From assembly GCA_052325425.1 (NCBI GenBank), contig JBKQUY010000025.1, forward strand, positions 1,321-65,320: a stretch of DNA of 64,000 bases, given 5' to 3'. Below are positions 1 through 64,000 of this stretch, in pieces. How positions within the stretch are numbered: position 1 is the stretch's first letter; the number at the start of each line of letters is the position of its first letter. The notes under the pieces are model-generated. The model had not been told where the DNA came from, searched no databases, and saw only the letters and a program-made list of their open reading frames with translations. The translations under genes were made by a program, and so were the position numbers. Source of the DNA: Bacteroidia bacterium (lineage in GTDB: Bacteria > Bacteroidota > Bacteroidia > JABEUT01).

Positions 1-289
1 CTTTATCAACAATAAATTCAAAATACTTCGTCTTGCTCTTCAGCATAATAAAGTATGTACCCCCCTGTAGTTCTTTTTCACCCGAAAATTCAAAATTCCC
101 CTTTTCGTCAACTTTTGCCGTATCCAATATATAATCTTTATCTCCATAATGATAGCCCAAAAAGCAAATAGTGTTTTTTAGCCCTGCTATGCTGAATTTT
201 ATATCATGGAGCTTAGTGGCAGCTTGCAACGAAGCCATGCCTGCAACAAAAAATAATCCTGTAATAAGTAATAATTTTGACTTCAACAT
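1..289 (-). CDS. TlpA-like thiol-disulfide oxidoreductase paralog, N-terminal part only (runs off window edge)
   Basis: Reverse-strand ATG at 287-289. My translation gives MLKSKLLLITGLFFVAGMASLQAATKLHDIKFSIAGLKNTICFLGYHYGDKDYILDTAKVDEKGNFEFSGEKELQGGTYF... This is clearly homologous to the N-terminal (DUF4369-like) domain of the adjacent 362..1780 protein (HDLKFTLTGFKYDICYLGGHYGEHDYIYDTAKTDGKGNVEFSGAKELDGGVYF). The ORF track omits it because it is truncated. Confidence 0.7.
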   Translation of the reverse strand, partial: MLKSKLLLITGLFFVAGMASLQAATKLHDIKFSIAGLKNTICFLGYHYGDKDYILDTAKVDEKGNFEFSGEKELQGGTYFIMLKSKTKYFEFIVDK

Positions 290-361
290 AATATACATTT
301 TATACCTGCAAAGGTAATAACATTCTTGCTTATGCTCAATTAAAAAATGTTAAAAAAGTTC

Positions 362-1780
362 TTACCGAACAGGTTTATTAGGCTTTGTTTCTTTAAAATG
401 CCTGATTATTTTATCGAGGCTATTCGTATCAATTTTTTTTGCGATTATCATCTTATTTTCATCCAATATGTACATGGTAGGAGTGGATGCAACGTCATAA
501 TCGTGCCTGAAGTTACCGGTATGGTAAGTATCAATAACATTTATCCAGTCAAGGTTATGCTTTTTAATATAATTTTTCCACTTCTCTGCCGAAGTATTTG
601 TCTGTACCGCATATACTTCAACACCTTCAGCCTTAATAGAATCATACCATTTAATAAGTTTGGGGGTTTCCTTCTGGCAATGGCTGCAGTCATAGTCCCA
701 GAAATAAATTACAGTAAACTCTGCCTTTACCGAGTCAAGTGCCTGCATTACATTACTTGAATCAGGCAAAACAATAGGTATAGCTCTTTTCCCTAAAAGT
801 ATGGGTTCTAGCTGGTCTGCTCTTTCCTTTACGCGCTCCAATTGCGATGCGCTTACCCAAAATGCCAGCCCGGGGGTATAATATTTTTTTGCTATATGCA
901 CAAATACTGCATCCATGCCCATTATTTCAGAACTTTCATAAGTATAAATAATATATTGTACCAGGAATTTGAACATATCCTTATTGGTGCCTGCTTTCTG
1001 GATTAAATAATCTGCCGCGGCAATAACCGAATCAGGGTCAGGAACGGTAAGTTTGGTAAGGTATTCTTTTATTTTCGGGAAAAATACGGGAGTATGAATC
1101 AACCGGGCATCGTTAAAATTAATATTATCAAAAAAATGCGCTTTGTAATACCTGAAAGTAAAGGTAGAATCGGTTCTTCCGTTAGCTAATTCAGGAGCAG
1201 GAGGTACTACCGGTTCTTCCGCGGCGTTCAACACTTCAGCCATAAACATGTCAGAATGTTTCGCTATAAAATCGCTTCTGTATTTCTTGCCTTGTTCATT
1301 GAGTGAATCCAGTTTTTTCTTTGCTTCTTCCTTATCAGGGCCTTCTTTTGCCTGTTTTTCCAATATTTTCGTTTTTTCATGCATCTCTAATGCATTTCTC
1401 TGAAATTCATAAAAGAGCCTGTTCTCTTCGGAACCTTGCACCTTCATAGTTCCGATGTAATCGGATGTGTCAGCCTGCATCGAAAATTTTTGTTCTTTAT
1501 CAATAATGAATTCAAATAGTTTCTTTTTATTGTAGGAAATCAAAAAATAAACTCCGCCGTCTAATTCCTTAGCGCCTGAAAATTCAACATTACCTTTACC
1601 GTCTGTTTTAGCCGTGTCATATATGTAATCATGCTCGCCATAGTGGCCACCCAGATAGCAGATATCATATTTAAACCCTGTTAAAGTAAACTTCAAATCG
1701 TGCTTTTTAGGGGAAGCATTTATAGTTAAAACAGCGACAACAAAAAATAATATCCAAGTCAGAAATGCCTTTATTTTCAC
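362..1780 (-). CDS. TlpA/AhpC-TSA family thiol-disulfide oxidoreductase (secreted; thioredoxin fold with N-terminal DUF4369-like domain)
   Basis: 472 aa with GTG start and a signal peptide. The C-terminal thioredoxin motif is FWDYDCSHCQ (CxxC). The N-terminal domain is shared with the upstream paralog. Confidence 0.8.
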   Translation of the reverse strand: MKIKAFLTWILFFVVAVLTINASPKKHDLKFTLTGFKYDICYLGGHYGEHDYIYDTAKTDGKGNVEFSGAKELDGGVYFLISYNKKKLFEFIIDKEQKFSMQADTSDYIGTMKVQGSEENRLFYEFQRNALEMHEKTKILEKQAKEGPDKEEAKKKLDSLNEQGKKYRSDFIAKHSDMFMAEVLNAAEEPVVPPAPELANGRTDSTFTFRYYKAHFFDNINFNDARLIHTPVFFPKIKEYLTKLTVPDPDSVIAAADYLIQKAGTNKDMFKFLVQYIIYTYESSEIMGMDAVFVHIAKKYYTPGLAFWVSASQLERVKERADQLEPILLGKRAIPIVLPDSSNVMQALDSVKAEFTVIYFWDYDCSHCQKETPKLIKWYDSIKAEGVEVYAVQTNTSAEKWKNYIKKHNLDWINVIDTYHTGNFRHDYDVASTPTMYILDENKMIIAKKIDTNSLDKIIRHFKETKPNKPVR

Positions 1781-1851
1781 AATACCAGGTAATTGAGTTG
1801 CACAAATTTAATAATTTTGACAACCGTTTAAGAAAGGAGACATAGATATTT

Positions 1852-1917
1852 CGGGGTGTAGCGTAGTCCGGTTAGCGCGTCCCGTAGTACTGCGGGAAGG
1901 TCGGCAGTTCCAACTGC
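1852..1917 (+). pseudogene. degenerate tRNA-like copy 1 (tRNA 5' half + palindromic anticodon region, no 3' acceptor)
   Basis: Same 5' sequence as tRNA-Pro (cggggtgtagcgtagtccggttagcgcg). The anticodon arm is replaced by tcccgtagtactgcggga. The T-loop is degenerate (ttccaac) and the 3' acceptor strand is missing. It is preceded by the same TTGACA...CATAGATAT promoter-like unit. Confidence 0.55.
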
Positions 1918-1999
1918 TTTATTTTCACATTCTTTAGTATCACTGTTGCTCAATTTTAATAATTTTGACAACCCTTTAAGTAAAGGGACATAGATATTT

Positions 2000-2065
2000 C
2001 GGGGTGTAGCGTAGTCCGGTTAGCGCGTCCCGCAGTACTGCGGGAAGGTCGGCAGCTCCAACTGT
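2000..2065 (+). pseudogene. degenerate tRNA-like copy 2 (tandem 146-bp unit)
   Basis: Second tandem unit, with repeat period about 146 bp (1917-2061 vs 2062-2206). Perfect palindrome cccgcagtactgcggg in place of the anticodon loop. No acceptor 3' strand. Confidence 0.55.
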
Positions 2066-2147
2066 TTTATTTTCACATTCTTTAGTATCACTGTTGCTCA
2101 ATTTTAATAATTTTGACAACCCTTTAAGTAAAGGGACATAGATATTT

Positions 2148-2224
2148 CGGGGTGTAGCGTAGTCCGGTTAGCGCGCCACGTTCGGGACGTGGAGGTCGGC
2201 AGTTCGAATCTGCCTACCCCGACA
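2148..2224 (+). tRNA. tRNA-Pro (anticodon CGG)
   Basis: Cloverleaf by eye. Acceptor CGGGGTG/TACCCCG (with G-U). D arm GCGT/..GCGC. Anticodon stem CCACG/CGTGG with loop TTCGGGA (anticodon CGG). T arm GGCAG-TTCGAAT-CTGCC. Discriminator A. Confidence 0.75.
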
Positions 2225-2243
2225 ACCATTAGATATTATAGCT

Positions 2244-2489
2244 ATGCCTTTTTATGTGTACATTCTCTATTCACAAAAACTCGATAAGTTCTACATTGGC
2301 CATACAAATAACATAGATAGAAGAATTATTGAACACGATAACAGAGAAAATTTAGGTACAAACGACTGGGTGCTCAAATATTCTGAACAATTTCTCACAA
2401 GGTCGCTGGCCATGAAAAGAGAATCGGAAATTAAAAGAAAAAAGCGTAGAACTTATTTGGAATGGCTTATTAATAATAAGCCAGATTAG
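2244..2489 (+). CDS. GIY-YIG nuclease family protein (81 aa, stand-alone URI domain)
   Basis: N-terminus YVYILYS...KFYIGHTNNIDRRIIEH is a canonical GIY-YIG motif. Sits immediately 3' of tRNA-Pro. Its stop codon abuts a tRNA 3' fragment. Confidence 0.8.
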   Translation: MPFYVYILYSQKLDKFYIGHTNNIDRRIIEHDNRENLGTNDWVLKYSEQFLTRSLAMKRESEIKRKKRRTYLEWLINNKPD

Positions 2490-2541
2490 CGCGTCCCGCA
2501 GTACTGCGGGAAGGTCGGCAGTTCGAATCTGCCTACCCTGA
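2488..2541 (+). repeat. tRNA 3' fragment (anticodon-palindrome + T arm + acceptor 3' strand)
   Basis: agcgcgtcccgcagtactgcgggaaggtcggcagttcgaatctgcctaccctga matches the palindromic anticodon version of copies 1/2 plus an intact T arm and acceptor 3' strand. The flank gacaaccattaga is duplicated after the intact tRNA (2221-2233) and here (2538-2550). Confidence 0.6.
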
Positions 2542-2606
2542 CAACCATTAGAAGGTAATTATTTACTTGTCGGAACTAAGTTAGAAAGTAAACTATATTT
2601 AAATTA

Positions 2607-3203
2607 TCAACCTAAAACCTTCAATAGCCATAAAATCAAAAGTATCAGGAGAATTACAATTAATATATCGAAGAGCAAATCAATAAACGCCCCGAGATTT
2701 AAAAGAATACCAATTAACAATATAATCACTAATATTATTAGAAGCAATAATAATAAACTCCTCCCTCCACCTCTTTCAGTAGCGTTATCGGTCATAGTTA
2801 TTGCATCAGGCACATAACTTTTAGCCTGTATCTGTGGCTCTTCACTACTTGAAATTGTATTCTTCAGGCCTTGTTTGGCAGTAAAGCTTAAAATAGCTTT
2901 GTGTTTTATTTTTTTTATAATTCCCGAAGGAGAGTTGGCAATAGGCCTATTAACAGGGTTCACATCCGCTACCTTTGTTGTCTGCGTGCCTTTAGGTTGT
3001 TCAGTATTGAGCTGTTTATTTACAGCCGACTGAACAGGTTTTGCAGCCACTTTTGATGATGCTACCGAAGGACTGCTTTTAGTATAATCAATATAATAGC
3101 CTGGATTATAGTGGCGCCTGGTTATTGAAAAATTTGTTCCGCAGGAAGAAAATATTATGCTTGCAATCAGGCAGAGTGTGCTGAAAGTAATTAGTTTTTT
3201 CAT
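2607..3203 (-). CDS. hypothetical lipoprotein/membrane protein with extremely Leu/Ile-rich C-terminal segment
   Basis: Lipoprotein-like signal MKKLITFSTLCLIASIIFSSCG. C-terminal 50 aa almost purely L/I. Confidence 0.45.
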   Translation of the reverse strand: MKKLITFSTLCLIASIIFSSCGTNFSITRRHYNPGYYIDYTKSSPSVASSKVAAKPVQSAVNKQLNTEQPKGTQTTKVADVNPVNRPIANSPSGIIKKIKHKAILSFTAKQGLKNTISSSEEPQIQAKSYVPDAITMTDNATERGGGRSLLLLLLIILVIILLIGILLNLGAFIDLLFDILIVILLILLILWLLKVLG

Positions 3204-3332
3204 AGTCCTTCTTATAAATATTTGCGCTAATATAAAAAGAAGTTTTTACTGAACAAGTGGCAGAAATCAACTTTATAAATCAGGAATTATTACTGGGCTA
3301 TCGATTTACGGGCAGCAGTCTGTTAATTCAAA

Positions 3333-4013
3333 TTAAAATTCAAATTTGTACCCTATTCCTTTCAGGGTTTTAATCTTTTCGTCACCCAATTTTTGGCGTA
3401 GTTTTCGGATATGGACATCAATGGTGCGGTCTCCTACTACAACATCCTCGCCCCATATTTTATGTAATATGTCTTCCCTGCTAAATACTTTTCCGGGCTT
3501 GGATGCCAGTAATGAAATCAGCTCAAATTCTTTTTTAGGGAGTGAAAGTTCATCATCATTTATAGAAATGCTATAACTTTCTTTATTGATTTTTACACCA
3601 CCACCCACATCAACAGAACCCTTATTGTCTTCAGGATGCGCCCTGCGCCTTAGCAAGGCATGTATGCGGCTAATCAGAACCCTCGGTTTTAATGGTTTTG
3701 AAATATAATCGTCGGCGCCTGCATCGAGCCCGGCAATTTGCGAATAGTCCTCAGTCCTTGCAGTTAAAAATACTATCAAAGCATTTTTTGTTTCAGGTAT
3801 GTGCCTAAGTTCCTTGCATGCTTCAATGCCGTCCATTTCCGGCATCATCACATCTAAAATAATGAGATTGGGCAGAACTTTTTTGGCTGTTTGTATGGCG
3901 CTTTTTCCGTCAGAGGCAGTAAACACCTCATATCCTTCCTTTTTCAGGTTGTAGGATAAAAAATCCAATACATCTGACTCGTCATCAACCAATAATATTT
4001 TTGTGTTTTCCAT
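3333..4013 (-). CDS. phoB: OmpR/PhoB-family two-component response regulator (probable PhoB)
   Basis: Receiver domain (ILLVDDE...D...K) and winged-helix output (LRRR..., TIDVHIRKLRQKL, GYKFE). The ORF-track start is GTG at 4070. The ATG at 4011-4013 (MENTKILLVDDE) is the plausible start. Divergent from the porin-pst cluster. Confidence 0.8.
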   Translation of the reverse strand: MENTKILLVDDESDVLDFLSYNLKKEGYEVFTASDGKSAIQTAKKVLPNLIILDVMMPEMDGIEACKELRHIPETKNALIVFLTARTEDYSQIAGLDAGADDYISKPLKPRVLISRIHALLRRRAHPEDNKGSVDVGGGVKINKESYSISINDDELSLPKKEFELISLLASKPGKVFSREDILHKIWGEDVVVGDRTIDVHIRKLRQKLGDEKIKTLKGIGYKFEF

Positions 4014-4267
4014 TACAGGGAGAATTACTAAAATTTGATGCAAAGGTACGCTTAAAATAACATAATTCACATACTTAACAATTTAATAATATGCAATTCT
4101 AAATGAGTTAAGTAATGCATAAAATAATTGATTTATAGTATATTATAATTTCATTTGATAACAATTTAGTAACATTAAGTTAGTTTTCATGTAACACCAG
4201 CCACACACTTTTGCCCCGAATTTAAAACTGCAATATCACTAACACAAAAAACCAAAAACAACAATCT

Positions 4268-5626
4268 ATGAAAAAAACAATTTCTACAAAACTTATGCTT
4301 GGCCTTGCAGGTTCATTGCTTGCTATTTCAGCAGTAAATGCGCAGTCAACTGACCAGGCTCCGGCACAGGCTTCTACAGCAGCATTGGATAATAATGCCA
4401 TATCATTAATAACAAATGGCGCCGGTACTTCTAAGCCCGGAGGAAGTTTATGGGGATACGTATTTGGAGATTATGCTTATATGGCAAATGGCGATTCGGC
4501 AGGCAGGGGAACAAAATTTCAATATAAAGGATTAGGCGCTAACGGCCAGTTGGCAAACCCTAACGCTTTTGAAGTTAGGCGGGCTTATTTGGGATATAAC
4601 TACAATGTAAACAGCAAGTTTTCTGCATACGCATTAATGGCTTATGAGGGTGATTATGACGTAAATAACAACAGAACTGTTTATTTGAAATATATTTACT
4701 TTAAGTGGAAGAATATTTTCAAAGGCAGTGACCTTAAACTCGGACAGCAGTCTACCAATTCATTCGCCAATGCATACAATACCGAGCCTCTTTTAGGCTA
4801 TCGTTCCATTGAAAAAACAATTTTGGATATGCATAGCGTAGATGGTTCATCAGATATGGGCATTACTCTCGAAGGTAAGATATGGAAGAGCGGTACAGCG
4901 GATTCTACCATGTCTCCTACATTTATAGGGTATAGCGCAATGATGGGTGATAACTCTGGTAATACCCCTGTTCCATTATTTACAGGTGCCGGAACTGCTG
5001 AAAACCTTACTACCGATAAAGCTAAAAAATTCAGAGGTAACGTTTATTTAAATACGCTTAATGGTGCATTAACTATCGGAGCATACACTGACTTTATAAA
5101 CTATGGCAACGCTCTTTACACTACTACATCAACTGTTCACCAGAAAGCTGTACAAACTGTAAAGGCTTATGCTGTGTATAATGGCAAAGTATTTGGTTTA
5201 GGTGTTGAATGGTTTACCCAAAGCATGACAAATGGCGAACTTGAAACGTATGCAGCCGGGAAAGGAACCAATGATACAGCTAAAGCTGTTCAAACAGGTA
5301 TTTCCATATTTGCACATGGTACAATTATACAAAACAAGCTGAATATTTTTGCCAGGTTCGATACATACACACCTGATGCTGATTACAGCTACAATGTTAA
5401 CGAGAAGTTTACAAGCGAAATGTCCAATGTAAGCAACTCAGCCAATGGCAACTCATATAAGGAGACTTTCATAAACGGCGGTATTGACTGGACACCTACT
5501 GCTGATAAAAGGATTCACCTTATGCCCAATGTATATTATTATGGAATTAATAACGGGTATGGTTCAGATAATTTAAAGAGTGATGATTATTTGCTTTACC
5601 GTATTACATTCCTTTGTGCGTTTTAA
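4268..5626 (+). CDS. outer-membrane beta-barrel porin, putatively phosphate-selective by context
   Basis: Signal peptide ending AISAVNAQ. 452 aa rich in alternating aromatic/polar stretches. C-terminal Phe typical of OMP beta-barrels. Located directly upstream of pstS. Confidence 0.55.
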   Translation: MKKTISTKLMLGLAGSLLAISAVNAQSTDQAPAQASTAALDNNAISLITNGAGTSKPGGSLWGYVFGDYAYMANGDSAGRGTKFQYKGLGANGQLANPNAFEVRRAYLGYNYNVNSKFSAYALMAYEGDYDVNNNRTVYLKYIYFKWKNIFKGSDLKLGQQSTNSFANAYNTEPLLGYRSIEKTILDMHSVDGSSDMGITLEGKIWKSGTADSTMSPTFIGYSAMMGDNSGNTPVPLFTGAGTAENLTTDKAKKFRGNVYLNTLNGALTIGAYTDFINYGNALYTTTSTVHQKAVQTVKAYAVYNGKVFGLGVEWFTQSMTNGELETYAAGKGTNDTAKAVQTGISIFAHGTIIQNKLNIFARFDTYTPDADYSYNVNEKFTSEMSNVSNSANGNSYKETFINGGIDWTPTADKRIHLMPNVYYYGINNGYGSDNLKSDDYLLYRITFLCAF

Positions 5627-5730
5627 AATAAATTAGATATTTGCCCCCCCCCCCGGGATAGGGTTAAGGAAACTCCTTAACCCTATTCTGGTTTAAAAGT
5701 AGCAATTAATTGATAACAAATAAATAACAA

Positions 5731-6807
5731 ATGAAAAACACAACCTTAAAATTCAAACAACTGGCCTTAGCCGGTGCAATAGCCGGTTTAGGCCTTGCTG
5801 CCTGCAACTCCTCCAGTTCAGATAATGCGGCGGATAAGCAATTGCTTGGCGCGGGCTCAACATTCGGGTATCCTATTTACTCTAAAATGTTCAGCGATTA
5901 TGGAGCAGTTGCCCAGGGAACACAAACCAATTATCAATCTATCGGTTCTGGCGGTGGCATAAAACAGCTTATGAGCAAAACAGTTGACTTTGGCGCATCA
6001 GATGCTTTTTTAAGTGATGACGAAATGAGCAAAGCTCCGGCCCCCGTGGTGCAATTTCCTACTTGTTTGGGCTCTGTTGTAATCAGCTACAATATTCCGG
6101 GCAATCCTGAAATTAAAATGACGCCTGAAATTGTTGCAGGTATATTTTTAGGAACCATTACCAAATGGAATGATGAGAAAATTACTGCCGAAAACCCCGA
6201 TGCTAAACTTCCCGATATGGATATTACCGTAGCTCACAGGTCGGATGGCAGCGGTACTTCTTACATTTTCACCGACTATCTGTCAAAAGTAAGCGATGAC
6301 TGGAAATCAAAAGTTGGAATGGGTAAATCACCCAACTGGCCGGTAGGCGTTGGAGGCAAAGGTAACGAAGGTGTTGCCGGGGTTATTAAGCAAACACCCG
6401 GTGCAGTTGGATATATTGAGCTCGCTTATGCATTGCAAAACAATATGTCAGTTGCTGCATTGAAGAATGCCGCAGGCAACTACGTTAAACCGACAATTGA
6501 ATCAACCAGCCTATGCGCTAACGGAGATATACCTGCCGATACGCGTATAAGCATTGCAAATTCCAAAGTTGACCAGGGATATCCCATCAGCAGCTTTACC
6601 TGGATAATGCTTTACAAAGAGCAGAAATACGGCGACAGGACCAAAGAAAAGGCAACCAATCTTGTAAAAGAATTGTGGTGGATGATACACGATGGCCAAA
6701 AAGATTGCCAGCCTCTGAATTATGCCCCGCTTCCTCCAAAGGCAGTGGCTGCGGCCGAGGCTGTTTTAAAATCTGTTACTTACGATAATCAGCCTGTTCT
6801 TCAATAG
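5731..6807 (+). CDS. pstS: phosphate ABC transporter substrate-binding protein PstS
   Basis: Lipoprotein signal (LAACNSS). PstS hallmark GAGSTFGYPIYSKM...NYQSIGSGGGIKQ...TVDFGASDAFLSD and SGTSYIFTDYLSK. Confidence 0.9.
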   Translation: MKNTTLKFKQLALAGAIAGLGLAACNSSSSDNAADKQLLGAGSTFGYPIYSKMFSDYGAVAQGTQTNYQSIGSGGGIKQLMSKTVDFGASDAFLSDDEMSKAPAPVVQFPTCLGSVVISYNIPGNPEIKMTPEIVAGIFLGTITKWNDEKITAENPDAKLPDMDITVAHRSDGSGTSYIFTDYLSKVSDDWKSKVGMGKSPNWPVGVGGKGNEGVAGVIKQTPGAVGYIELAYALQNNMSVAALKNAAGNYVKPTIESTSLCANGDIPADTRISIANSKVDQGYPISSFTWIMLYKEQKYGDRTKEKATNLVKELWWMIHDGQKDCQPLNYAPLPPKAVAAAEAVLKSVTYDNQPVLQ

Positions 6808-6930
6808 TTATTATAAAGTACTTCACGCCCGCTAAAGTTCTTTTCGTGTGAGGTTGTGTTTTGGTAAGGGGAGAGCCTGGCGGGCGCTCCCTTTTTATCT
6901 GAAAATGTATTGTATGTTTGCCAGAGAAAT

Positions 6931-7815
6931 ATGAGTAACAGCAAAATAATAAAGAACAATATATTTCTTAAGTCTATCAGTGGCTCTGCTATTTTTGTTA
7001 CTCTTTTGCTTATAGCATTTTTTCTTACGCTTCTTTTTTCATCATGGCCGGCTTTAAAAGCCAATGGGCTTTCTTTTCTATGGGGTAAAACATGGGACCC
7101 GGTAAGGGATCGCTACGGTATGTTGCCGTTTTTAATCGGTACCCTTATAACATCTTTTCTCGCTTTATTAATTTCTGCCCCGTTTTCAATAGCTGCGGCG
7201 CTTTTCCTGGGAGAATATTTCCCTAAAGGAATTATTCCGAACATTTTTAGAAATATTATTGACCTGTTGGCAGCCATACCATCTGTTGTATATGGTTTTT
7301 GGGGCCTATATACCATTGTGCCCCTGGTAAGGGTTCTGGAAACCAAATTGCATGTTACCCCATCAGGTTTTGGCATTTTCTCAGCTTCGCTTGTGCTTTC
7401 TATTATGCTTATTCCGTATTCTGTTTCACTTATAAGGCAGGTCATAAGTATGACGCCAATACAGCTTAAAGAAGCTGCTTATGCGTTGGGAAGTACGCGC
7501 ACTGAAGTTATTATGAAAGTTATTTTACCTGCCAATATATCCGGAATTTCAGCCGGTTTTCTTCTGTCGCTGGGAAGGGCTTTGGGTGAAACTATGGCTG
7601 TAACAGTTCTTATCGGTAATTCATCAGATATTCCCAAAAGTATTTTCAGCAACTCAAATACTATGGCAAGCCTTATTGCCAATGAATTTACCGAAGCAGT
7701 CGGGTCGGTTTATTCTGCTTCATTGGTTGAAATAGGTTTGTTATTATTTGTTGTTACAACTATTATAAACCTTATTGGAAGAATAGTTATTAAAAGATAT
7801 ACGGTTAAAGTATGA
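6931..7815 (+). CDS. pstC: phosphate ABC transporter permease PstC
   Basis: Multi-TM permease with EAA-like loop. The ORF-track start at 6910 is TTG. The in-frame ATG is at 6931. Overlaps the pstA start (ATGA). Confidence 0.85.
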   Translation: MSNSKIIKNNIFLKSISGSAIFVTLLLIAFFLTLLFSSWPALKANGLSFLWGKTWDPVRDRYGMLPFLIGTLITSFLALLISAPFSIAAALFLGEYFPKGIIPNIFRNIIDLLAAIPSVVYGFWGLYTIVPLVRVLETKLHVTPSGFGIFSASLVLSIMLIPYSVSLIRQVISMTPIQLKEAAYALGSTRTEVIMKVILPANISGISAGFLLSLGRALGETMAVTVLIGNSSDIPKSIFSNSNTMASLIANEFTEAVGSVYSASLVEIGLLLFVVTTIINLIGRIVIKRYTVKV

Positions 7816-8669
7816 CGCCAATTGAAATAGCTGGGATAAAGAGGAGAAAGTTCAAGGACACCTTGTTTAAAAGCATTATATATGCGCTTACATTTACCTG
7901 CCTTGCAGTAGTGCTTATTATTCTTTTTTATATATTTCAAAAAGGAGTAACCTGCATTAATTGGTCAATGTTTACTCAATTGCCGAAACCTGTGGGAGAG
8001 AGCGGTGGTGGGGTGCTTAATGCCATGATTGGAAGTTTAATGCTGGTGAGCGTTGCAGCCGTAATTGCTATTCCTTTGGGCATTGCCGTAGGTATTTTCC
8101 TGGCTGAGAAAAGAGGCATGAGAGTTGCAGACAGGGTCAGCATTGCAGTAGATGTATTGCAGGGAGTACCCTCTATTGTAGTAGGTATGGTGGTTTACGT
8201 TTGGGTAGTTAAGCCAATGGGCATTTTTTCGGCTTTTTCAGGCAGCATAGCCCTTGCCATCATGATGCTGCCACCCGTCATAAAAAATACTGAGGAAACC
8301 CTGGTGCTTATCCCGAATACATTAAAAGAAGCCGCATTAGCTCTAGGAGCCTCGGATTTACGCTCAACCATGAAAGTACTTTTACCAACCGGCATCGGAG
8401 GCATTTTCAGCGGCTGTATGCTAGGTATAGCCCGCGTTGCCGGAGAGGTGGCTCCTTTGCTTTTTACAGCATTTGGAAATCCATACCTTAGTTTTAATGT
8501 TATGAAACCGGTAAACAGCTTGCCCCTTGTCATATTTAACTACGGCACCAGCCCTTATGACGATTGGCATCGCATAGCCTGGGGCGGCTCGGTAATACTT
8601 GTCGGGTTTGTTATAATACTTAATTTTATAGTAAAATTTTTTGAAAGCAAATGGAAGGTACAATTTTAA
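7812..8669 (+). CDS. pstA: phosphate ABC transporter permease PstA
   Basis: Permease following pstC with a 4-nt overlap. Conserved EAALALGAS motif. Confidence 0.85.
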   Translation: MTPIEIAGIKRRKFKDTLFKSIIYALTFTCLAVVLIILFYIFQKGVTCINWSMFTQLPKPVGESGGGVLNAMIGSLMLVSVAAVIAIPLGIAVGIFLAEKRGMRVADRVSIAVDVLQGVPSIVVGMVVYVWVVKPMGIFSAFSGSIALAIMMLPPVIKNTEETLVLIPNTLKEAALALGASDLRSTMKVLLPTGIGGIFSGCMLGIARVAGEVAPLLFTAFGNPYLSFNVMKPVNSLPLVIFNYGTSPYDDWHRIAWGGSVILVGFVIILNFIVKFFESKWKVQF

Positions 8670-9409
8670 GAACAGAAAACCTTTGCGCCTCTTTCGGGAC
8701 TAACCAGATATTGAAAAATATCAATATTGATATACCTGAAAAAAAGGTGACAGCATTTATGGGGCCATCCGGATGCGGAAAAACAACATTCCTGCGTTGT
8801 ATCAACCGCATGCATGAATTAACCCCCGATGCAACTGTGCAAGGGAAGATACGCCTTCATTATGAAGATGTTTATAAAATGGAACCTATGACATTGAGAA
8901 GAAGGATAGGTATGGTGTTCCAACGGCCGAACCCCTTTCCTACCATGAGCATTCTTGAAAATGTAATAGCGGGTTTTACACTGAACGGTATAAAAATCAA
9001 GGCTAAAGAAAAGGAAGAAATTGTGCAGGATGCATTAAAAAAGGTAGCCCTGTGGGAAGAAGTGAAAGATAAACTCGATAAACGCGCTACTTCGCTTTCG
9101 GGCGGACAGCAGCAAAGGCTTTGCCTGGCCAGAACAATAGCCATGAAACCGGAAATCGTTTTGCTCGATGAGCCGACATCGGCGCTGGACCCCCTATCAA
9201 CTGCCAAAATTGAAGATTTATTATATGAACTGAAAGGCAATTATACATTGGTAATTGTTACGCATAATATGCAGCAGGCAGCACGTATTAGTGACATGAC
9301 CGCTTTCTTTTACCTGGGCGAATTGCTCGAATATGATGATACAAAAAAAGTATTTACCAACCCTAAAAATGAAAAGACACAGAATTATATTACCGGCAGG
9401 TTCGGATGA
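8651..9409 (+). CDS. pstB: phosphate ABC transporter ATP-binding protein PstB
   Basis: Walker A GPSGCGKTT, ABC signature LSGGQQQRL, Walker B LLDEPTSALD. Confidence 0.9.
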   Translation: MEGTILRTENLCASFGTNQILKNINIDIPEKKVTAFMGPSGCGKTTFLRCINRMHELTPDATVQGKIRLHYEDVYKMEPMTLRRRIGMVFQRPNPFPTMSILENVIAGFTLNGIKIKAKEKEEIVQDALKKVALWEEVKDKLDKRATSLSGGQQQRLCLARTIAMKPEIVLLDEPTSALDPLSTAKIEDLLYELKGNYTLVIVTHNMQQAARISDMTAFFYLGELLEYDDTKKVFTNPKNEKTQNYITGRFG

Positions 9410-9518
9410 GAAATAAATTATAGTTGAAAGTTTGTAAAGTTCATAAAGTCTTAGAACTATACAAACGTTCAGCTTTATGAACTTTACAGACTTTATGAAC
9501 TTTATAAACTAAAATAAT

Positions 9519-10184
9519 ATGGAGCATCTCCAATCGGAATTAGATTCATTAAGGGAAGAATTAACCCAGATGTACACTCTTGTGCATAACCAATTGCATA
9601 AAGCCCATGATGTATTCCTGGAAAACAAAACTTCCCTGGTAAAAGGAATTGCTTCGACTGAGAAACTTGTTAATGCCAAGGAATTGCAGATTGACAGCCG
9701 TTGCGAAACCATACTTGCATTATTCACACCCGTGGCGGTAGATTTACGCTTTGTATTATCTGCCCTTAAAATAAATTCAAATCTTGAACGGATTGCCGAT
9801 ATAGCCGATAACATTTCCCGCATGGTAGTCCATACCAAAGCGAGTTTTGACAAGGCCTTCCTGGAAAAAATTCAAGCTAAACAGGCTTTCGATACAGCAC
9901 TGGAAATGTTTGATACATTGATGCGGGCGTACAAGACTGAAGATACTTTGCTGGCAAGAGATGTTTTTACAAAAGATAAAATTATTGACCAGGTTATGAA
10001 TAATGGCATTGAGATTGCCGAAGAATACTCTAAACAATCACCTGATGCCATTGCACAGGCTATTGCCCTTATAAGCATTATGAAAATGCTTGAAAGGACA
10101 GGGGACCACCTGAAGAATATTGCCGAAGAAATTATTTTTTACGCCGAGGCGAAAGTGCTCAAGCATAAAGGGAAGACCTCTTAA
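9519..10184 (+). CDS. phoU: phosphate transport system regulator PhoU
   Basis: 221 aa two-repeat PhoU architecture, directly downstream of pstB. Confidence 0.85.
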   Translation: MEHLQSELDSLREELTQMYTLVHNQLHKAHDVFLENKTSLVKGIASTEKLVNAKELQIDSRCETILALFTPVAVDLRFVLSALKINSNLERIADIADNISRMVVHTKASFDKAFLEKIQAKQAFDTALEMFDTLMRAYKTEDTLLARDVFTKDKIIDQVMNNGIEIAEEYSKQSPDAIAQAIALISIMKMLERTGDHLKNIAEEIIFYAEAKVLKHKGKTS

Positions 10185-10186
10185 TT

Positions 10187-11239
10187 TTATATGTTTGGGT
10201 GAGAGTAACGCCTCCACTTTTCTATTACTTCTTTCATATCGGCAGGCAGTTCCGATTCAAAATAGACAGTTTCGCCTGATAGAGGGTGCACAAACCCTAA
10301 TGATTGTGCGTGTAAAGCCTGGCGGGGCAAAATGGCAAAACAGTTTTCCACAAACTGAACATATTTACCTATCGCCTGCCCTTTAAGTATTTTATTGCCG
10401 CCATAAACTTCATCATTGAACAATGGATGCCCTATATATGCCATGTGCACCCTTATCTGGTGCGTGCGTCCTGTTTCAAGCCTGCATTCTATGAGGGTAA
10501 CATGCGCAAACCGTTCTATTACCTTGTAGTGCGTTATCGCATTTCTGCCTTTGGAAGGGTCAGTATATGCAGCCATCTTTTTCCTATCCCTTACATCCCT
10601 TCCTATATAGGTAGTTACGGTGCCTTCATCTTCCTTAAAATTACCCCATGCCAGTGCAACGTAACGGCGCTTAACATCTTTCTGGTGGAATGCCTTGGAA
10701 AGTTTATTGAGAGCAATGTCATTTTTGGCTATCACCAATAATCCCGAAGTATTTTTATCAATGCGGTGCACTAACCCCGGCCTCAATTGGTTGAACGGGT
10801 CCTTTTCCGATTTTTTACCTTGCGGAAGATTATCAATATGGTAGGTGAGAGCATTCATAAGCGTTCCTGTAAAATTGCCAACACCGGGATGAACCACCAT
10901 GCCTGCCTTCTTATTAATTATCATGATGTCATTATCCTCGAAAACAATATCGAGCGGTATATTTTCTGGAATTAATTCTATTTCGCGTTTAGGGTAAGGA
11001 AATACTACCGAAATACTGTCCCCCGGCCTTACCTTATAGCTCGATTTGGTTGGCTTTCCGTTAACCAGTACATTGCCCGCATCAATGGCAAACTGAACCT
11101 TTGTGCGGGTTCCGTGGGAGATTTTAAGTAAAATGAATTTATCAATCCGCAAAGGCTCCTGCCCGGGGTCAACCGTAAAATGGAAATGCTCGAACATTTC
11201 CTGGTCTTCATCGGGTATTTCAATAGTGTCAGGTTGCAT
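10187..11239 (-). CDS. rluD: RluA-family 23S rRNA pseudouridine synthase (RluD-like, N-terminal S4 domain)
   Basis: S4-like N-terminus. Catalytic HRIDKNTSGLLV motif. 350 aa. Confidence 0.8.
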   Translation of the reverse strand: MQPDTIEIPDEDQEMFEHFHFTVDPGQEPLRIDKFILLKISHGTRTKVQFAIDAGNVLVNGKPTKSSYKVRPGDSISVVFPYPKREIELIPENIPLDIVFEDNDIMIINKKAGMVVHPGVGNFTGTLMNALTYHIDNLPQGKKSEKDPFNQLRPGLVHRIDKNTSGLLVIAKNDIALNKLSKAFHQKDVKRRYVALAWGNFKEDEGTVTTYIGRDVRDRKKMAAYTDPSKGRNAITHYKVIERFAHVTLIECRLETGRTHQIRVHMAYIGHPLFNDEVYGGNKILKGQAIGKYVQFVENCFAILPRQALHAQSLGFVHPLSGETVYFESELPADMKEVIEKWRRYSHPNI

Positions 11240-11261
11240 ATTATGGGATTAAATTTAAGCA

Positions 11262-11300
11262 AAATAAAAAAGTCCCGCAAGCTTTGCGGGACTCTTTTAT
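11262..11300 (-). terminator. rho-independent terminator (bidirectional shape)
   Basis: aaaaaaGTCCCGCAAgctTTGCGGGACtcttttatt. GC hairpin flanked by an A-run upstream and a T-run downstream. Lies after the 11317..11544 gene. Confidence 0.7.
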
Positions 11301-11316
11301 TGTTCATTGAGCTGAA

Positions 11317-11544
11317 TTACTTCTTGGTAGTATCCTTCATGGTACTATCCTTTGGCATAGCAGCTTTAATAGAATCTGCCTTATGCTGCGCGGCCATAGT
11401 GGCAGCGGCTTGTACTTTGTTCAATGAATCCTGCTTAAGGGAATCCTGCATGTGTGCTTTCCTTTCCTTTTCAGCAGCGCTTGGGCCACAAGCAACAAAT
11501 GCAAATGCACCTGCGATAGCAATAATAGTTACTACTTTTTTCAT
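11317..11544 (-). CDS. small secreted lipoprotein, Lys/Ala/Asp-rich, unknown function
   Basis: MKKVVTIIAIAGAFAFVACG lipoprotein signal. The ORF-track start has 12 extra residues. ATG at 11544 is preferred. Confidence 0.55.
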   Translation of the reverse strand: MKKVVTIIAIAGAFAFVACGPSAAEKERKAHMQDSLKQDSLNKVQAAATMAAQHKADSIKAAMPKDSTMKDTTKK

Positions 11545-11731
11545 CTTCGTGTTGGTTTGATGGATTAAAATTGGCTGCAAATGTATAATTATTTTTGTTA
11601 TACAAACAAAATGTGCATTTTTTTCAAAAAAATATGGCTTTAATCAGGTATGTAAAATCATGAAAAATGTCATGAGTTATAAATTAAATGAAAATATGGT
11701 ATTTGTCTTTTCACTTATAACTCTTTTGCCC

Positions 11732-13753
11732 TTACTTGTCCGTTATTATAAACTCAGTTCTCCGGTTTTTCTGCCTGCCTTCCTCTGAATCATTACTTGC
11801 AACAGGGTTTGCCGCCCCTTGCCCCTCAAAGCTAAGTCTCGATGGGTCTATGCCACCCTGTTGCAGGGTTTGCATCACGGTATATGCCCTGTCCTTGGAC
11901 AGGGCAAGATTATCTTTATCATTACCCACATTGTCAGTATAGCCTACAATCTTAATTTTTATGGAAGGGTTGGCTTTTAAAAACTTAGTGAATTCATCAA
12001 TAACCCCAATAGATATTGGCTCCAACTGTGCTGAATTGGTTTTATAATATATATTATTGAGGGTATAATTTGAGCCAACTTCAATCTCTTTCATCTCAAA
12101 ATTCATAGTTGGAGGCTTACCCGCTGAAGTATCCTTAGCGGTAATAGTTGTCGAAGTAAATGCGAATCCGTTTTTATTGGCGCTCACCACATATTCATCT
12201 TTTTTATCAGCGCTTACAATGGCCCTGTATGAGCCATTGATGGTGTCGCTTACCAATGCAACCTGTTCTTTTGTCCGGGTATTTGTAATAGTTACTTGTG
12301 TACCCTGGGCAGGGCTTCCGTCAGGCTCTTTGGCGCTGAAGTCAACCATCTTCACATTTTGCGGACGGGCTTCGTTATATAATGTAAAATGAAAGATATC
12401 ATACCCTCCAACGCCCCTTCCGTTTACCCTGTTTGCGTCATTGGAACAAAAATAACCTGTTTTACCGTCGGTACTCACAAAAAAGCCCAGGTCATCGCCT
12501 GTGCTGTTAATTGGGTAACCAATGTTTTTAGGTTCCCCCCATTTTCCGGTACTGTCGGTTCTTGAGTAGTAAATATCATATCCTCCCAGGCCAAAACGCC
12601 CGTCCGATGAAAAATATAAGGTATGGCTGTCTGAGTGTATAAAAGGGCTTTTATCGTTCCCCGGAGTATTAATTGTTGGCCCCATATTAACGGCACTGCT
12701 CCATTCCCCGGTTTTAGGGTCTTTTGTACTATACCAGATATCAACTTTTCCATATCCTCCTTTACGGTCGCTGGCAAAATAAAGGGTAAGGCCATCAGCA
12801 GAAATTGAGGGTTGCGAGTCCCATGCATCGGGGTCGTTTACCTGCGGGCCCATATTGGTTATTTCGCCCCAGCCTCCTTTTTCAGCGTTACAAAAATATA
12901 TGTCGCAATTTACCGGAGCGCCATTATCGCCTTTGCATATGGTGAAATAAAGCACATTGTCATCAATAGTAATGCTTGGGCCGCCTTCATTTCTTCCCAT
13001 ATTGAAAGGAGGCGAAGGCATTTTCTCACCCTCGTTAAATTCCCCATCCTTTCCTCTCTCGCTTTTCATAAAAAACTCTTTTAAATTGTTGTCGGAATCA
13101 AATATCTGGTCCATAGAATTAACCGGCAGTTTACGGGTAAAAAATGCGTACTGGTTATCGGGGGAAATACATGCGAGATATTCATCGTACTTTGTGCATA
13201 ATCCTTTTACCGGGTACGGGTCAAATGGAACAGGGTGGTTATAAATATCAAGGTAAAACTTACCATACTTTATCATTTGTTTGGCTTCGTACAGGTAAGC
13301 ATCATATTTCTTCGAATACTTTTTCTCGTCATCATCTTTAAAATTGAGGAATTTCTGCAGCCAGGTAATTGCATCGGCATATTTTTCCTGTTCATAGTAG
13401 CTGAATCCTATAAAATAATATGGGTCGGAATGATAATGAGGGCATGCCTGTATTACTTTCCGGAAATATTCTACACAGGGGGCAAAAGGTTCATGTCTCA
13501 GGGCTTCTTCTTTCATTAAATCTTCCCCGTACATAAAATTGGCATCAATATAATCGGGTTCCATATCCAAAGCCTGTTTTAAAAAGCCCATCTGCTCCTG
13601 CTGGGTATATTTATGATCCTGGGCTTTTTTTAAAAGCTGTACTGCTTTTTTGTTATCTTCTACCTGGCAACTTGAATCACTTTGGGCACTTACAAAACCT
13701 ATTGCCAATAGCCAACAGCTAATAGCCAATAACGAGGGGATTTTTTTAATCAT
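11732..13753 (-). CDS. OmpA-family protein with TPR and TolB-like WD40 beta-propeller repeats
   Basis: Signal peptide. TPR-like N-terminus. Repeated ...GG.DIY.S... propeller blades. C-terminal OmpA/MotB peptidoglycan-binding motif (GYTDNVGNDKDNLALSKDRAYTV). Confidence 0.75.
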   Translation of the reverse strand: MIKKIPSLLAISCWLLAIGFVSAQSDSSCQVEDNKKAVQLLKKAQDHKYTQQEQMGFLKQALDMEPDYIDANFMYGEDLMKEEALRHEPFAPCVEYFRKVIQACPHYHSDPYYFIGFSYYEQEKYADAITWLQKFLNFKDDDEKKYSKKYDAYLYEAKQMIKYGKFYLDIYNHPVPFDPYPVKGLCTKYDEYLACISPDNQYAFFTRKLPVNSMDQIFDSDNNLKEFFMKSERGKDGEFNEGEKMPSPPFNMGRNEGGPSITIDDNVLYFTICKGDNGAPVNCDIYFCNAEKGGWGEITNMGPQVNDPDAWDSQPSISADGLTLYFASDRKGGYGKVDIWYSTKDPKTGEWSSAVNMGPTINTPGNDKSPFIHSDSHTLYFSSDGRFGLGGYDIYYSRTDSTGKWGEPKNIGYPINSTGDDLGFFVSTDGKTGYFCSNDANRVNGRGVGGYDIFHFTLYNEARPQNVKMVDFSAKEPDGSPAQGTQVTITNTRTKEQVALVSDTINGSYRAIVSADKKDEYVVSANKNGFAFTSTTITAKDTSAGKPPTMNFEMKEIEVGSNYTLNNIYYKTNSAQLEPISIGVIDEFTKFLKANPSIKIKIVGYTDNVGNDKDNLALSKDRAYTVMQTLQQGGIDPSRLSFEGQGAANPVASNDSEEGRQKNRRTEFIITDK

Positions 13754-14355
13754 ATAATCCCTTGTTCAATAAGATGGATAATGTTTTCGATATCTTTATC
13801 TTCCCCTGCCGGGTCATAGGTATCTTTCATGCTATTCCCAAACAGGGTGGCGACAGTTTGCCACATAAAAGCTGAGAGGCTGCCCTTCATTTGTTTCACC
13901 AGGTCATAAGATGTGCTTCCTGTTTGACGGTCAATAAGCTTTATAAGCAACCTTCCCTGTTCCACAGTAAGGCCTTTGAGTTCCTGTTCGTACTGGCCCA
14001 TTAGCTGTTTTTCCATCTGTTTCAGGTATTTTTTCTTTTCGCTCTTATCCGTCAGGGTACTCAGTGCCTGTTCACATTGCTCATAATTAGCCTGTGCCAT
14101 CAAGGCATAAGGATAAACAGTCTTTATATTTTGTTCCAATATATAGTAATTGGCAGCTTCGGTGCAGTTGGCAAATACCCTGTGCCCGCATACAAGCTGT
14201 TCGCTCATATCAACAATACCAACGGTGTCGCCATTAATTATGGTTGCCGGCAAACGGACGCCAAGATACCAGGGGCTTACCTGGGATGAAGATTTCACCT
14301 GGCATATTGCTCCCATGCTTAAGAAGATTCCCCATATTGCAAAAAGACCTTTCAT
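13750..14355 (-). CDS. hypothetical secreted protein (operonic with OmpA/TolB-like gene, 4-nt overlap)
   Basis: Signal peptide MKGLFAIWGIFLSMGAICQ. 201 aa. Confidence 0.5.
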   Translation of the reverse strand: MKGLFAIWGIFLSMGAICQVKSSSQVSPWYLGVRLPATIINGDTVGIVDMSEQLVCGHRVFANCTEAANYYILEQNIKTVYPYALMAQANYEQCEQALSTLTDKSEKKKYLKQMEKQLMGQYEQELKGLTVEQGRLLIKLIDRQTGSTSYDLVKQMKGSLSAFMWQTVATLFGNSMKDTYDPAGEDKDIENIIHLIEQGII

Positions 14356-14643
14356 TTATACTATATACGTTAAATAAAGCAATAATGTTGTAAAATCAAC
14401 TACAAATTTAGGTTAAAATCGAATTAAATGGATAAGTTTTTGAATACAAGAACACGAAATCCGTAAAAAATGTCATTTAGCGTAACATTTCCTCCCCATA
14501 ACGTATAAAAAGCCTGCTTTGACTATTTTACTATATTTGCTCACAGATCATCTGATTTTTTTTAATGAGCTTGTTAATATAAATTTACAATTAAATACAG
14601 ATAATTTATATTTGTGATTCAATTATCAGCGATAGACTAAAAC

Positions 14644-15771
14644 ATGGGACTTTATTTTTTAATATTTCTTACTTCTTTTTTGGTCGCATTTATCTGCACT
14701 CCTCCTTTAATAAGGGTATCGCTCCGCAAGAACCTTACCGATATACCCGGAGACCTTAGAAAGCTTCATACACGCAGTATTCCGACACTGGGCGGTGTAA
14801 TGATTTTTGCAGGAACTATTTTTGCCTATACATTATTGCTGCCTTCCATAATTGACTATTTAAGGAGCGACGGTGAAATTAAAATTGTAATAACCGATTC
14901 AAGTTACCTTATTGCATCCATTTTATTATTGTTTTTTATCGGTGTTAAAGATGATATAATTGGTACCGCGGCTATTTTTAAGCTTCTCGGCCATATTATA
15001 GTTGGCATGATACTGGTATTAATGGGTAACATCCGCATTTCGGGTTTTCATGGGCTTTTTGGCCTTTATACGCTTCCTTACTGGGGTAGCGTATTTTTAT
15101 CTGTTTTTACCTATGTGGTAATAATAAACGCTATCAATTTTATTGATGGCATTGACGGATTAGCGGCAGGCGTGGGCTTTATAGGTTCCGCTGCTTTCGG
15201 AATCTGGTTCGGGTTTGCCCACAGCTATATGATGGCAGCGCTTGCCTTTGCTTTGTGCGGCTCATTAATGGGTTTTCTGATTTACAATTTTTCTCCTGCC
15301 AAAATATTTATGGGCGATTCAGGCTCCCTTATCATAGGGCTTATTTTATGTGTGCTGGGGATAAAACTGATTGAATTTGACCCTGCCCAGTTGCCCCCGT
15401 CTATTGTTGGCATATCAAGGCCGCTTTTTGTTATGAGCGTGTTGGCTTACCCTTTGATAGATGCTTTGCGTATTGTTATTTTAAGAAGCTTAAAAGGCAC
15501 CTCACCGCTTGAAGCTGACCGCAACCATATTCATCACGCCATGCTAGATATGCAGATGAGCCACCGCCAGATTTCTATTTCACTCTATTTATATACCATT
15601 GTAATAATTGTTTCCGCTGTTCTTTTAAAATTCATGGACTCTACCTGGGCATTTGTTGTGGTGGGAGGGTTCGCCTTAATCACTCTCCAGATACCGTTGA
15701 TTATCAGGCTGAGAAAACGGAAAAATAAAACAGGCATTGTTAAAGAAATGGAACGCCACGAAGCCATTTAA
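14644..15771 (+). CDS. MraY/WecA-family polyprenyl-phosphate N-acetylhexosamine-1-phosphate transferase
   Basis: About 10 TM segments. Conserved NAINFIDGIDGLAAG and FMGDSGS motifs of the GT4/MraY-WecA superfamily. Confidence 0.8.
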   Translation: MGLYFLIFLTSFLVAFICTPPLIRVSLRKNLTDIPGDLRKLHTRSIPTLGGVMIFAGTIFAYTLLLPSIIDYLRSDGEIKIVITDSSYLIASILLLFFIGVKDDIIGTAAIFKLLGHIIVGMILVLMGNIRISGFHGLFGLYTLPYWGSVFLSVFTYVVIINAINFIDGIDGLAAGVGFIGSAAFGIWFGFAHSYMMAALAFALCGSLMGFLIYNFSPAKIFMGDSGSLIIGLILCVLGIKLIEFDPAQLPPSIVGISRPLFVMSVLAYPLIDALRIVILRSLKGTSPLEADRNHIHHAMLDMQMSHRQISISLYLYTIVIIVSAVLLKFMDSTWAFVVVGGFALITLQIPLIIRLRKRKNKTGIVKEMERHEAI

Positions 15772-16061
15772 GCCAATATCCATAAATTCATTCAGGAGTA
15801 TTTATTTATAAGGAGCTTACAAATCATTTGTGAGCACAGATATTACATAAAACATTTTAAGATATTTTGCAAGTTATAAAGTTTATACTCAGAGAATCAA
15901 TTGCAAAATTTTCTTACAATGTTAATTTTATTTCAGTAAAAAAAATCATTATGCAAGGAAATTTGAAAATAAAAATATACATTTGGGTTTTTGTCTTTGT
16001 CTAATTACAGAAATCTTAAAAGACCATTAAACTTCAATTATGATATAAAAATACATTCTCA

Positions 16062-19000
16062 ATGAAAAACGATCTGTTTCTTTCCGCATTATCCCGTCAA
16101 ATTAAGACTATTCTTGCTATGACAGGATTTTCTGTTTTTACGTTTTCAATAGCCTGTGCTCAAACCAATGTCTCATACTCATATACAGGCTCACTTCAAA
16201 CATGGACTGTACCTGCAGATGTTACACAAATTACCATTACTGCTTCCGGCGCTGCAGGCGCCTACCTTAGTGGAGGAGGAGGAGGATCCTGTAATGGTGG
16301 AAATGGGGCGGTAATTACTAATGTTACTGTAACTGTTGTTCCGGGACATACATTGAATATTCTTGTGGGCGGACAACCAGCCGCTGGTGGCAATGCTAGT
16401 GGCGGTGGCGGTGGAACTTATATCTGGGATGCTTCTAACACCAGCACACCATTAGTTGTGGCAGGCGGTGGCGGTGGCAGCGGCTATGGAGCGTCTGGTG
16501 GCGCACCCGGTTCCACAACTACTACACCCACTGTAGGTGGTGGCTTGGGCAGCGGTACAGCTGGTACAGGTGGCAACGGCGGCACTGCGGGTAATGGAAC
16601 CGGTTATGCTTGTGCTGGTGCTGGTGGTGCTGGATTTGCCAGCTCAGGAAGCAATGGGGGTACTGGATCATTTGTTAATGCTTCAAGTCCGGCGGCAGGG
16701 GGAGGAATTTGCCCCATTGCCTCTACTACTCCCGGAGCAGGTGGTACGTCAGGATGTAATGGCCAGGCCGGCGGATATGGAGGAGGAGGAGGGGCCTGTT
16801 TTTCCGGTGGCGGCGGTGGCGGCTATAATGGCGGTGCCGGCGGTAATACTTCTAATACTTGGTCAACCGGCGGCGGCGGCGGTGGTGGGTCATGTGTAAA
16901 CGGAGCTAATCCTCCTTCTGGAAGTGTGGCTGCCACAAATACCGGTAATGGTTCCGTAACCATTTCTTATGTTCCTACATGCACTGTAAGCATAAGCCCC
17001 ACATCTGTAACAGTATGCCCCGGGAGTTCGGTAACTTTAACAGCGAGCGGAGGCTCATATTATTCCTGGAATGGCGGATCAACCACTGCAAATGCAAGTA
17101 TAACTGTAACCCCAAATACTACCACTACTTATTCAGTAACAGGGTGGGATGGCTCAGGTTGCAGCGATACTGCCACCCGTACAGTTATAGTAAACCCCGC
17201 TCCCGTAGCTACGTTAACTATGAATCCAAGTTCAATTTGCAGCGGGAGTTCCACTACTCTTTATGCCGGAGAATCAGGAAGCACGGCGGCGCCTTATACT
17301 TATACCTGGCAAGCCACTTCTAATCCCGTTCCCGGCACCAATACTACAAACCAGGCAAGTTATTCAGTCTCGGTTTCACCAACCATTACCGATACATATA
17401 CTTTGACAGTTACTGACAACAATGGATGTTTAGGGAATTCAAATGTTACGATAACAGTATATCCTAACCCGGTTGCTTCTTTATCTGCTTCTCCCAATTC
17501 TATTTGCAATGGAAGCAGTACAACGCTTACTGCCGGAGAATCAGGAGACAATGCTCTTCCTTTATCTTATCAATGGAGTGCCACTGCTAATCCTCCTGCT
17601 TCCAATAATAATGCCAATGTATTCAGTTATACCGTTTCTGTTTCACCAACCACTACTGATGCGTATTCTTTAACTGTTACTGATGCAAATGGCTGCAAAG
17701 ACACGATTTCGACAAAAGTAATTGTAAATGCTTTGCCAACAATAACTATCAGTCCTAATCCGGCATCTATTTGTTCAGGTAGTTCAATTACCTTAACGGC
17801 GAGCGGAGGCTCCTATTATTCATGGAATGGTGGAGGAACCACTTCTACTCCGGGTTTAATTGTAACACCGTCAACTACGACTACTTACACAGTTGAAGGC
17901 TGGAATGGAAATGGCTGTAGCAACACAGTTCAGTCAACAGTAACCGTAAATTCCAATCCATCATTAAGCGTCGGAAGCGGTATCAGCATTTGTACCGGAA
18001 ATTCAGGCAGTCTGTCGGCTTCAGCCACAGGTGGAAAAACTCCGTATAGTTACATGTGGCTGCCCGGTTATATAGCCACATCTTCTCCAAGCGTATCACC
18101 CACCTCAACTACTACTTATTCGGTATATGTTACAGATGCAAACGGTTGTAAAGATAATAATGCCGACAGCACACAGGTAGTAACGGTAAACAGCACTCCG
18201 ACGGTAGCTATTACTCCAAGCCCTTCAAATGCAACAATATGTGCAGGAAGTTCTGCTACGCTCACAGCAAGTGGAGGTGTAACTTATTTATGGAACACAG
18301 GGGCAACCACGTCAAGCATTAGCGTTAGCCCAACAATCAATGCTACATACACAGTTACCGGTACAAATTCTGAAGGATGCAGCAGCACCGCTACGCAATC
18401 TATAACAATAAATTCTTTACCTTCTGTAAGCGCATCGGCCACATCTTTAACTATATGCTACGGTAATTCAACAACATTAACATCAAGCGGAGCAGCGACT
18501 TATGAATGGATTTCGCCATTTGGATTCCTTTCATCTTCACAAGACCAGTCTGTAAGCCCGACAAGTACAACAACTTATACAGTGGTTGGAACAAGCACAC
18601 AGGGCTGTCAAGGTACACAGCAAACAGTAACCATATCAGTTACCCCGCTCCCTGCTGTAACTGTAAATCCATCCCCTGCGACAGTGTGTTTGGGTAATCC
18701 TGTTGCTTTATCTGCAAGCGGATCTGCAAGTTATACATGGTCACCCTCAACAGGTTTAAATGCCACCACAGGGGCGAGCGTTTCAGCTAACCCAACAGCG
18801 GCAACCACCTATACGGTAACCGGTTCAAATTCATGCGGCAGCCATGACACTACAGTTTCAGTAGTACTGGGCTTATTGCCCACTGTAAGCGCTTCTGCTT
18901 CACCTGCAACAATATGCACAGGCAATTCAACTAATTTAACAGCAGGAGGGGCGACAAGTTATACATGGTCTCCGTCATCCGGTTTAAGCGTAACAACAGG

Positions 19001-20438
19001 GGCAAGTATTACAGCCGCCCCAGGCATCAGCACTACCTATACTGTTACAGGTACAAACGCATGCGGAGATAACCAGGCAATTGCAGCGGTGACGGTGAAT
19101 ACTACGCCGACAGTTGGCGTTTCTGCTTCATCTTCAACAATATGCCAGGGCAATTCATCAACACTTACTGCCAGTGGAGCAACAACCTATTCATGGTCAC
19201 CCGCAACCGGTTTAAACGTTTCGACAGGAGCAAGTGTAACCGCCAGTCCTGCTTCCACTACTACCTATACTTTAACCGGTACATCAAACGGTTGCTCCGA
19301 TGCGGCGACAATATCTTTAACCGTAAAACCGGCAACAGTAAACCCGGGGCCCGATACCAGTGTTAGCTGCGGTAGCAAATTGCAATTAAATGTAACCTGC
19401 AATCCACCCTCTCCAACCCTGGTGGTATGGTCTCCTTCTACTTATCTGAACAATTCCAATATACCTGACCCGGTATGCTCACTCACCGGCAGCGGCAATA
19501 TTACCTATACAGTAACTGCAGCGTTAAGTAACGGGTGTACTGCCAATGATACTATAACAGTGAGCCGCAAACCTGCGGATACTCATATAACCCTATGCGA
19601 AGTTTCGGCAGATACAGGTTCAAATTATAATATTATAGTTTGGGATACTGCAACCTTGAGGCATGCAGACAGCATAAGAATATATTATCTGAACAGTTCA
19701 TCGAAATGGGCTTGCCTCAGCGTGAGGCCATATAGGGGAAATGAGTATTATGTTGATTCTTTGAATAAACCCGATAAGGCTACTGTAAGATATAAATTAG
19801 TATCGGTTGATTCATGCGGAGATACCCTTTCAAGCCTCTGGCATAACACCATGTGGATACAAAATAATTCCGGTACATTTCAGTGGTCGGGTACCGGATA
19901 CCAGATGGAAGGTAATTCAGCGCCTGTAACAACATATATTTTATACCGCGATACGTTAAGTAATGGCCATTGGGATTCGATAAACTCAGTCAGCGGCACT
20001 CAAAATATTATGGCTGACCCTGATTATGCCAATTATCCTAAAGGCAGGTGGAGAGTTGTGGCTATATTAAATATCCCGGGTTGCCCATTGCCTGATTTAA
20101 GGCCCGATGCAATAAATAACACTACAACGCGAAGCAATACCCAGCACAATAACATTTTTACAGGTACATCAACCTTAGCTTCAACCCCAAATTCAATATC
20201 TGTTTATCCGAATCCTGCCGGCCAAACTTTGAATATTAAATTCAGTTATGCAAAAGCAGAGGATGCAAGGATAAGTATAGTTGATGTTACAGGAAGAGAA
20301 ATTTATTCAATTGAGAATTATCAAATTACCAAATCATCAAATCATCAAATTGACATTAGTGCTCTATCAACCGGAATATATTTTGTAAAGGTAGTAACCA
20401 ATACATCATCGCAGGTGGTGAAATTTGTGAAGTTGTAA
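16062..20438 (+). CDS. giant T9SS-secreted adhesin-like protein (Gly-rich N-domain + ~17 Cys-containing Ig-like repeats + T9SS C-terminal sorting domain)
   Basis: Signal peptide. Gly-rich N-terminal region (WTVPADVTQITITASGAAGA...GGGGG). Repeats of about 80 aa with C.G.S.TLTASG..Y.W...TTTYTVTG. C-terminus VYPNPAGQTLNIKF...GIYFVKVV is a type-A Por/T9SS CTD. Confidence 0.8.
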   Translation: MKNDLFLSALSRQIKTILAMTGFSVFTFSIACAQTNVSYSYTGSLQTWTVPADVTQITITASGAAGAYLSGGGGGSCNGGNGAVITNVTVTVVPGHTLNILVGGQPAAGGNASGGGGGTYIWDASNTSTPLVVAGGGGGSGYGASGGAPGSTTTTPTVGGGLGSGTAGTGGNGGTAGNGTGYACAGAGGAGFASSGSNGGTGSFVNASSPAAGGGICPIASTTPGAGGTSGCNGQAGGYGGGGGACFSGGGGGGYNGGAGGNTSNTWSTGGGGGGGSCVNGANPPSGSVAATNTGNGSVTISYVPTCTVSISPTSVTVCPGSSVTLTASGGSYYSWNGGSTTANASITVTPNTTTTYSVTGWDGSGCSDTATRTVIVNPAPVATLTMNPSSICSGSSTTLYAGESGSTAAPYTYTWQATSNPVPGTNTTNQASYSVSVSPTITDTYTLTVTDNNGCLGNSNVTITVYPNPVASLSASPNSICNGSSTTLTAGESGDNALPLSYQWSATANPPASNNNANVFSYTVSVSPTTTDAYSLTVTDANGCKDTISTKVIVNALPTITISPNPASICSGSSITLTASGGSYYSWNGGGTTSTPGLIVTPSTTTTYTVEGWNGNGCSNTVQSTVTVNSNPSLSVGSGISICTGNSGSLSASATGGKTPYSYMWLPGYIATSSPSVSPTSTTTYSVYVTDANGCKDNNADSTQVVTVNSTPTVAITPSPSNATICAGSSATLTASGGVTYLWNTGATTSSISVSPTINATYTVTGTNSEGCSSTATQSITINSLPSVSASATSLTICYGNSTTLTSSGAATYEWISPFGFLSSSQDQSVSPTSTTTYTVVGTSTQGCQGTQQTVTISVTPLPAVTVNPSPATVCLGNPVALSASGSASYTWSPSTGLNATTGASVSANPTAATTYTVTGSNSCGSHDTTVSVVLGLLPTVSASASPATICTGNSTNLTAGGATSYTWSPSSGLSVTTGASITAAPGISTTYTVTGTNACGDNQAIAAVTVNTTPTVGVSASSSTICQGNSSTLTASGATTYSWSPATGLNVSTGASVTASPASTTTYTLTGTSNGCSDAATISLTVKPATVNPGPDTSVSCGSKLQLNVTCNPPSPTLVVWSPSTYLNNSNIPDPVCSLTGSGNITYTVTAALSNGCTANDTITVSRKPADTHITLCEVSADTGSNYNIIVWDTATLRHADSIRIYYLNSSSKWACLSVRPYRGNEYYVDSLNKPDKATVRYKLVSVDSCGDTLSSLWHNTMWIQNNSGTFQWSGTGYQMEGNSAPVTTYILYRDTLSNGHWDSINSVSGTQNIMADPDYANYPKGRWRVVAILNIPGCPLPDLRPDAINNTTTRSNTQHNNIFTGTSTLASTPNSISVYPNPAGQTLNIKFSYAKAEDARISIVDVTGREIYSIENYQITKSSNHQIDISALSTGIYFVKVVTNTSSQVVKFVKL

Positions 20439-20718
20439 ATCCCGACATTTATCGTCGGGGAGTAAATCCAGATTAATTGTCGGAACAACAGGCATTGGTT
20501 TTGATTTGTTATTGCAGGGCGATAGCGGCTTATTTATCAGGCATTGCGGTGGAATGAATATTTGTTTTAAACTGACTGTCAGAGTCAATCTGTTTATTCC
20601 GATAAATATCAATCATATTTCGGCTAAAAAAGTTATTTCATTTTAGGGTAATTGTAAATAATAATATACATTTGATAATTAATACTTATCGCGGTATTGA
20701 AATTTTAAAACTATTACC

Positions 20719-23229
20719 ATGAAAAAAATTACATTGTTTTTTTTCCTGCTTATAGCCTGCAATGCTTTTGCCCAGGTAAACTCCATACCCAATGGTGAAT
20801 TTGAAAGCTGGACAAATCTTAACTGGATGGACCCTGTTAATTGGTGGTCCCTTAATGACACCTATGGCCCTAATGGACAGGGCAACTATACGAATACTGT
20901 TATAAGGAGTACTGATGCCTATCATGGCAAATATGCAGCACAATTGGAATCTATAAACTTTGGCCCTGACACTATTCCGGGTATGATTGGGTTGGGAATT
21001 GTTGGAGGAAGTCCGGTTGGGATTCCTATCAGCGAGGCTCCCACCGGAATAAGGCTATATTATACCTATAGCAGGACAGCACCCGACAGCGCTGCAATTG
21101 AGGTTGAATTTAAAAAAGCAGGCAGCGTTATTGGCATTTATTTATATAAAATATCGAACACAACTAACAGCTATCTCCTTTTTTCCCAAATGTTTTCTCC
21201 GGCTTTGTCGCAAACTCCTGATACCGTTTTATTTACAGCCTTTTCAACAACAAGATTGTTTTATTCAAAGGGATTTAAAAACGCGATTGGGTGGTGTTGG
21301 GCCCCGGGTAGCACATTTCAAATTGACAGTCTTTCTTTTACTGGCCTGGCAAGCCAACCTGCCGGTTTAAATGGCGATTTTGAACAATGGAATGCTGATA
21401 CAAACTGGATTGGCCCGGTTGATTGGAACGAACAAGAGGGATTCAGCTTAGCACGAACTACAGATGCCGTTTCGGGATTCGCAGCAGAATTAGGAACGAC
21501 ACTAACCAGTTGCACATCTTGTGTTGGACCGCAGTTCACAAAAATCAGAACAGGTAATGAAGGTGGTTCAGGTGATAATGGAGGTTATCCTTACACTAAC
21601 ACAATAGACACACTTGAGTTTTATTACAAATATGCCCCGTCATCAGGTAACCCCCTTGACTCAGGAGCAGTTTCTTTAGATTTTCATAACAGCACTGCTA
21701 ATAATCAATACTATATCATAACTCTTGGCGCTTCGGCTGTTTATAAGAAAGTAGATTATCCAATATCTATATCCGGCTTTACACCAGATAGTGTTGCAGT
21801 AGGCATTCAATCATCTTACTGTAATTCCTGCAGCAGCTTACCAATGGGTGATACCGGTTCTGTTATCAAAGTAGATAATATTCATTTCAAATCACAACAA
21901 CATCTTTCTGTATCACCTGCTGTTGCTTCTATCTGTGCAGGTACTGGAGGCGTTACTCTTGTTGCCGACGGAGAAACAAGTTATACCTGGGCGCCGGCTA
22001 CCGGCCTTAGCTGCACAAATTGTTCGGACCCTGTCGCTAACCCCTTATCTACAACTACCTATACTGTTACTGGCACTACAGGAACTTCACACAGCATAGT
22101 AAATGTAACAGTAACTATTAAGCAGTCCAGTGTGAAAATACCGCGCGACACATCTGTTTCCTGCGGAAAAAGCCTGCAGTTAAACGCAGTCTGCAATCCT
22201 TTATCACCAACAAGCGTAGTATGGAGCCCTTCGACTTATTTAAGCAGTACCAGCATAGTAAACCCTATTTGCACACCGACCTCTACTGTAACTTATACTT
22301 TAACAGTTGACTTAAATAACGGTTGCGTGGTTACTGATACTGTTACCGTGCAGAATAACCCTTTGGCAAGTATTTGTATAGTAACGGTAGATACCGGGTC
22401 AGACCATAATATAATAGTCTGGGACAACACCGGGTTAGCCCACATAGACAGTTTTAAAATCTATTACCAGAATTCCGCTTCGCTTTGGCAATTAATCAAA
22501 GCAGTGCCATTTTCCGCGCCCAATTATATAATTGATAGCACGCCTATAAATGATCCCAATGCCAATACGGTAAGGTATTGTTTAACAGCCAAAGATTCAT
22601 GCGGCGGTGAAGAACCAATTTCATCAAGCTCCTGGCAAAACACCCCATTTATTATTGGCAATGGGTCAGGAACTTTTAGCTGGGGTGGAACCGCGTATTT
22701 AGTTGAGGGTTCAGCACAGCCTGTGCGAACATACCGTTTGTTCAGGGACACATTAAGAAATGGCCATTGGCAGGCAATAGATTCGGTAGCTGGGAACCAA
22801 TACCAAATGACGGACCCGAATTATGCAATGTATCCCAAAGCAAGGTATCGTGTTGATGGGGAATTATTTAACGGTGGCTGCCCTTATAATGGTGATTTAA
22901 GGCCTTATGCCATCAACAATACAACAACCCGCAGCAATACGCAACATAATACAATAATAGGGGCAGTAAAACAAATTGTAAATCCTGCTGATGCTATATC
23001 AGTATATCCTAATCCTGCCGGGCAAACTTTGAATATTAAATTCAGTTATGCAAAAGCAGAGGATGCAAGGATAAGCATAGTGGATGTTACAGGAAGGGAA
23101 GTGTATTCTGAATTGTCAATGGTGAATGGTGAATTGTCAATGAATATAGCTAACTTATCAACCGGAATATATTTTGTTAGGGTAGTAACCAATACATCAT
23201 CGCAGGTGGTGAAATTTGTGAAGTTGTAA
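20719..23229 (+). CDS. T9SS-secreted protein, paralog of the preceding gene (shared C-terminal ~350 aa region + T9SS CTD)
   Basis: Signal peptide. The C-terminal half aligns with 16062..20438 (SVSCGKSLQLNAVCNPLSP... vs SVSCGSKLQLNVTCNPPSP...). The final about 90 nt and the post-stop hairpin are near-identical at the DNA level. Confidence 0.8.
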   Translation: MKKITLFFFLLIACNAFAQVNSIPNGEFESWTNLNWMDPVNWWSLNDTYGPNGQGNYTNTVIRSTDAYHGKYAAQLESINFGPDTIPGMIGLGIVGGSPVGIPISEAPTGIRLYYTYSRTAPDSAAIEVEFKKAGSVIGIYLYKISNTTNSYLLFSQMFSPALSQTPDTVLFTAFSTTRLFYSKGFKNAIGWCWAPGSTFQIDSLSFTGLASQPAGLNGDFEQWNADTNWIGPVDWNEQEGFSLARTTDAVSGFAAELGTTLTSCTSCVGPQFTKIRTGNEGGSGDNGGYPYTNTIDTLEFYYKYAPSSGNPLDSGAVSLDFHNSTANNQYYIITLGASAVYKKVDYPISISGFTPDSVAVGIQSSYCNSCSSLPMGDTGSVIKVDNIHFKSQQHLSVSPAVASICAGTGGVTLVADGETSYTWAPATGLSCTNCSDPVANPLSTTTYTVTGTTGTSHSIVNVTVTIKQSSVKIPRDTSVSCGKSLQLNAVCNPLSPTSVVWSPSTYLSSTSIVNPICTPTSTVTYTLTVDLNNGCVVTDTVTVQNNPLASICIVTVDTGSDHNIIVWDNTGLAHIDSFKIYYQNSASLWQLIKAVPFSAPNYIIDSTPINDPNANTVRYCLTAKDSCGGEEPISSSSWQNTPFIIGNGSGTFSWGGTAYLVEGSAQPVRTYRLFRDTLRNGHWQAIDSVAGNQYQMTDPNYAMYPKARYRVDGELFNGGCPYNGDLRPYAINNTTTRSNTQHNTIIGAVKQIVNPADAISVYPNPAGQTLNIKFSYAKAEDARISIVDVTGREVYSELSMVNGELSMNIANLSTGIYFVRVVTNTSSQVVKFVKL

Positions 23230-23669
23230 ATCCCGACATTTATCGTCGGGGAATAGACATTGATTTGATAATTTGATGATGTGCTGATTTGATGATTACC
23301 AAATCCCTCCTGTTCTTTTTCGCGCTCGTTAATAATATTTCAACTTTTTGTGCATTCCCAGCAATTCTACGGGATTAGCAAATGAATAGTTGATAAAATG
23401 TTTTATGATTTGCTTAATATTTTAAATAAAATGTTTATATTTGCAGTGAATAAACCTGTGGTTTATTCAAATTAAGAATTAAGAGTGAAGAACTAAGAAC
23501 AAAAAATCACTATAGTATTCATTTAAACTCTGTGAAACTCAGCAGGCTGTTTGTTCTGCGACCTCTGCGTGAAATGCTTTTAACCAATCTCTCCGAGAGG
23601 GGGGGAGGGGCAGGGTAGACATAACAAAATGAGTAAACTATTGATAATCAAATAAATGGAAAAAAGCCT

Positions 23670-23835
23670 TATGCCAAATAGTGCCAAAAGATGCCAAATC
23701 ATGCCAAAAAGCGCCAAGTGTTAAAATAAAGATGCCAAAGAATGCCAAATTTTAAGTTAAAAGTGAATAGTGAAAAACAAAAAAGAAAGCGGGGGGACAT
23801 AAAATGCCAATGTCATGACAAAAGATGCCAAAATC
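23670..23835. repeat. cluster of ~10 direct nATGCCAAA 9-mer repeats (iteron-like)
   Basis: tatgccaaa, agtgccaaa, gatgccaaa, catgccaaa, agcgccaag, gatgccaaa, aatgccaaa, aatgccaat, catgacaaa, gatgccaaa spaced about 10-11 bp apart. Confidence 0.7.
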
Positions 23836-24288
23836 AATTACGAATGAAAAAACCTTTTTGGACTCCCGATAAAACATGATGTCGGGATTGCAGTGTTTTT
23901 AGGGAAGCAACTTTGCGTAAACCTTTGCGCACTTTGCGAGAAAATGAAATTATGAATAAAAATTTCTGTGAATCTGTGGCTGAAATGAAAAATAATTCGT
24001 GTAATTCGTGTCTCCAAAACATAATAAACTCATTGCAAAAGTATGCAAAAAGTATGCAATTATAAAACATTGTAAATGAGGGTTTTGCAAAAAGCCACCC
24101 CCTCAAAATAGACAAAAAAAGACAAGAATGGACAAAAATTGCATATTTCCCCAATAAACAGAAAAAGGGGTATATGACAATTTAACATTTTTTGTCAGAC
24201 AAAAATCACCAAAACATGACACGAAAGCTTACATTTGGCATCCCAAAAAAATGGCACGGAATTTGAAAGAAGGGAATCGAACAAAAAA

Positions 24289-24394
24289 CAATTTGATAAT
24301 TTGATGATTTGGAGATTTGATGATGAAAAAGGCAATATATATTGAGCTATTTGTTATTCAATTACCAAATTATCAAACTACCAAATCATCAAAT
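24289..24394. promoter_or_regulatory. ~105-bp palindromic (TTTGATGAT)n ... (ATCAAAT)n element ending 30 bp upstream of groES start; candidate heat-shock operator/5'-UTR structure
   Basis: Left arm caatttgataatttgatgatttggagatttgatgatg. Centre aaaaaggcaat.... Right arm ccaaattatcaaactaccaaatcatcaaatt (reverse complement of the left-arm family). Confidence 0.5.
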
Positions 24395-24424
24395 TAAATT
24401 AGTAACCTTTAAATCTAAAAAATC

Positions 24425-24712
24425 ATGGCAAAAAAAGTAAATTTTGTTCCTCAGGGCGACCGGGTACTGGTTGAAGCTGCTGAGGCAGAGAGCAAAACAA
24501 CAGGTGGTATTATTATACCTGATACAGCAAAAGAAAAACCCCAAAAGGGAATTGTAGTAGCCGTAGGCCCGGGTAAGAAAAAAGATGAGCCTGTAACCCT
24601 GAAAGTAGGTGATAAAGTGCTTTATGGCAAGTATTCGGGCACTGAAATTGGCATTGATGGGAAAGAATACCTCATCATGCGCCAGGATGATGTTTTAGGA
24701 TATTTCGAATAA
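24425..24712 (+). CDS. groES: co-chaperonin GroES
   Basis: 95 aa. [29 protein letters not shown]...YGKYSGTEI matches Hsp10. Confidence 0.95.
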
Positions 24713-24719
24713 AAACAAA

Positions 24720-24807
24720 CCAATTTGATGATTTGATGATGTGCCAATTTGATGATAAAAAGGCATTTTCCATTATCAAATTATCAAATGGACTAATTAT
24801 CAAATTA
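24720..24807. promoter_or_regulatory. second copy of the palindromic TTTGATGAT/ATCAAAT element, ending 28 bp upstream of groEL start
   Basis: ccaatttgatgatttgatgatgtgccaatttgatgat, then aaaaaggcatt, then atcaaattatcaaatggactaattatcaaatt. Same architecture and same centre as the groES copy. Confidence 0.5.
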
Positions 24808-24816
24808 AATCAATAA

Positions 24817-26469
<1,653 letters not shown>

Positions 26470-26492
26470 AATAGGCCCTAATCCTTAATATA

Positions 26493-26527
26493 AAACCCCT
26501 GACAGAAAATCGTCAGGGGTTTTATTT
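26493..26527 (+). terminator. rho-independent terminator of groESL
   Basis: aaaaCCCCTGACagaaaatcGTCAGGGGtttta. 8-bp GC stem followed by T-run. Confidence 0.8.
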
Positions 26528-26540
26528 ATACTGATAGTTT

Positions 26541-27527
26541 TTGAAAGTCCTGGTTATTCAAACAGCATTTATTGGCGATGTTATACTGGCAACACCAGTA
26601 TTGGAAAAGCTACATCAGCATTTCCCGGATGTGCAAATTGATTTTTTACTGCGCAAGGGCAATGAATCTCTTTTCACCGGCCATCCATACCTTAATAGAG
26701 TTATAGTTTGGGATAAAAAGTCCGGCAAATTTTCAGGCCTTATGAAGATTATTTCGCAGGTAAGAAAAGAGAAGTACGATAAAATAATAAACCTTCACCG
26801 CTTTGCGAGTTCCGGCTTAGTAACCTTATTTTCAGGTGCAAAAGAAAAAATAGGCTTTGACAAAAATCCTTTGTCATTCTGCTATACCGGTAAAATAAAG
26901 CATGTAATAGGCGATGGCAGGCACGAGGCAGAGAGGAACATTGAATTGGTTTCTGCATTTACCGATAATAAAATTATTCCTCCGAAACTGTATCCATTAA
27001 ATGCAGACTATGAGTTTGTAAAGCCTTACAAGTCTTTACCATATATATGTATAGCTCCTGCTTCAGTATGGTTTACCAAGCAGTATCCGCCAAATAAATG
27101 GGTTGAATTTATAAATAGCTTAAATGGCAAATTCCCGGTGTATCTGCTGGGTGCAGGAAGTGACAGGGAATTATGTGACAATATTATTAAATCATGTAAT
27201 GACAAGGAAGTGAAAAACCTTTCCGGCAATTTGTCTTTTCTTCAAACTGCTGCATTAATGAGGGATGCAAAGATGAATTACGTGAATGATTCAGCGCCAA
27301 TGCATATTGCTTCTGCTATGAATGCGCATGTAACTGCAATATTTTGTTCAACAATACCAGCTTTCGGGTTCGGGCCTTTATCAGCAAAGTCGTTTATTGT
27401 GGAGACAGATTTGACTTTAGATTGCCGCCCTTGCGGGTTGCATGGCCATAAAGAATGCCCTAACCGTCATTTTTTATGCGCTAACAGCATTAAAGCAGAA
27501 AAGCTTTTAAATGTGTTAGACGCCTGA
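26541..27527 (+). CDS. glycosyltransferase family 9 (LPS heptosyltransferase-like)
   Basis: N-terminus (M)KVLVIQTAFIGDVILATPVLEKL typical of GT9. TTG start is the first possible start after an in-frame stop. Confidence 0.75.
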   Translation: MKVLVIQTAFIGDVILATPVLEKLHQHFPDVQIDFLLRKGNESLFTGHPYLNRVIVWDKKSGKFSGLMKIISQVRKEKYDKIINLHRFASSGLVTLFSGAKEKIGFDKNPLSFCYTGKIKHVIGDGRHEAERNIELVSAFTDNKIIPPKLYPLNADYEFVKPYKSLPYICIAPASVWFTKQYPPNKWVEFINSLNGKFPVYLLGAGSDRELCDNIIKSCNDKEVKNLSGNLSFLQTAALMRDAKMNYVNDSAPMHIASAMNAHVTAIFCSTIPAFGFGPLSAKSFIVETDLTLDCRPCGLHGHKECPNRHFLCANSIKAEKLLNVLDA

Positions 27528-27531
27528 ACAA

Positions 27532-28245
27532 TTATCTGCCAATGAGGAAAACTGCAGGATGGTCATTGAAATTGCGCTTTTCAGCGCGCCATTCCCTGAC
27601 AGTCATAGTATGAATGTATTCGGCTGGCAGGGTAATATCCAGGGCTAAGCAGAGTAATGTTTCTGGCCTGCAGGTATTGAGTATATCCTGGAACAGGGCA
27701 TCATTTCGGTAAGGAGTTTCTATAAAAATCTGGGTTTGATTCTCTTTATAAACTAACGCTTCAAGTTGCCTTATTTTATTTCCTCTTTCAGGTTGGCGTT
27801 TGGGCAAATAACCATGAAATGAAAAACATTGTCCATTTAATCCCGAGGAAATAAGCGCGAGAAGTATGGATGATGGGCCGATGAGAGGTACAACTTTTAT
27901 AGTATGCTTGTGTGCCAGCCTCACAACTTCCGCGCCAGGATCTGCTATTCCCGGGCAACCGGCATCAGATAGAAGTCCGGCATTCCTGCCTTTCAGCAAA
28001 CCATCAAGGCACAATCTGAATTTATCAGGTGAAGTATGCTCATTTAGCAGATGAAAAGTAAGCGAATCAATCGGTTTACTTTTCATCTTAATTAAAAACC
28101 TGCGGGCACTGCGTATATCCTCAACAATAAATTCATCAAGAGATTGAATAACTTCCATATTAAAGACCGGAATGGAACGCTCAACCATTGAATCCCCTAA
28201 CAAGCTAGGGATAAGGTACAATGTGCCTTTTGATAAATTACTCAT
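27532..28245 (-). CDS. rsmI: 16S rRNA (cytidine1402-2'-O)-methyltransferase RsmI (tetrapyrrole-methylase fold)
   Basis: N-terminal GTLYLIPSLLGD motif. The ORF track has 20 extra N-terminal residues. ATG at 28243-28245 is preferred. Confidence 0.8.
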   Translation of the reverse strand: MSNLSKGTLYLIPSLLGDSMVERSIPVFNMEVIQSLDEFIVEDIRSARRFLIKMKSKPIDSLTFHLLNEHTSPDKFRLCLDGLLKGRNAGLLSDAGCPGIADPGAEVVRLAHKHTIKVVPLIGPSSILLALISSGLNGQCFSFHGYLPKRQPERGNKIRQLEALVYKENQTQIFIETPYRNDALFQDILNTCRPETLLCLALDITLPAEYIHTMTVREWRAEKRNFNDHPAVFLIGR

Positions 28246-28249
28246 TGAT

Positions 28250-28729
28250 TCAGGGCAGTTCTCCTTTTTTAATTTTATCTGCAATAATTGCAGTAGCCTT
28301 ATCAATTATATGATAGACTTTCTCAAATCCTTTTTCAGCACCATACCATGGGTCAGGGACTGAATCATTAGAGCCCGGATAGGCCGCATCAAGGAATAAT
28401 CTGACTTTATTTTTTTCTTTTTCACCCTCTGCCAATAACATAATATCAGCATAATTGGCGCTATCCATAACATAAACCCTGTCGAATTTTTCAAAATCAG
28501 AACTTTTAAATTGCCTTGCCCTGTTCGACGACAAATCAAGCCCATGAGTTGCGGCATTGGCAATAGTTCTGGCATCAGGTGCTTCTCCGGCATGTGTTGC
28601 CACGGTACCGGCAGAATCTACTTCAATACCCATTAAGTTTTTTTCTTCTAATTTCTTTATAAGCAGGAACTTTGCAAGCGGCGAACGGCATATATTGCCA
28701 TGGCAAACCATCAAAATCTTTTTATTCAT
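28250..28729 (-). CDS. low-molecular-weight protein-tyrosine phosphatase
   Basis: P-loop LMVCHGNICRSPLA (CX5R(S/T)) and DPWYG motif. Confidence 0.85.
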   Translation of the reverse strand: MNKKILMVCHGNICRSPLAKFLLIKKLEEKNLMGIEVDSAGTVATHAGEAPDARTIANAATHGLDLSSNRARQFKSSDFEKFDRVYVMDSANYADIMLLAEGEKEKNKVRLFLDAAYPGSNDSVPDPWYGAEKGFEKVYHIIDKATAIIADKIKKGELP

Positions 28730-28826
28730 AGTATTCTCAGTAATGCAAATGTATCAAATTAGGTTTTATGTGAAATAAAAAGAGAGGCTCACTGGCCTCT
28801 CCTTCTACCTATAGATTTAATATGTT

Positions 28827-30263
28827 TTATTGATAATTTGAAAGAGTGATTTTTTTCTCCAGTTCCTGTATGTATCCTTTAAAGCGCTTATCCGTATCAA
28901 TCAGGTTGTTTACAGTTTTACAAGCATGCAATACAGTAGCATGGTCTTTTCCGCCGCATTGCAATCCAATACTTGCCAACGAAGATTTGGTGAAACTTTT
29001 TGCAAAATACATTGTTATCTGGCGGGCCTGTACAACTTCTCTCTTGCGGGTTTTAGACTTAATCATTTCAATAGGCAAGCCAAAATAGTCGCATACCACT
29101 TTTTGTATGTAATCAATGGAAACTTCACGTGCAGTATTCTTCACAAACTTGTCAATCATCTGCTTGGCAAGTTCAAGTGTGATAGCTTTTTTATTAAGTG
29201 ATGATTGTGCAACCAAAGATATTAATGCGCCTTCCAATTCACGGACATTGCTATTAATACTATAAGCAAGGTATTCCACTACATCACTCGATATATCAAG
29301 GCCTTCCGTATATATCTTTCTTTGAAGAATAGCAATGCGCGTTTCAAGGCCAGGCATTTGCAGGTCTGCGGCAAGTCCCCATTTGAAGCGTGATAACAGG
29401 CGTTGTTCCATACCTTCAATTTCAACCGGGGGTTTATCGCATGTGAAAACCAGTTGTTTACTATTTTGATGCAAATGATTAAATATATGGAAGAATACAT
29501 CCTGCGTTTTTTCCTTTTTCGCAAGAAACTGCACATCATCAACTATTAATACATCTATCATCTGGTAGAAGTTAATAAAGTCGTTCTGTGTGTTATTCTT
29601 GGTCGCGTCAATAAACTGGGTAGTGAATTTTTCCGATGACAGATAAAGAACAGTCTTATTAGGCAGGTTATTCTTTATCTCAAGCCCAATTGCGTGTGCA
29701 AGGTGGGTTTTGCCCAAACCTACACCCCCATATATAAACAGAGGGTTAAAGGATGTTCCTCCAGGTTTCTGTGCAACAGCAAATCCTGCAGAGCGTGCCA
29801 GGCGGTTACAATCCCCTTCGATAAAATTCTCGAATGAATAGTTAGGATTAAGCTGAGGAGCCACATCCACCTTTTTTAAACCGGGTATGATAAACGGGTT
29901 ACGAATAGGATTCTTATTAATATCAATAGGGATATTAACAGGTTGTCCTTTTGCCGCTTGCTTATTTGAGCCCGGTATTTTTACTGTGTAAGGTTTGGCA
30001 TTGCGTGTATTTTCCATAACAATGCTGTACTCTAAGCGTGAATCAGAGCCCAATTCCCTTTTAATTGCTTTCTTAAGTAAAGTGATGTAGTGCTCTTCCA
30101 GGTATTCATAAACAAACTGGCTGGGTACCTGGATAGTCAATACATTATCTTTTAACTTAATGGGCTTTATGGGCTCGAACCACGTTTTAAAGCTCTGCGG
30201 AGTTACGTTATCTTTGATAATCGCAAGACACTGTTCCCAAACTTTAACGTGCGTTTTTTCCAT
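28827..30263 (-). CDS. dnaA: chromosomal replication initiator protein DnaA
   Basis: AAA+ Walker A GGVGLGKTHLAHAIG. Box VII/sensor motifs. C-terminal DNA-binding domain ...VVQARQITMYFAKSFTKSSLASIGLQCGGKDHATVLHACKTV. Confidence 0.92.
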   Translation of the reverse strand: MEKTHVKVWEQCLAIIKDNVTPQSFKTWFEPIKPIKLKDNVLTIQVPSQFVYEYLEEHYITLLKKAIKRELGSDSRLEYSIVMENTRNAKPYTVKIPGSNKQAAKGQPVNIPIDINKNPIRNPFIIPGLKKVDVAPQLNPNYSFENFIEGDCNRLARSAGFAVAQKPGGTSFNPLFIYGGVGLGKTHLAHAIGLEIKNNLPNKTVLYLSSEKFTTQFIDATKNNTQNDFINFYQMIDVLIVDDVQFLAKKEKTQDVFFHIFNHLHQNSKQLVFTCDKPPVEIEGMEQRLLSRFKWGLAADLQMPGLETRIAILQRKIYTEGLDISSDVVEYLAYSINSNVRELEGALISLVAQSSLNKKAITLELAKQMIDKFVKNTAREVSIDYIQKVVCDYFGLPIEMIKSKTRKREVVQARQITMYFAKSFTKSSLASIGLQCGGKDHATVLHACKTVNNLIDTDKRFKGYIQELEKKITLSNYQ

Positions 30264-30617
30264 TATTTGATCAGAAGTATGATAGTTTTAACTAAAAATA
30301 TTTTCAATTTATTCCTTTCGATAATTTTATACTGGCAAAAAAAAGCAAATCATTTCAATAAAAAAATTTTTTCTGCTATTGTTTTTCTGAAAAAAAATTT
30401 ATATACAACTCCCCGCTTTTATCATATCTCTATATTGCCTATAAAATCAAGCTTTTCAAAGATACTGTAATTTTCTTATAAAATCAATATCAAGTGGCAA
30501 TGATAAATAATAATTTTGTTCCGCAACAAAAAACCGGCAAAAAAATTTTTCTTTTTCTTAATGTCGCACGAAAACAAATTCTATTACTTTTGACATAACC
30601 AATTTATCGTAAACCTC
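30264..30617. other. putative oriC / AT-rich DNA-unwinding region adjacent to dnaA
   Basis: 354-bp AT-rich intergenic tract with A/T homopolymer runs immediately upstream of dnaA. No perfect TTATCCACA boxes were seen by eye, only degenerate TTATCAnA-like sites. Confidence 0.35.
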
Positions 30618-31454
30618 ATGAAAAAGAATTTCTTGTTTTTTGGCGCTTTATCATTTGTAGTATTAGGTACTATTACATCATGTAAAAATAGTGAAGGCCC
30701 TGCCATGCCTGCCGAAGAAGTAATAAAGGATAGTGCTAAAGCTACTACCGTTACTAATCTTAACCTGCTTATGAGCAATATCCCTTCACCTTCCGATTTA
30801 TCAAAAGAATTGGCAAAGGAAGGCGTTCAGCTTAATAAAGGAATTCTTAATTCACCCGATAAAGCCGGTAATTACACAGGTACATACCAGCAAGCGGTAA
30901 ATATGGGTATTTACGGGGCCGATATGGGTTATGTTACCAGTTATAACCAGATGCAGGATGCTTCTTCATATATTATGCAGGTAGCCAAACTTGCCGGTGC
31001 GCTTGGCGTTACATCCGCATATGACCAAACACTTATGACTAAATTCAAGAATGCTGTTTCAAATAAAGATTCGTTAAGTGTAGTTATTCAGACTGCTTTT
31101 GACAGGGCACAAACGGAATTATATTCTAACAAACGTGCAGCCACAAGTACTTTAATATTTGCAGGCGGATGGATTGAAGGCTTATATATTGCTACTAACC
31201 TTGTAACAGATGAAAAGAATGATAAAAATGCCGGTATGTACACAAAAATATGGAGCCATGTGTATGCTTTTAGTTATTTGCAAAAGGCTTTAGCTGATTA
31301 CCAGGCAAGCAACACCGACTGTGCTAATATGATTAAAACACTTCAACCTCTGTTCGATATTGCTTCAAAATATTCTGACGCATCTGCTTTATCGCTGCAA
31401 GATATTCAGAGCATTAAACAGGCAGTTACTGATGTAAGAAACAAGCTCATTTAA
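30618..31454 (+). CDS. hypothetical lipoprotein
   Basis: Signal peptide with lipobox (TITSCKN). 278 aa. Confidence 0.5.
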   Translation: MKKNFLFFGALSFVVLGTITSCKNSEGPAMPAEEVIKDSAKATTVTNLNLLMSNIPSPSDLSKELAKEGVQLNKGILNSPDKAGNYTGTYQQAVNMGIYGADMGYVTSYNQMQDASSYIMQVAKLAGALGVTSAYDQTLMTKFKNAVSNKDSLSVVIQTAFDRAQTELYSNKRAATSTLIFAGGWIEGLYIATNLVTDEKNDKNAGMYTKIWSHVYAFSYLQKALADYQASNTDCANMIKTLQPLFDIASKYSDASALSLQDIQSIKQAVTDVRNKLI

Positions 31455-31563
31455 TTGTTGTTAGTTTTATACTAATTATAGTAACTTTTTTTTACTTAAT
31501 TATCATCTTCTGCATCCTGGTAACACCGCCAGGATGTATTGTTTTGGTCAATAGCCGGAATTT

Positions 31564-32037
31564 CTATTGCTGCATTTTCAGCAAAGCGGCAACCTTTTTA
31601 TCAATAGGGAAAGTAAAAGTGCTTTCCGATAATAAATGTATAGGCAACCATCTGAAACTTATGGCCCCTTCTTTAATTTCTGCAAAATCGAATGGCTTTT
31701 CAGATGTATTTAAAGTATATGATGAGGTTGCTTTTATCAGATAATATATGCTTATAACCTGCGCCTTAGGGTTAAATGCAGATACCTGGAAGAAATCTGT
31801 TGTATAAAAATGCCTTATTACTTCTACTGGAATACCGGTTTCCTCAAGCATTTCTCTTTTTATGGCATCAATAGTACCTTCACCAAACTCCAATCCTCCG
31901 CCTGGAAATTTTGTAATGTAATGTTCATGTATCAATTCATCGGCAATAAGAACACGCCCCGTATTATCTGGTAAAAGGCCGTAAACCCGCACATTAAAAG
32001 GGTATGACATAGGATATAAAGGTTTAAGTGTTATCAA
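31564..32037 (-). CDS. NUDIX hydrolase
   Basis: Nudix box GGGLEFGEGTIDAIKREMLEETGI. Confidence 0.8.
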   Translation of the reverse strand: MITLKPLYPMSYPFNVRVYGLLPDNTGRVLIADELIHEHYITKFPGGGLEFGEGTIDAIKREMLEETGIPVEVIRHFYTTDFFQVSAFNPKAQVISIYYLIKATSSYTLNTSEKPFDFAEIKEGAISFRWLPIHLLSESTFTFPIDKKVAALLKMQQ

Positions 32038-32130
32038 AAATACATATATATTACATATAGGAAATCAACAAGGCAATGTTGAGAACACCCTTTAGCGGGT
32101 ATTACTTATGCACTGTAACAATGGGTAATT

Positions 32131-32994
32131 TTGTTAAACTTTATGAACATTGTGAAGCCAATCTTTCGGAATTTACTGCTAATAGGTAGTTTCTCATCTC
32201 TTTTTGCGAACGTTTCAGCCATGTCCGCATTAGAATATATACAGAAATATAAAGATTGTGCCATTGAACAGATGCTGGTATATAATATCCCTGCCAGTGT
32301 TACACTGGCACAAGGTATGCTTGAATCTGACTACGGTAACAGCCCCCTTGCTAAATATGCAAACAACCACTTTGGCATTAAATGCCATGAAGATTGGACC
32401 GGCGATTATTATACTTATGATGACGACCTTAAAGGAGAACATTTCAGAAAATACTCTACTGTTGATGATTCATACCGCGACCATGCCCAGTTTCTTAAAT
32501 CAAGACCATGGTATGCTTTTTTGTTCCATTTTCAACGGACGGATTACCGGGATTGGGCTTACGGGCTTTCGAAAGCCGGTTATGCTACGGCACATGATTA
32601 TTCTCAACGACTTATCAGCATTATAAATGAAAACCATTTATATGTGTTTGATACTGTACTGCAGAACTTACATGGATTTGGCATTCTATATGATGTACCC
32701 CCTGTAATACCAGACCCGGAAACAGCTCCTGAATACGTTATACTTAAAGAAGGAGACGGTATTTATAAAATAGCGAGGCAATATAATGTAGATGTTAATA
32801 CTCTTTGCAGGATTAATGGTATAAGCATCAGTTCCAAATTATGGCCCGGTGAAAAATTGTATTTAAAACCCTTACGCAAACAAAGCGGTATGTTGATTCC
32901 TATACCTATAGAAGTAAAGATACCGCAGGACTTCCATTATGACATACCGGCTGTATTAAGGCGCAAAAATGAACTAATTGAATATACTTCTTAG
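32131..32994 (+). CDS. glucosaminidase (FlgJ-like muramidase) domain protein with C-terminal LysM
   Basis: ASVTLAQGMLESDYGNSPLAKYANNHFGIKC glucosaminidase motif. LysM-like YVILKEGDGIYKIARQYNVDVNTLCRINGI. Confidence 0.7.
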   Translation: MLNFMNIVKPIFRNLLLIGSFSSLFANVSAMSALEYIQKYKDCAIEQMLVYNIPASVTLAQGMLESDYGNSPLAKYANNHFGIKCHEDWTGDYYTYDDDLKGEHFRKYSTVDDSYRDHAQFLKSRPWYAFLFHFQRTDYRDWAYGLSKAGYATAHDYSQRLISIINENHLYVFDTVLQNLHGFGILYDVPPVIPDPETAPEYVILKEGDGIYKIARQYNVDVNTLCRINGISISSKLWPGEKLYLKPLRKQSGMLIPIPIEVKIPQDFHYDIPAVLRRKNELIEYTS

Positions 32995-33008
32995 CGCGCG
33001 CGGAAAAC

Positions 33009-34613
33009 TTATTTAGGAATGTGAGTGAGGTAAATATCCTGGTTTATCTCTGTTTTAAATGAGCCTTTATCTTCAATATTCAGGTCCTTTTTATATTCGG
33101 TGAATCCATCTGTAATTATACTTACATGATATTTTCCCGGCGGCAATATCATTACATACCTGCCTGTTGTGCCATTAGGAACATAGTTTCCATATAGCTC
33201 ATTCGTTTTTGCATCACTTATGCTAATCATTATATCGCTGAAGTTTTTAATTTTCGCTGATGTATCGGCGCTCTGAACGAGCCCAATAACAACAGAATAT
33301 AATTGTTCAGCGTTATTGAATTTTATCCTGTAAACATCAAGCCCTCCGTATCCACCCTTCCTTACTTGCGAAATATAGCCATAACTGCCATTAGCGGCAA
33401 TCCTGAAATTCATATCGTCATCGGGCGTATTTATGGGATAGCCCATATTTTGTACGGATGACCATTGATTGGCAGAATCACTCCAGTTAGCTTTAAATAT
33501 ATCGTAACCACCCATGCCTGTATGCCCTTGCGAGCTGAAATATAAAGTTTTTCCATCCGGCGAAATATTAGGGAAATCTTCGTTGCTTGGAGTATTAATT
33601 ACAGGGCCAAGGTTTTGCGGAACTCCCCAGCCTCCGTTAGGAAGTTTTTTAGAAACATAAATATCAATTCCACCAAGTCCGCCGGGACGATCGCTGGCAA
33701 AGTATATGGTACTCCCGTCCGCAGTGATTGACGCGGCTATCTGGTGCTGGTTTTTTTGGTTGATTACTTCTGGCAAAGCCATAGGAGTGCTGAAGCTTTT
33801 TCCTCCATCATCGGTAGAAGAGAAGATGCTTCCGAATCCTTTTTTATCAAAATAATAGAACAGCATGTAATCGCCTTCTTTAGATAAGCCTACTACTTCT
33901 GAGCTCTTGCCTGCCGCATCAATAGGAGGCCCAATATTAACCGCAGGCTGGTATTGCCCATCGCTTACATAAGATATATATATAGAAGGTGAAAAATTAT
34001 TTGCGCTGACTTTTTGCTTACCTGCTCCGCCACGTTTGCTGTTAAACACAATAAACGACTCATTGGTCGGAACAAAGGGGTAGTAATCATCATAGGGCGA
34101 ATTAATGTTTTTCCCTAAATTTTCAAAGGTTATATTAACCGGGAATTTCATCAGTTCCTTGGCATTCATGCAATATTGAATCTGAACCTCTGCATCCTTC
34201 ATATTATCAGGAGAACCTTTTCCCTCCTCCTTAAAATCATTGAATGTTTTAATGGCATCATCAAACCTGTATGCAAATTGATAGGCCCTGCCCAATAAAT
34301 AAAGGGTATTCGGGTTATGTTTTTTCAGGTGGGCAACCAGCTCAAGGTATGGTATTGCCTTTGTTTTATCAATATTGGTATTAAGATAACATACGCCCAG
34401 GCGGTAATTATAGAGGTCATTATCAGGGTATTTATCCACCAGGGTCAGGTATGCTTCAAGGGCATCATCAAAGTCTTCATCTGAAAAATAGTTATCGGCA
34501 TCTGTAGCACTGGCAGTAACCATATCACCAGTCTGGGCGAGAACGGGTACAAAGACTATGGAAAATAATATACTTAACGTAAGTATAATTATACTTTTAG
34601 GCATAAATATCAT
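33009..34613 (-). CDS. TPR + TolB-like WD40 beta-propeller repeat protein with C-terminal carboxypeptidase-regulatory-like domain
   Basis: Signal peptide. TPR N-terminus. Repeated GG.DIY blades similar to 11732..13753 but without an OmpA domain. Confidence 0.7.
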   Translation of the reverse strand: MIFMPKSIIILTLSILFSIVFVPVLAQTGDMVTASATDADNYFSDEDFDDALEAYLTLVDKYPDNDLYNYRLGVCYLNTNIDKTKAIPYLELVAHLKKHNPNTLYLLGRAYQFAYRFDDAIKTFNDFKEEGKGSPDNMKDAEVQIQYCMNAKELMKFPVNITFENLGKNINSPYDDYYPFVPTNESFIVFNSKRGGAGKQKVSANNFSPSIYISYVSDGQYQPAVNIGPPIDAAGKSSEVVGLSKEGDYMLFYYFDKKGFGSIFSSTDDGGKSFSTPMALPEVINQKNQHQIAASITADGSTIYFASDRPGGLGGIDIYVSKKLPNGGWGVPQNLGPVINTPSNEDFPNISPDGKTLYFSSQGHTGMGGYDIFKANWSDSANQWSSVQNMGYPINTPDDDMNFRIAANGSYGYISQVRKGGYGGLDVYRIKFNNAEQLYSVVIGLVQSADTSAKIKNFSDIMISISDAKTNELYGNYVPNGTTGRYVMILPPGKYHVSIITDGFTEYKKDLNIEDKGSFKTEINQDIYLTHIPK

Positions 34614-34680
34614 TTGAGGTTATAAAAATATAAAAAAGATTTGTCATTAACACAATCTATTAACTTTGTACAACCAAAAA

Positions 34681-34780
34681 GCGGAAGTAGCTCAGTTGGT
34701 AGAGCATCCTGACGTTCACAGTCAGGAGGTCGCGGGCCCTGACGCTTGGTCAGGGTGCTGACTGTAGCGTCAGCATTCGA
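34681..34780 (+). pseudogene. tRNA-Gly-derived tRNA-like pseudogene carrying three consecutive CTGAC/GTCAG hairpins
   Basis: First 26 nt identical to tRNA-Gly (gcggaagtagctcagttggtagagca). Followed by cctgac-gttcaca-gtcagg, ccctgac-gcttg-gtcaggg and gctgac-tgtagc-gtcagc. No acceptor 3' strand. Same upstream ttaactttgtac motif as the real tRNA. Confidence 0.55.
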
Positions 34781-34839
34781 AAAAAGCCCTATTCTTATAT
34801 AATATGTGAGGCTTTCTATTAACTTTGTACTGTCAAAAA

Positions 34840-34912
34840 GCGGAAGTAGCTCAGTTGGTAGAGCATCAGCTTCCCAAGCTGAGGGTCGCGGGTTCGAGCC
34901 CCGTTTTCCGCT
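34840..34912 (+). tRNA. tRNA-Gly (anticodon CCC)
   Basis: Acceptor GCGGAAG/TTTCCGC. Anticodon stem TCAGC/GCTGA with loop TTCCCAA. T arm GCGGG-TTCGAGC-CCCGT. Upstream TAnnTTTG-like motif (ttaactttgtac). Confidence 0.8.
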
Positions 34913-34977
34913 CTTAAGAAAAATATTAGCTACTTTAAGTTTATATATTATTTTCATTTTTGTCAGCTCACTCTATA

Positions 34978-35388
34978 TTACTTGCGTTTTGAGCGCATAG
35001 CTTTTAAGTGCCGGATACTTTTGTCCTTAGAAAATTTTTTATACTCCTCTGAATCTGTTGAATAAATGGCTATTTTCCCATAGGAGTTGCTATGAACGCC
35101 CCATGCATAGCGCTTTGTCAATGGAGAAGAACGAAAACAGGCTTGTCCTTTTGAAAAGAATTTTTCCAACTCTTTTTCTATATCAGAGTCTTTAATATTA
35201 TTTCTTATTGCAAATACGCTAAATAGTATTTCATCAGATGTATATTTATATGGATTATTCTTTATCATTTCAAATTGAATGTTTGCAACGGTCTTAACAC
35301 CATTCTTCAGAGGTGGTGTTTCTGAAACTTTTATAGGACAATCCTCTGCAACCTCGATAAATGTATTGAAATAGTTTGTGGTCTTCAT
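34978..35388 (-). CDS. hypothetical protein (136 aa), likely co-transcribed downstream of the Exo-GIY-YIG gene
   Basis: 30-bp gap after 35419..36783 on the same strand. No recognisable motif. Confidence 0.45.
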   Translation of the reverse strand: MKTTNYFNTFIEVAEDCPIKVSETPPLKNGVKTVANIQFEMIKNNPYKYTSDEILFSVFAIRNNIKDSDIEKELEKFFSKGQACFRSSPLTKRYAWGVHSNSYGKIAIYSTDSEEYKKFSKDKSIRHLKAMRSKRK

Positions 35389-35418
35389 ATCAGTATAGTT
35401 TCATAAAGTATAATCAAA

Positions 35419-36783
35419 TCAAAGCAAAATCTTTCTTAACGTTTTCGATTTTAAATACCCCCTTACCAGGTTATCCTGGTCGGCGTAATAGGTTGTGTGC
35501 TTAATAAGCTCTTTCAGTTCAGCAGGGTTTTCCATTTGTGTAGATGTATCAAAATAACCGTAACCGGCATAGTGGCCATCTTCAATTAATATAAGCGATT
35601 GTTCATCGGGCCTCCTTCCTTTGTCTATTACCATGAAATTTTTCTTTCCAAAAGAATATTCCTCCACTAACGTGTTGGCGCGCTGGTTATATAATTCTAC
35701 TGTTTCAAGTCCTGCACATATCCCATGACATTTTTTTATCTGGTGGTTAAAGCATACCTCATCTTCCGAAAGCCCGCAATATTTAAGGCAAAGCGAGTAT
35801 TCATCCATCCATGACTCTAAACGCTTCAATGCCGCTATATGTGTTGTAAATGCCTGCAACGAATTCCCTGCTTCATCATAAGGAGCTATTTTAAAATTTA
35901 TTATTCCCTGCTTATCCTCGTACCAATTGATGCTGTGGGTAAATATATCCGCCTTTTGAGCTCTGTTAAAATATGGTTTGTGTTTTTTAATTTCTTCTGT
36001 TTCCAATAATAATGCTATTATTTCGCTGCCTGTAAGTTCAAATTCCACATTGTACAGTTCATTCAGCATCTTTTTGCCTTTCCTTTCGTGGTTGTTAAAG
36101 TGGCTCATGGCGCGGTTATATATATTGGTTGACTTACCTATGTATATAATTTTTCCTTCTTTGTCGAGGAAATAATAGACGCCGCATTCTTCGGGCAATT
36201 TCTTCAGCACATAATCCTTTATCTTGTCAATCCTTCTGGCCATCAGTTCATCAACACCCATTTTGCGGTATTGCGGGTTCTGTGATTTTACCTGCAACAA
36301 AAGGTCGAACAATTTGGCAGTAGCCTCTGCATCGCCAAGCGCCCTGTGCCTGTTTTCAATGGGTATATTTAATGAAGCGCATAAATGCCCGAGGCTGTAT
36401 GATATTCTTTTCGGCAGTAATTTACGGCTAAGTCTTACTGTGCATAACTTTTCCCTCCTGAAATTATATCCCAAAAAGGCAAACTCTTCTTTTATAAAGC
36501 TATAATCGAAGCCTACATTGTGTGCGACAAATATTTTTCCTTCGGTCAGCTCTACAATCTGCTTGGCCACCTGGTGAAAGTGAGGCGCATCGGCAACCAT
36601 ATCATTTGTAATGCCTGAGAGGTTACTGTAAAACCCGCTGATATAACAGCCGGGGTTAATTAGCGTTGAGAACCTGTCTACCACCTGTAACCCATCATGA
36701 ATAAGTATGGCAATATCTATTATTCTCCCCTGGGGATGGCGGAATTTTGACCCACAGGTCTCTATATCTACTATGGCGAACAT
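35419..36783 (-). CDS. DEDDh 3'-5' exonuclease (DnaQ-like) fused to a GIY-YIG (UvrC/Cho-like) nuclease domain
   Basis: N-terminal Exo I motif FAIVDIETCG and later H..ALGDAEAT. Central GIY-YIG GVYYFLDKEGKIIYIGKSTNIYNRAMSH. Confidence 0.8.
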   Translation of the reverse strand: MFAIVDIETCGSKFRHPQGRIIDIAILIHDGLQVVDRFSTLINPGCYISGFYSNLSGITNDMVADAPHFHQVAKQIVELTEGKIFVAHNVGFDYSFIKEEFAFLGYNFRREKLCTVRLSRKLLPKRISYSLGHLCASLNIPIENRHRALGDAEATAKLFDLLLQVKSQNPQYRKMGVDELMARRIDKIKDYVLKKLPEECGVYYFLDKEGKIIYIGKSTNIYNRAMSHFNNHERKGKKMLNELYNVEFELTGSEIIALLLETEEIKKHKPYFNRAQKADIFTHSINWYEDKQGIINFKIAPYDEAGNSLQAFTTHIAALKRLESWMDEYSLCLKYCGLSEDEVCFNHQIKKCHGICAGLETVELYNQRANTLVEEYSFGKKNFMVIDKGRRPDEQSLILIEDGHYAGYGYFDTSTQMENPAELKELIKHTTYYADQDNLVRGYLKSKTLRKILL

Positions 36784-36968
36784 ACGTTATTGCAAAGATA
36801 TGCCAAAGCAATTCAAATTTCAGAAAAAAATTGAATTGCGAATAATGATTAACGAATGATGATTAACGAAGTAAACCAGGCGACAATTTTTTGTTGTCCT
36901 TACATTATTCCATAGTGAATACTTTTTATCTCAATTTTAGGTTTAATCCTCATTATCAACTACTTAAA

Positions 36969-37067
36969 CGGGTTTACACTTTTTGACCCTTCTAAACATG
37001 CAATTACTTGGTAATCAAATATATAGTTTTTTAAAACCCCTGAAAAGTGTAAACCCGTGTAAACCCG
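36969..37067. repeat. ~100-bp inverted-repeat-bounded element, copy A (MITE-like)
   Basis: cgggtttacactttttgaccc...ccctgaaaagtgtaaacccgtgtaaacccg. The termini are inverted repeats (gggtttacacttttTGACCC / GGGGtgaaaagtgtaaaccc). About 85% similar to the copy at 52775..52874. Confidence 0.6.
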
Positions 37068-37514
37068 TTGCATAAATTAAAAACTGCACATTTTTGTCCC
37101 GCAATATATGCGGGATGCAATTTTTTTCCATTTTTTTGCTGAATTTTGTTAGCATTATTTTAAAATTCATTTTTAACACAGAGTCATTACGCTTCGGTTA
37201 TGATGCTGATATTTATCGTCAGCAAGCACTGAGAATAAAACTTCACAGAGGTTCACAGATCTTAATTCGTAATTAACTACCGCCAGGTCACCAATGTTTT
37301 TCATTTTTCACTTTTGGCTTTTCACTTAATAATGCAAATATAAACAATTTATTAATATAATATGAAAATATAATTTATTAAATTATCAACAACCACGGAT
37401 TATTTCAATCGAAGATGATTAGCATCAGTGAATAATCCGTCCAATCTGTGTCATCAGTGTTCTATTTGTATTGATAAAAACAAACCATAAATTTGAATCT
37501 TTTCAAATAGCGTT

Positions 37515-39959
37515 ATGCAAATAAAGCAGACTGACGAATTTAATTTAGCCTATCGTTTTATCACGGAGACAAACCAAAATGTCTTCCTGACCGGGAAAGC
37601 CGGTACAGGCAAAACGACGTTTCTCAGATATTTGCGGCAGAACAGCCGGAAAAACATGGTAGTGGCTGCGCCTACTGGAGTTGCCGCCATTAATGCCGGC
37701 GGAGTTACCCTGCATTCCTTATTTCAGTTGCCCTTTGCTCCTTTTATTCCTGCCAAAGGTTCCACTCCCGAAAATGCAGTTAACTCTCATTCCCTTTTAT
37801 CACAAATCCATTATCAAAAAACCAAAATCGATTTATTGCGCAACCTCGAATGGCTGATTATTGATGAAACAAGCATGGTGGCTTCTCATACCGTTGATGC
37901 TATTGATACCATACTTAGGAGCGTAAAAAGAAAATACTATGAGCCTTTTGGCGGCACGCAGGTACTATTTATTGGTGATTTGCACCAGCTTCCACCCGTT
38001 GTAAAGAGAGAGGAATGGGAGTTCCTGAAAAACTATTATTCCTCCATTTTTTTCTTCGACAGCCGGGTTTTACAGGAATATGTTCCCGTTATGGTTGAAC
38101 TGAAGGAAATATTCCGCCAGCAGGATAATGGTTTTATTGAAATACTGAACGGAGTGAGGAATAACAGCCTTACCGCTGAACATTTTGAATTGCTGAATTC
38201 CCGCCTGAAAAGGAATTTCGTTCCAGCCGATGATAAAGGATATATTACCCTTACTACCCATAACTATCAGTCGGACGCGATAAACAAAGAAAAATTGCAG
38301 AATTTGCATAGGCCTAAGCATATATACAGGGCGGTTATTGAAGGAAATTTCCCCGAACATATTTACCCTGCCGAACAGGAACTTGAACTGAAAGAGGGCG
38401 CGCAGGTAATGTTCCTGAAAAACGATACCGAAGAAAAGAAATATTTTAACGGGAAAATAGGAACTATTACATTTTTGGATAACGAAACCATAAAAGTTAA
38501 ATGTAAAGGCGAAGAAGAAGATATTGAGGTGAAGATGTATGAATGGAAAAATATGAACTACAGTCTTAATGCCGACACACGCCAGATTGTTGAGGAAGAA
38601 CTTGGCAGCTTCAGGCAATACCCTCTGCGCCTTGCATGGGCAATAACCATTCATAAAAGTCAGGGGCTTACATTTGACAGACTGATAATTGACGCTGAAA
38701 ATGCTTTTGCCAACGGGCAGGTATATGTGGCTCTTAGCCGATGCACTACCCTTGAGGGATTAGTGCTTACATCTCCGGTAAACCAACGCTTTTTAGGCGC
38801 TTACCAAAACCTGAAGGAATGGACAGAAAGAAACCAGGATGATAAAAACCTGGAACCTCGGTTTGTGGAGGCAAGGCAAATATTTATACAACATGAATTG
38901 CAGCAAATATTTACCTGGAAAAATTGGCAATATGAACTGAAAGAGCTGAATGAAGTTATGCAGGAGAATAAAGCCAACCTGCCCGATATTTGTTTTGAGT
39001 GGTTTAATAAGCTGAGCAAAGAACACGAGGCTTTGGATGAAATTGCCGGAAAGTTCAGGGATTATATGACGGGAATATGCCGGCAAAACCCGGATGTGGA
39101 AACAAACCAGCCCTTGCAAAAGAGATTGAAGGATGCGGCAAACTATTTTTCAAAGGAAATTGGCAGGTGGAAAGAAAATTTCATGGCGCATCCCTTCGAG
39201 GTTAAAACAAAGAAGGTATCTGCTCCAATTGATGCGCCATTGGGAGAAATTGCCATAATACTTTATGAAATTCTGAGGAAGATTAATTATTGCAAAGAAG
39301 GATTTTTGTTAAAGACATATTTAGAAGATGGTAAGAAGCCTGCCGGCCCTATTGACAGAATACGTACTTCTTATATGGGTAACAGGGTTATTAATATTGG
39401 AGGAAAAGGTTCGGGGCATACAGATTTATATAATAAGATTAACGAATTAAGGAGAAAATTGGCCAGAGAGAATCACCTTTCTGAATCAAGAGTTTTTAGT
39501 AACAGAGTTATAGACAAAATATGCGAAAACCTGCCTTGCGACAAGGAATCGCTGGTGAATATCAAGGGAATTAATAAGGCTAAAATAAGCCCTTATTCGA
39601 AAGAGATAATTAAAATGGTTAACGATTATTGCGCCGGGAAAAATATTGAACCAAAGAAAATAACAGACTCTGTCGGAGAAACTCTCAGGATATTTAGAAC
39701 TGGAAAGACCATTACAGAAGTTGCCTTAGAAAGAAGATTTGCTGAGACCACCATAGAAGGCCATCTTGCCAAAGCTATAGAGAATGGACAAATATCCATC
39801 GAAGAAATAATGCCCATGGCTGAAGTAAAGACTATATCTGGCTATTTTGCTCCTGACGGAGCAACTATTTCACTCACAGGCATAAAAGAAAGAGTTCCCG
39901 CTGATGTTTCGTATGGAAAGTTGAGAATGGTGCTGGCATGGCTGCAAAAGGGGCAATGA
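37515..39959 (+). CDS. PIF1/RecD-family ATP-dependent DNA helicase with long C-terminal helical extension
   Basis: Walker A LTGKAGTGKTT. Pif1 signature region. WAITIHKSQGLTFD motif. 814 aa. Confidence 0.8.
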   Translation: MQIKQTDEFNLAYRFITETNQNVFLTGKAGTGKTTFLRYLRQNSRKNMVVAAPTGVAAINAGGVTLHSLFQLPFAPFIPAKGSTPENAVNSHSLLSQIHYQKTKIDLLRNLEWLIIDETSMVASHTVDAIDTILRSVKRKYYEPFGGTQVLFIGDLHQLPPVVKREEWEFLKNYYSSIFFFDSRVLQEYVPVMVELKEIFRQQDNGFIEILNGVRNNSLTAEHFELLNSRLKRNFVPADDKGYITLTTHNYQSDAINKEKLQNLHRPKHIYRAVIEGNFPEHIYPAEQELELKEGAQVMFLKNDTEEKKYFNGKIGTITFLDNETIKVKCKGEEEDIEVKMYEWKNMNYSLNADTRQIVEEELGSFRQYPLRLAWAITIHKSQGLTFDRLIIDAENAFANGQVYVALSRCTTLEGLVLTSPVNQRFLGAYQNLKEWTERNQDDKNLEPRFVEARQIFIQHELQQIFTWKNWQYELKELNEVMQENKANLPDICFEWFNKLSKEHEALDEIAGKFRDYMTGICRQNPDVETNQPLQKRLKDAANYFSKEIGRWKENFMAHPFEVKTKKVSAPIDAPLGEIAIILYEILRKINYCKEGFLLKTYLEDGKKPAGPIDRIRTSYMGNRVINIGGKGSGHTDLYNKINELRRKLARENHLSESRVFSNRVIDKICENLPCDKESLVNIKGINKAKISPYSKEIIKMVNDYCAGKNIEPKKITDSVGETLRIFRTGKTITEVALERRFAETTIEGHLAKAIENGQISIEEIMPMAEVKTISGYFAPDGATISLTGIKERVPADVSYGKLRMVLAWLQKGQ

Positions 39960-39997
39960 TCAATTTGCCATAATTATATATTGCTAAATCTCAATAA

Positions 39998-41116
39998 TTA
40001 TTGAAAATACTGCTTTAAGCTCAACAATGGTTTTTCAATTAAATACCAGGATATAGTTGCCAATATTACTGTGAGTAAAAAAAACATAATAAATAAGTCC
40101 GCATCACCTCTCAGGTTCTTGAAGTACACAATCAGGCCACTATTGCAATAAATTTCCATAGCAAAAGAATGGTATAAATACAGGCCATAACTTATTCTGC
40201 CAAGGTACTGAGCAGATTTACTTTCAAGAAAAAATTTAAAACCTCTCTTAAATCCATTATTAGCAGCTATTATAACAATAAAAAAGAATACAACCGAAGT
40301 CGCAAAGTTTGAAAGCAATGACTTTAAGCCGGGATTCAGATATCCGGGGTTAATAAACAGTAAAATATATGCAATTACTGAAACAACCAGGCATAATTTA
40401 TATAGCCCGGTTTTGAATGGTAATATTCTTTTCATTTGTATATAGGCTATTAAGGCTCCCAAACCCAAAGAATCGAAACAACTGAAGGTGGCGGCATTTA
40501 CCCCAAGACCATAAGGTGTAAAACATCCAAAATAAATTTTACTTAACACCCCGACTATAATCGAAAAACTTATAAAATGCAAAATCCATTTTTTAGGAAT
40601 TATAAAAATAAAAAAGGGCCATATCAAATAAAATTGCTCCTCAACAGCCAAAGACCACAAAGGCGTTTCACTACCAATATATGCGTTTTTAAAAACAATA
40701 TACCAGTTGGTGGTATAGGTTAACATATAAGCCAAAAAGTCCTTAATAGTACTATATGAGAATATGCAAAGACCAATAATAAGAAGATAATAAACCGGGA
40801 AAATCCGCAAGGTCCGTTTTATATAGAAATTTTTTAACCCTTCAGCGAAGGAAATTTTCTTTTCATGAATATCATCTTTTTTCTTTAAAAGAATAAATGT
40901 TATTAAAAATCCGCTGATTACAAAAAACAAATTAACCCCTGTTCCGAATGGAATATTGCTAAAAATAAAACTGTTGGAAAAATCAGTTGCCACCCAATGG
41001 AAAATCATTACTCCCAAAACGGCAACGAACCTTAAGCCCTCTATTTGAGGCATAAAATCAACAGACCGTTTCATCGCTTTCACTTCCATTGCTGAATAAT
41101 TATTTAGCGCGTGCAA
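39998..41116 (-). CDS. acyltransferase family 3 (membrane O-acyltransferase)
   Basis: About 10 TM helices. Conserved LRIFPVYY..., HLWSLAVEEQFY motifs. Confidence 0.8.
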   Translation of the reverse strand: MHALNNYSAMEVKAMKRSVDFMPQIEGLRFVAVLGVMIFHWVATDFSNSFIFSNIPFGTGVNLFFVISGFLITFILLKKKDDIHEKKISFAEGLKNFYIKRTLRIFPVYYLLIIGLCIFSYSTIKDFLAYMLTYTTNWYIVFKNAYIGSETPLWSLAVEEQFYLIWPFFIFIIPKKWILHFISFSIIVGVLSKIYFGCFTPYGLGVNAATFSCFDSLGLGALIAYIQMKRILPFKTGLYKLCLVVSVIAYILLFINPGYLNPGLKSLLSNFATSVVFFFIVIIAANNGFKRGFKFFLESKSAQYLGRISYGLYLYHSFAMEIYCNSGLIVYFKNLRGDADLFIMFFLLTVILATISWYLIEKPLLSLKQYFQ

Positions 41117-41261
41117 CTCTTCATATTGCCCTGTCTAACATACGTATCCGCAACAAAGGTAAAAAGTCTGAGCAGAAAGGCCTGGTTAAATCTATTGCTG
41201 TTTTCATTCCGAATAATATTTTCATTGAGCTATTGATAAAATTTGTACTACCTTTGTCCTG

Positions 41262-41335
41262 ACTTTAGGGGTGCTGTTAAGCTGAGATTATACCCTCAAG
41301 ACCTGATGCAGGTAATGCTGCCGAAGGGAAAAAGC
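41262..41335 (+). promoter_or_regulatory. TPP (thiamine pyrophosphate) riboswitch
   Basis: ttaGGGGTGCtgttaaGCTGAGAttataCCCtcaagACCTGATgcaGGTAATgctgccgaagGGAA. Contains the conserved CUGAGA, ACCUGAU and GGUAAUACC-like elements of the THI-box. Upstream of thiS-thiC. Confidence 0.85.
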
Positions 41336-41419
41336 GAGTTCCATCTCAGTTTATTATTCATTCCTGGTTACTTTAGCTAATGGCCAATGGCTGATAGCTG
41401 ATGGTTAATACATAAAAAC

Positions 41420-41623
41420 ATGGAAATAACAATAAACAATAATTCAAAAAATATTCCATCAGATTCTTTACTGCTACAAGCACTTGAAGGACTGGTCAAT
41501 CAGGATTCGAAGGGAATTGCGGTAGCAGTAAATAATGCCGTTGTGCAAAAAGCAAAATGGGAAAGCTTTACCTTGCACGAAGGTGATAATATTATTGTCA
41601 TAAAAGCTACACAGGGAGGATGA
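41420..41623 (+). CDS. thiS: sulfur-carrier protein ThiS
   Basis: 67 aa, ends ...ATQGG (C-terminal Gly-Gly). Confidence 0.8.
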   Translation: MEITINNNSKNIPSDSLLLQALEGLVNQDSKGIAVAVNNAVVQKAKWESFTLHEGDNIIVIKATQGG

Positions 41624-41667
41624 TAATAATTGTTAATTCTAAATTGTGAATTTTGAATGAGTAATAG

Positions 41668-43584
<1,917 letters not shown>

Positions 43585-43641
43585 GCCCTTTGAATAATGA
43601 ACAGCAAGGCTCTCACGAATTCCTTGAAATAAATTAGAGAT

Positions 43642-44355
43642 ATGAGTAATATCGAACAAGGAATATCGAATAATGAAATAAACAACCAGAGTGAAAACTT
43701 CGGCGTTCAGCATTCAATGTTCAATATTCGATATTCTGCCCTTAAATTAGTTGTTATATCGCCCGAAAGTACCGTTGAAAATGAAACGGAAATGGTTAAT
43801 GCCCTGTTCAAAGAAGGATTAGCATATTTTCATTTGCGTAAACCTGGTTTCACTGCTAAAGAGCAGGAGCAATATCTTTCTGAAATTGAACCAAGGTACT
43901 TGAAAAATATCACTCTGCATCAACACCACAGTATTACTTTGAATAATCAAATATCCAGGCTTCATTTTAAGGAGCATGAGAGAGAAAGCATGGATATTTC
44001 AAAGAAGAAAGCAGGTATGCTTTTTTCAAGTTCAATACATGATACTGAAAATCTCTTCTCTTGGGGAGATTCAGAGGGGCAGTCTTCTTTATGGGATTAT
44101 GTTTTCCTTGGCCCTGTATATAGCAGCATATCAAAACCGGGTTATAGAAATCAAGCTCTTGAGAATATTGTATTGGAAAAGAGAGATGGAACACCTAAAA
44201 TAATTGCAATCGGAGGAATTGATTCATCCAATGCAGAGAATGTATTAAAAAGAGGTTTTGATGGTATTGCGGTATTGGGCGCTATCTGGAATGCCACCAA
44301 CCCCCCGGTGGGAACTTTGAGCACATTTAAAACATTACAGGCAATATGCAATTAA
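43642..44355 (+). CDS. thiamine-phosphate synthase-family protein (ThiE/TenI-like, divergent)
   Basis: TIM-barrel ThiE-like motifs (YFHLRKP..., IAIGGI). Second ThiE-family gene in the operon, so possibly TenI-like. Confidence 0.6.
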   Translation: MSNIEQGISNNEINNQSENFGVQHSMFNIRYSALKLVVISPESTVENETEMVNALFKEGLAYFHLRKPGFTAKEQEQYLSEIEPRYLKNITLHQHHSITLNNQISRLHFKEHERESMDISKKKAGMLFSSSIHDTENLFSWGDSEGQSSLWDYVFLGPVYSSISKPGYRNQALENIVLEKRDGTPKIIAIGGIDSSNAENVLKRGFDGIAVLGAIWNATNPPVGTLSTFKTLQAICN

Positions 44356-45134
44356 ACAGGCCCATAGTGTTAAGTATTGCAGGATACGACCCATCAGCAG
44401 GAGCAGGGCTGCTGGCTGATATTAAAACCTTTGAGCAGCATAAAGTTTATGGTATGGGAATAATTTCATCTCTGACTTTTCAGACAGAAAATGAGTTTTT
44501 TGATGTAAAATGGATAAATGAAAAGGAGATTATTTCTCAATTAGAGAAGTATTTAAAACACTTTCAGATTAAGGTTGTAAAATTCGGGTTGATGAAAAAC
44601 TGGCGGATTTTAAATAACATAACAGGTTTAATAAAAGGCTTTAATGAAAAAATAAAAATTATTGTTGACCCGGTATTAAAGCCATCGGCAGGCAATAACT
44701 CATTTTTAGCGGGAGATAAAAAAATGATATTATCTGTATTGAATAAAATTGACCTGCTTACGCCAAACTATGATGAGGCAGTATTTTTGGGTAATAATAA
44801 AGATGGAATTGACGGGGCAAAAGAATTATCAAAATATTGCAATATATTTTTAAAAGGTGGGCATAATCCTAAAAAACCCGGTACCGATTATTTATTTACC
44901 TGTAATTGTAGAGACGCCATGCATGGCGTCTCTACAATGCATGGCGTTTCTACCATGACCCCCAATTCAACAAAAATATTTCCCAAACATGGTTCCGGCT
45001 GCGTGCTATCGGCTGCCATAACTGCAAATCTTGCTTTAGGATTTGAACTGCATGAAGCATGTAAAAATGCCAAGCAATACACTGAAAAATTTTTGAATAG
45101 CAATAAATCTTTATTGGGATACCATGTACAATAG
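44346..45134 (+). CDS. thiD: hydroxymethylpyrimidine/phosphomethylpyrimidine kinase ThiD (carries an in-frame palindromic insertion)
   Basis: VLSIAGYDPSAGAGLLADIKTF, ...HGSGCVLSAAI. About 12 extra residues (CRDAMHGVSTMHGVSTM) relative to canonical ThiD between the LFT and HG(T/S)GC motifs. Confidence 0.85.
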   Translation: MQLNRPIVLSIAGYDPSAGAGLLADIKTFEQHKVYGMGIISSLTFQTENEFFDVKWINEKEIISQLEKYLKHFQIKVVKFGLMKNWRILNNITGLIKGFNEKIKIIVDPVLKPSAGNNSFLAGDKKMILSVLNKIDLLTPNYDEAVFLGNNKDGIDGAKELSKYCNIFLKGGHNPKKPGTDYLFTCNCRDAMHGVSTMHGVSTMTPNSTKIFPKHGSGCVLSAAITANLALGFELHEACKNAKQYTEKFLNSNKSLLGYHVQ

Positions 45135-45813
45135 ATTACAATACATTTCGCAGGGTTCAACTATAAATGAGCATATCCGCAATATAAATCTTGCTTTGGA
45201 TAATGGATGCAGGTGGATACAATTACGAATTAAAGCCCCCCTTCCCCCCGAAAGGGGGATACCTGAAGGAGCAATATTTGTCCCCTCTTTGGGGGGTAGG
45301 GAGGCTGCACTTAAAGTAAAGCAATTATGCGCCTCTTATAAAGCAACATTTATTGTTAATGATTATATAGATATTGCAAAAGAGGCCGATGCTGATGGAG
45401 TCCACTTAGGGTTACAAGATAGTTCTGTTGCCAATGCAAGAGAAGTATTAGGCAGCAAGAAAATAATCGGGGGAAGCGCCAATACTTACTCCGATTGCCT
45501 TATGCGGATAAAAGAGGGCTGTAATTATATAGGCTTAGGACCTTTCAGATATACAACTACAAAAGCAAAACTCAGCCCCATACTGGGAACTGAAGGCTTC
45601 AGGAAAATCATGTCGCAGTTATCTCTTGATAAAAATGCCCCGCCGGTTTATGCAATTGGCGGCATAGTGGCAGAGGACGTTGAAGAGTTGATGGATACGG
45701 GTATATATGGGATTGCTGTTTCCGGCGTTATAACCAATGCCACAGATAAGAAACAAATTATAAAGTCATTAAATTTTAAACTGAACCAAAAGCATGTTAA
45801 CCATAGCCGATAA
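45124..45813 (+). CDS. thiE: thiamine-phosphate synthase ThiE (with GC-rich in-frame insertion)
   Basis: IQLRIK...FIVNDY...GVHLGLQD...GGIV motifs. About 13 extra residues between LRIK and FIVNDY encoded by GC-rich hairpin-forming DNA. Confidence 0.85.
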
Positions 45814-46588
45814 ATCATTTACATCAAGGTTATTTTTAGGTACCGGCAAATTTTCTTCCATGCAGGTAATGGCCGATGCAGTGCTGGCATCGGGTTCCGA
45901 ACTGGTAACTCTTGCATTAAAAAGAGTAGATACCAAAAGTCTCACCTCAAGGGGAGATTTAGAGGGGCATGCCCAGGATGACATGGTAAACTATTTAAAC
46001 CACCCTCATATACAATTGCTGCCCAATACTTCGGGAGTGAGAAATGCCAAAGAAGCTGTTTTTGCCGCGCATTTGGCCCAAGAGGCGCTTGGAACAAAGT
46101 GGCTGAAATTAGAAATCCATCCTGACCCGCGCTACCTTATGCCGGATGGGGTTGAGACGCTTAAAGCAACAGAAGAATTGGCAAAGGAAGGCTTTATCAT
46201 TTTGCCTTACATACATGCCGACCCTGTTTTATGCAAACGGCTTGAAGACGCCGGGGCCGCGGCTGTAATGCCTCTTGGCTCACCTATAGGAAGCAATAAG
46301 GGGTTAAAGACAATTGACTTTTTAGAAATTATTATAGAACAAAGTAATGTGCCGGTAATTGTTGACGCGGGTATAGGCGCACCGTCAGACGCAGCCAAAG
46401 CTATGGAAATAGGCGCCGCCGGAGTTTTAGTAAATACCGCAATTGCAGTGTCTCGTAATCCGGTAGAAATGGCATGTGCATTTAAGCAAGCTGTTGAAGC
46501 CGGAAGAACAGCCTACCTGGCCGGATTGGGAAAAATTTCAGCTACGGCATATGCATCGAGCCCGTTGACTGCTTTTCTTGATGAATAA
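45794..46588 (+). CDS. thiG: thiazole synthase ThiG
   Basis: [21 protein letters not shown]-terminus. 264 aa. Confidence 0.88.
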
Positions 46589-46675
46589 TGAATTGAAAAT
46601 GAGAAACGGTGAAAAATATATAGGCAGTGTAATGTCTCTCTCCTTTTACAAGGAGAGAGATAAAAGAGTGAGGAT

Positions 46676-47794
46676 ATGAATAATTTCGCGCAAATATTTG
46701 ACAGCTATAACTGGAAGGAAGTAGAGCAAAGCATTTACTCAAAGAGGGAAGATGATGTTTTGCGCGCATTGGTCTCCGATAAGCTAACACCCGAAGATTT
46801 TAAAGCCCTTATTTCTCCTGCCGCTGCCCCATTTTTAGAGCAAATGACATTGAAAAGCAGGCAACTTACATTAAAGCGCTTTGGAAATACCATACAGCTT
46901 TATGCGCCTATGTACCTGAGCAATGAGTGTAATAATATATGCGTCTATTGCGGATTCAGTTTCGACAATAAAATAAGGCGAAGAACCCTTACCATGGAAG
47001 AAATTTCAAAGGAAGCGGCTGCAATAAAACAAATGGGCTTCGATCATATCTTGCTTGTTACCGGGGAAGCTTTTCTTACAGTCAACCTGCCTTATTTTAC
47101 AAAAGCTATTCAAACTATCCGCCCTTTTTTCTCAAACATATCAATCGAGGTGCAGCCTTTGGAAGCAGAGGAATACGCTAAGTTGCACAACGAGGGACTT
47201 TATGCCGTTTTGGTTTACCAGGAGACATACAATAAGGAGAACTATAAAAATTATCACCCGAAAGGGAAAAAATCTAATTTTTATTACCGGCTTGATACTC
47301 CCGATAGGATTGGCCAGGCAGGCATACATAAAACAGGGCTCGGCGTTTTACTTGGCCTTGAAGACTGGCGCACCGATTCATTCTTTTGCGCCCTGCACCT
47401 CGATTATCTCACAAAAAAGTACTGGCAAACAAAGTACTCCATTTCATTCCCCCGGATACGGCCTGCAGAAGGCGTTCATATTGACAAGAAAAATATTACG
47501 GACAAAGAACTGGTGCAATTAATAACTACTTACCGTTTATTTAATGAAGATGTGGAGCTATCTATGTCAACACGCGAATCGCAGAAATTCAGAAATAATA
47601 TCATCAAATTGGGAATTACATCCATGAGCGCCGGTTCAAAGACTAACCCCGGCGGATATGCAGTTGAGCCCGAATCGCTTAAACAATTTGACATTGATGA
47701 TACCCGCACACCGCAGGAAATGGTTGAAATTATCAGGATGCAGGGATATGAGCCTGTTTGGAAAGACTGGTTTCAATTGAAAATGGAAAGTTGA
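46676..47794 (+). CDS. thiH: 2-iminoacetate synthase ThiH (radical SAM)
   Basis: CNNICVYCGF radical-SAM Cx3Cx2C motif. 372 aa. Confidence 0.85.
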   Translation: MNNFAQIFDSYNWKEVEQSIYSKREDDVLRALVSDKLTPEDFKALISPAAAPFLEQMTLKSRQLTLKRFGNTIQLYAPMYLSNECNNICVYCGFSFDNKIRRRTLTMEEISKEAAAIKQMGFDHILLVTGEAFLTVNLPYFTKAIQTIRPFFSNISIEVQPLEAEEYAKLHNEGLYAVLVYQETYNKENYKNYHPKGKKSNFYYRLDTPDRIGQAGIHKTGLGVLLGLEDWRTDSFFCALHLDYLTKKYWQTKYSISFPRIRPAEGVHIDKKNITDKELVQLITTYRLFNEDVELSMSTRESQKFRNNIIKLGITSMSAGSKTNPGGYAVEPESLKQFDIDDTRTPQEMVEIIRMQGYEPVWKDWFQLKMES

Positions 47795-47899
47795 AAATGG
47801 AGAATTATAAAAACATAATAATAATACGCCTTAGAAAGTGTTTATCACTTTCAATTTTCAATTTTCAACTTTCAATTATTGTTTTACTATTCACTACTT

Positions 47900-48610
47900 A
47901 TGCTTAGCCAGGCAGAATTTAACCGCTATACCAAACACCTTATGCTGCCTGAAATCGGGTATGATGGGCAGGTTAAAATTAAATCTGCGCGTGTGCTTGT
48001 AATTGGCGCCGGGGGCTTAGGTTGCCCTGTTTTACAATATTTAACTGCGGCAGGTATCGGAACTATAGGTGTTGCCGATTTTGATGTGGTTGATATGACA
48101 AACCTGCAAAGGCAGATTTTATATACAGATGATGATATTGGAAAACATAAAGCAGATATTGCTATAAATAAGATTTCCAAACAAAACCCCAATGTAAAAT
48201 TGATTCCTTTCAAAACTCTTATTGATGAGAGTAATGCACAGGATATTATCAGCCAATTTGATATTGTAATTGATGGCTCTGACAATTTTTTGACGAGATA
48301 TATTGTAAATGATGCTTGTGTCAGCTTAGGCAAACCGCTTGTTTATGGCAGTATTCTGGGGTTTGAGGCGCAGGTAGCGGTATTTAATAATATTGGGAGC
48401 AAAAATTTACGCGATATATTCCCCGAACCGCCAAATCCTGAAGAAGTGCCAAACTGTTCTGAGAATGGTGTATTGGGTACCGTTACGGGCATTACAGGTT
48501 GCCTGCTTACCCATGAAGCAATCAAAGTTATCTTAAATATTAGCCCTATGCATAATCAACTGCTTGTAATTGACCTGGTTAATTTTGGAGTTACAAGGAT
48601 TGATTTCTGA
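47900..48610 (+). CDS. thiF: ThiF/MoeB-family sulfur-carrier adenylyltransferase
   Basis: LSQAEFNRYTKHL..., VLVIGAGGLGCPVLQYLTAAGIG Rossmann motif. The ORF-track start at 47879 is TTG. ATG at 47900. Confidence 0.8.
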   Translation: MLSQAEFNRYTKHLMLPEIGYDGQVKIKSARVLVIGAGGLGCPVLQYLTAAGIGTIGVADFDVVDMTNLQRQILYTDDDIGKHKADIAINKISKQNPNVKLIPFKTLIDESNAQDIISQFDIVIDGSDNFLTRYIVNDACVSLGKPLVYGSILGFEAQVAVFNNIGSKNLRDIFPEPPNPEEVPNCSENGVLGTVTGITGCLLTHEAIKVILNISPMHNQLLVIDLVNFGVTRIDF

Positions 48611-48659
48611 CAACAGTTTTTATCTTATATTTGTATAAACCTTAACTAATAAGAATATT

Positions 48660-49328
48660 ATGAGAAAACTTTCCATATTAATTGCGGCCCTGTTATTTTC
48701 ATTTATATCGCAAGGGCAAAAAATACAGGTGCACGAATCACATGAAGACCTTGGCAAAGGCAGCAATAATGCCTTGATAGTTTCTATATATGGGGCTGAT
48801 GAAGGCGATGTGGAACACGCATGGAAATCGCTGATGAAAGATTACGGTGGCAAAGTATCATCGCTAAAAGGCGGTGTAATGTTTGCTGATAATGCAGTTA
48901 TAAAAGAAATGGGAAACAATACGGTTGATATATATGCCCGGTTTGATGTAAAGAAGGATGGCGAAATTGAACTGGTTGTTGCTTTTGATTTAGGCGGAGC
49001 CTATCTTTCTTCTTCGGCACATCCCGATAAATATAAAATAGCTGAAAAAATAATGCACGATTTTGCGTATAAAATGACTTCGGGTGCAATTAACGACAAA
49101 TTAAAAGCCCAGCAAAAGGCCTTAGATAAGCTTAACAGCCAGGAAAAGGATATTGAAAAGGACAACAAAAACCTGACGAGTGACATTTCAGACTACCAGA
49201 ACCGCATTAAAAAAGACCAGGATGCCATTGAAAAAGATAAGGATGCCATGGCTAAAAAACAGACTGAAATAAGCAACCAGCAAAAAGTAGTTGACGAACT
49301 TTCCAAAAAGGCTAAAGAAGTTCAGTAA
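48660..49328 (+). CDS. hypothetical secreted protein with C-terminal coiled-coil
   Basis: Signal peptide. C-terminal region rich in KD/QK heptad-like repeats. Confidence 0.5.
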   Translation: MRKLSILIAALLFSFISQGQKIQVHESHEDLGKGSNNALIVSIYGADEGDVEHAWKSLMKDYGGKVSSLKGGVMFADNAVIKEMGNNTVDIYARFDVKKDGEIELVVAFDLGGAYLSSSAHPDKYKIAEKIMHDFAYKMTSGAINDKLKAQQKALDKLNSQEKDIEKDNKNLTSDISDYQNRIKKDQDAIEKDKDAMAKKQTEISNQQKVVDELSKKAKEVQ

Positions 49329-49358
49329 GCAAGTAAAAAGCAGAGTTTCGAATAACGA

Positions 49359-49643
49359 TTAACGATTTTCGATATTAGAAGTGAGATACAATAATTTGTA
49401 TTCTTTTATTAAATCAAGTTTTTCTTTTCTTGAATATTGTTTTAATTCATATTCATGCTTGCAGGCTTCCGACCTTGAATCAAACGAGCGTGTATAAAGA
49501 ACTTTTACCGGCGCTCTGCCTTTAGTGTACTTCGCTCCTTTGCCGGTATTATGTTTAGTTATTCTTTCTTCTATATTATTGGTGGTACCAACATAAAATG
49601 TTTTATCTGAACATTCTATAATATATGTGTACCAGACTTGCAC
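49359..49643 (-). CDS. GIY-YIG nuclease family protein (94 aa, stand-alone)
   Basis: YTYIIECSDKTFYVGTTNNIEERITKHNTGKGAKYT. Confidence 0.8.
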   Translation of the reverse strand: MQVWYTYIIECSDKTFYVGTTNNIEERITKHNTGKGAKYTKGRAPVKVLYTRSFDSRSEACKHEYELKQYSRKEKLDLIKEYKLLYLTSNIENR

Positions 49644-49652
49644 CAGCTATAA

Positions 49653-49892
49653 TCAGTGTATAGTGGCTGTTTTAGGAAGAATGCCTCTCTCTGTCAGGCT
49701 TTCCCATGCTACAATATCAAATAACCTGTTACGGGCTTTATCGTAAATAACATCAATTTTAAGGTCATTAAGTTTGTAGAAAAAACCTTTCTGCAAAGCA
49801 TGGTCCTGGAAAATATCAATAAGTTTTCCCTCGCCAAATACGAGTTTGCTCCTTTTATCGAGCGGTAATGCGTTGAATTCTTTTGTAAGCAT
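49653..49892 (-). CDS. hypothetical protein (79 aa) adjacent to GIY-YIG gene
   Basis: ORF only. No motif recognised. Confidence 0.35.
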   Translation of the reverse strand: MLTKEFNALPLDKRSKLVFGEGKLIDIFQDHALQKGFFYKLNDLKIDVIYDKARNRLFDIVAWESLTERGILPKTATIH

Positions 49893-49977
49893 GTGTAGTT
49901 AAATGTAATATTTCAAAGGTATTCTTTTTAAAGTATGATTCGACATTAATTTGATTTTTATTTTATCTTTACTCGCA

Positions 49978-52116
49978 ATGAAGCGAATTTGCAGAGTCAT
50001 ATTAATTTTTTTCTTTTTTTCTTTGAATAATTTTGCGCAGAAACACGCTATTGATTCCCTGCAAAATATTTTAAGAACTGAGAAAGAGGACACCAGTAAA
50101 GTAAATACGTTGAATACGCTGGCTGACAGGCTGCAAAGAAAGGGTAACTATGACAGTTCTATAGCTTGTGCTTACAGTGCAGAGGTTCTGGCTGAAAAAC
50201 TGGGCTTTAATAAAGGTTTAGCGAATGCTTTATTAGGTTCGGGAATTGCAAACTGGCGCAAAGGAAATTATTCCAAAGCAATGGAATATGACATTAAGGC
50301 TTTGGCAATAAACAAGGAAATTGGTAATAAAAATGGCATGGCGGCCAATTTAGCCAATCTTGCCAGTGTTTGCCGTAACCAGGGCAATTTCCCAAAAGCG
50401 CTGGAATACGATTTCAAGGCATTGGATATAAACCAGGAAACCGGAAATGAGAATGGCATTGCGATGATATTGGGGAATATTGGAAATATTTACGGAGGCC
50501 AGGGCAATTTCCCAAAAGCGCTTGAATATTTTCAGAAAGCATTGGTTATAAACCAGGGATTAGGGAATAAAGTTTTTATTGCCCTCAATTTTGGCAATAT
50601 TGGAAATGTATATGAGGAACAGGGCAATTACCCTATGGCGCTCGAATATGATGCTAAAGCTTTGGCTATTGAACAGGAAATGGGAGACAATTCGGGCATT
50701 GCGAGGAACCTTAGCAATATGGGCGTAATTTATTATGACGAAGGTAATTATTCAATGGCGCAGGAATATTATTTTAAAGCGCTGGCAATTGAAAAGGGAA
50801 TAGGAAATAAGGATGGCGTTGCCCTTAACCTGGGTAACATTGGTATTATTTATACCAAACAGAAAAGATATAAGCAGGCCATCGCTTACCTTGATTCATC
50901 TCTCCGGTTTTCTGAAGGCACAGGAGATAAGGATGTAATAAAGAGCGCTTACAAAGGCTTGGCTGAATTAGACAGTGCTACAGGTAATTTTAAAACTGCG
51001 TATGATGATTATAAAAAGTTTATCGCTTACCGCGACAGTTTAATTAATGAAGCGAATACCAAAAGAACTGTCCAGGCAGAGATGAATTACGAATTTGAAC
51101 AAAAACAGGCCGTTGAGAAAGCAGAACAAGATAAAAAAGATGCCATAGCTGAGGCAGAAAAGCGAAAACAGAAAATTATTATCTGGTCAGTAGTAAGCGG
51201 GTTGCTGTTGGTTGTTGTTTTCGCGGGGTTTATTTACCGTTCTTTACGCATAACCCGTAAACAAAAGAACTTGATTGAAAGGCAGCGGGAGAAAGTTGAA
51301 ACCCAGAAAACACTTATCGAACAGCAAAAGGCATTAGTAGAAGAAAAGAATAAAAATATCCTGGACTCGATTAATTACGCTAAAAGCCTGCAGGATGCCA
51401 TATTACCACCAATAAGCCTTATTACAAAATATCTTCCTGAATCCTTTGTGCTATATAAGCCTAAAGACATAGTGGCAGGTGATTTCTATTGGATGGAACG
51501 GGTAGAGACGCCATGCATGGCGTCTCTGCTGATTGCTGCGGCAGATTGCACAGGGCATGGTGTACCCGGGGCCCTTGTGAGTGTGGTATGTTCCAATGCC
51601 CTTAACAGAACTGTAAAGGAGTTTAAGATTACCGAACCGGGAAAAATATTGGATAAAGTAAGGGAACTTGTCCTTGAAACATTTGAAAAAAGCGAAAATA
51701 ATGTACAGGATGGAATGGATATTTCCTTAGCCTCCCTTAGTCTCTCCGAGGGAGGGATACAAATACAATGGAGCGGAGCATACAATCCTTTGTTGTATGT
51801 GCATAATAATGAAATTAAAGAGATAGCGCCTGATAAGCAGCCTATTGGCAAAACAGACAATCCTAAACCGTTTATTACAAATTTGTTACATGTAAATAAA
51901 GGCGATACATTGTATTTATTTACTGATGGCTATGCTGACCAGTTCGGAGGCCCGAAAGGAAAGAAGTTTAATTACAAACAGCTCCAGGAAAAGTTATTAT
52001 CTATAAGCCATCAGCCTTTAGCAGAACAAAAACAGGCACTTGAAAAAGCGTTTGAAAAATGGAAAGGCGAATTGGAGCAGGTGGACGATGTATTAATTAT
52101 TGGCATAAGAGTTTAG
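49978..52116 (+). CDS. TPR-repeat, single-pass membrane sensor with C-terminal PP2C/SpoIIE-family serine phosphatase domain (carries the 24-bp palindromic insertion)
   Basis: Signal peptide (MKRICRVILIFFFFSLNNFAQ). About 9 TPR units (GN.......Y..KAL.I). TM helix IIIWSVVSGLLLVVVFAGFIY. Coiled-coil. PP2C-like ...GDFYW....DCTGHGVPGAL...TDGYADQ. Confidence 0.8.
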   Translation: MKRICRVILIFFFFSLNNFAQKHAIDSLQNILRTEKEDTSKVNTLNTLADRLQRKGNYDSSIACAYSAEVLAEKLGFNKGLANALLGSGIANWRKGNYSKAMEYDIKALAINKEIGNKNGMAANLANLASVCRNQGNFPKALEYDFKALDINQETGNENGIAMILGNIGNIYGGQGNFPKALEYFQKALVINQGLGNKVFIALNFGNIGNVYEEQGNYPMALEYDAKALAIEQEMGDNSGIARNLSNMGVIYYDEGNYSMAQEYYFKALAIEKGIGNKDGVALNLGNIGIIYTKQKRYKQAIAYLDSSLRFSEGTGDKDVIKSAYKGLAELDSATGNFKTAYDDYKKFIAYRDSLINEANTKRTVQAEMNYEFEQKQAVEKAEQDKKDAIAEAEKRKQKIIIWSVVSGLLLVVVFAGFIYRSLRITRKQKNLIERQREKVETQKTLIEQQKALVEEKNKNILDSINYAKSLQDAILPPISLITKYLPESFVLYKPKDIVAGDFYWMERVETPCMASLLIAAADCTGHGVPGALVSVVCSNALNRTVKEFKITEPGKILDKVRELVLETFEKSENNVQDGMDISLASLSLSEGGIQIQWSGAYNPLLYVHNNEIKEIAPDKQPIGKTDNPKPFITNLLHVNKGDTLYLFTDGYADQFGGPKGKKFNYKQLQEKLLSISHQPLAEQKQALEKAFEKWKGELEQVDDVLIIGIRV

Positions 52117-52278
52117 TTTTACCCAGGGAAAAGAATAAAAAGTCTGCTATTTATACCCTTATTTTTATTATAGTTAATAAAAAATCATATCAATTATTAG
52201 GAATTAATCTTTTTTATATGTAAATTTGTCTTATGAAAATCGAGGTTTGTATTAAATAATTTTTAATTAATAAACTTA

Positions 52279-52662
52279 ATGGAAGCAAACATTACTGAAA
52301 GTACCTTAAAAACTCCCTTTATTAAATTTGACCCGACTGCCGGCAAGCTTGAAATTAAGGGGAGGTCAATTTCCGAAAACTCCCTGGAGTTTTTCAGTAA
52401 CCTGATAGACAACCTTAATAAATATGCTGTTTCTCCTACAGCTCCTACCCAGGTTGATATTCAACTGGAATACATCAATACCGCTTCTTCCAGGTGCATA
52501 CTTGAGATATTCAGATGCTTAGAGAATATTCATAAGAAAAATGGCAACGTAAATATTAATTGGCATTACGAAGAAGACGATGAAAATATGTGCGAAGTAG
52601 GCGAAGGCTACAAGGCAATTATAAATGTGCCTTTTAATATTACCTGCCTGGGGTTAAATTAA
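52279..52662 (+). CDS. SiaC-family regulatory phosphoprotein (DUF1987), predicted partner-switch substrate of the upstream PP2C
   Basis: 127 aa. Conserved TP.I.FD...G.L...G.S.ENS.EFF, LEYINTASS and NWHYEEDDENM motifs align with Pseudomonas SiaC (…LRLLYLNTSS…RWHYDRRNE…). Confidence 0.65.
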   Translation: MEANITESTLKTPFIKFDPTAGKLEIKGRSISENSLEFFSNLIDNLNKYAVSPTAPTQVDIQLEYINTASSRCILEIFRCLENIHKKNGNVNINWHYEEDDENMCEVGEGYKAIINVPFNITCLGLN

Positions 52663-52774
52663 TTCACTCTTACTTTTTAGTTAGGGATAAGGAGTAAGGG
52701 ATATGGGGTAAGGAATAAGTATTGATAAGGATTTTAGCAAAAACATTGATAACATTGATAATCAGTTATTTAAC

Positions 52775-52874
52775 TTGGGGTTACACTTTTTGACCCCTGT
52801 AAACAGTTAATGCGTTAAAAATCAATATATTAACTAAAAAAACACCTCAAAAAGTGTAACCTTGTGTAACCCCA
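52775..52874. repeat. ~100-bp inverted-repeat-bounded element, copy B (MITE-like)
   Basis: ttggggttacactttttgacccctgtaaaca...cctcaaaaagtgtaaccttgtgtaaccccaa. Same termini and architecture as 36969..37067. Confidence 0.6.
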
Positions 52875-52887
52875 ACTGAACCACTGA

Positions 52888-54399
52888 TTACTGCCTGCCA
52901 ATCTCTTTAAATGCTTTCCCAAGACAGTCAGTTATATCTTCGGCAATTAGTGAGTTTTCGCCAAATTCATCTGCGGCAATATCTCCTGCAAGCCCATGCA
53001 GGTAAACTCCCAATATGGCTGCCTGTTTTGGAGTATAGCCCTGGGCCATTAAACCGGTAATTATTCCGGTAAGGGTATCGCCACTGCCACCTGTGGCCAT
53101 GCCTGGATTACCTGTAGAATTAAAGTAAACCTCGCCATCAGGAGTTGCAATGGCAGAATGAGCGCCTTTTAATACAAGGTACACGCCATATTTTATGGCA
53201 AATTCACATTGCAGAATATACGCATCATAGCCTGAAGTGGTTTTACCCGCAAGCCTTGCAAATTCGCCGGGGTGAGGAGTAAAGATGCACCCTTTGGGCA
53301 AAAAAGAAAGCCATGTTTTATTTTCCGCAAGTATATTAAGGGCATCGGCATCAAGCACCATGGGTACTTTCGACTGAATCAATAACTTTATCACTTGCGC
53401 GGTAGCTTTCGAAGTTCCAATACCCGGGCCCGCGCCAATAACATTAAACTTAGCCAGGTCTTTAATGCCAGATATTTCCTTCTCTTCTTCATCAACCATA
53501 ACCATTGCCTCCGGCACAGCGGTCTGCAAAATTTCATAGCCGCATTGCGGAATATGGACAGTAAGCAAACCTACTCCTGAACGCAGGCAGGCTTTGGCAG
53601 CAAGTACACAAGCCCCCATTTTTCCGTGTGACCCTGCGGCCAAAAGCGCATGGCCATAATTTCCCTTATGCGAATATTTTTGCCTCGGCCTGAGCATGGG
53701 TGTTATCATTTCCCTTGTTACAAAATAATTGGAGGACTTTTGCGAAGCGATAAATTCTTTATCAATACCTATGTGCAGTATATAAAAATCGCCCACATGC
53801 TGCACATTTTCGGCGAAGAGAAATGAAAGTTTAGGCGATTCAAAAGTCAGCGTGGCATTGGCATTAATGATATTTTTCCTGTCGGCTTTCGAATTATCCT
53901 CCATCATTAATCCTGAAGGCACATCAATAGCCACAACAGGACAATGGATTGAATTTATCTTTTGGATAACCGTAGCCAGTTTCCCTTCTACCGGCCTTGA
54001 TAGACCTGAACCTAAGATAGCATCAATAATCAGTGCAGGTTTATTATCAACTACAATATCTTCATCACTGGTCAATTCTTTTACTTTTATCCCGCTGATT
54101 TCATCAAGCCTCTCTTTATTGGCAAGAAACTCATCTGAAGCTTTTGAAAAATATGGAACAATATAAATCTCGGCATTATATCCTTTATTATACAAAAGCC
54201 TGCCAATGGCAAGCCCGTCGCCGCCATTATTGCCCATTCCGCAGACAATAATAAAACGCGTTTGTTTTGAAAAATGCCCTATAATCCAGTTAAAACAAGC
54301 AGTAGCGGCTCTTTCCATTAAATCTATGGATGAAACAGGTTCGTGAACTATAGTATAGGCATCGGCGGCATGTGTTTGTTCGGCGTTAAGAATCTTCAT
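52888..54399 (-). CDS. nnr: bifunctional NAD(P)H-hydrate repair enzyme Nnr (YjeF-N epimerase + YjeF-C dehydratase)
   Basis: 503 aa. N-terminal YjeF-N. C-terminal carbohydrate-kinase-like GGSGDTLTGIITGL. Confidence 0.85.
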   Translation of the reverse strand: MKILNAEQTHAADAYTIVHEPVSSIDLMERAATACFNWIIGHFSKQTRFIIVCGMGNNGGDGLAIGRLLYNKGYNAEIYIVPYFSKASDEFLANKERLDEISGIKVKELTSDEDIVVDNKPALIIDAILGSGLSRPVEGKLATVIQKINSIHCPVVAIDVPSGLMMEDNSKADRKNIINANATLTFESPKLSFLFAENVQHVGDFYILHIGIDKEFIASQKSSNYFVTREMITPMLRPRQKYSHKGNYGHALLAAGSHGKMGACVLAAKACLRSGVGLLTVHIPQCGYEILQTAVPEAMVMVDEEEKEISGIKDLAKFNVIGAGPGIGTSKATAQVIKLLIQSKVPMVLDADALNILAENKTWLSFLPKGCIFTPHPGEFARLAGKTTSGYDAYILQCEFAIKYGVYLVLKGAHSAIATPDGEVYFNSTGNPGMATGGSGDTLTGIITGLMAQGYTPKQAAILGVYLHGLAGDIAADEFGENSLIAEDITDCLGKAFKEIGRQ

Positions 54400-54614
54400 A
54401 TATACCTTGATTTGGGAGTATAAAAATACACATTATGCTTATATGTAAAGGCTATTTAAACGTGCGCCTGCTAAATTGATAAAGGAATTTACTAATCAAT
54501 TGTTAATGATTTATTTAATATCTTTTTGAATCAACATTATTTATTTATCTGTCAGGTAAATAAAATTTAATTAATATTGCACGCAGTTTATAACAATAAT
54601 TCCGAAAATAATCC

Positions 54615-56342
54615 ATGAGAAAACAACAATTCCAGGTTTTATCTGCATTGTGCATAGCAGGTATAGGTATTGCCGGTTGTAATGGCCTCTCTAAAATGAT
54701 TAAAGACGCCAGTAAAATCAGCTATACAGTAAATCCAAACCCTTTACAAGATAACGGCGACAGCGTGGCAATAAATATTGCTGTAAAATACCCTGCTGAA
54801 TATTTCAATAAAAAAGCTGTGGTAACCGTTACCCCTACCCTTAAAATGGCAGGCGGTAAAGAACAGGCTCTCGACCCGGTTACCCTGGTTGGAGAAGCTG
54901 CGACAGGTACAGGCACAAAAATCAATTTTAAAGAAGGTGGAAGCCTTAATTATAATAAGAAGATTGCTTTTACACCAGATATGAAAATGGACTCATTGGT
55001 TATTAAGGCAACTCTTACCAATAACAATAAGGATTTTCCCGCTATGAAAGTTGCTAATGGAACCATAGCAACCGCTTTATTAATCCAAAACGATGATAAA
55101 CTTGTAATGGCAAAGGATAATTTCCAGAAGACTATTCCTGAAATGGATACTACCCATATTTATTATCTTATCAGCCAATCGGGTGTTCGCCCAACTGAGA
55201 TGAGCAGCAAAGAGATGAAAGAATTCAAAGAATTTGTTGAAAAGGCAGTAATGGAAGGATGGAAATTTGATGGTATTAACGTTTCTGCTTACGCATCGCC
55301 GGATGGAGAAACTGATATGAACCAGCACTTAGCTGATGACCGGGCCAAAACTGCCATTGCTGCTATGAAAAGCATGTTCAAAGAAATGGAAAGCAAAAAA
55401 CTGGATACCAAATTCGGCGCAGAAGAAAGTTTTTATAAAACCGGTACAACAGGAATGGACTGGGATGGCTTTAGAAATGCTGTTCAGGCTTCTGATATAA
55501 AAGACAAAGACCTTATTATTCGCGTTCTTTCTATGTACACAGACCACGACCAAAGAATGAAAGAAATAAAAAACATGTCGAAAACTTATGTAGAATTGGC
55601 TGACCATATCCTTCCCAGGCTGAGAAGGGCTATCATTCAACTGAATGCTGAAAAGATGAGCCGTACCGATGCTCAGATCAGCCAACTCGCAACCTCGCAT
55701 CCTGACAGCCTTTCGGTTGAAGAACTGCTTTATGCGGCTACGCTTACTACCGACATGAATCAAAAGCTAAGCATATATATGGCAGCCGAAAAGCAATATC
55801 CTAATGACTGGAGATGCTCCAACAACGTTGGCTATATAGAAATGATGCAAAACAAACTGTCTGATGCTGCTGGTGAATTCCAGAAAGCTGCCGGTCTTGC
55901 CCCCAATAATACATCGGTAATAAACAATATGGGTGTTGTTGCACGCTGGAAAGGCGACCGCAAAACGGCTATGGATGACTTCAAAAAATCTGGCACTCCT
56001 GAAGCAACATATAATATGGGCTTGGTTGATATTCAAACCGGTAATTATGCAGACGCTGCAACCAATGTAGGCAGCAATAATACTTTCAACGCCGCACTTG
56101 CAAAACTGTTAAATAACGACATTCCCAACGCCAAAGCAGCCCTTGATGGCTCTAATCTTGATAATGCGTGGGTATCATATCTCAGGGCAGTAATAGCCGC
56201 GCGAGCCGGAGATAAAAATGACCTTGTCAACCAATTGAAAGCAGCTATTAACAAAGATGCGACATTGAAAACACAGGCTCAATCAGACTGCGAATTCCTC
56301 AAATTCGTAAACGATCCTGATTTTAAAGCCGCTATCCAGTAA
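54615..56342 (+). CDS. hypothetical lipoprotein with C-terminal TPR-like repeats
   Basis: Lipobox (IAGCNG). 575 aa. Confidence 0.5.
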   Translation: MRKQQFQVLSALCIAGIGIAGCNGLSKMIKDASKISYTVNPNPLQDNGDSVAINIAVKYPAEYFNKKAVVTVTPTLKMAGGKEQALDPVTLVGEAATGTGTKINFKEGGSLNYNKKIAFTPDMKMDSLVIKATLTNNNKDFPAMKVANGTIATALLIQNDDKLVMAKDNFQKTIPEMDTTHIYYLISQSGVRPTEMSSKEMKEFKEFVEKAVMEGWKFDGINVSAYASPDGETDMNQHLADDRAKTAIAAMKSMFKEMESKKLDTKFGAEESFYKTGTTGMDWDGFRNAVQASDIKDKDLIIRVLSMYTDHDQRMKEIKNMSKTYVELADHILPRLRRAIIQLNAEKMSRTDAQISQLATSHPDSLSVEELLYAATLTTDMNQKLSIYMAAEKQYPNDWRCSNNVGYIEMMQNKLSDAAGEFQKAAGLAPNNTSVINNMGVVARWKGDRKTAMDDFKKSGTPEATYNMGLVDIQTGNYADAATNVGSNNTFNAALAKLLNNDIPNAKAALDGSNLDNAWVSYLRAVIAARAGDKNDLVNQLKAAINKDATLKTQAQSDCEFLKFVNDPDFKAAIQ

Positions 56343-56363
56343 ATTTCTATAAATGCACATATA

Positions 56364-56396
56364 AAAGCCCCTGACGATACTGTCAGGGGCTTTTAT
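56364..56396. terminator. bidirectional rho-independent terminator
   Basis: aaaaGCCCCTGACgatactGTCAGGGGCtttta between convergent genes. Same CTGAC/GTCAG stem family as the groEL terminator. Confidence 0.8.
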
Positions 56397-56409
56397 ATTT
56401 AGGATAGGG

Positions 56410-57543
56410 TTAAAGTTGTTTCAGCACCATGTTTGCGGCTTCCTGCCCGACAAGCGTACCAATTGCAACACCCATTCCGCCAAGCCTTACGGCACAATGT
56501 AATCTTGGAGATATGCTTTTAATAATAGGTGATTTATCTCCGTCTCCAATACCCATAATGCCGCTCCACCTGCGTTCTATTTCATATGTTTGGCCGGGAA
56601 GTATTCTTTCCTTAAGCATGGCTTCAAGAGCAGATTGTATTTTTCCCGTTGTTGCGAGTTCAGTTGTGGTTTCTCCTTCAAAATCGAGATTCCGTCCTCC
56701 GCCAAATAATAATCTTTGCCCGACATTTCTGAAATAATAATAACCTTTATCATAATGAAAAGCCCCTTTTACCTTCAGGCCATCAATAGGGGTTGTAATC
56801 AGCACCTGGGCGCGGGCAGGCTTAACGGGAATATCTTTTACCAATAGAGAAGTGTAGGCATTGGTTGCCAACAACAAATGCTTTACTTTGAAATTTTGCC
56901 AGTCAGTGGTTAAAAACATTCCATTTTCTTCCTCTTTATAATCTTTAACCTCAATACCGTTCATAAGTATTACTCCAATTTCTGAGGCTTTCGAAATCAA
57001 GGCTCGAATCATTTTCCCTGTATTTATCTGTCCTTCGCACCTGTTTTCAATCAAATGCGAAAAACCTTTAAAGCCAAAAGAATTTATTTTCCCGTCATTA
57101 ACCAGGTAAGTCATTTTTTCACCGGTAATATGGCTGATTTCTTTATTAAATCCTGCAATCATCCCTTCACTCTCTTCAAATGACGCTGCATTATCAAATA
57201 ATTCATAGCCTCCCAAAGCCTCATATTCCATAACCTTGTCGCCAATAAGGTCCCTGAGGGCCAATAAACCTTTCCATCGCCTTTCAACCAATTGAAAAAC
57301 ATGTTCGGCAGAACGGGTCTTAAGGTCATCAATTAATTCAGTAGGAGAGCCAAAACAAGCAAAACCGGCATTTCTAAGGCTTGCTCCCATTAAAACTACC
57401 CCTTTTTCCAGAACCAGAACTTTCAATGTGGGGTTACTCTTTTTGGCTGCAATTGCAGCATTTAATCCGACAATTCCACCTCCAATAATTGCTATGTCAA
57501 TAGAATTAAAATAAGAATCGTATTCCCAATGACTATAATTCAT
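56410..57543 (-). CDS. FAD-dependent oxidoreductase (DAO family)
   Basis: N-terminal DIAIIGGGIVGLNAA dinucleotide-binding motif. Confidence 0.75.
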   Translation of the reverse strand: MNYSHWEYDSYFNSIDIAIIGGGIVGLNAAIAAKKSNPTLKVLVLEKGVVLMGASLRNAGFACFGSPTELIDDLKTRSAEHVFQLVERRWKGLLALRDLIGDKVMEYEALGGYELFDNAASFEESEGMIAGFNKEISHITGEKMTYLVNDGKINSFGFKGFSHLIENRCEGQINTGKMIRALISKASEIGVILMNGIEVKDYKEEENGMFLTTDWQNFKVKHLLLATNAYTSLLVKDIPVKPARAQVLITTPIDGLKVKGAFHYDKGYYYFRNVGQRLLFGGGRNLDFEGETTTELATTGKIQSALEAMLKERILPGQTYEIERRWSGIMGIGDGDKSPIIKSISPRLHCAVRLGGMGVAIGTLVGQEAANMVLKQL

Positions 57544-57595
57544 ATTTTTGTAGGTTACATATAGTATGTTATTTTGTGTAAAAGTACGTTGAATT

Positions 57596-60157
57596 TTGCA
57601 TAGGGAGAATTTTATATATAAATTGAAGGTTTCCAGGTCATTGAACCATTGGCTAACAGCAGTTTTTTTGTTGCTGATACCTTTAATGGCGTTTTCTCAG
57701 TCATCGGTTACTTTGAATTGTAGAATAACCGAGAATGGCAAAAAACTTTCCGGTGTTGTGGTATCAATTTACGCTAATGGAAGTCTTCTTAGAACTGTCA
57801 ATACTGATAATGGAAAGTGTGATATAGATCTTGAACTGGGTGTGGATTATATTATTGCATTTACTAAACCCGGTTACATTACAAAACGCCTGGAGTTCAA
57901 TACAAAAAATGTACCTCCTGACAGGGCAAAAGAAGGATTTGGACAATACCCTATTGAAACTGAATTATTTCCGGAAATACCCGGGACCGACATTGATAAA
58001 ATACTTCAGCAACCGGTGGGTAAGTTTTCATATGACAAAAGCGCAAACAAGGCATTAGGAGATTTTGTATCTGATGAAGCTTATCATCAATCCATTCAAA
58101 GTATGTTGGATAAGATAGAAGCGGCAAGGAAAGCAGCAGAAGAAAAAGAGAAAGTGATTGACGCGCAATACAAAAAAATTATTGCTAAAGCAGATGGAGA
58201 GTTTGGCGCTAAGGATTATGCAAATGCTAAAACTGATTACCAGGCAGCTTCGCAATTGAAACCCGAGGAACAATATCCAAAAGACCAGCTTGCAGCAATA
58301 GACAAAGCCATAAACCAGGCCAGCGCTGATGCGGCAAGAAAAGCACAACAGCAAAAAACCGCAGACTCATTAGCTGCAGCCAAAAAAGCGGCGGATGCAA
58401 AAGCATCGGCGGATGCGGCGAAAAAAGCACAACAGCAAAAAACTGTGGACTCATTAGCGGCGGTTAAGAAAGCGGCAGCAGACAAAGCTGCAGCAGATGC
58501 GGCAAGAAAAGCTCAACAGCAAAAAACTGCGGACTCATTAGCGGCAGCTAAGAAAGCACAACAGCAAAGAACTGCGGACTCATTGGCCGCCGTGAAGAAA
58601 GCGGCGGCGGACAAAGCAGCAGCAGATGCAGCAAGAAAAGCACAACAGCAAAAAACTGCGGACTCATTGGCCACGGTTAAGAAAGCGGCAGCAGACAAAG
58701 CCGCAGCAGATGCAGCGAGAAAAGCACAACAGCAAAAAACTGCTGATTCATTAGCGGCGGTTAAGAAAGCGGCAGCGGACAAAGCGGCAGCAGATGCTGC
58801 AAGAAAAGCTCAGCAGCAAAAAATTGCTGATTCATTAGCGGCAGCTAAGAAAGCACAACAGCAAAGAACCGCTGACTCGCTAGCTGCTGCTAAGAAAGCA
58901 GCAGCGGACAAAGCTACAGCAGATGCGGCAAGAAAAACGCAACAGCAAAAAACAGCGGACTCATTAGCGGCGGTTAAGAAAGCTCAGCAGCAAAGAACCG
59001 CTGACTCACTGGCCGCTGCCAGGAAAGCGGCAGCGGACAAAGCGGCAGCAGATGCAGCCAGAAAAGCGCAACAGCAAAAAACTGCTGATTCATTAGCGGC
59101 AGCTAAGAAAGCTCAACAGCAAAGAACCGCTGACTCGCTAGCCGCTGCTAAGAAAGCGGCAGCGGACAAAGCTACAGCAGATGCGGCAAGAAAAGCGCAA
59201 CAGCAAAAAACTGCTGATTCATTGGCAGCGGTTAAGAAAGCTCAGCAGCAAAGAACCGCTGACTCACTCGCTGCTGCCAGGAAAGCGGCAGCAGACAAAG
59301 CCATAGCAGATGCGGCAAGGAAGGCACAACAGCAAAAAATTGCTGATTCATTAGCGGCAGCTAAGAAAGCTCAGCAGCAAAGAACCGCTGACTCGCTAGC
59401 CGCTGCTAAGAAAGCGGCAGCAGACAAAGCGGCGGCAGATGCTGCCAGGAAGGCACAACAGCAGAGAACAGCCGACTCGTTAGCAGGAATAAAAAAAGCA
59501 GCCGATAAGGCTCGTAATGATAAACTGGCAGAACTAAAAATACAAGCCAAGTACGATTCTCTTATTAGAATAGCAGATGCCGCTTTCAAAAAGAGTAATT
59601 ATTCTGTCGCAAAATCCAACTATTCTTCAGCCTCTGTAGTTAAACCAGGAGAATCATACCCTAAGAATCAGATAGATTCCATTGCAAAGTTGCAATCTGC
59701 TCAAAGTGCTCAAAATGACAAGTATAATGCAATCATATCCAAAGCAAATCAAAATTATTTTACTAAAAACTATAAGGTCGCTCTCACTCTGTACCAACAA
59801 GCTTCTCAATTAGAGCCAACTGCAAATTATCCTAAACAACAAATAGCCAAGATTCAATCAATTATATCAGACCAGCAAAGTCCGTCAAATAACCAAACGC
59901 AACCACCACCCCCACCTAAAGATATTCCTTCAGATTCTTCGGCAGTGGATTCTTTAGCGCTCAAATACAAACCCGGTGTTACGGAAGAGCACATTTATGA
60001 ACCGGGTTGTGAGGTTACCCGCCGCATTGTTGTAAAAAATGGACATGGCTGGGTTTATTTCCGGAAAGTATATAATTGGGGACAAACCTATTACTACAAG
60101 GGTGAACAACCTGTTACAGAAGACACGTGGAATGTTGAAACACAAAACTCAAATTAA
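57596..60157 (+). CDS. secreted protein with carboxypeptidase-regulatory-like N-domain, TPR-like motifs and a ~390-aa array of tandem Ala/Lys/Gln-rich repeats
   Basis: Signal/TM segment. About 13 copies of ADAARKAQQQ(K/R)TADSLAA(A/V)KKA[AADKAA] units. Confidence 0.6.
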   Translation: MHRENFIYKLKVSRSLNHWLTAVFLLLIPLMAFSQSSVTLNCRITENGKKLSGVVVSIYANGSLLRTVNTDNGKCDIDLELGVDYIIAFTKPGYITKRLEFNTKNVPPDRAKEGFGQYPIETELFPEIPGTDIDKILQQPVGKFSYDKSANKALGDFVSDEAYHQSIQSMLDKIEAARKAAEEKEKVIDAQYKKIIAKADGEFGAKDYANAKTDYQAASQLKPEEQYPKDQLAAIDKAINQASADAARKAQQQKTADSLAAAKKAADAKASADAAKKAQQQKTVDSLAAVKKAAADKAAADAARKAQQQKTADSLAAAKKAQQQRTADSLAAVKKAAADKAAADAARKAQQQKTADSLATVKKAAADKAAADAARKAQQQKTADSLAAVKKAAADKAAADAARKAQQQKIADSLAAAKKAQQQRTADSLAAAKKAAADKATADAARKTQQQKTADSLAAVKKAQQQRTADSLAAARKAAADKAAADAARKAQQQKTADSLAAAKKAQQQRTADSLAAAKKAAADKATADAARKAQQQKTADSLAAVKKAQQQRTADSLAAARKAAADKAIADAARKAQQQKIADSLAAAKKAQQQRTADSLAAAKKAAADKAAADAARKAQQQRTADSLAGIKKAADKARNDKLAELKIQAKYDSLIRIADAAFKKSNYSVAKSNYSSASVVKPGESYPKNQIDSIAKLQSAQSAQNDKYNAIISKANQNYFTKNYKVALTLYQQASQLEPTANYPKQQIAKIQSIISDQQSPSNNQTQPPPPPKDIPSDSSAVDSLALKYKPGVTEEHIYEPGCEVTRRIVVKNGHGWVYFRKVYNWGQTYYYKGEQPVTEDTWNVETQNSN
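58321..59480 (+). repeat. in-frame tandem DNA repeat (42-bp subunits, 84/126-bp units) inside 57596..60157
   Basis: Repeated gcagatgcggcaagaaaagcacaacagcaaaaaactgcggactcattagcggc... with minor variants. Confidence 0.75.
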
Positions 60158-60242
60158 GTAATATTTATAGTCTATTTAAGGGATAATAGGGTTGTTTATA
60201 TTAAATAAATTACTACCTTTGCACCCCTTAAAAATTGTTTAA

Positions 60243-60803
60243 ATGGCAACAACAGGAGATATTGGCGTTGGTTCTATTATCCGTTTCAATGGTGAATTGT
60301 GTTCTATTATTGAGTACCAACACCGTACGCCGGGTAACCTCAGGGCATTTTACCAGGCTAAAATGAGAAACCTTAAAAACGGTAAGCTGGCTGAATACCG
60401 CTTCAGGTCAGGGGAAGTTGTAGAGACTGTCAGGGTAGAGTTTAAGCAACTGCAATATATTTACCAGGAAGGCGATTTCATTGTATGCATGGATAACGAA
60501 ACTTATGAGCAGGTGCATGTTCCAGCCATTTTATTTGGCAAAGGTTCCCAGTTTTTAAAAGAAGGCATGGAAGTAAAGGTCGCTTTTGAAGGCGATACTC
60601 CTATATTGGCAGAACCACCCGTATTTGTAGAACTTGAAGTTTCCTATACCGAACCAGGTGTAAAAGGCGATACGGCAAACAGCGCTACTAAACCGGCTAA
60701 GGTTGAAACAGGCGCCGAAGTTTATGTACCTCTCTTTGTAAACCAGGGAGATAAAATCAGAATAGATACCCGTACGGGAGAATATTGCGAACGTGTAAAA
60801 TAA
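60243..60803 (+). CDS. efp: elongation factor P
   Basis: 186 aa. IRFNGELCSIIEYQHRTPGNLRAFYQAKMRNLKNGK conserved EF-P N-terminus. Confidence 0.9.
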   Translation: MATTGDIGVGSIIRFNGELCSIIEYQHRTPGNLRAFYQAKMRNLKNGKLAEYRFRSGEVVETVRVEFKQLQYIYQEGDFIVCMDNETYEQVHVPAILFGKGSQFLKEGMEVKVAFEGDTPILAEPPVFVELEVSYTEPGVKGDTANSATKPAKVETGAEVYVPLFVNQGDKIRIDTRTGEYCERVK

Positions 60804-60821
60804 CATCTTAATTAAACAACA

Positions 60822-61079
60822 ATGGCAAATCACAAATCATCAATTAAACGTATCCGTTCAAACGAAGCTAAAAGGCAGCGTAACCGCTACCAGGCAAAAA
60901 CTGTCCGTACACTTATTAAAGATGTAAGGAGTATTGAAAAGAAAGATGAAGTATTGAAAGATCTTCCTAAAGTTCTTGCTTCGATTGATAAGTTGGCTAA
61001 GAAAAATGTGTTCCACAAGAACAAAGCAGCCAATCTGAAATCGAAATTGATGAAAAAGGCTAATAAGCTCTCGAAATAA
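60822..61079 (+). CDS. rpsT: 30S ribosomal protein S20
   Basis: MANHKSSIKRIRSNEAKRQRNR... basic 85-aa protein matching S20. Confidence 0.85.
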   Translation: MANHKSSIKRIRSNEAKRQRNRYQAKTVRTLIKDVRSIEKKDEVLKDLPKVLASIDKLAKKNVFHKNKAANLKSKLMKKANKLSK

Positions 61080-61103
61080 ACTGTCAGTAATAGAAAAACT
61101 GCA

Positions 61104-61137
61104 AAGTCCTGGAAATATTCAGGACTTTTTCTTTTTA
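61104..61137 (+). terminator. rho-independent terminator after rpsT
   Basis: AAGTCCTGgaaatattCAGGACTTtttcttttt. Confidence 0.75.
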
Positions 61138-62145
61138 TATATTCAGGTTCTTCCAGATAGTATCAATAAGCTCAGGAATGCCCTGCTTCGTCAAAGAAGA
61201 GAAGAACACTACCGGCATATTTTTAATAATCTTATCCCCTTTTTTAAGTTCTTTTTTCAATTCTGCCTGTAGTTCTTTATCCGCCATATCGCATTTTGAT
61301 ATTCCAAGTATTCTTTTCTTATCAAGTAACAAAGGATTGTACTTTTCAAGTTCAGATAATAAAGTCTTATATTCTTTCAATATATCACCTGAATCGCATG
61401 ATACGACAAAGAGCAGTATAGAATTTCTTTCAATATGTCTCAAAAATCTTAATCCAAGTCCTTTGCCTTCATGAGCGCCTTCAATAATGCCAGGTATATC
61501 AGCCATTACAAAAGAATAATTATCGTAAGCTTTTACAATACCAAGATTGGGGACAAGTGTAGTAAACGGGTAATCTGCAATTTCAGGCTTTGCAGATGAC
61601 ACAACGGATAATAATGTTGATTTTCCCGCATTTGGGAAACCCACCAATCCCACATCGGCAAGCAATTTCAGCTCAAATATTTTCCACTGGGTATAACCTG
61701 GTTCCCCGGGTTGGGCATAACGGGGTGTTTGCTGGGTCGGGCTTTTAAAATGGTTATTACCCAATCCACCCCTGCCACCACTCACCAATATGCGTTCTTC
61801 CCCATCAAAAGTTATTTCAAAATCCTCCTTCCCGGTATCAAAATCTTTTACTATGGTACCAACCGGCACTTCCAGAATTTCATCATGGCCATTTGAGCCT
61901 GTCCTTAACTGGTACGACCCCTTCTCACCATCGCTCGCAATAACATGTTTACGGTATTTCAGGTGCAGAAGCGTCCATAATTGTTTATTTCCCCGTAAAA
62001 TAATATGGCCTCCTCTCCCTCCATCGCCACCGTCCGGGCCGCCCTTAGAGACCATTTTATCACGATGAAAATGTACAGCCCCTGCTCCACCCTTACCGGA
62101 GCGGCAGCATATTTTCACATAATCTACAAAATTTGATTCTGACAT
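61135..62145 (-). CDS. obg: GTPase Obg/CgtA
   Basis: Obg fold N-terminus ([10 protein letters not shown]...). G-domain [16 protein letters not shown]. Confidence 0.9.
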
Positions 62146-62172
62146 ATACTCCTGTTCTTTTCTGCCGGCTGT

Positions 62173-63576
62173 TTAAGCCACAGTCTTGCCAGTAGCGGCA
62201 AGTATTTCATCTGCGTCCGCATCTGACGTTGCCTCTGCATATAATCTTAACACGGGCTCGGTTCCCGAAGCCCTTATCATCATCCATTCATCATTATTAA
62301 AGAAGAATTTATACCCATCCAGGTCTTCAATTCTTTCAACTTTAAATTTCCCGAATGAAGTATATTTATTTTGCCTGCAGTTTTGCAATATAAGCTGCTT
62401 CTTATCTTCGCTTATATGCATATCTATTCGTTTGTAGGCAAACTTACCCGTAATTTTAGTTACTTCTTTGATGAGCTCATCAAGGCTTTTCCCTGTCCTG
62501 GCCATAAATTCCATCAAAGTAAGGCCAATCCATATTCCGTCGCGCTCAGGTATATGGCCTTTTATAGCCATTCCGCCAGACTCTTCAGCGCCGATAAGCA
62601 CATCTTCCGATATCATTACACCGCAGATGTATTTAAAACCCACTTTCACCACTTCTAAAGGCAAATTATAATGTTTGCATATTTTCTTTATCTTCTCGGT
62701 TACAGAAAAAGCCACACAAACTTTACCACTCATCTTTTTGTATAAAACGAGGTAATGAATGAGAAGTAAAATAATGTTATGTGAGTCAATAAAATGCCCT
62801 TTGCCATTATATAAGCCAATTCTGTCGGCATCACCGTCAGTCGCAAGTCCGAAATCAAATTTCTTCGACTTTTTTATCCATGCTTCAAACTCTGTAAGGT
62901 TACGCTCAATTGGCTCAGGCGGGGTTCCGCCGAATGAAGGATTATAAACACAATGTAATAAAGCAGCATCGGGGAATAGCCTTCGGATAACATTCTGCCC
63001 TGCGCCATACATTGAATCGTATGCGATAGAAATACCTGATTTTTTAATAAGTTTAAGGTCAAAATTCTTTTCAACCATTTTACAGTACAGTGTTTCCAGG
63101 TCAGTGTAATGGATGAGTTTTTTATCTATGTATTCCTGTAAATCCGGTAATTTTGTATCAACCGTACTTCTGTCCTCAATAAGTTCTTCTATTTCCTTTA
63201 CATTTTCGGCAAGCAATGGGCCTCCATAATTGCCTTTTAGTTTATACCCATTATATGAACCGGGGTTATGGCTGGCTGTAATTATTATTCCCAATGTAGC
63301 TTTGTGGTGAACTACCCCAAGAGATACCATAGGAGTTGACACAAAATTGTCTGACAAGAATACTTTAATATTGTAGTAAGCAAGTACTTTAGTAACTGTT
63401 TCGGCGAACATTTTACCGCCAAAGCGGCAATCGTAACCCACCACTACAGAAGGCTTTGTATTATCTTTAAGAAGCCAGCGTGCGGTAGCTTCTGCCACGC
63501 GGGTAACATTTTCAATGGTGTACTCTTCGGCAATAATTGCCCTCCAACCGTCGGTGCCAAATTTTATCGGGTTCAT
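62173..63576 (-). CDS. phosphoglucomutase/phosphomannomutase-family phosphohexomutase
   Basis: Active-site TASHNPGSYNGYK. Mg-binding ATDGDADR. Confidence 0.85.
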   Translation of the reverse strand: MNPIKFGTDGWRAIIAEEYTIENVTRVAEATARWLLKDNTKPSVVVGYDCRFGGKMFAETVTKVLAYYNIKVFLSDNFVSTPMVSLGVVHHKATLGIIITASHNPGSYNGYKLKGNYGGPLLAENVKEIEELIEDRSTVDTKLPDLQEYIDKKLIHYTDLETLYCKMVEKNFDLKLIKKSGISIAYDSMYGAGQNVIRRLFPDAALLHCVYNPSFGGTPPEPIERNLTEFEAWIKKSKKFDFGLATDGDADRIGLYNGKGHFIDSHNIILLLIHYLVLYKKMSGKVCVAFSVTEKIKKICKHYNLPLEVVKVGFKYICGVMISEDVLIGAEESGGMAIKGHIPERDGIWIGLTLMEFMARTGKSLDELIKEVTKITGKFAYKRIDMHISEDKKQLILQNCRQNKYTSFGKFKVERIEDLDGYKFFFNNDEWMMIRASGTEPVLRLYAEATSDADADEILAATGKTVA

Positions 63577-63737
63577 TTACATTTACGTTTTATAGAGCAA
63601 AATTAACCTATATCTGCAATTAGCAGGACGTTTTCTGTTAGTTCAATAAATATTTTATTCTTGCTTCATAACAAAATTTTATTATCTTTGTTAGGTTCCA
63701 TTGGTCACGAATGTAACTGGAATAAAGGTATTTCAGA

Positions 63738-64000
63738 ATGGTAAAAACTACATTTCAAATATTTCGTTTTTACAATGGTACTATCCCAAAGTATTTTTTT
63801 AATAAGCTAAGACATATCTGGCTTCCCGTTTTATCTATTGCATTAAGCCATTCCTGTCTTTTCGCTCAGAATGCCAAATACCGTGATAAAGATGAATCTG
63901 ACGGACCATTAAAATATTGGTTTATGGGAATTGAAAATGCACGTGAAACATTAGGAGTAACGAAAGAAGACTACATGGTATTTCTGCGCTTTTCTGAGGT
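63738..64000 (+). CDS. hypothetical secreted protein, 5' partial (continues past window end)
   Basis: My translation from ATG 63738: MVKTTFQIFRFYNGTIPKYFFNKLRHIWLPVLSIALSHSCLFAQNAKYRDKDESDGPLKYWFMGIENARETLGVTKEDYMVFLRFSE. Open to the window end. Confidence 0.35.
   Translation, partial: MVKTTFQIFRFYNGTIPKYFFNKLRHIWLPVLSIALSHSCLFAQNAKYRDKDESDGPLKYWFMGIENARETLGVTKEDYMVFLRFSE

What the first reader, a model, noticed from the sequence alone, without database searches (positions are those of the whole stretch)
44907..44955. 30-bp perfect GC-rich palindrome inserted in-frame in thiD, plus an 18-bp tandem duplication
TGTAGAGACGCCATG|CATGGCGTCTCTACA (44907-44936) is a perfect palindrome in an AT-rich gene. 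It is followed by a second atgcatggcgtttctacc half-copy. It encodes CRDAMHGVSTMHGVSTM and makes ThiD about 12 residues longer than canonical enzymes between the LFT and HG(T/S)GC motifs. The identical 24-bp core recurs in an unrelated gene (51504-51527). This looks like a short palindromic element that inserts into coding sequence while preserving frame. That is unusual for bacterial REP/MITE repeats, which avoid CDS. Candidates are a footprint of a site-specific nuclease/recombinase, an intein/homing-endonuclease scar, or a CDS-tolerant palindromic repeat family (cf. cyanobacterial HIP1).
Basis: seen in the sequence. Interest (0 to 1): 0.75.

Follow-up and report, generated by a model that had tools for sequence, protein, structure and literature searches.

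The report
REP hairpin inserted in-frame in thiD
The GC-rich palindrome inside thiD is a copy of a small mobile hairpin repeat (a "double-foot" REP element, linked to a RAYT-type transposase family) that is common in Bacteroidota; here it sits in-frame in a surface loop of two genes, which is real but already documented for this class.

Summary
A 34-bp perfect palindrome (44905-44938) lies inside thiD, and its core recurs in a TPR/SpoIIE phosphatase gene (51502-51527). Chance expects no such copies. Orthologues lack the segment: thiD carries exactly 12 extra codons, and the phosphatase gains a net 4.

The core is a 28-bp palindrome, GTAGAGACGCCATGCATGGCGTCTCTAC. Its 20-bp centre occurs at least 155 times in 119 genome stretches, almost all Bacteroidota or related phyla. 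Most copies are intergenic.

In 27 of those stretches the element sits in-frame inside a roughly 190-aa HUH/Tyr protein. That protein carries the motifs NH[FI]H, WQ and YIxNNP. This matches TnpA_REP subclass 2.4 (RAYT group 4) and its "double-foot" REPs, described by Quentin et al. 2018. That paper also reports REPs inside the transposase gene. Di Nocera et al. 2013 documented REPs inside unrelated genes.

The finding is therefore a new member of a known kind, not a new class.

Two details remain open:
- The "18-bp half copy" is mostly native thiD codons, and the empty site already resembled the element arm (13/16).
- Many of these RAYT genes are embedded in type I restriction-modification operons.

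The parts
44908..44935 (.). 28-bp REP core GTAGAGACGCCATGCATGGCGTCTCTAC. It is a 'double-foot' hairpin with GTAG at the 5' end and CTAC at the 3' end.
   Evidence: Identical to the consensus of 155 copies in 119 loci. As single-stranded DNA it folds into a 12-bp stem with a 4-nt loop, dG -12.9 kcal/mol, z -6.6.
44905..44938 (.). Full 34-bp perfect palindrome: the REP core plus a 3-bp ATT/AAT extension on each side.
   Evidence: The hairpin in context has dG -20.2 kcal/mol, z -7.25. Extensions of 3 bp or more occur in 10 of 70 perfect copies elsewhere, against 1.1 expected.
44907..44942 (+). The 36 nt (codons 188-199, CRDAMHGVSTMH) that are absent from the closest orthologue. This is the insertion proper; its boundaries are ambiguous by 2 nt.
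   Evidence: Protein and DNA alignments with P0001/L120. In the AlphaFold model residues 189-198 have pLDDT below 50, lying between strands 181-184 and 201-204.
44937..44954 (+). The 'half copy' ATGCATGGCGTTTCTACC. Its GGCGTTTCTACC part is the native thiD codons G200-T203.
   Evidence: Compared with L120 (AAT GGG GTT TCG ACA ATA ATG) the differences are synonymous only. The L120 empty site matches the element arm plus flank at 13 of 16 positions. VSTM forms the native beta strand.
44346..45134 (+). thiD (hydroxymethylpyrimidine/phosphomethylpyrimidine kinase), the host gene. It is intact.
   Evidence: Pfam PF08543 at 1.3e-44 and TIGR00097 at 2.6e-43. The invariant columns, including KHGSGC, are conserved. 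The model has mean pLDDT 82.9 and pTM 0.86.
51502..51529 (.). Second REP copy, GTAGAGACGCCATGCATGGCGTCTCTGC. It matches the consensus at 27 of 28 positions and is read as VETPCMASL.
   Evidence: The hairpin has dG -12 kcal/mol, z -4.0. It replaces the GDT turn of a beta hairpin, a net gain of 4 aa relative to 40 relatives.
49951..52116 (+). TPR + SpoIIE/PP2C phosphatase gene hosting the second copy.
   Evidence: Pfam TPR_12 at 7.8e-47 and SpoIIE at 3e-18.

Best explanation
Both palindromes are copies of a non-autonomous REP (repetitive extragenic palindrome) family of the 'double-foot' type. The element is a 28-bp GC-rich hairpin with the guide tetranucleotide GTAG at its 5' foot and CTAC at its 3' foot.

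The family belongs with a RAYT/TnpA_REP HUH-tyrosine enzyme of subclass 2.4 (Bertels group 4), which is common in Bacteroidota. That enzyme typically carries a copy of the same REP in-frame inside its own gene.

Inferred mechanism, by analogy with E. coli TnpA_REP and the IS200/IS605 family: the enzyme recognises the folded single-stranded hairpin plus GTAG, and nicks and rejoins single-stranded DNA at replication forks. New copies arise this way, and/or by template switching onto existing copies.

Most copies land between genes. The palindrome is open in two of its three frames on either strand (RDAMHGVS and VETPCMASL; the third contains TAG). A copy that adds a multiple of 3 nt within a surface loop can therefore survive selection.

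In thiD, 36 nt were added at the turn of the beta hairpin that precedes the KHGSGC motif. In the phosphatase, a hairpin turn was replaced, with a net gain of 12 nt. Both genes stay intact.

Shown here: family membership, insertion status, loop location, and linkage of the family to the RAYT gene. Inferred: the catalytic mobilisation itself, and that the source genome encodes such a RAYT.
For: Repeat family:
The flanks are unrelated and the GTAG...CTAC feet are conserved.
- Among variant copies, 18 of 22 keep the pairing through double changes: CG/CG, CA/TG, GG/CC.
- The hairpins are stable as single-stranded DNA.

Mostly extragenic:
- Only 28% of copies lie in stop-free spans of at least 200 codons, against 79% of random positions.

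Link to a RAYT:
- 27 of 119 stretches share one protein of roughly 190-220 aa that contains the element in frame.
- It hits NCBIfam REP_Tyr_transpos at 1.6e-17 and E. coli TnpA_REP, PDB 4er8, at 1.1e-4, with the HUH and WQxRF...YIxxNP motifs aligned.
- At least 5693 relatives were found, some named RayT by JGI.
- 100 of the best 120 relatives carry a DAMH[GCR]VS-like peptide between HUH and FGPQSKN.

Literature:
- Subclass 2.4 has the motifs NH[IFV]H / WQ / YIxNNP, double-foot REPs, and in-frame REPs inside tnpA_REP, and is abundant in Bacteroidetes (PMC6006769).
- Intragenic REPs occur in unrelated genes (PMC3733652).

Insertion status and loop location.
Against: - No RAYT homologue lies in the 64-kb window, and the source genome could not be retrieved. 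A cognate enzyme in this organism is therefore unproven.
- Only two copies are seen in the window, and both are intragenic. This is atypical for a family that is mostly intergenic.
- The RAYT-like protein scores below NCBIfam's equivalog cut-off (63.7 against 80 bits) and has no Pfam hit.
- RAYT-driven REP transposition has, to my knowledge, never been demonstrated in vivo for any family.
- The similarity of the thiD empty site to the element arm (13/16) fits homology-primed copying at least as well as classical cut-and-paste.
Confidence: 0.85

Rival explanations
1. Homology-primed copying rather than transposition. A nascent or broken strand ending in a native sequence that happens to resemble one REP arm anneals to a REP array elsewhere (arm + ATGCAT + full REP). 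It copies that array, then returns by microhomology. The RAYT is not directly needed for this event.
For: - The thiD empty site in the closest orthologue matches the arm plus flank at 13 of 16 positions (P about 4e-6 to 3e-5 per position).
- The 'half copy' is native codons and forms the native strand.
- The insert is exactly 36 nt, which is 2 x 18.
- An unrelated locus (L041) carries the same 'arm + full REP' architecture, 96% identical over 51 nt.
- 20% of copies have an extra arm within 40 nt, against 0.35% in the background.
- In the phosphatase, native codons were replaced rather than simply interrupted.
Against: - There is only one clear case. The phosphatase empty sites show only weak similarity to the element ends.
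- Arm duplications can also arise afterwards by slippage on the hairpin.
- This model does not explain the tight linkage of the family to RAYT genes.
Confidence: 0.3
2. Scar of an intein, homing endonuclease or site-specific nuclease acting on thiD.
For: None beyond the in-frame nature of the insert and the restriction-like centre (CCATGCATGG).
Against: - The same 28-mer occurs in more than 100 unrelated, mostly intergenic places.
- The insert is 12 aa with no intein blocks.
- No endonuclease ORF is adjacent.
- Compensatory variants point to a hairpin, not a protein-coding remnant.
Confidence: 0.02
3. A selected over-represented short palindrome (HIP1-like, or linked to restriction-modification or DNA uptake) rather than a mobile hairpin.
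For: - The sequence is strongly conserved across orders.
- The associated RAYT genes often sit in type I restriction-modification operons.
Against: - It is 28 bp long with low copy number: two copies in 64 kb.
- It occurs in tandem clusters with variable spacers.
- It has the GTAG foot and compensatory stem changes typical of REPs.
- HIP1 is an 8-mer present about once per kb (general knowledge).
Confidence: 0.05
4. Chance palindromes, or an assembly or sequencing artefact.
For: None.
Against: - Zero matches are expected in shuffles of the window.
- The element is present in isolate genomes and long-read assemblies, including Emticicia, Taibaiella koreensis, Pollutibacter soli, Adhaeribacter soli, Flavobacterium succinicans and 4-6 Mb contigs.
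- The reading frames are preserved.
Confidence: 0.01

Closest known systems
'Double-foot' REP sequences associated with TnpA_REP subclass 2.4 / RAYT group 4 (Quentin et al. 2018, PMC6006769; Bertels et al. 2017, PMC5581495)
   Same: - It has a 5' GT[AG]G foot and a 3' C[TC]AC foot around a GC-rich, fully paired stem.
- It is of low copy number.
- It is found in Bacteroidota.
[quoted passage not shown]
- The enzyme carries the motifs NH[IFV]H, WQ and YIxNNP.
   Different: - The exact 28-mer was not found in the searchable literature.
- I did not find a report of one identical REP sequence shared across several orders and phyla of the FCB group (Bacteroidota and allied phyla), and I saw none in these papers.
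- No cognate RAYT was seen in this window.
Intragenic GTAG/CGTC REPs (Di Nocera et al. 2013, PMC3733652)
   Same: Short REP hairpins inserted in frame in unrelated, functional genes, as single or grouped units, encoding short extra peptides.
   Different: That survey found GTAG REPs in Proteobacteria, Cyanobacteria, Chloroflexi and the PVC group (Planctomycetes, Verrucomicrobia, Chlamydiales), and only CGTC repeats in Bacteroidetes. thiD and SpoIIE-type phosphatases are not named as hosts in the passages I read.
Rickettsia palindromic elements (RPE), as cited in PMC3733652
   Same: Palindromic repeats inserted in frame into protein-coding genes and tolerated in surface regions.
   Different: - RPE-1 elements are much longer (about 100-150 bp; my own knowledge).
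- They are restricted to Rickettsia.
- They have no linked RAYT gene.
- The sequences are unrelated.
E. coli REP/BIME with TnpA_REP (PDB 4er8)
   Same: A GTAG guide at the foot of a GC-rich hairpin, and a homologous HUH/Y enzyme.
   Different: - E. coli REPs are imperfect, have a single foot and number in the hundreds.
- They are extragenic.
- The enzyme belongs to subclass 2.2, with motifs DHLH / WE / YIHYNP.

Membership tests
REP, double-foot type (Quentin 2018 rules) | GT[AG]G tetranucleotide 0-2 nt 5' of the hairpin foot | tested here: met
   GTAG sits directly at the foot in both window copies and in most of the 155 copies elsewhere. The full GTAG...CTAC pair is present in 70 of them.
REP, double-foot type (Quentin 2018 rules) | Reverse-complement foot C[TC]AC at the 3' end | tested here: met
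   The thiD copy has CTAC. The phosphatase copy has CTGC, a one-base deviation.
REP, double-foot type (Quentin 2018 rules) | Fully paired GC-rich stem of 7-20 nt with a short loop | tested here: met
   The stem after the foot is 8-10 bp, the loop is 0-4 nt, and stem GC is at least 50%. Compensatory variants maintain the pairing.
REP, double-foot type (Quentin 2018 rules) | Repeated within a genome, mostly extragenic | tested here: inconclusive
   The window has 2 copies in 64 kb, and both are intragenic. The source genome is unavailable. In other genomes there are multiple loci per assembly, for example at least 9 in a Ginsengibacter metagenome-assembled genome (MAG) and at least 10 in Cytophagales YX1bin7, and the copies are mostly outside long ORFs.
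REP, double-foot type (Quentin 2018 rules) | A cognate tnpA_REP (RAYT) gene in the same genome, flanked by or containing the REP | not testable with these tools
   None is present in the window, and the whole genome could not be obtained. In other genomes 27 of 119 REP-bearing stretches contain the gene with the REP inside it.
TnpA_REP subclass 2.4 / RAYT group 4 (applies to the associated protein) | HuH = NH[IFV]H, W motif = WQ, Y motif = YIxNNP; about 194 aa | tested here: met
   The protein has MPNHFH/NHIH, WQxRFHDHIIR and YIxNNP, with lengths of 176-262 aa. It matches NF047646 at 1.6e-17 and PDB 4er8 at 1.1e-4.
TnpA_REP subclass 2.4 / RAYT group 4 (applies to the associated protein) | A variable insertion between beta3 (HuH) and alphaC made of in-frame REP sequence | tested here: met
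   100 of 120 relatives carry DAMH[GCR]VS-like peptides in this linker. The DNA copies lie inside the ORFs in the loci.
MITE | 70-300 bp element with terminal inverted repeats and a target-site duplication | tested here: not met
   The element is 28 bp and the insert is 36 nt. There is no duplication beyond a 2-nt boundary ambiguity.
Rickettsia RPE | Roughly 100-150 bp palindromic element of Rickettsia with a family-specific sequence | tested here: not met
   The length and sequence differ, and the hosts are Bacteroidota or other FCB-group phyla.
HIP1-type hyper-abundant octamer | An 8-bp palindrome at roughly kb-scale density throughout the genome, coding regions included | tested here: not met
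   The unit is 28 bp, there are two copies in 64 kb, and the family is depleted in long ORFs.
Intein / homing-endonuclease footprint | Intein splicing blocks or an endonuclease ORF at or near the site; occurrence tied to one host gene | tested here: not met
   The insert is 12 aa with no such motifs, and there is no nuclease ORF nearby. The element occurs in more than 100 unrelated contexts.

The most novel reading that the evidence does not exclude
New REP copies of this family may be placed by homology to their own arm. Either the RAYT or a template-switching polymerase would use arm-like native sequences as entry points. This would explain the thiD site (empty site 13/16 identical to arm plus flank), the frequent extra arms, and the palindromes that extend into unique flanks.

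Separately, subclass-2.4 RAYT genes embedded between hsdM, hsdS and hsdR may have a role tied to type I restriction-modification (defence-island function or regulation), rather than being merely domesticated transposases.
Probability: 0.15. Interest if true: 0.6.

Novelty: new member of a known kind. Interest (0 to 1): 0.35.

Why it matters
This adds a clean, datable example of a REP hairpin entering two essential-type genes. An empty site is available in an 80%-identical orthologue, which is rare material for working out how REPs actually move, a process still unproven in vivo.

It also shows that one 28-bp REP sequence is shared almost unchanged across several orders of Bacteroidota and allied phyla, always linked to one RAYT subclass that carries the REP inside its own gene.

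For annotation, peptides such as RDAMHGVST and VETPCMASL in Bacteroidota proteins are REP-derived loop insertions, not functional motifs.

Tried and rejected
- Retrieving the source contig or organism by exact-protein look-up failed for ThiD and ThiC.
- A metagenome scan with the thiD/REP junction found nothing.
- tblastn of RAYT-like proteins against the window gave only the REP-encoded peptides, so there is no RAYT gene there.
- Pfam gave no hit for the RAYT-like protein, and PADLOC gave no hit.
- A full-text search for the element sequence found 0 papers.
- The viral collection holds a single contig with the element, so it is not phage-borne as a rule.
- I looked for arm similarity at the phosphatase empty sites and found it weak and inconclusive.
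- The other in-CDS repeat of the window (42059, 44051, 45939) is not the same family. It has no match in the 119 loci.
- A search for literature on RAYT genes within type I restriction-modification operons returned nothing relevant.

Full report
**1. The observation**

The sequence is as described. The perfect palindrome is 34 bp, not 30: 44905-44938, ATTGTAGAGACGCCATGCATGGCGTCTCTACAAT. It is the longest perfect palindrome in the window by 10 bp. It is followed by ATGCATGGCGTTTCTACC at 44937-44954.

It lies in frame in ORF 44346-45134 (+). That ORF is a phosphomethylpyrimidine kinase (Pfam PF08543 at 1.3e-44; TIGR00097 at 2.6e-43).

The 24-bp core recurs exactly at 51504-51527, and with the preceding GT it spans 26 bp from 51502. 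This copy lies inside a TPR + SpoIIE phosphatase ORF, 49951-52116. Shuffles of the window give 0.00 expected matches.

The window is 39.6% G+C. It carries a TPP riboswitch at 41257-41347, directly upstream of the thiamine genes (thiC, a TenI-like ORF, thiD, thiE, thiG).

**2. Both copies are insertions**

- *thiD, protein level.* 120 ThiD relatives are almost all 249-252 aa, against 262 aa here. In an alignment with 13 of them, the window alone has 12 extra residues, CRDAMHGVSTMH. They lie between DYLF and the KHGSGC motif.
- *thiD, DNA level.* The closest relative (P0001, 80% identical; DNA in L120, 82% identical) shows a clean 36-nt difference.
- *thiD, structure.* An AlphaFold model (mean pLDDT 82.9, pTM 0.86) places residues 189-198 (RDAMHGVSTM) in a low-confidence loop with pLDDT below 50. 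The loop joins strands 181-184 (DYLF) and 201-204 (VSTM), so the insert extends the turn of a beta hairpin. All invariant ThiD columns are intact.
- *Phosphatase.* 40 relatives read [23 protein letters not shown] where the window reads [27 protein letters not shown]. That is a net gain of 4 residues at a hairpin turn. Several other relatives carry different, longer inserts in the same turn.

**3. What the element is**

I estimate about one would be expected by chance. These stretches hold 155 copies.

The hosts are almost all Bacteroidota:
- Chitinophagaceae, Saprospiraceae, Cytophagales, Bacteroidales and Flavobacteriales.
- Isolates include Emticicia, Taibaiella koreensis, Pollutibacter soli, Adhaeribacter soli and Flavobacterium succinicans.
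- A few belong to allied phyla: Ignavibacteria, Balneolia, Calditrichota, Fibrobacteria and Neomarinimicrobiota.
- A few bins carry labels from unrelated phyla.

The flanks are unrelated. What is conserved is a 28-bp palindrome, GTAG-AGACGCCATGCATGGCGTCT-CTAC, which is perfect in 70 copies.

Further properties of the family:
- *Clustering.* Copies often sit in tandem clusters with 33-56 bp spacing.
- *Hairpin stability.* As single-stranded DNA the core forms a 12-bp stem with a 4-nt loop (dG -12.9 kcal/mol, z -6.6). The thiD copy in context reaches -20.2 kcal/mol (z -7.25).
- *Compensatory changes.* Among copies that differ at the two stem positions next to the ATGCAT centre, 18 of 22 changed both sides (CG/CG, CA/TG, GG/CC). 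The hairpin itself is therefore what is maintained.
- *Location.* Only 28% of copies lie in a stop-free span of at least 200 codons, against 79% of random positions in the same loci. The family is mainly intergenic, with an intragenic minority.
- *Reading frames.* The palindrome reads VETPCMASL or RDAMHGVS in two frames on either strand and has TAG in the third. The two window copies use one open frame each.

**4. The linked enzyme**

Clustering all ORFs of the 119 stretches gave one dominant family: 27 stretches share a protein of roughly 190-220 aa. A single-copy 0.6-kb gene would be expected in well under one of 119 random 8-kb blocks; that expectation is my estimate.

The protein has these motifs: MxDKFQNKYRIPSxRLxxWDY, YFITICT, MPNHFHxII (the HUH motif), FGPQSKN, WQxRFHDHIIR and YIxNNP (the catalytic Tyr motif).
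- It matches NCBIfam REP_Tyr_transpos at 1.6e-17. The score of 63.7 bits is below the equivalog cut-off of 80.
- It matches E. coli TnpA_REP (PDB 4er8) at 1.1e-4, with the HUH and W/Y motifs aligned.
- It has no Pfam hit.

In every one of these loci the REP lies inside the ORF, in frame. Most often it sits in the linker after the HUH strand, and sometimes after YFGEI.

The large protein collection holds at least 5693 relatives at E <= 1e-10, some labelled 'REP element-mobilizing transposase RayT' by JGI. Of the best 120, 100 carry a DAMH[GCR]VS-like peptide in that linker. The C and R variants correspond to the compensated hairpins GACGCAATGCATTGCGTC and GACGCGATGCATCGCGTC.

**5. Comparison with the literature**

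Quentin et al. 2018 (PMC6006769) define TnpA_REP subclass 2.4, which equals RAYT group 4 of Bertels et al. 2017. Their description includes:
- the motifs NH[IFV]H, WQ and YIxNNP, and a mean length of 194 aa;
- abundance in Cyanobacteria and Bacteroidetes;
- 'double foot' REPs, with 5' GT[AG]G and 3' C[TC]AC;
- as 'a remarkable and unique feature', REP sequences inserted within the tnpA_REP genes, between HuH and Y, without disrupting the frame.

Every one of these features was met here (see the membership table).

Di Nocera et al. 2013 (PMC3733652) had already listed REPs inside unrelated genes in several species, and equated some with Rickettsia RPEs. Bertels et al. 2017 (PMC5581495) found only low-abundance repeats around group 4 genes. 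That fits two copies in 64 kb.

The kind of element, its enzyme, and its ability to sit in frame within genes are therefore all known. The exact 28-mer was not found in the searchable literature. I also saw no report of its near-identity across orders and phyla.

**6. How it most likely works**

*Shown:* family membership, hairpin conservation, linkage of the family to a RAYT subclass, the insertion status of both window copies, and their location in loops.

*Inferred from the E. coli TnpA_REP and IS200/IS605 paradigm:* the enzyme binds the folded single-stranded hairpin with its GTAG guide, and cleaves and rejoins single-stranded DNA at replication forks. Copies that fall into genes survive only if they add a multiple of three bases, use one of the open frames, and land in a tolerant loop.

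The cognate RAYT of this organism was not seen. There is none in the window, and the source genome could not be retrieved.

**7. A detail that does not fit simple cut-and-paste**

Removing codons 188-199 from the window leaves AAT GGC GTT TCT ACC ATG. The orthologue has AAT GGG GTT TCG ACA ATA ATG. Apart from one missing codon, the differences are synonymous. VSTM also forms the native strand in the model.

It follows that the empty site already resembled the element: ATGGGGTTTCGACAAT against ATGGCGTCTCTACAAT, 13 of 16 positions, P about 4e-6 to 3e-5 per position.

Several other observations point the same way:
- The inserted 36 nt equal two 18-nt arm units.
- An unrelated Ginsengibacter locus (L041) has the same 'arm + ATGCAT + full REP' layout, 96% identical over 51 nt.
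- 29 of 147 copies have an extra arm-like 14-mer within 40 nt, against 35 of 10031 background bins.
- In 10 of 70 perfect copies the palindrome continues at least 3 bp into unique flanks, where 1.1 are expected. In 6 it continues at least 6 bp, where 0.02 are expected.

These facts suggest arm-homology-primed copying or targeting. This rests on one clear site, however. The phosphatase empty sites show only weak similarity to the element ends.

**8. Alternatives rejected**

- *Chance or artefact:*.
- *Intein or homing-endonuclease scar:* the element is mostly intergenic, has no such motifs, and has no adjacent nuclease ORF.
- *HIP1-like octamer:* the length, the copy number and the compensatory stem changes all differ.
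- *MITE or RPE:* the size differs and there is no target duplication.

**9. Verdict**

It is, however, a member of an already described class. Interest is moderate to low (0.35).

The value lies in three points: the clean empty site, the phylum-wide conservation of one REP sequence, and two side observations. Those are the arm-like target and the RAYT genes inside type I restriction-modification operons.

Noticed in passing
window 42059-42089 (thiC), 44051-44081 (TenI-like ORF 43642-44355), 45939-45969 (thiG): A second in-CDS repeat family of about 31 nt (GTCTCRCCTCAAGGRGAGATTTAGAGGGGCA). All three copies are on the + strand and in the same frame, reading S(R/W)(R/G)D(L/S)EG(Q/H), in three different thiamine genes. 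In ThiG it is an insertion of about 10 aa relative to solved ThiG structures. It has no match in the 119 REP loci.
   Followed up: partly
window 45232-45311 (thiE ORF 45124-45813): A GC-rich stretch encoding [22 protein letters not shown], with small hairpins (CCCCCGAAAGGGGG; CCCCTCTTTGGGGGG). It looks like a further in-frame repeat insertion in the same operon.
   Followed up: no
L009, L026, L029, L039, L053, L062, L074, L094, L109, L116; L125-L128: 10 of the 27 RAYT-like genes in the REP loci lie inside or directly beside type I restriction-modification genes (hsdR, hsdM, hsdS confirmed by Pfam). An independent look-up (P0300) shows hsdM-RAYT-hsdS-PDDEXK_3-hsdR with abutting or overlapping gene ends. 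Two other look-ups were in housekeeping contexts. There were no PADLOC hits and no relevant literature was found.
   Followed up: partly
SpoIIE relatives P0125, P0131, P0134, P0145, P0155, P0158 (same loop as window 51502-51527): The same beta-hairpin turn carries other, unrelated inserts of 6-30 aa in other genomes (motifs such as PLPxGEG and IPPLEGG). This loop is a recurrent landing site for several repeat families.
   Followed up: partly
L039, L026, L029 (hsdR/hsdM ORFs): REP-derived peptides (VETPSMA..., RRDAMHGVST, KTQCIASL) also occur in frame inside the neighbouring restriction-modification genes. This suggests local spread from the RAYT gene.
   Followed up: no
L086 6438-6465, L063, L076, L098, L110: Some REP copies sit at the centre of much longer palindromes whose outer arms are unique sequence. 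One example is AAAAAACGTC-REP-GACGTTTTTT, which looks like a bidirectional terminator.
   Followed up: partly
window 1797-2552: Tandem 148-nt repeats made of tRNA-like fragments surround a single intact tRNA-Pro(CGG) at 2148-2223. Rfam at gathering threshold called only the tRNA at 34840.
   Followed up: partly
window 20093-20464 vs 22893-23255, and 20317-24833: Duplicated segments 2.8 kb apart (80-97% identical) lie at the ends of two neighbouring large repeat-rich ORFs. They are followed by AT-rich ATTTGATGAT-type direct and inverted repeats in the intergenic DNA.
   Followed up: no
window 58116-59527: A long in-frame tandem array (129/84/45-nt periodicities) encodes an Ala/Lys-rich repeat.
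   Followed up: no
L134/L135 (IMGVR_UViG_3300020050_012305): This is the only viral contig of the IMG/VR collection that carries the REP centre. It has three copies.
   Followed up: no

What the first reader, a model, noticed from the sequence alone, without database searches (positions are those of the whole stretch)
49978..52662. TPR-PP2C membrane sensor phosphatase paired with a SiaC-like (DUF1987) protein: a partner-switch module lacking the kinase and diguanylate cyclase
The 127-aa downstream protein aligns well with Pseudomonas SiaC (conserved TP.I.F, ENS.E(F/L)F, L.Y(L/I)NT(S/A)S, (R/N)WHY...E motifs), which in Pseudomonas is the substrate of a PP2C phosphatase (SiaA). Here the PP2C enzyme carries an extracytoplasmic 9-TPR sensor domain. 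No SiaB-like kinase or SiaD-like GGDEF gene is adjacent. The module may be wired to a different output in Bacteroidota, and its phosphatase gene additionally carries the palindromic insert.
Basis: partly seen in the sequence, partly recalled or inferred. Interest (0 to 1): 0.5.

Follow-up and report, generated by a model that had tools for sequence, protein, structure and literature searches.

The report
Sensor phosphatase with kinase-less SiaC partner
Two neighbouring genes in an uncultured Bacteroidia genome encode a membrane sensor phosphatase and the small switch protein it probably dephosphorylates, as in the Pseudomonas SiaABCD biofilm switch, but the usual kinase gene is missing beside them and no c-di-GMP enzyme serves as output; this is a lineage-specific variant of a common, unstudied module, not a new kind of system.

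Summary
Gene 49978-52116 (+) encodes a signal peptide, eight 40-residue TPR units (not nine), one membrane helix and a SpoIIE/PP2C phosphatase. All SiaA active-site residues are present. Gene 52279-52662 (+) is a clear SiaC/DUF1987 protein: Pfam 4.9e-39, gapless alignment to P. aeruginosa SiaC with Thr68 conserved, model TM 0.86-0.90. No SiaB-type kinase, other kinase, STAS or GGDEF gene was found in the 64 kb.

Context changes the picture. In 78 of 80 Bacteroidota species representatives, a SiaB-family kinase (DUF6272) sits directly upstream of SiaC. It is often preceded by a sensor PP2C and a lipoprotein. None of about 100 loci has a GGDEF gene. So a non-c-di-GMP output is general for the phylum. 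The missing adjacent kinase is peculiar to this lineage.

Only one other sequence, an 81%-identical Logan contig, shares the PP2C-gap-SiaC layout. SiaC there is under purifying selection (dN/dS about 0.12). Both differ from canonical SiaCs mainly on helices α1-α3.

Best reading: a satellite SiaA/SiaC branch using a kinase encoded elsewhere. This is untested, because the rest of the genome could not be searched. It is a new variant of a known kind, of modest interest.

The parts
49978..52116 (+). Gene for a 712-aa sensor phosphatase: signal peptide, periplasmic TPR domain, membrane helix, coiled-coil linker, SpoIIE/PP2C domain (NCBI MGP8214785.1, annotated from a later start)
   Evidence: ORF; Pfam TPR and SpoIIE; NCBIfam SiaA C-terminus 5.4e-50; start codon supported by homologue N-termini; accession
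49978..50040 (+). Signal peptide MKRICRVILIFFFFSLNNFAQ
   Evidence: Read from the sequence. Homologues share an 'MK..hydrophobic..AQ' segment followed by the conserved IDSL..L.TEKEDTNKVNTLN. Export itself is inferred.
50098..51057 (+). Eight 40-residue TPR units (aa 41-360), inferred to be periplasmic
   Evidence: Register print; Pfam TPR_12, TPR_1, TPR_7 and TPR_10; 120-nt tandem periodicity; NCBIfam FimS-like TPR+TM match 6.3e-37
51175..51237 (+). Single internal transmembrane helix IIIWSVVSGLLLVVVFAGFIY, followed by the basic stretch RSLRITRKQK
   Evidence: Kyte-Doolittle scan: the only 19-residue windows above 1.6 start at aa 397-408; coordinates
51478..52113 (+). PP2C (SpoIIE-type) catalytic domain with all SiaA active-site equivalents. 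D502 (GDFYW) = D457. D523/C524/G526 (DCTGHG) = D474/C475/G477. D581 (GMD) = D534. D650/G651/D654 (TDGYAD) = D600/G601/D604. D703 (VDDV) = D653.
   Evidence: Alignment to 6K4E; residue list from PMC7647112; coordinates
51505..51528 (+). In-frame palindrome-encoded segment ETPCMASL in the beta-hairpin between the first two metal-binding Asp residues. It replaces the usual 4-residue turn, giving a loop of 18 instead of 14 aa.
   Evidence: Palindrome. The loop is 14 aa in 82 of 99 homologues, and other homologues carry other inserts at the same place.
52117..52278 (+). 162-nt intergenic spacer with no terminator-like hairpin. Its 3' half (52186-52278) is conserved with the sister contig and contains TAAATTTG at 52221-52228, a match to the Bacteroidetes -7 box TAnnTTTG, 51 nt before the siaC-like ATG.
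   Evidence: Identity to L008 is 75% in the 3' half, against 48% in the 5' half and 20% downstream of siaC. No terminator. The motif alone occurs at chance frequency (87 found, 85.6 expected).
52279..52662 (+). Gene for a 127-aa SiaC-family (DUF1987) protein (NCBI MGP8214786.1). The Thr68 codon is at 52480-52482, in the motif Y65-I-N67-T68-A-S at the N-terminus of helix alpha2.
   Evidence: Pfam; PDB alignment; model and fold search; dN/dS 0.12 against L008; accession

Best explanation
The two genes form a satellite branch of the SiaABC-type partner-switching network that is widespread in Bacteroidota.

Proposed mechanism:
1. The membrane protein senses something in the periplasm through its TPR domain. 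This step is inferred from topology.
2. It passes the signal through its single membrane helix and coiled-coil linker to a catalytically competent cytoplasmic PP2C domain. Catalytic competence is shown at the level of residues.
3. The PP2C domain removes phosphate from Thr68 of the neighbouring SiaC-like protein. This is inferred by homology with SiaA and SiaC.
4. The phosphate is put on by a SiaB-family kinase encoded elsewhere in the genome. This is inferred and untested.
5. Unphosphorylated SiaC then binds and modulates a partner that is not a SiaD-type diguanylate cyclase. The absence of a cyclase and the changed contact residues are shown; the partner's identity is unknown.

The siaC-like gene probably also has its own promoter.
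For: 1. Identity of both proteins is established.
2. All SiaA active-site residues are present.
3. Y65, N67 and T68 are invariant.
4. In canonical Bacteroidota loci, a PP2C whose catalytic domain is 42% identical to the window's lies in one gene string with SiaB and SiaC.
5. The PP2C-spacer-SiaC layout is retained in the sister contig L008, while sequence downstream of siaC is unrelated.
6. siaC is under purifying selection: dN 0.10, dS 0.85.
7. A kinase acting in trans is plausible. Bacteroidales loci L057, L069 and L075 carry a canonical SiaB-SiaC pair plus a second, orphan SiaC paralogue a few kb away. Other orphan SiaCs exist in L089, L090, L093, L101 and L102.
8. No GGDEF gene occurs in any locus, using a validated probe.
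9. SiaD-contact residues are changed.
Against: - No kinase was found in 64 kb, and the rest of the genome could not be searched.
- The nearest TPR-PP2C homologues (54-60% identical) are not next to SiaC, and such phosphatases occur in many paralogous copies. Adjacency here could therefore be incidental.
- Positions 103, 107 and 110 on helix alpha3 are 100% invariant in 80 canonical SiaCs. They are changed in the window and also differ between the window and L008. This looks like loss of one binding partner, possibly the kinase itself.
- No experiment exists on any Bacteroidota member.
Confidence: 0.5

Rival explanations
1. Kinase-free variant. The lineage has lost SiaB for this SiaC, which is therefore never phosphorylated. 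It acts through its amount (own promoter) as a constitutive binding partner, possibly as a regulator or pseudo-substrate of the adjacent TPR-PP2C rather than as its substrate.
For: - No SiaB lies in 64 kb, whereas 78 of 80 canonical loci have it adjacent.
- The otherwise invariant alpha3 positions 103, 107 and 110 are released from constraint in this clade.
- The conserved promoter-like 3' half of the spacer suggests independent expression.
- PMC8457831 proposes that DUF1987 proteins modulate adjacent proteins.
Against: - Y65, N67 and T68 and the surrounding QLEY.NT.SS.CIL motif remain strictly conserved under purifying selection. That is expected if phosphorylation still matters. These same residues also form the partner-binding core in P. 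aeruginosa, so the argument is not decisive.
Confidence: 0.2
2. Incidental neighbours. The TPR-PP2C is one of many paralogous sensor phosphatases acting on another substrate, such as a canonical SiaC or a STAS protein elsewhere. The orphan SiaC paralogue is served by other enzymes, and the two genes merely lie side by side.
For: - TPR-TM-SpoIIE proteins are very numerous (4661 hits at E<=1e-20) and often occur several per contig. The closest ones are not next to SiaC.
- In L102 a 58%-identical TPR-PP2C and an orphan SiaC lie 5 kb apart on opposite strands.
- Orphan SiaCs occur in unrelated contexts.
- siaC seems to have its own promoter.
Against: - Adjacency, orientation and spacer length (162 and 167 nt) are kept in L008 at dS about 0.85, while the downstream flank is not.
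- The PP2C domain's only solved relative by sequence is SiaA.
- PP2C genes are part of the canonical SiaB-SiaC gene string in about half of the loci.
Confidence: 0.25
3. Decaying remnant of a canonical PP2C-lipoprotein-SiaB-SiaC operon after a deletion, with the palindrome insert inactivating the phosphatase.
For: - The lipoprotein and SiaB genes are missing.
- The SiaC branch is long.
- An insert lies inside the catalytic domain.
Against: - Both ORFs are intact.
- siaC has dN/dS 0.12.
- All catalytic residues are intact.
- The insert is in frame, in a surface hairpin that carries inserts of 1-16 extra residues in other homologues.
- The phosphatase belongs to the TPR-type family, not the Y_Y_Y type of canonical operons.
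Confidence: 0.05

Closest known systems
Pseudomonas aeruginosa SiaABCD (PA0172-PA0169): SiaA PP2C phosphatase, SiaB kinase, SiaC phosphoprotein, SiaD diguanylate cyclase (PMC7647112, PMC8457831, PMC7278518)
   Same: - A membrane-anchored PP2C with the same catalytic residues and the same DS..YA..Q.AILP linker.
- A SiaC fold with Thr68 at the N-terminus of alpha2 and Y65/N67/T68 conserved.
- Gene order with the phosphatase upstream of SiaC on the same strand.
   Different: - No SiaB between the two genes, nor within 64 kb.
- No SiaD or GGDEF gene.
- The sensor part is a periplasmic 8-TPR domain.
- SiaC residues that grip the SiaD stalk (D79, R103, E110, D114, D29, Y31) are replaced.
- Both proteins score below the NCBIfam equivalog cutoffs: SiaA 170.6 against 700, SiaC 91.6 against 150.
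Canonical Bacteroidota module seen only in databases: sensor (Y_Y_Y/beta-propeller)-PP2C, about 270-300 aa lipoprotein, SiaB-family kinase (PF19788 DUF6272 / NF038262), SiaC (for example L004, L005, L012, L014)
   Same: - Same phylum.
- SiaC 55-62% identical.
- PP2C domain 42% identical.
- No GGDEF partner.
   Different: - The window lacks the lipoprotein and kinase genes.
- The phosphatase has TPR input instead of Y_Y_Y input.
- SiaC differs at 20 of 79 positions that are at least 90% conserved in 80 canonical sequences, mostly on helices alpha1-alpha3.
Classical partner-switching systems (B. subtilis RsbU/RsbV/RsbW and SpoIIE/SpoIIAA/SpoIIAB; P. aeruginosa HptB-HsbR-HsbA-HsbD)
   Same: A PP2C phosphatase acts on a small alpha/beta phosphoprotein whose unphosphorylated form binds a partner.
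   Different: - SiaC is not a STAS protein by sequence and is only remotely STAS-like by fold (TM about 0.46 to RsbV and TM1442).
- No anti-sigma kinase or sigma factor lies nearby.
Bacteroidota TPR-TM sensors such as Porphyromonas gingivalis FimS histidine kinase
   Same: Signal peptide, periplasmic TPR array, single membrane helix, cytoplasmic output domain. The NCBIfam FimS model matches the TPR+TM part at 6.3e-37.
   Different: The output domain is a PP2C phosphatase, not a histidine kinase.

Membership tests
SiaC family / DUF1987 (PF09345) | Match to the family HMM above the curated cutoff | tested here: met
   133.1 bits against a cutoff of 24.5, E 4.9e-39, covering positions 2-118 of the 120-position model
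SiaC family / DUF1987 (PF09345) | SiaC fold | tested here: met
   AlphaFold model pLDDT 87.4. Foldseek to 6K4F, 6KKO, 6KKP and 7E6G gives TM 0.85-0.90 and rmsd 1.6-1.9 A.
SiaC family / DUF1987 (PF09345) | Phospho-acceptor Thr68 in the Y-x-N-T-(S/A)-S motif at the start of helix alpha2 | tested here: met
   Gapless alignment puts window T68 on P. aeruginosa T68. In the model, helix alpha2 runs from residue 68 to 87. The residue is invariant in 26 and in 80 homologues.
SiaC family / DUF1987 (PF09345) | Actually phosphorylated and dephosphorylated on Thr68 | not testable with these tools
   Needs phosphoproteomics or in vitro assays
P. aeruginosa-type SiaC (NCBIfam equivalog NF038265) | Score above the equivalog cutoff, and residues that bind the SiaD stalk | tested here: not met
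   91.6 bits against a cutoff of 150. D79>R, R103>N, L107>V, E110>G, D114>I, D29>R, Y31>I.
SiaABCD system | SiaA-type PP2C phosphatase encoded next to SiaC | tested here: met
   SpoIIE domain. The only PDB sequence hit is SiaA 6K4E at 5e-31. All active-site residues are present. The protein falls below the SiaA equivalog cutoff (170.6 against 700) because the N-terminal sensor differs.
SiaABCD system | SiaB kinase encoded with SiaC | tested here: not met
   No hit in 64 kb by tblastn, by SiaB HMM, or in the Pfam scans of its larger ORFs. The rest of the genome was not available.
SiaABCD system | SiaD (GGDEF) effector | tested here: not met
   The GGDEF probe, validated on PDB with SiaD as top hit, finds nothing in the window or in about 100 related loci. 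The Pfam scans are negative.
Canonical Bacteroidota PP2C-lipoprotein-SiaB-SiaC module | SiaB-family kinase (PF19788/NF038262) immediately upstream of SiaC | tested here: not met
   Present in 78 of 80 species-representative loci and absent here
PPM/SpoIIE phosphatases (PF07228) | Family HMM match and the metal-binding Asp/Gly residues | tested here: met
   66.9 bits against a cutoff of 25. Equivalents of D457, D474, G477, D534, D600, G601, D604 and D653 are all present.
STAS anti-sigma-factor antagonists | STAS domain by sequence | tested here: not met
   No STAS Pfam hit. Only remote fold similarity, TM about 0.46.

The most novel reading that the evidence does not exclude
This SiaC has escaped its kinase. 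It is a neo-functionalised paralogue that keeps the Y65/N67/T68 binding core but has a re-modelled alpha2/alpha3 face. It works without phosphorylation, as a dedicated regulator or adaptor of one periplasm-sensing TPR phosphatase.

A wider, separate hypothesis is that Bacteroidota run a large, unstudied SiaB/SiaC hub, fed by dozens of TPR- and Y_Y_Y-type sensor phosphatases and ending in an unknown output that is not c-di-GMP. This locus would be a natural dissected piece of that network.
Probability: 0.15. Interest if true: 0.6.

Novelty: new variant of a known kind. Interest (0 to 1): 0.3.

Why it matters
SiaABC-type switching has been studied only in Pseudomonas, where it drives c-di-GMP synthesis and biofilm formation. 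The related loci fetched here show that Bacteroidota carry a very conserved SiaB-SiaC core with no cyclase, so the output in a whole phylum is unknown. The window offers a minimal version: one sensor phosphatase and one SiaC, with the kinase unlinked or lost. It could help to separate which SiaC surfaces serve the kinase and which serve the effector. On its own it is a lineage-specific gene-order variant of annotated families, not a new mechanism.

Tried and rejected
- Exact-protein look-ups for the window SiaC and its identical database entry P0001 found no indexed contig. The 712-aa phosphatase was found only on a 2.8-kb metagenome contig. The rest of the source MAG could therefore not be searched for a kinase.
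- The genome-contig scan returned nothing above 62% identity, so the lineage is not a GTDB representative. The metagenome scan found no close relative either.
- Sigma-70 promoter and terminator scans were at background level and uninformative for Bacteroidota. TAnnTTTG occurs at chance frequency window-wide, so the promoter call rests on position and conservation only.
- Rfam found no RNA family in the locus.
- Literature searches for DUF1987, SiaB/SiaC or SpoIIE partner switching in Bacteroidetes found no relevant study. The EMBO J paper describing the SiaB-SiaC interface is not held, so kinase-contact residues could not be mapped.
- Pseudogene or remnant reading: rejected on dN/dS and intact catalytic residues.
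- Fusion of a kinase domain into the phosphatase: rejected, because Pfam shows only TPR and SpoIIE.
Full report
**What is in the sequence.**
Two same-strand ORFs occupy the reported interval.

The first is best started at ATG 49978 and gives 712 aa. Its N-terminus, MKRICRVILIFFFFSLNNFAQ, has the form of a signal peptide. Nearly all homologues begin with an equivalent hydrophobic segment, followed by the conserved IDSL..L.TEKEDTNKVNTLN. NCBI's model of the same gene (MGP8214785.1, 697 aa) starts after this segment.

Residues 41-360 form eight 40-residue TPR units in perfect register, not nine (Pfam TPR_12 7.8e-47). A single hydrophobic helix follows at aa 400-420, then a basic stretch and a coiled-coil linker. 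The last part is a SpoIIE/PP2C domain (PF07228, 66.9 bits against a cutoff of 25).

With a signal peptide and one membrane helix, the TPR array should be periplasmic and the phosphatase cytoplasmic. This is an inference from topology. It matches the FimS-like TPR+TM architecture that NCBIfam detects at 6.3e-37.

**The phosphatase looks active.**
The PP2C part has one sequence relative in the PDB: P. aeruginosa SiaA-PP2C (6K4E, 5e-31). The match includes the DS..YA..Q.AILP linker. The SiaA paper lists the conserved active-site residues as D457, D474, G477, D600, G601 and D653, with C475, D534 and D604 assisting (PMC7647112). By the alignment, every one has its equivalent here: GDFYW, DCTGHG, GMD, TDGYAD and VDDV (coordinates).

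The 22-nt perfect palindrome GAGACGCCATGCATGGCGTCTC (51505-51526) has a second copy inside a thiD-like gene at 44911-44932, with 0 expected by chance. It encodes ETPCMASL in the hairpin between the first two metal-binding aspartates.
- In 82 of 99 homologues this loop is 14 residues long (consensus WMER.GD.ILIAAA). Here it is 18.
- Other homologues carry unrelated inserts of up to 16 extra residues at the same spot.
- The insert is therefore in frame, in a permissive surface loop, and unlikely to inactivate the enzyme.

**The small protein is a SiaC.**
- ORF 52279-52662 (127 aa, MGP8214786.1) matches Pfam SiaC/DUF1987 at 4.9e-39.
- It aligns without gaps to P. aeruginosa SiaC over residues 8-121 at 3.5e-19. 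Numbering is therefore identical, and Thr68 falls on Thr68.
- A model built on 26 homologues (pLDDT 87.4) places Thr68 at the first turn of helix alpha2.
- The model superposes on SiaC crystal structures with TM 0.85-0.90. The next-best folds are STAS antagonists at TM about 0.46.
- The protein falls below the NCBIfam equivalog cutoff for Pseudomonas-type SiaC (91.6 against 150).

**No kinase or cyclase in the window.**
- SiaB-family proteins taken from related loci found nothing in the 64 kb, either by tblastn or by an HMM built from them.
- Pfam scans of 49 of the window's 52 larger ORFs show phosphate transport, thiamine biosynthesis, dnaA, groEL, T9SS cargo and similar genes. None has a HATPase, protein kinase, STAS or GGDEF domain.
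- My GGDEF probe was a consensus written from memory. I checked it against the PDB, where its best hit is SiaD itself (1.5e-30), followed by WspR and PleD. It has no hit in the window or in any fetched locus.

**What relatives look like.**
The window SiaC has 381 database relatives.

In long contigs the standard arrangement is:
1. a sensor (Y_Y_Y/beta-propeller)-PP2C,
2. a lipoprotein of about 270-300 aa with no Pfam family,
3. a DUF6272 protein,
4. SiaC.

DUF6272 is the SiaB-family kinase (NF038262, 6.6e-51).

A scan of one genome per GTDB species found 587 relatives. I analysed the best 80 loci, all of them Bacteroidota: Chitinophagales, Sphingobacteriales, Flavobacteriales and Bacteroidales, including the isolate Carboxylicivirga marina.
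- A SiaB ORF lies directly upstream of SiaC in 78 of 80. One exception is at a contig edge.
- A PP2C gene lies within 10 kb in about half.
- No locus has a GGDEF gene.

Absence of a cyclase is therefore general in this phylum. Absence of the adjacent kinase is not.

**How unusual the window's layout is.**
Only one other sequence shares it: a 1,222-bp Logan contig (L008) whose SiaC is 81% identical.
- Upstream it has the C-terminus of a homologous PP2C (...EQVDDVLIIGIRL), then a 167-nt spacer, then siaC.
- Nucleotide identity between the two is 82% in siaC and 75% in the 3' half of the spacer. It is 48% in the 5' half and 20% downstream of siaC.
- The conserved part holds TAAATTTG, 51 nt before the ATG. 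This matches the Bacteroidetes -7 box. The motif by itself is at chance frequency in the window, so this is only suggestive of a dedicated promoter.
- No terminator-like hairpin separates the two genes.
- siaC is under purifying selection: dN 0.10, dS 0.85, ratio about 0.12. It is not a relic.

No closer relative exists in the JGI metagenome scan.

**The phosphatase family.**
TPR-TM-SpoIIE proteins are abundant in Bacteroidia: 4661 hits at E<=1e-20, often with several on one contig.
- The nearest homologues (54-60% identical) are not next to SiaC.
- One of them (L102) has an orphan SiaC, 51% identical to the window's, lying 5 kb away on the other strand.

This suggests many sensor phosphatases per genome, which weakens any argument from adjacency alone.

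**Orphan SiaCs and the kinase question.**
- Orphan SiaC genes, with no SiaB within 10 kb, occur in L089, L090, L093, L096, L101 and L102.
- Three Bacteroidales loci carry both a canonical SiaB-SiaC pair and a second, divergent SiaC between guaA and an S41 protease gene. One kinase serving more than one SiaC is therefore a realistic arrangement.
- SiaB-SiaC fusion proteins followed by a PP2C gene also exist (L094, L095, L097, L099).
- In a neighbour-joining tree, every orphan sits on a long branch. The window plus L008 form a long-branch sister to the whole canonical clade.

**Where the window SiaC has changed.**
Among 80 distinct canonical sequences, 79 positions are at least 90% conserved. 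The window differs at 20 of them, and 14 lie on helices alpha1-alpha3.
- Y65, N67 and T68 are unchanged.
- Positions 103, 107 and 110 are invariant D, A and D in canonical proteins. They are N, V and G in the window and S, S and R in L008. That face has lost its constraint in this clade.
- In P. aeruginosa these positions, with D79 and D114, grip the SiaD stalk (PMC8457831).
- Several of the P. aeruginosa contact residues are also different in all Bacteroidota SiaCs (D29>R, Y31>I, D79>K/R, R103>D/N), consistent with a different effector.
- I could not determine whether alpha3 contacts the kinase in the SiaB-SiaC complex (6KKO). The paper is not held.

**Most likely mechanism.**
By homology with the tested Pseudomonas system (PMC7647112, PMC7278518, PMC8457831):
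1. The TPR domain senses a periplasmic cue.
2. The PP2C domain dephosphorylates SiaC~P at Thr68.
3. Free SiaC binds an effector that is not a diguanylate cyclase.
4. A SiaB-family kinase encoded elsewhere resets the switch.

Steps shown here: the identity, fold and intact catalytic and acceptor residues of both proteins; the absence of a local kinase and cyclase; conservation of the gene pair; and purifying selection. Steps inferred: topology, substrate relationship, kinase in trans, and the effector.

I give this reading about 0.5. The rivals are a kinase-free SiaC acting through its abundance or on the phosphatase itself (0.2), incidental adjacency (0.25) and a decaying remnant (0.05).

**Novelty and verdict.**
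Both proteins belong to named families and would be annotated routinely. The module type is known from Pseudomonas. The Bacteroidota version is common in databases but, as far as the held literature shows, unstudied. The window holds a rare gene-order variant of it, found in two sampled lineages. I rate it a new variant of a known kind, with interest about 0.3.

The more interesting open question lies outside the window: what the highly conserved, cyclase-less SiaB-SiaC core of Bacteroidota controls.

Noticed in passing
window 44905-44960 and 51505-51528: The palindrome GAGACGCCATGCATGGCGTCTC lies in frame in two unrelated genes. In the thiD-like gene it extends to a 34-nt perfect palindrome plus a partial third arm (peptide DAMHGVSTMHGVST). 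TPR-PP2C homologues elsewhere carry other short inserts in the same loop (for example FPLPQGEGQGEVV and APLPPGGSS..PLEGREA). This suggests small palindromic elements that insert in frame into coding sequence.
   Followed up: partly
window 52759-52890: An imperfect hairpin element of about 130 nt lies between the convergent siaC-like and NAD(P)HX repair genes (RNA MFE -35.8 kcal/mol, z -5.35). Its arm motif GGGGTTACACTTTTTGA recurs near 36970 and 57430. It may be a MITE/REP-like repeat or a bidirectional terminator.
   Followed up: partly
L004 8541-9365, L001 8514-9374, L005 6565-7377 and about 40 other loci: A conserved lipoprotein of about 270-300 aa with no Pfam or NCBIfam family sits between the sensor PP2C and SiaB in canonical Bacteroidota modules. 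It may be a periplasmic co-sensor.
   Followed up: partly
L094 1586-2494, L095 4673-5581, L097 9488-10399, L099 7830-8741: Single ORFs match both the SiaB and SiaC models, so they are kinase-substrate fusions. A PP2C gene follows directly.
   Followed up: no
L069 5604-5984, L075 6937-7320, L057 2149-2553: Bacteroidales loci have a second, divergent orphan SiaC paralogue between guaA and an S41/PDZ protease gene, a few kb from the canonical SiaB-SiaC pair.
   Followed up: partly
window 49978 versus the NCBI start (MGP8214785.1, 697 aa): The deposited annotation starts the phosphatase gene 15 codons too late and removes the signal peptide that homologues share.
   Followed up: yes
window 41257-41347 and 41749-48610: A TPP riboswitch (63.1 bits) lies upstream of a thiC-thiS/E-thiD-thiE-thiG-thiH-thiF-like thiamine operon.
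   Followed up: no
window 1797-2223: A 148-nt tandem repeat (2.6 copies, 96% identical) ends in a tRNA-Pro(CGG) called by ARAGORN at 2148-2223. The Rfam gathering search did not list this tRNA. The earlier copies may be partial tRNA duplications.
   Followed up: no
window 57596-60157: A large secreted protein has a long, highly regular Ala/Lys/Gln repeat (AAKKAQQQKTADSLAA; nucleotide periods 84, 129 and 258) and no Pfam match.
   Followed up: no
window 28827-30263 (-): dnaA is present, so the window may lie near the replication origin. An AT-rich imperfect palindrome lies at 24291-24386.
   Followed up: no

What the first reader, a model, noticed from the sequence alone, without database searches (positions are those of the whole stretch)
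51504..51527. Second copy of the 24-bp palindrome AGAGACGCCATGCATGGCGTCTCT inside the PP2C sensor gene
Identical core to the thiD insert. It encodes ...VETPCMASL..., immediately N-terminal to the PP2C metal-binding D.TGHG motif. Exact reuse of a 24-bp GC-rich palindrome in two unrelated AT-rich coding sequences is extremely unlikely by chance (4^24). This points to an active or recently active insertion or targeting process.
Basis: seen in the sequence. Interest (0 to 1): 0.7.

Follow-up and report, generated by a model that had tools for sequence, protein, structure and literature searches.

The report
Mobile hairpin repeat inside two genes
The 24-base palindrome is real and is one copy of a small hairpin-forming repeat (a "double-foot" REP element) linked elsewhere to its own tyrosine transposase-like gene; here it sits in frame in a phosphatase gene and a thiamine gene, which is a known kind of element and not a new one.

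Summary
AGAGACGCCATGCATGGCGTCTCT occurs exactly twice in the window, at 51504-51527 in a TPR-SpoIIE/PP2C gene and at 44910-44933 in thiD, with 0 copies expected by chance.

The full unit is a 28-bp perfect palindrome, GTAGAGACGCCATGCATGGCGTCTCTAC. Its 22-bp core occurs in more than 118 stretches of independent assemblies. These are mostly Bacteroidota, plus Ignavibacteria, Calditrichota, Balneolia, Fibrobacteria and Shapirobacteria.

In about a quarter of these loci the palindrome lies next to or in frame inside a gene for a REP-associated tyrosine transposase (RAYT). That gene carries the motifs NHFH, WQ and YIxNNP. This matches the published "double-foot" REPs of TnpA_REP subclass 2.4 (RAYT group 4), which are known to insert in frame into their own transposase gene and into other genes.

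The closest thiD and PP2C homologues found lack the segment. In both proteins it falls where homologues vary; in PP2C a model puts it at a beta-hairpin tip. No RAYT gene lies in the window, and current activity is not shown.

Verdict: a new member of a known kind, of moderate-to-low interest. Three points remain open: the core is identical across phyla, 28 bp is not a multiple of three, and the empty thiD site resembles one arm of the repeat.

The parts
51502..51529 (.). REP copy in the PP2C gene: GTAGAGACGCCATGCATGGCGTCTCTgC. It is the 28-bp unit with the left foot GTAG intact and the right foot CTGC instead of CTAC. The perfect 24-bp palindrome is 51504-51527. It is read as V-E-T-P-C-M-A-S-L.
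   Evidence: sequence; 28-bp consensus from 136 copies; hairpin dG -12 kcal/mol as DNA and -23.6 as RNA, z -4.5 and -5.8
49951..52116 (+). Host gene: TPR-repeat sensor with a C-terminal SpoIIE/PP2C phosphatase domain. The REP-coded residues form the tip of the beta-hairpin just before the AAADCTGHG motif.
   Evidence: Pfam TPR_12 7.8e-47, SpoIIE 3e-18; homologues read ERV-GDTI-LIAAAD; the loop is hypervariable in length; AlphaFold model pLDDT 89.8: strands E81-89 and E94-103 of the 291-residue fragment flank the turn TPCM
44908..44935 (.). REP copy in thiD: the perfect 28-mer GTAGAGACGCCATGCATGGCGTCTCTAC. The palindrome extends to 34 bp at 44905-44938. In a different frame from the PP2C copy it is read as (C)RDAMHGVST.
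   Evidence: (dG -20.2 as DNA and -30.6 as RNA for 44900-44960)
44937..44954 (+). Half-unit direct repeat ATGCATGGCGTtTCTACc, a tandem copy of 44919-44936. It gives the duplicated peptide MHGVST-MHGVST. The same half-unit duplications occur next to copies in other genomes.
   Evidence: L108, L048, L038, L003; L038 RAYT reads RRDAMHGVSMHGVST
44346..45134 (+). Host gene thiD (hydroxymethylpyrimidine/phosphomethylpyrimidine kinase) in a thi operon behind a TPP riboswitch. It carries 12 extra residues (36 bp) relative to all 40 homologues aligned.

Best explanation
The palindrome is a copy of a REP-type element (repetitive extragenic palindrome) of the 'double-foot' kind. It has a 20-bp perfect stem (AGACGCCATG/CATGGCGTCT), a GTAG tetranucleotide at the 5' end and its complement CTAC at the 3' end. 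Either strand therefore forms the same hairpin with a 5' GTAG foot.

Such elements are the cognate DNA of REP-associated tyrosine transposases (RAYT, also called TnpA_REP). These are HUH/Y1 single-strand DNA endonucleases related to the IS200/IS605 transposase. The likely mechanism is inferred by analogy with E. coli TnpA_REP and IS608: the enzyme recognises the folded hairpin and its GTAG foot on single-stranded DNA, for example at a replication fork. It then cleaves and rejoins the DNA, and so adds or removes copies without a target-site duplication.

The unit is short and has no stop codon in two of the three frames in either orientation. Copies that land in tolerant surface loops and keep the reading frame can therefore persist inside genes. 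Here they persist in the beta-hairpin before the PP2C metal-binding aspartate and in thiD between the DYLF strand and the KHGSGC motif.

Shown: the repeat family, its boundaries, its association with RAYT genes in other genomes, the absence of the segment from the closest homologues found, and the lack of a target duplication. Inferred: that a RAYT moved these two copies, when it did so, and how the frame was kept.
For: (1) Boundaries. 136 copies from 118 loci give a sharp 28-bp consensus, with G/T/A at positions -3/-2/-1 in 224-238 of 272 arms. Beyond that the flanks are close to random.

(2) RAYT link. A recalled E. coli YafM sequence, and then an HMM built from the hits, find RAYT-like ORFs in about 29 of the 118 loci. 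33 of 143 copies lie in or beside these ORFs. The ORFs match NCBIfam NF047646 'REP-associated tyrosine transposase' at E 1.6e-17 and 5.7e-16. Their only PDB hit is 4ER8, TnpA_REP.

(3) The ORFs carry NH[FI]H, WQ and YIxNNP. [quoted passage not shown] This is what Quentin et al. 2018 (PMC6006769) describe for subclass 2.4: double-foot REPs with 5' GT[AG]G and 3' C[TC]AC, inserted in frame in tnpA_REP, abundant in Cyanobacteria and Bacteroidetes and scattered in other phyla.

(4) No direct repeat of 4 bp or more flanks any of 87 full copies, as expected for HUH enzymes.

(5) Variants keep perfect symmetry through paired changes..GC[A]ATGCAT[T]GC.. 7 times and ..GC[G]ATGCAT[C]GC.. 4 times.

(6) Other in-frame hosts are confirmed by Pfam: an MmeI-type enzyme, MetH, type I restriction-modification M/S and R subunits, LeuRS, a Reg_prop sensor, a BspA LRR protein and an arylsulfotransferase.

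(7) Empty sites. The thiD ortholog L119 (82% nucleotide identity) and all 40 aligned homologues lack the 36 bp. PP2C homologue L120 has GGGGATACTATT where the window has the 24-mer.
Against: No RAYT-like ORF is found in the 64-kb window, and the source genome could not be identified. A cognate enzyme in this organism is therefore unproven.

The RAYT-like proteins score below the NCBIfam curated cut-off (59-64 bits against 80) and give no Pfam Y1_Tnp hit at E 0.01.

A 28-bp unit cannot by itself keep a reading frame. The two window copies correspond to net changes of +36 bp and +12 bp, so simple cut-and-paste of the unit does not explain them.

No RAYT has been shown experimentally to transpose a REP.

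All copies were found by an exact-match search, which biases the apparent conservation upward.
Confidence: 0.8

Rival explanations
1. The copies are spread by recombination, not transposition. Gene conversion, template switching or annealing of REP single strands at sites that already resemble one arm would do this, with the RAYT playing no direct part in these two events.
For: The empty thiD site in L119 reads AATGGGGTTTCGACAAT (N G V S T I), which is 13 of 16 identical to the right arm ATGGCGTCTCTACAAT. In PP2C, 24 bp replace 12 bp instead of being added. Half-unit tandem duplications are common next to copies. These are the products expected from strand switching within a palindrome.
Against: The evidence rests on a single empty site with arm similarity. 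The PP2C empty site shows only weak similarity. Flanks of 87-136 copies are otherwise close to random. The strong physical link to RAYT genes suggests an enzyme-driven process.
Confidence: 0.12
2. The two copies are old, vertically inherited relics that no longer move in this lineage. They are kept unchanged because the hairpin is useful or harmless, for example as an mRNA structure or a protein loop.
For: No RAYT gene is in the window. Copies sit at sites with homologous flanks in different genomes whose flanks have diverged: L013/L054 at 92% and 79% flank identity, and also L023/L091 and L015/L089. The core is identical across phyla although the RAYTs are only 42-76% identical.
Against: The closest thiD ortholog found (82% nucleotide identity) lacks the segment, so the insertion is younger than that split. 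The window covers only 64 kb of the genome, so the absence of a RAYT here says little. This rival concerns timing and not the nature of the element.
Confidence: 0.3
3. The palindrome is a functional DNA or protein motif selected in place. It could be a binding site or a restriction-modification-related site, since it holds two inverted CGTCTC sites and an ATGCAT core, or it could be a selected peptide.
For: The sequence contains recognisable restriction-type words (read directly from the sequence). Several host genes in other genomes are restriction-modification genes.
Against: The two window copies are read in different frames, VETPCMASL and RDAMHGVST, so no common peptide is selected. Copies lie in unrelated genes and in intergenic DNA. 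The conserved ends are GTAG/CTAC, as in REPs. The RAYT association is unexplained by this idea.
Confidence: 0.03
4. It is an assembly chimera or an adapter-like contaminant.
For: The only support is that it is a GC-rich perfect palindrome in AT-rich DNA.
Against: Both copies keep long ORFs open and fall in regions where homologues vary in sequence or length. The same core occurs in more than 118 stretches from many laboratories. These include the cultured isolates Emticicia sp. SJ17W-69, Pollutibacter soli JS81 and Adhaeribacter soli MA2, a complete 4.27-Mb chromosome and a 4.1-Mb contig. It also lies inside a conserved gene family.
Confidence: 0.01

Closest known systems
'Double-foot' REP sequences of TnpA_REP subclass 2.4 (= RAYT group 4 of Bertels et al. 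2017), described by Quentin et al. 2018, BMC Genomics 19:475 (PMC6006769)
   Same: Both have a hairpin with 5' GT[AG]G and 3' C[TC]AC. Both have the transposase motifs NH[IFV]H, WQ and YIxNNP. [quoted passage not shown] Both are found in Bacteroidetes and scattered in other phyla, at low to moderate copy number.
   Different: This 28-mer was not found in the searchable literature (searched with an 18-base core). Here the same core is seen in at least six phylum-level groups, including Shapirobacteria. In the window itself only the repeat is present, not the transposase gene.
GTAG-tagged REPs, including intragenic REPs (Di Nocera, De Gregorio and Rocco 2013, BMC Genomics 14:522, PMC3733652)
   Same: Both are 20-40-bp GC-rich stem-loops with a terminal GTAG. 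Both form sub-families with complementary stem changes and occur as clusters and dimers. Both are occasionally found inside genes for known proteins.
   Different: In that survey the GTAG is an unpaired tag at one end, and GTAG families were not reported in Bacteroidetes (only CGTC families were). Here GTAG is paired with CTAC and the whole unit is a perfect palindrome with no loop.
Rickettsia palindromic elements (RPE; as cited in PMC3733652)
   Same: Both are palindromic repeats inserted in frame in genes that likely still encode functional proteins.
   Different: In PMC3733652 the short RPE-4 and RPE-6 repeats are classed as CGTC-type, which apparently lack a dedicated transposase, and they are described for Rickettsia. 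The element here is a GTAG type linked to RAYT genes.
REPINs and RAYT groups 2 and 3 of Pseudomonas and Enterobacteria (Bertels and Rainey 2011, PMC3116915)
   Same: Both are non-autonomous hairpin repeats thought to be copied by a RAYT that is typically present in about one copy per genome.
   Different: REPINs are doublets of two REPs with a spacer. They are extragenic, reach tens to hundreds of copies per genome and are described as mostly vertically inherited within lineages. Here the unit is a single 28-bp palindrome, often intragenic, and shares its core across phyla.
IS200/IS605 transposition (TnpA of IS608 and ISDra2; summarised in PMC6006769)
   Same: Both involve an HUH/Y1 enzyme that acts on hairpins in single-stranded DNA and leaves no target-site duplication.
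   Different: IS200/IS605 elements carry their transposase between two different imperfect hairpins and insert next to a fixed 4-5-nt target. Here the hairpin alone is dispersed and only a weak T-Y preference precedes GTAG.

Membership tests
Double-foot REP of RAYT/TnpA_REP subclass 2.4 | A short (about 20-40 bp) GC-rich sequence able to form a stable hairpin | tested here: met
   The unit is 28 bp with a 12-15-bp stem. dG is -12 to -20 kcal/mol as DNA and -24 to -31 as RNA, and no shuffle folds as well.
Double-foot REP of RAYT/TnpA_REP subclass 2.4 | [quoted passage not shown] | tested here: met
   The consensus of 136 copies is GTAG...CTAC. The thiD copy is perfect. The PP2C copy has GTAG on the left and CTGC on the right, which is one mismatch.
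Double-foot REP of RAYT/TnpA_REP subclass 2.4 | Many dispersed copies within a genome | tested here: inconclusive
   There are 2 copies in the 64-kb window. A whole-genome count for the source organism was not possible.
Double-foot REP of RAYT/TnpA_REP subclass 2.4 | Physical association with a RAYT gene, either flanking it or inserted in frame inside it | tested here: met
   About 29 of 118 loci in other genomes show this, and 33 of 143 copies lie in or beside the ORF. It is not met inside the window itself, where no RAYT ORF was found.
Double-foot REP of RAYT/TnpA_REP subclass 2.4 | The associated protein has the subclass 2.4 signature: HuH = NH[IFV]H, W motif = WQ, Y motif = YIxNNP, and a variable insert between beta3 and alphaC | tested here: met
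   The alignment of 17 ORFs shows MPNHFH/NHIH, WQ and YI(I/x)NNP in most ORFs, with a few variants. The region after the HUH strand is hypervariable. NCBIfam NF047646 matches at E 1e-16 to 1e-17 but below the curated cut-off. Pfam Y1_Tnp gives no hit. The only PDB hit is 4ER8.
Double-foot REP of RAYT/TnpA_REP subclass 2.4 | The RAYT binds and cleaves the REP hairpin on single-stranded DNA | not testable with these tools
   This needs biochemistry. It has been shown only for E. coli TnpA_REP, as cited in PMC6006769 and PMC3479197.
DDE-type MITE (miniature inverted-repeat transposable element) | Terminal inverted repeats flanked by a target-site duplication; length 70-300 bp | tested here: not met
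   The unit is 28 bp. None of 87 full copies has a direct repeat of 4 bp or more at its flanks.
REPIN (REP doublet) | [quoted passage not shown] | tested here: not met
   Most copies are single 28-bp units, and the window copies are single. Quentin et al. note that a double foot could arise by central deletion of an inverted REP dimer.

The most novel reading that the evidence does not exclude
This particular REP is unusual within its class in three ways. First, one invariant 28-mer is shared by at least six phylum-level groups, while the RAYT genes that carry it have diverged to 42-76% identity. Second, it routinely settles in frame inside genes, including leuS, metH, thiD and its own transposase gene. 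This suggests that a RAYT gene with its REP embedded in the ORF forms a compact self-contained unit. Third, integration into genes may be assisted by similarity between the target and a repeat arm, which would be a mode of spread not described for REP/RAYT systems.
Probability: 0.2. Interest if true: 0.6.

Novelty: new member of a known kind. Interest (0 to 1): 0.33.

Why it matters
The result explains an odd GC-rich palindrome in two unrelated genes. It adds about 4 residues to a phosphatase and 12 to a thiamine kinase without breaking them. Annotators should expect peptides such as RDAMHGVST or VETPCMASL in Bacteroidota proteins to be repeat-derived and not functional motifs.

For people who study REP/RAYT systems, this family offers a convenient case. 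It is a short, perfectly symmetric substrate with a core shared across phyla. It has many natural in-frame insertions and filled/empty site pairs, which could be used to test how RAYTs choose targets and whether they really move REPs.

Tried and rejected
Literature: a full-text search for the 18-base core of the palindrome found no paper.

Mobile vectors: the exact 28-mer is absent from IMG/VR viral contigs. A 30-nt query found nothing in PLSDB plasmids or INPHARED phages. No vector for horizontal spread was identified.

RNA families: Rfam gives nothing at either copy, only a tRNA and a TPP riboswitch elsewhere in the window. In ten other loci the only match was one tRNA near a copy.

Protein families: Pfam does not recognise the RAYT-like ORFs; NCBIfam and PDB were needed.

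Target-site duplication: none was found, which rejects a DDE-type MITE.

Related palindromes in the window: GAGACG-N(4-20)-CGTCTC finds only the two copies. Half-site searches find only these copies and the thiD half-unit.

Source organism: the window's own proteins are not in the protein collection. The best thiD hit is 78% identical and the best PP2C hit about 72-75%. Strain-level polymorphism could therefore not be checked, and I ran no further search on it.

RAYT similarity: nearest neighbours are at most 75% identical and partly follow taxonomy. I rejected the idea of a very recent cross-phylum sweep.
Full report
**1. The observation.** The sequence AGAGACGCCATGCATGGCGTCTCT is present at 51504-51527 and again at 44910-44933. 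There are no further matches even with three mismatches allowed, and 100 dinucleotide-preserving shuffles gave none. It is a perfect palindrome. The first copy lies in ORF 49951-52116 (+), a TPR-repeat protein with a C-terminal SpoIIE/PP2C domain (Pfam SpoIIE 3e-18, TPR_12 7.8e-47). There it is read as V-ETPCMASL, just before LIAAADCTGHG. The second copy lies in thiD (Phos_pyr_kin 1.3e-44; ORF 44346-45134). It is read in another frame as CRDAMHGVST and is followed by an 18-bp half-unit repeat that gives MHGVST twice. The window is about 37-47% G+C, so this GC-rich palindrome stands out.

**2. The real unit and its distribution.**
- Aligning 136 copies with their flanks shows a sharply bounded 28-bp unit, GTAGAGACGCCATGCATGGCGTCTCTAC. 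G, T and A at positions -3, -2 and -1 occur in 224-238 of 272 arms. Beyond that the composition is close to random, apart from a weak T at -2 and a pyrimidine at -1 relative to GTAG.
- The carriers are mostly Bacteroidota of many orders: Chitinophagales, Cytophagales, Saprospiraceae, Flavobacteriales and Bacteroidales.
- They include the cultured isolates Emticicia sp. SJ17W-69, Pollutibacter soli JS81 and Adhaeribacter soli MA2. They also include a complete 4.27-Mb chromosome and a 4.1-Mb contig.
- Other carriers are Ignavibacteria, Calditrichota, Balneolia, Fibrobacteria and five separate Shapirobacteria MAGs.
- This distribution excludes an assembly or adapter artefact.

**3. The link to a transposase family.**
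- I searched all stop-to-stop ORFs of the loci with a recalled E. coli RAYT (YafM) sequence. It hit ORFs in about 21 loci, all at the position of the palindrome.
- An HMM built from 17 of these ORFs finds them in about 29 of the 118 loci and finds none in the window. 33 of 143 copies lie in or beside such an ORF.
- The ORFs are uninterrupted proteins of roughly 175-260 residues (one reaches about 340). A typical sequence reads ..KYRIPSARL..YF(V/I)TICT..VMPNHFHGIIIIGENEYN-[variable]-NKFGPQSKNLASIIRGFKS..WQPRFHDHIIR..YIxNNP...
- The palindrome lies in frame inside them. It is usually just after the HUH strand and sometimes at a second site after FGEI. It is read either as RDAMHGVST or as VETPCMASL. 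Copies also flank some of the genes, for example in L113, L107, L057 and L022.
- NCBIfam NF047646 'REP-associated tyrosine transposase' matches at E 5.7e-16 and 1.6e-17, below its curated cut-off. Pfam gives nothing. The only PDB hit is 4ER8, E. coli TnpA_REP, aligned over the HUH, WQPRF..H.IR and YI..NP segments.

**4. Comparison with the literature.**
- Quentin et al. 2018 (PMC6006769) define TnpA_REP subclass 2.4, equal to RAYT group 4 of Bertels et al. 2017.
- Its motifs are NH[IFV]H, WQ and YIxNNP, with a highly variable insert between beta3 and alphaC.
- Its REPs are 'double-foot', carrying 5' GT[AG]G and 3' C[TC]AC.
[quoted passage not shown] - Bertels et al. (PMC5581495) report group 4 in 61 species of 17 classes, with moderately frequent flanking 16-mers.
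- Di Nocera et al. 2013 (PMC3733652) describe GTAG-tagged REPs, sub-families with complementary stem changes, clusters, and REPs inside genes for known proteins.
- Every sequence-level feature I could test fits this description. The element is therefore a member of a known kind. The particular 28-mer was not found in the searchable literature.

**5. Evidence that the two window copies were acquired.**
- All 40 closest thiD homologues lack 12 residues exactly here.
- The nearest one, whose DNA is L119 (82% nucleotide identity), reads ..TTTATTAATGGGGTTTCGACAATAATGGAA.. where the window has 36 extra bases. The boundaries are ambiguous because of the half-unit repeat; one parsimonious placement is 44907-44942.
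- Most PP2C homologues shown read ERV-GDTI-LIAAAD or a close variant, whereas the window reads ERV-ETPCMASL-LIAAAD.
- At the DNA level, homologue L120 has GGG GAT ACT ATT where the window has the 24-mer. This is a net gain of 12 bp, not a simple insertion.
- An AlphaFold model of the phosphatase domain (pLDDT 89.8) places the repeat-coded residues at the tip of a beta-hairpin. These are strands 81-89 and 94-103 of the 291-residue fragment, just before the metal-binding aspartate.
- The same loop varies widely in length among homologues. In two of them (L121, L122) it carries unrelated hairpin-pair sequences. It is thus a permissive site.

**6. How general in-frame residence is.** Of the 110 copies not associated with a RAYT ORF, 18 lie in stop-to-stop ORFs of 200 residues or more. 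Pfam confirms real hosts: an MmeI-type enzyme, MetH, type I restriction-modification M/S and R subunits, leucyl-tRNA synthetase (in a Shapirobacteria MAG), a Reg_prop sensor, a BspA-type LRR protein and an arylsulfotransferase. Two of the three frames are open in either orientation. The third contains the TAG of GTAG, and copies read in that frame have a mutated foot.

**7. Mechanism.** The following points are shown.
- The unit folds into a strong hairpin on either strand.
- Variant families keep perfect symmetry through paired changes: GC[A]ATGCAT[T]GC 7 times and GC[G]ATGCAT[C]GC 4 times.
- There is no target-site duplication of 4 bp or more in 87 copies.
- Half-unit tandem duplications are frequent.

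These points fit an HUH/Y1 enzyme that acts on a hairpin in single-stranded DNA with a GTAG foot, as established for E. coli TnpA_REP and IS608 (summarised in PMC6006769). They do not fit a DDE-type MITE. It remains an inference that a RAYT moved these two copies. The window holds no RAYT gene, and I could not identify the source genome.

**8. What remains unexplained.**
- Twenty-eight is not a multiple of three. The net changes here are +36 and +12 bp, so in-frame copies must come from imprecise events filtered by selection or from a recombination-like route.
- The empty thiD site (AATGGGGTTTCGACAAT, N-G-V-S-T-I) is 13 of 16 identical to the repeat's right arm. This could be chance, a remnant, or a sign of homology-assisted integration. 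The PP2C empty site shows only weak similarity.
- The RAYTs that carry the identical core are only 50-76% identical to each other (median 59%), and 42% for the Shapirobacteria one. Nearest neighbours partly follow taxonomy. The shared core therefore looks like constraint and not a recent sweep. Because the search required exact matches, conservation is overstated.
- Copies with homologous flanks in different genomes (L013/L054, L023/L091, L015/L089) show that some copies persist for long periods. A perfect copy is therefore not evidence of recent activity.

**9. Verdict.** The element is a double-foot REP of the RAYT subclass 2.4 system, which makes it a new member of a known kind. Interest is modest. 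The cross-phylum core, the frequent residence inside genes and the frame puzzle are worth a specialist's attention. None of them requires a new category.

Noticed in passing
window 41257-41347 (+) and 41749-48610: A TPP riboswitch (63.1 bits) precedes a thi operon: thiC, a TMP-TENI gene, thiD, thiE, thiG, a thiH-like radical SAM gene and thiF. The thiD repeat therefore sits inside a riboswitch-controlled operon.
   Followed up: partly
window 52279-52662 (+): A SiaC-family regulatory phosphoprotein gene (Pfam 4.9e-39) lies directly downstream of the TPR-SpoIIE phosphatase gene. This suggests a SiaA/SiaC-like phosphatase-substrate pair.
   Followed up: no
L121 (PP2C homologue P0134) and L122 (P0125), loop between GDFYW and DCTGHG: The same phosphatase loop carries unrelated inserts made of two hairpins each. 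L121 has TCTCTCCCAAGGGAGAGA ... CCTTCTCCCTTGGGAGAAGG. L122 has CCCTCCAAAGGAGGG ... CCCTCCTTTGGAGGG. They look like other REP/REPIN-like families that landed in the same permissive loop.
   Followed up: partly
L050 1928-2048: Four repeat cores at exactly 33-bp spacing lie inside a 185-residue stop-to-stop ORF of a Saprospiraceae MAG. This in-frame tandem array encodes an 11-residue repeat.
   Followed up: no
L108 ~300-375, L048 ~3040-3105, L038 ~5925-5970: Tandem repeats of the half-unit (for example GTAGAGACGCCATGCAT repeated three times) lie next to full copies. This is the same architecture as the MHGVST-MHGVST duplication in the window's thiD.
   Followed up: partly
L049 1041, L059 2606, L118 4131 (one Balneolia MAG); also L076, L106, L066: In these copies the palindrome continues 9-14 bp beyond the 28-mer, for example GGCACGCCCTGTT-GTAG...CTAC-AACAGGGCGTGC. 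This is either a lineage-specific longer REP or an insertion into pre-existing hairpins. 14 of 89 full copies extend 3 bp or more, against about 1-2 expected.
   Followed up: partly
L099 4127-6556 (-), L107, L019, L043, L055, L079, L110: Five Candidatus Shapirobacteria (CPR) MAGs carry the same core. One copy lies in frame in leucyl-tRNA synthetase. One MAG (L107) has a divergent RAYT-like ORF only 42% identical to the Bacteroidota ones.
   Followed up: partly
L018 3015-3036 and 3056-3127 (-): A repeat copy lies about 20 bp from the 3' end of a tRNA gene.
   Followed up: no
window 24291-24386: An AT-rich imperfect palindrome of about 96 bp (two 50-nt arms, 72% complementary) built from ATTTGAT-like words. 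I did not examine it.
   Followed up: no
window 34840-34912 (+): A tRNA gene (Rfam 68.4 bits).
   Followed up: no
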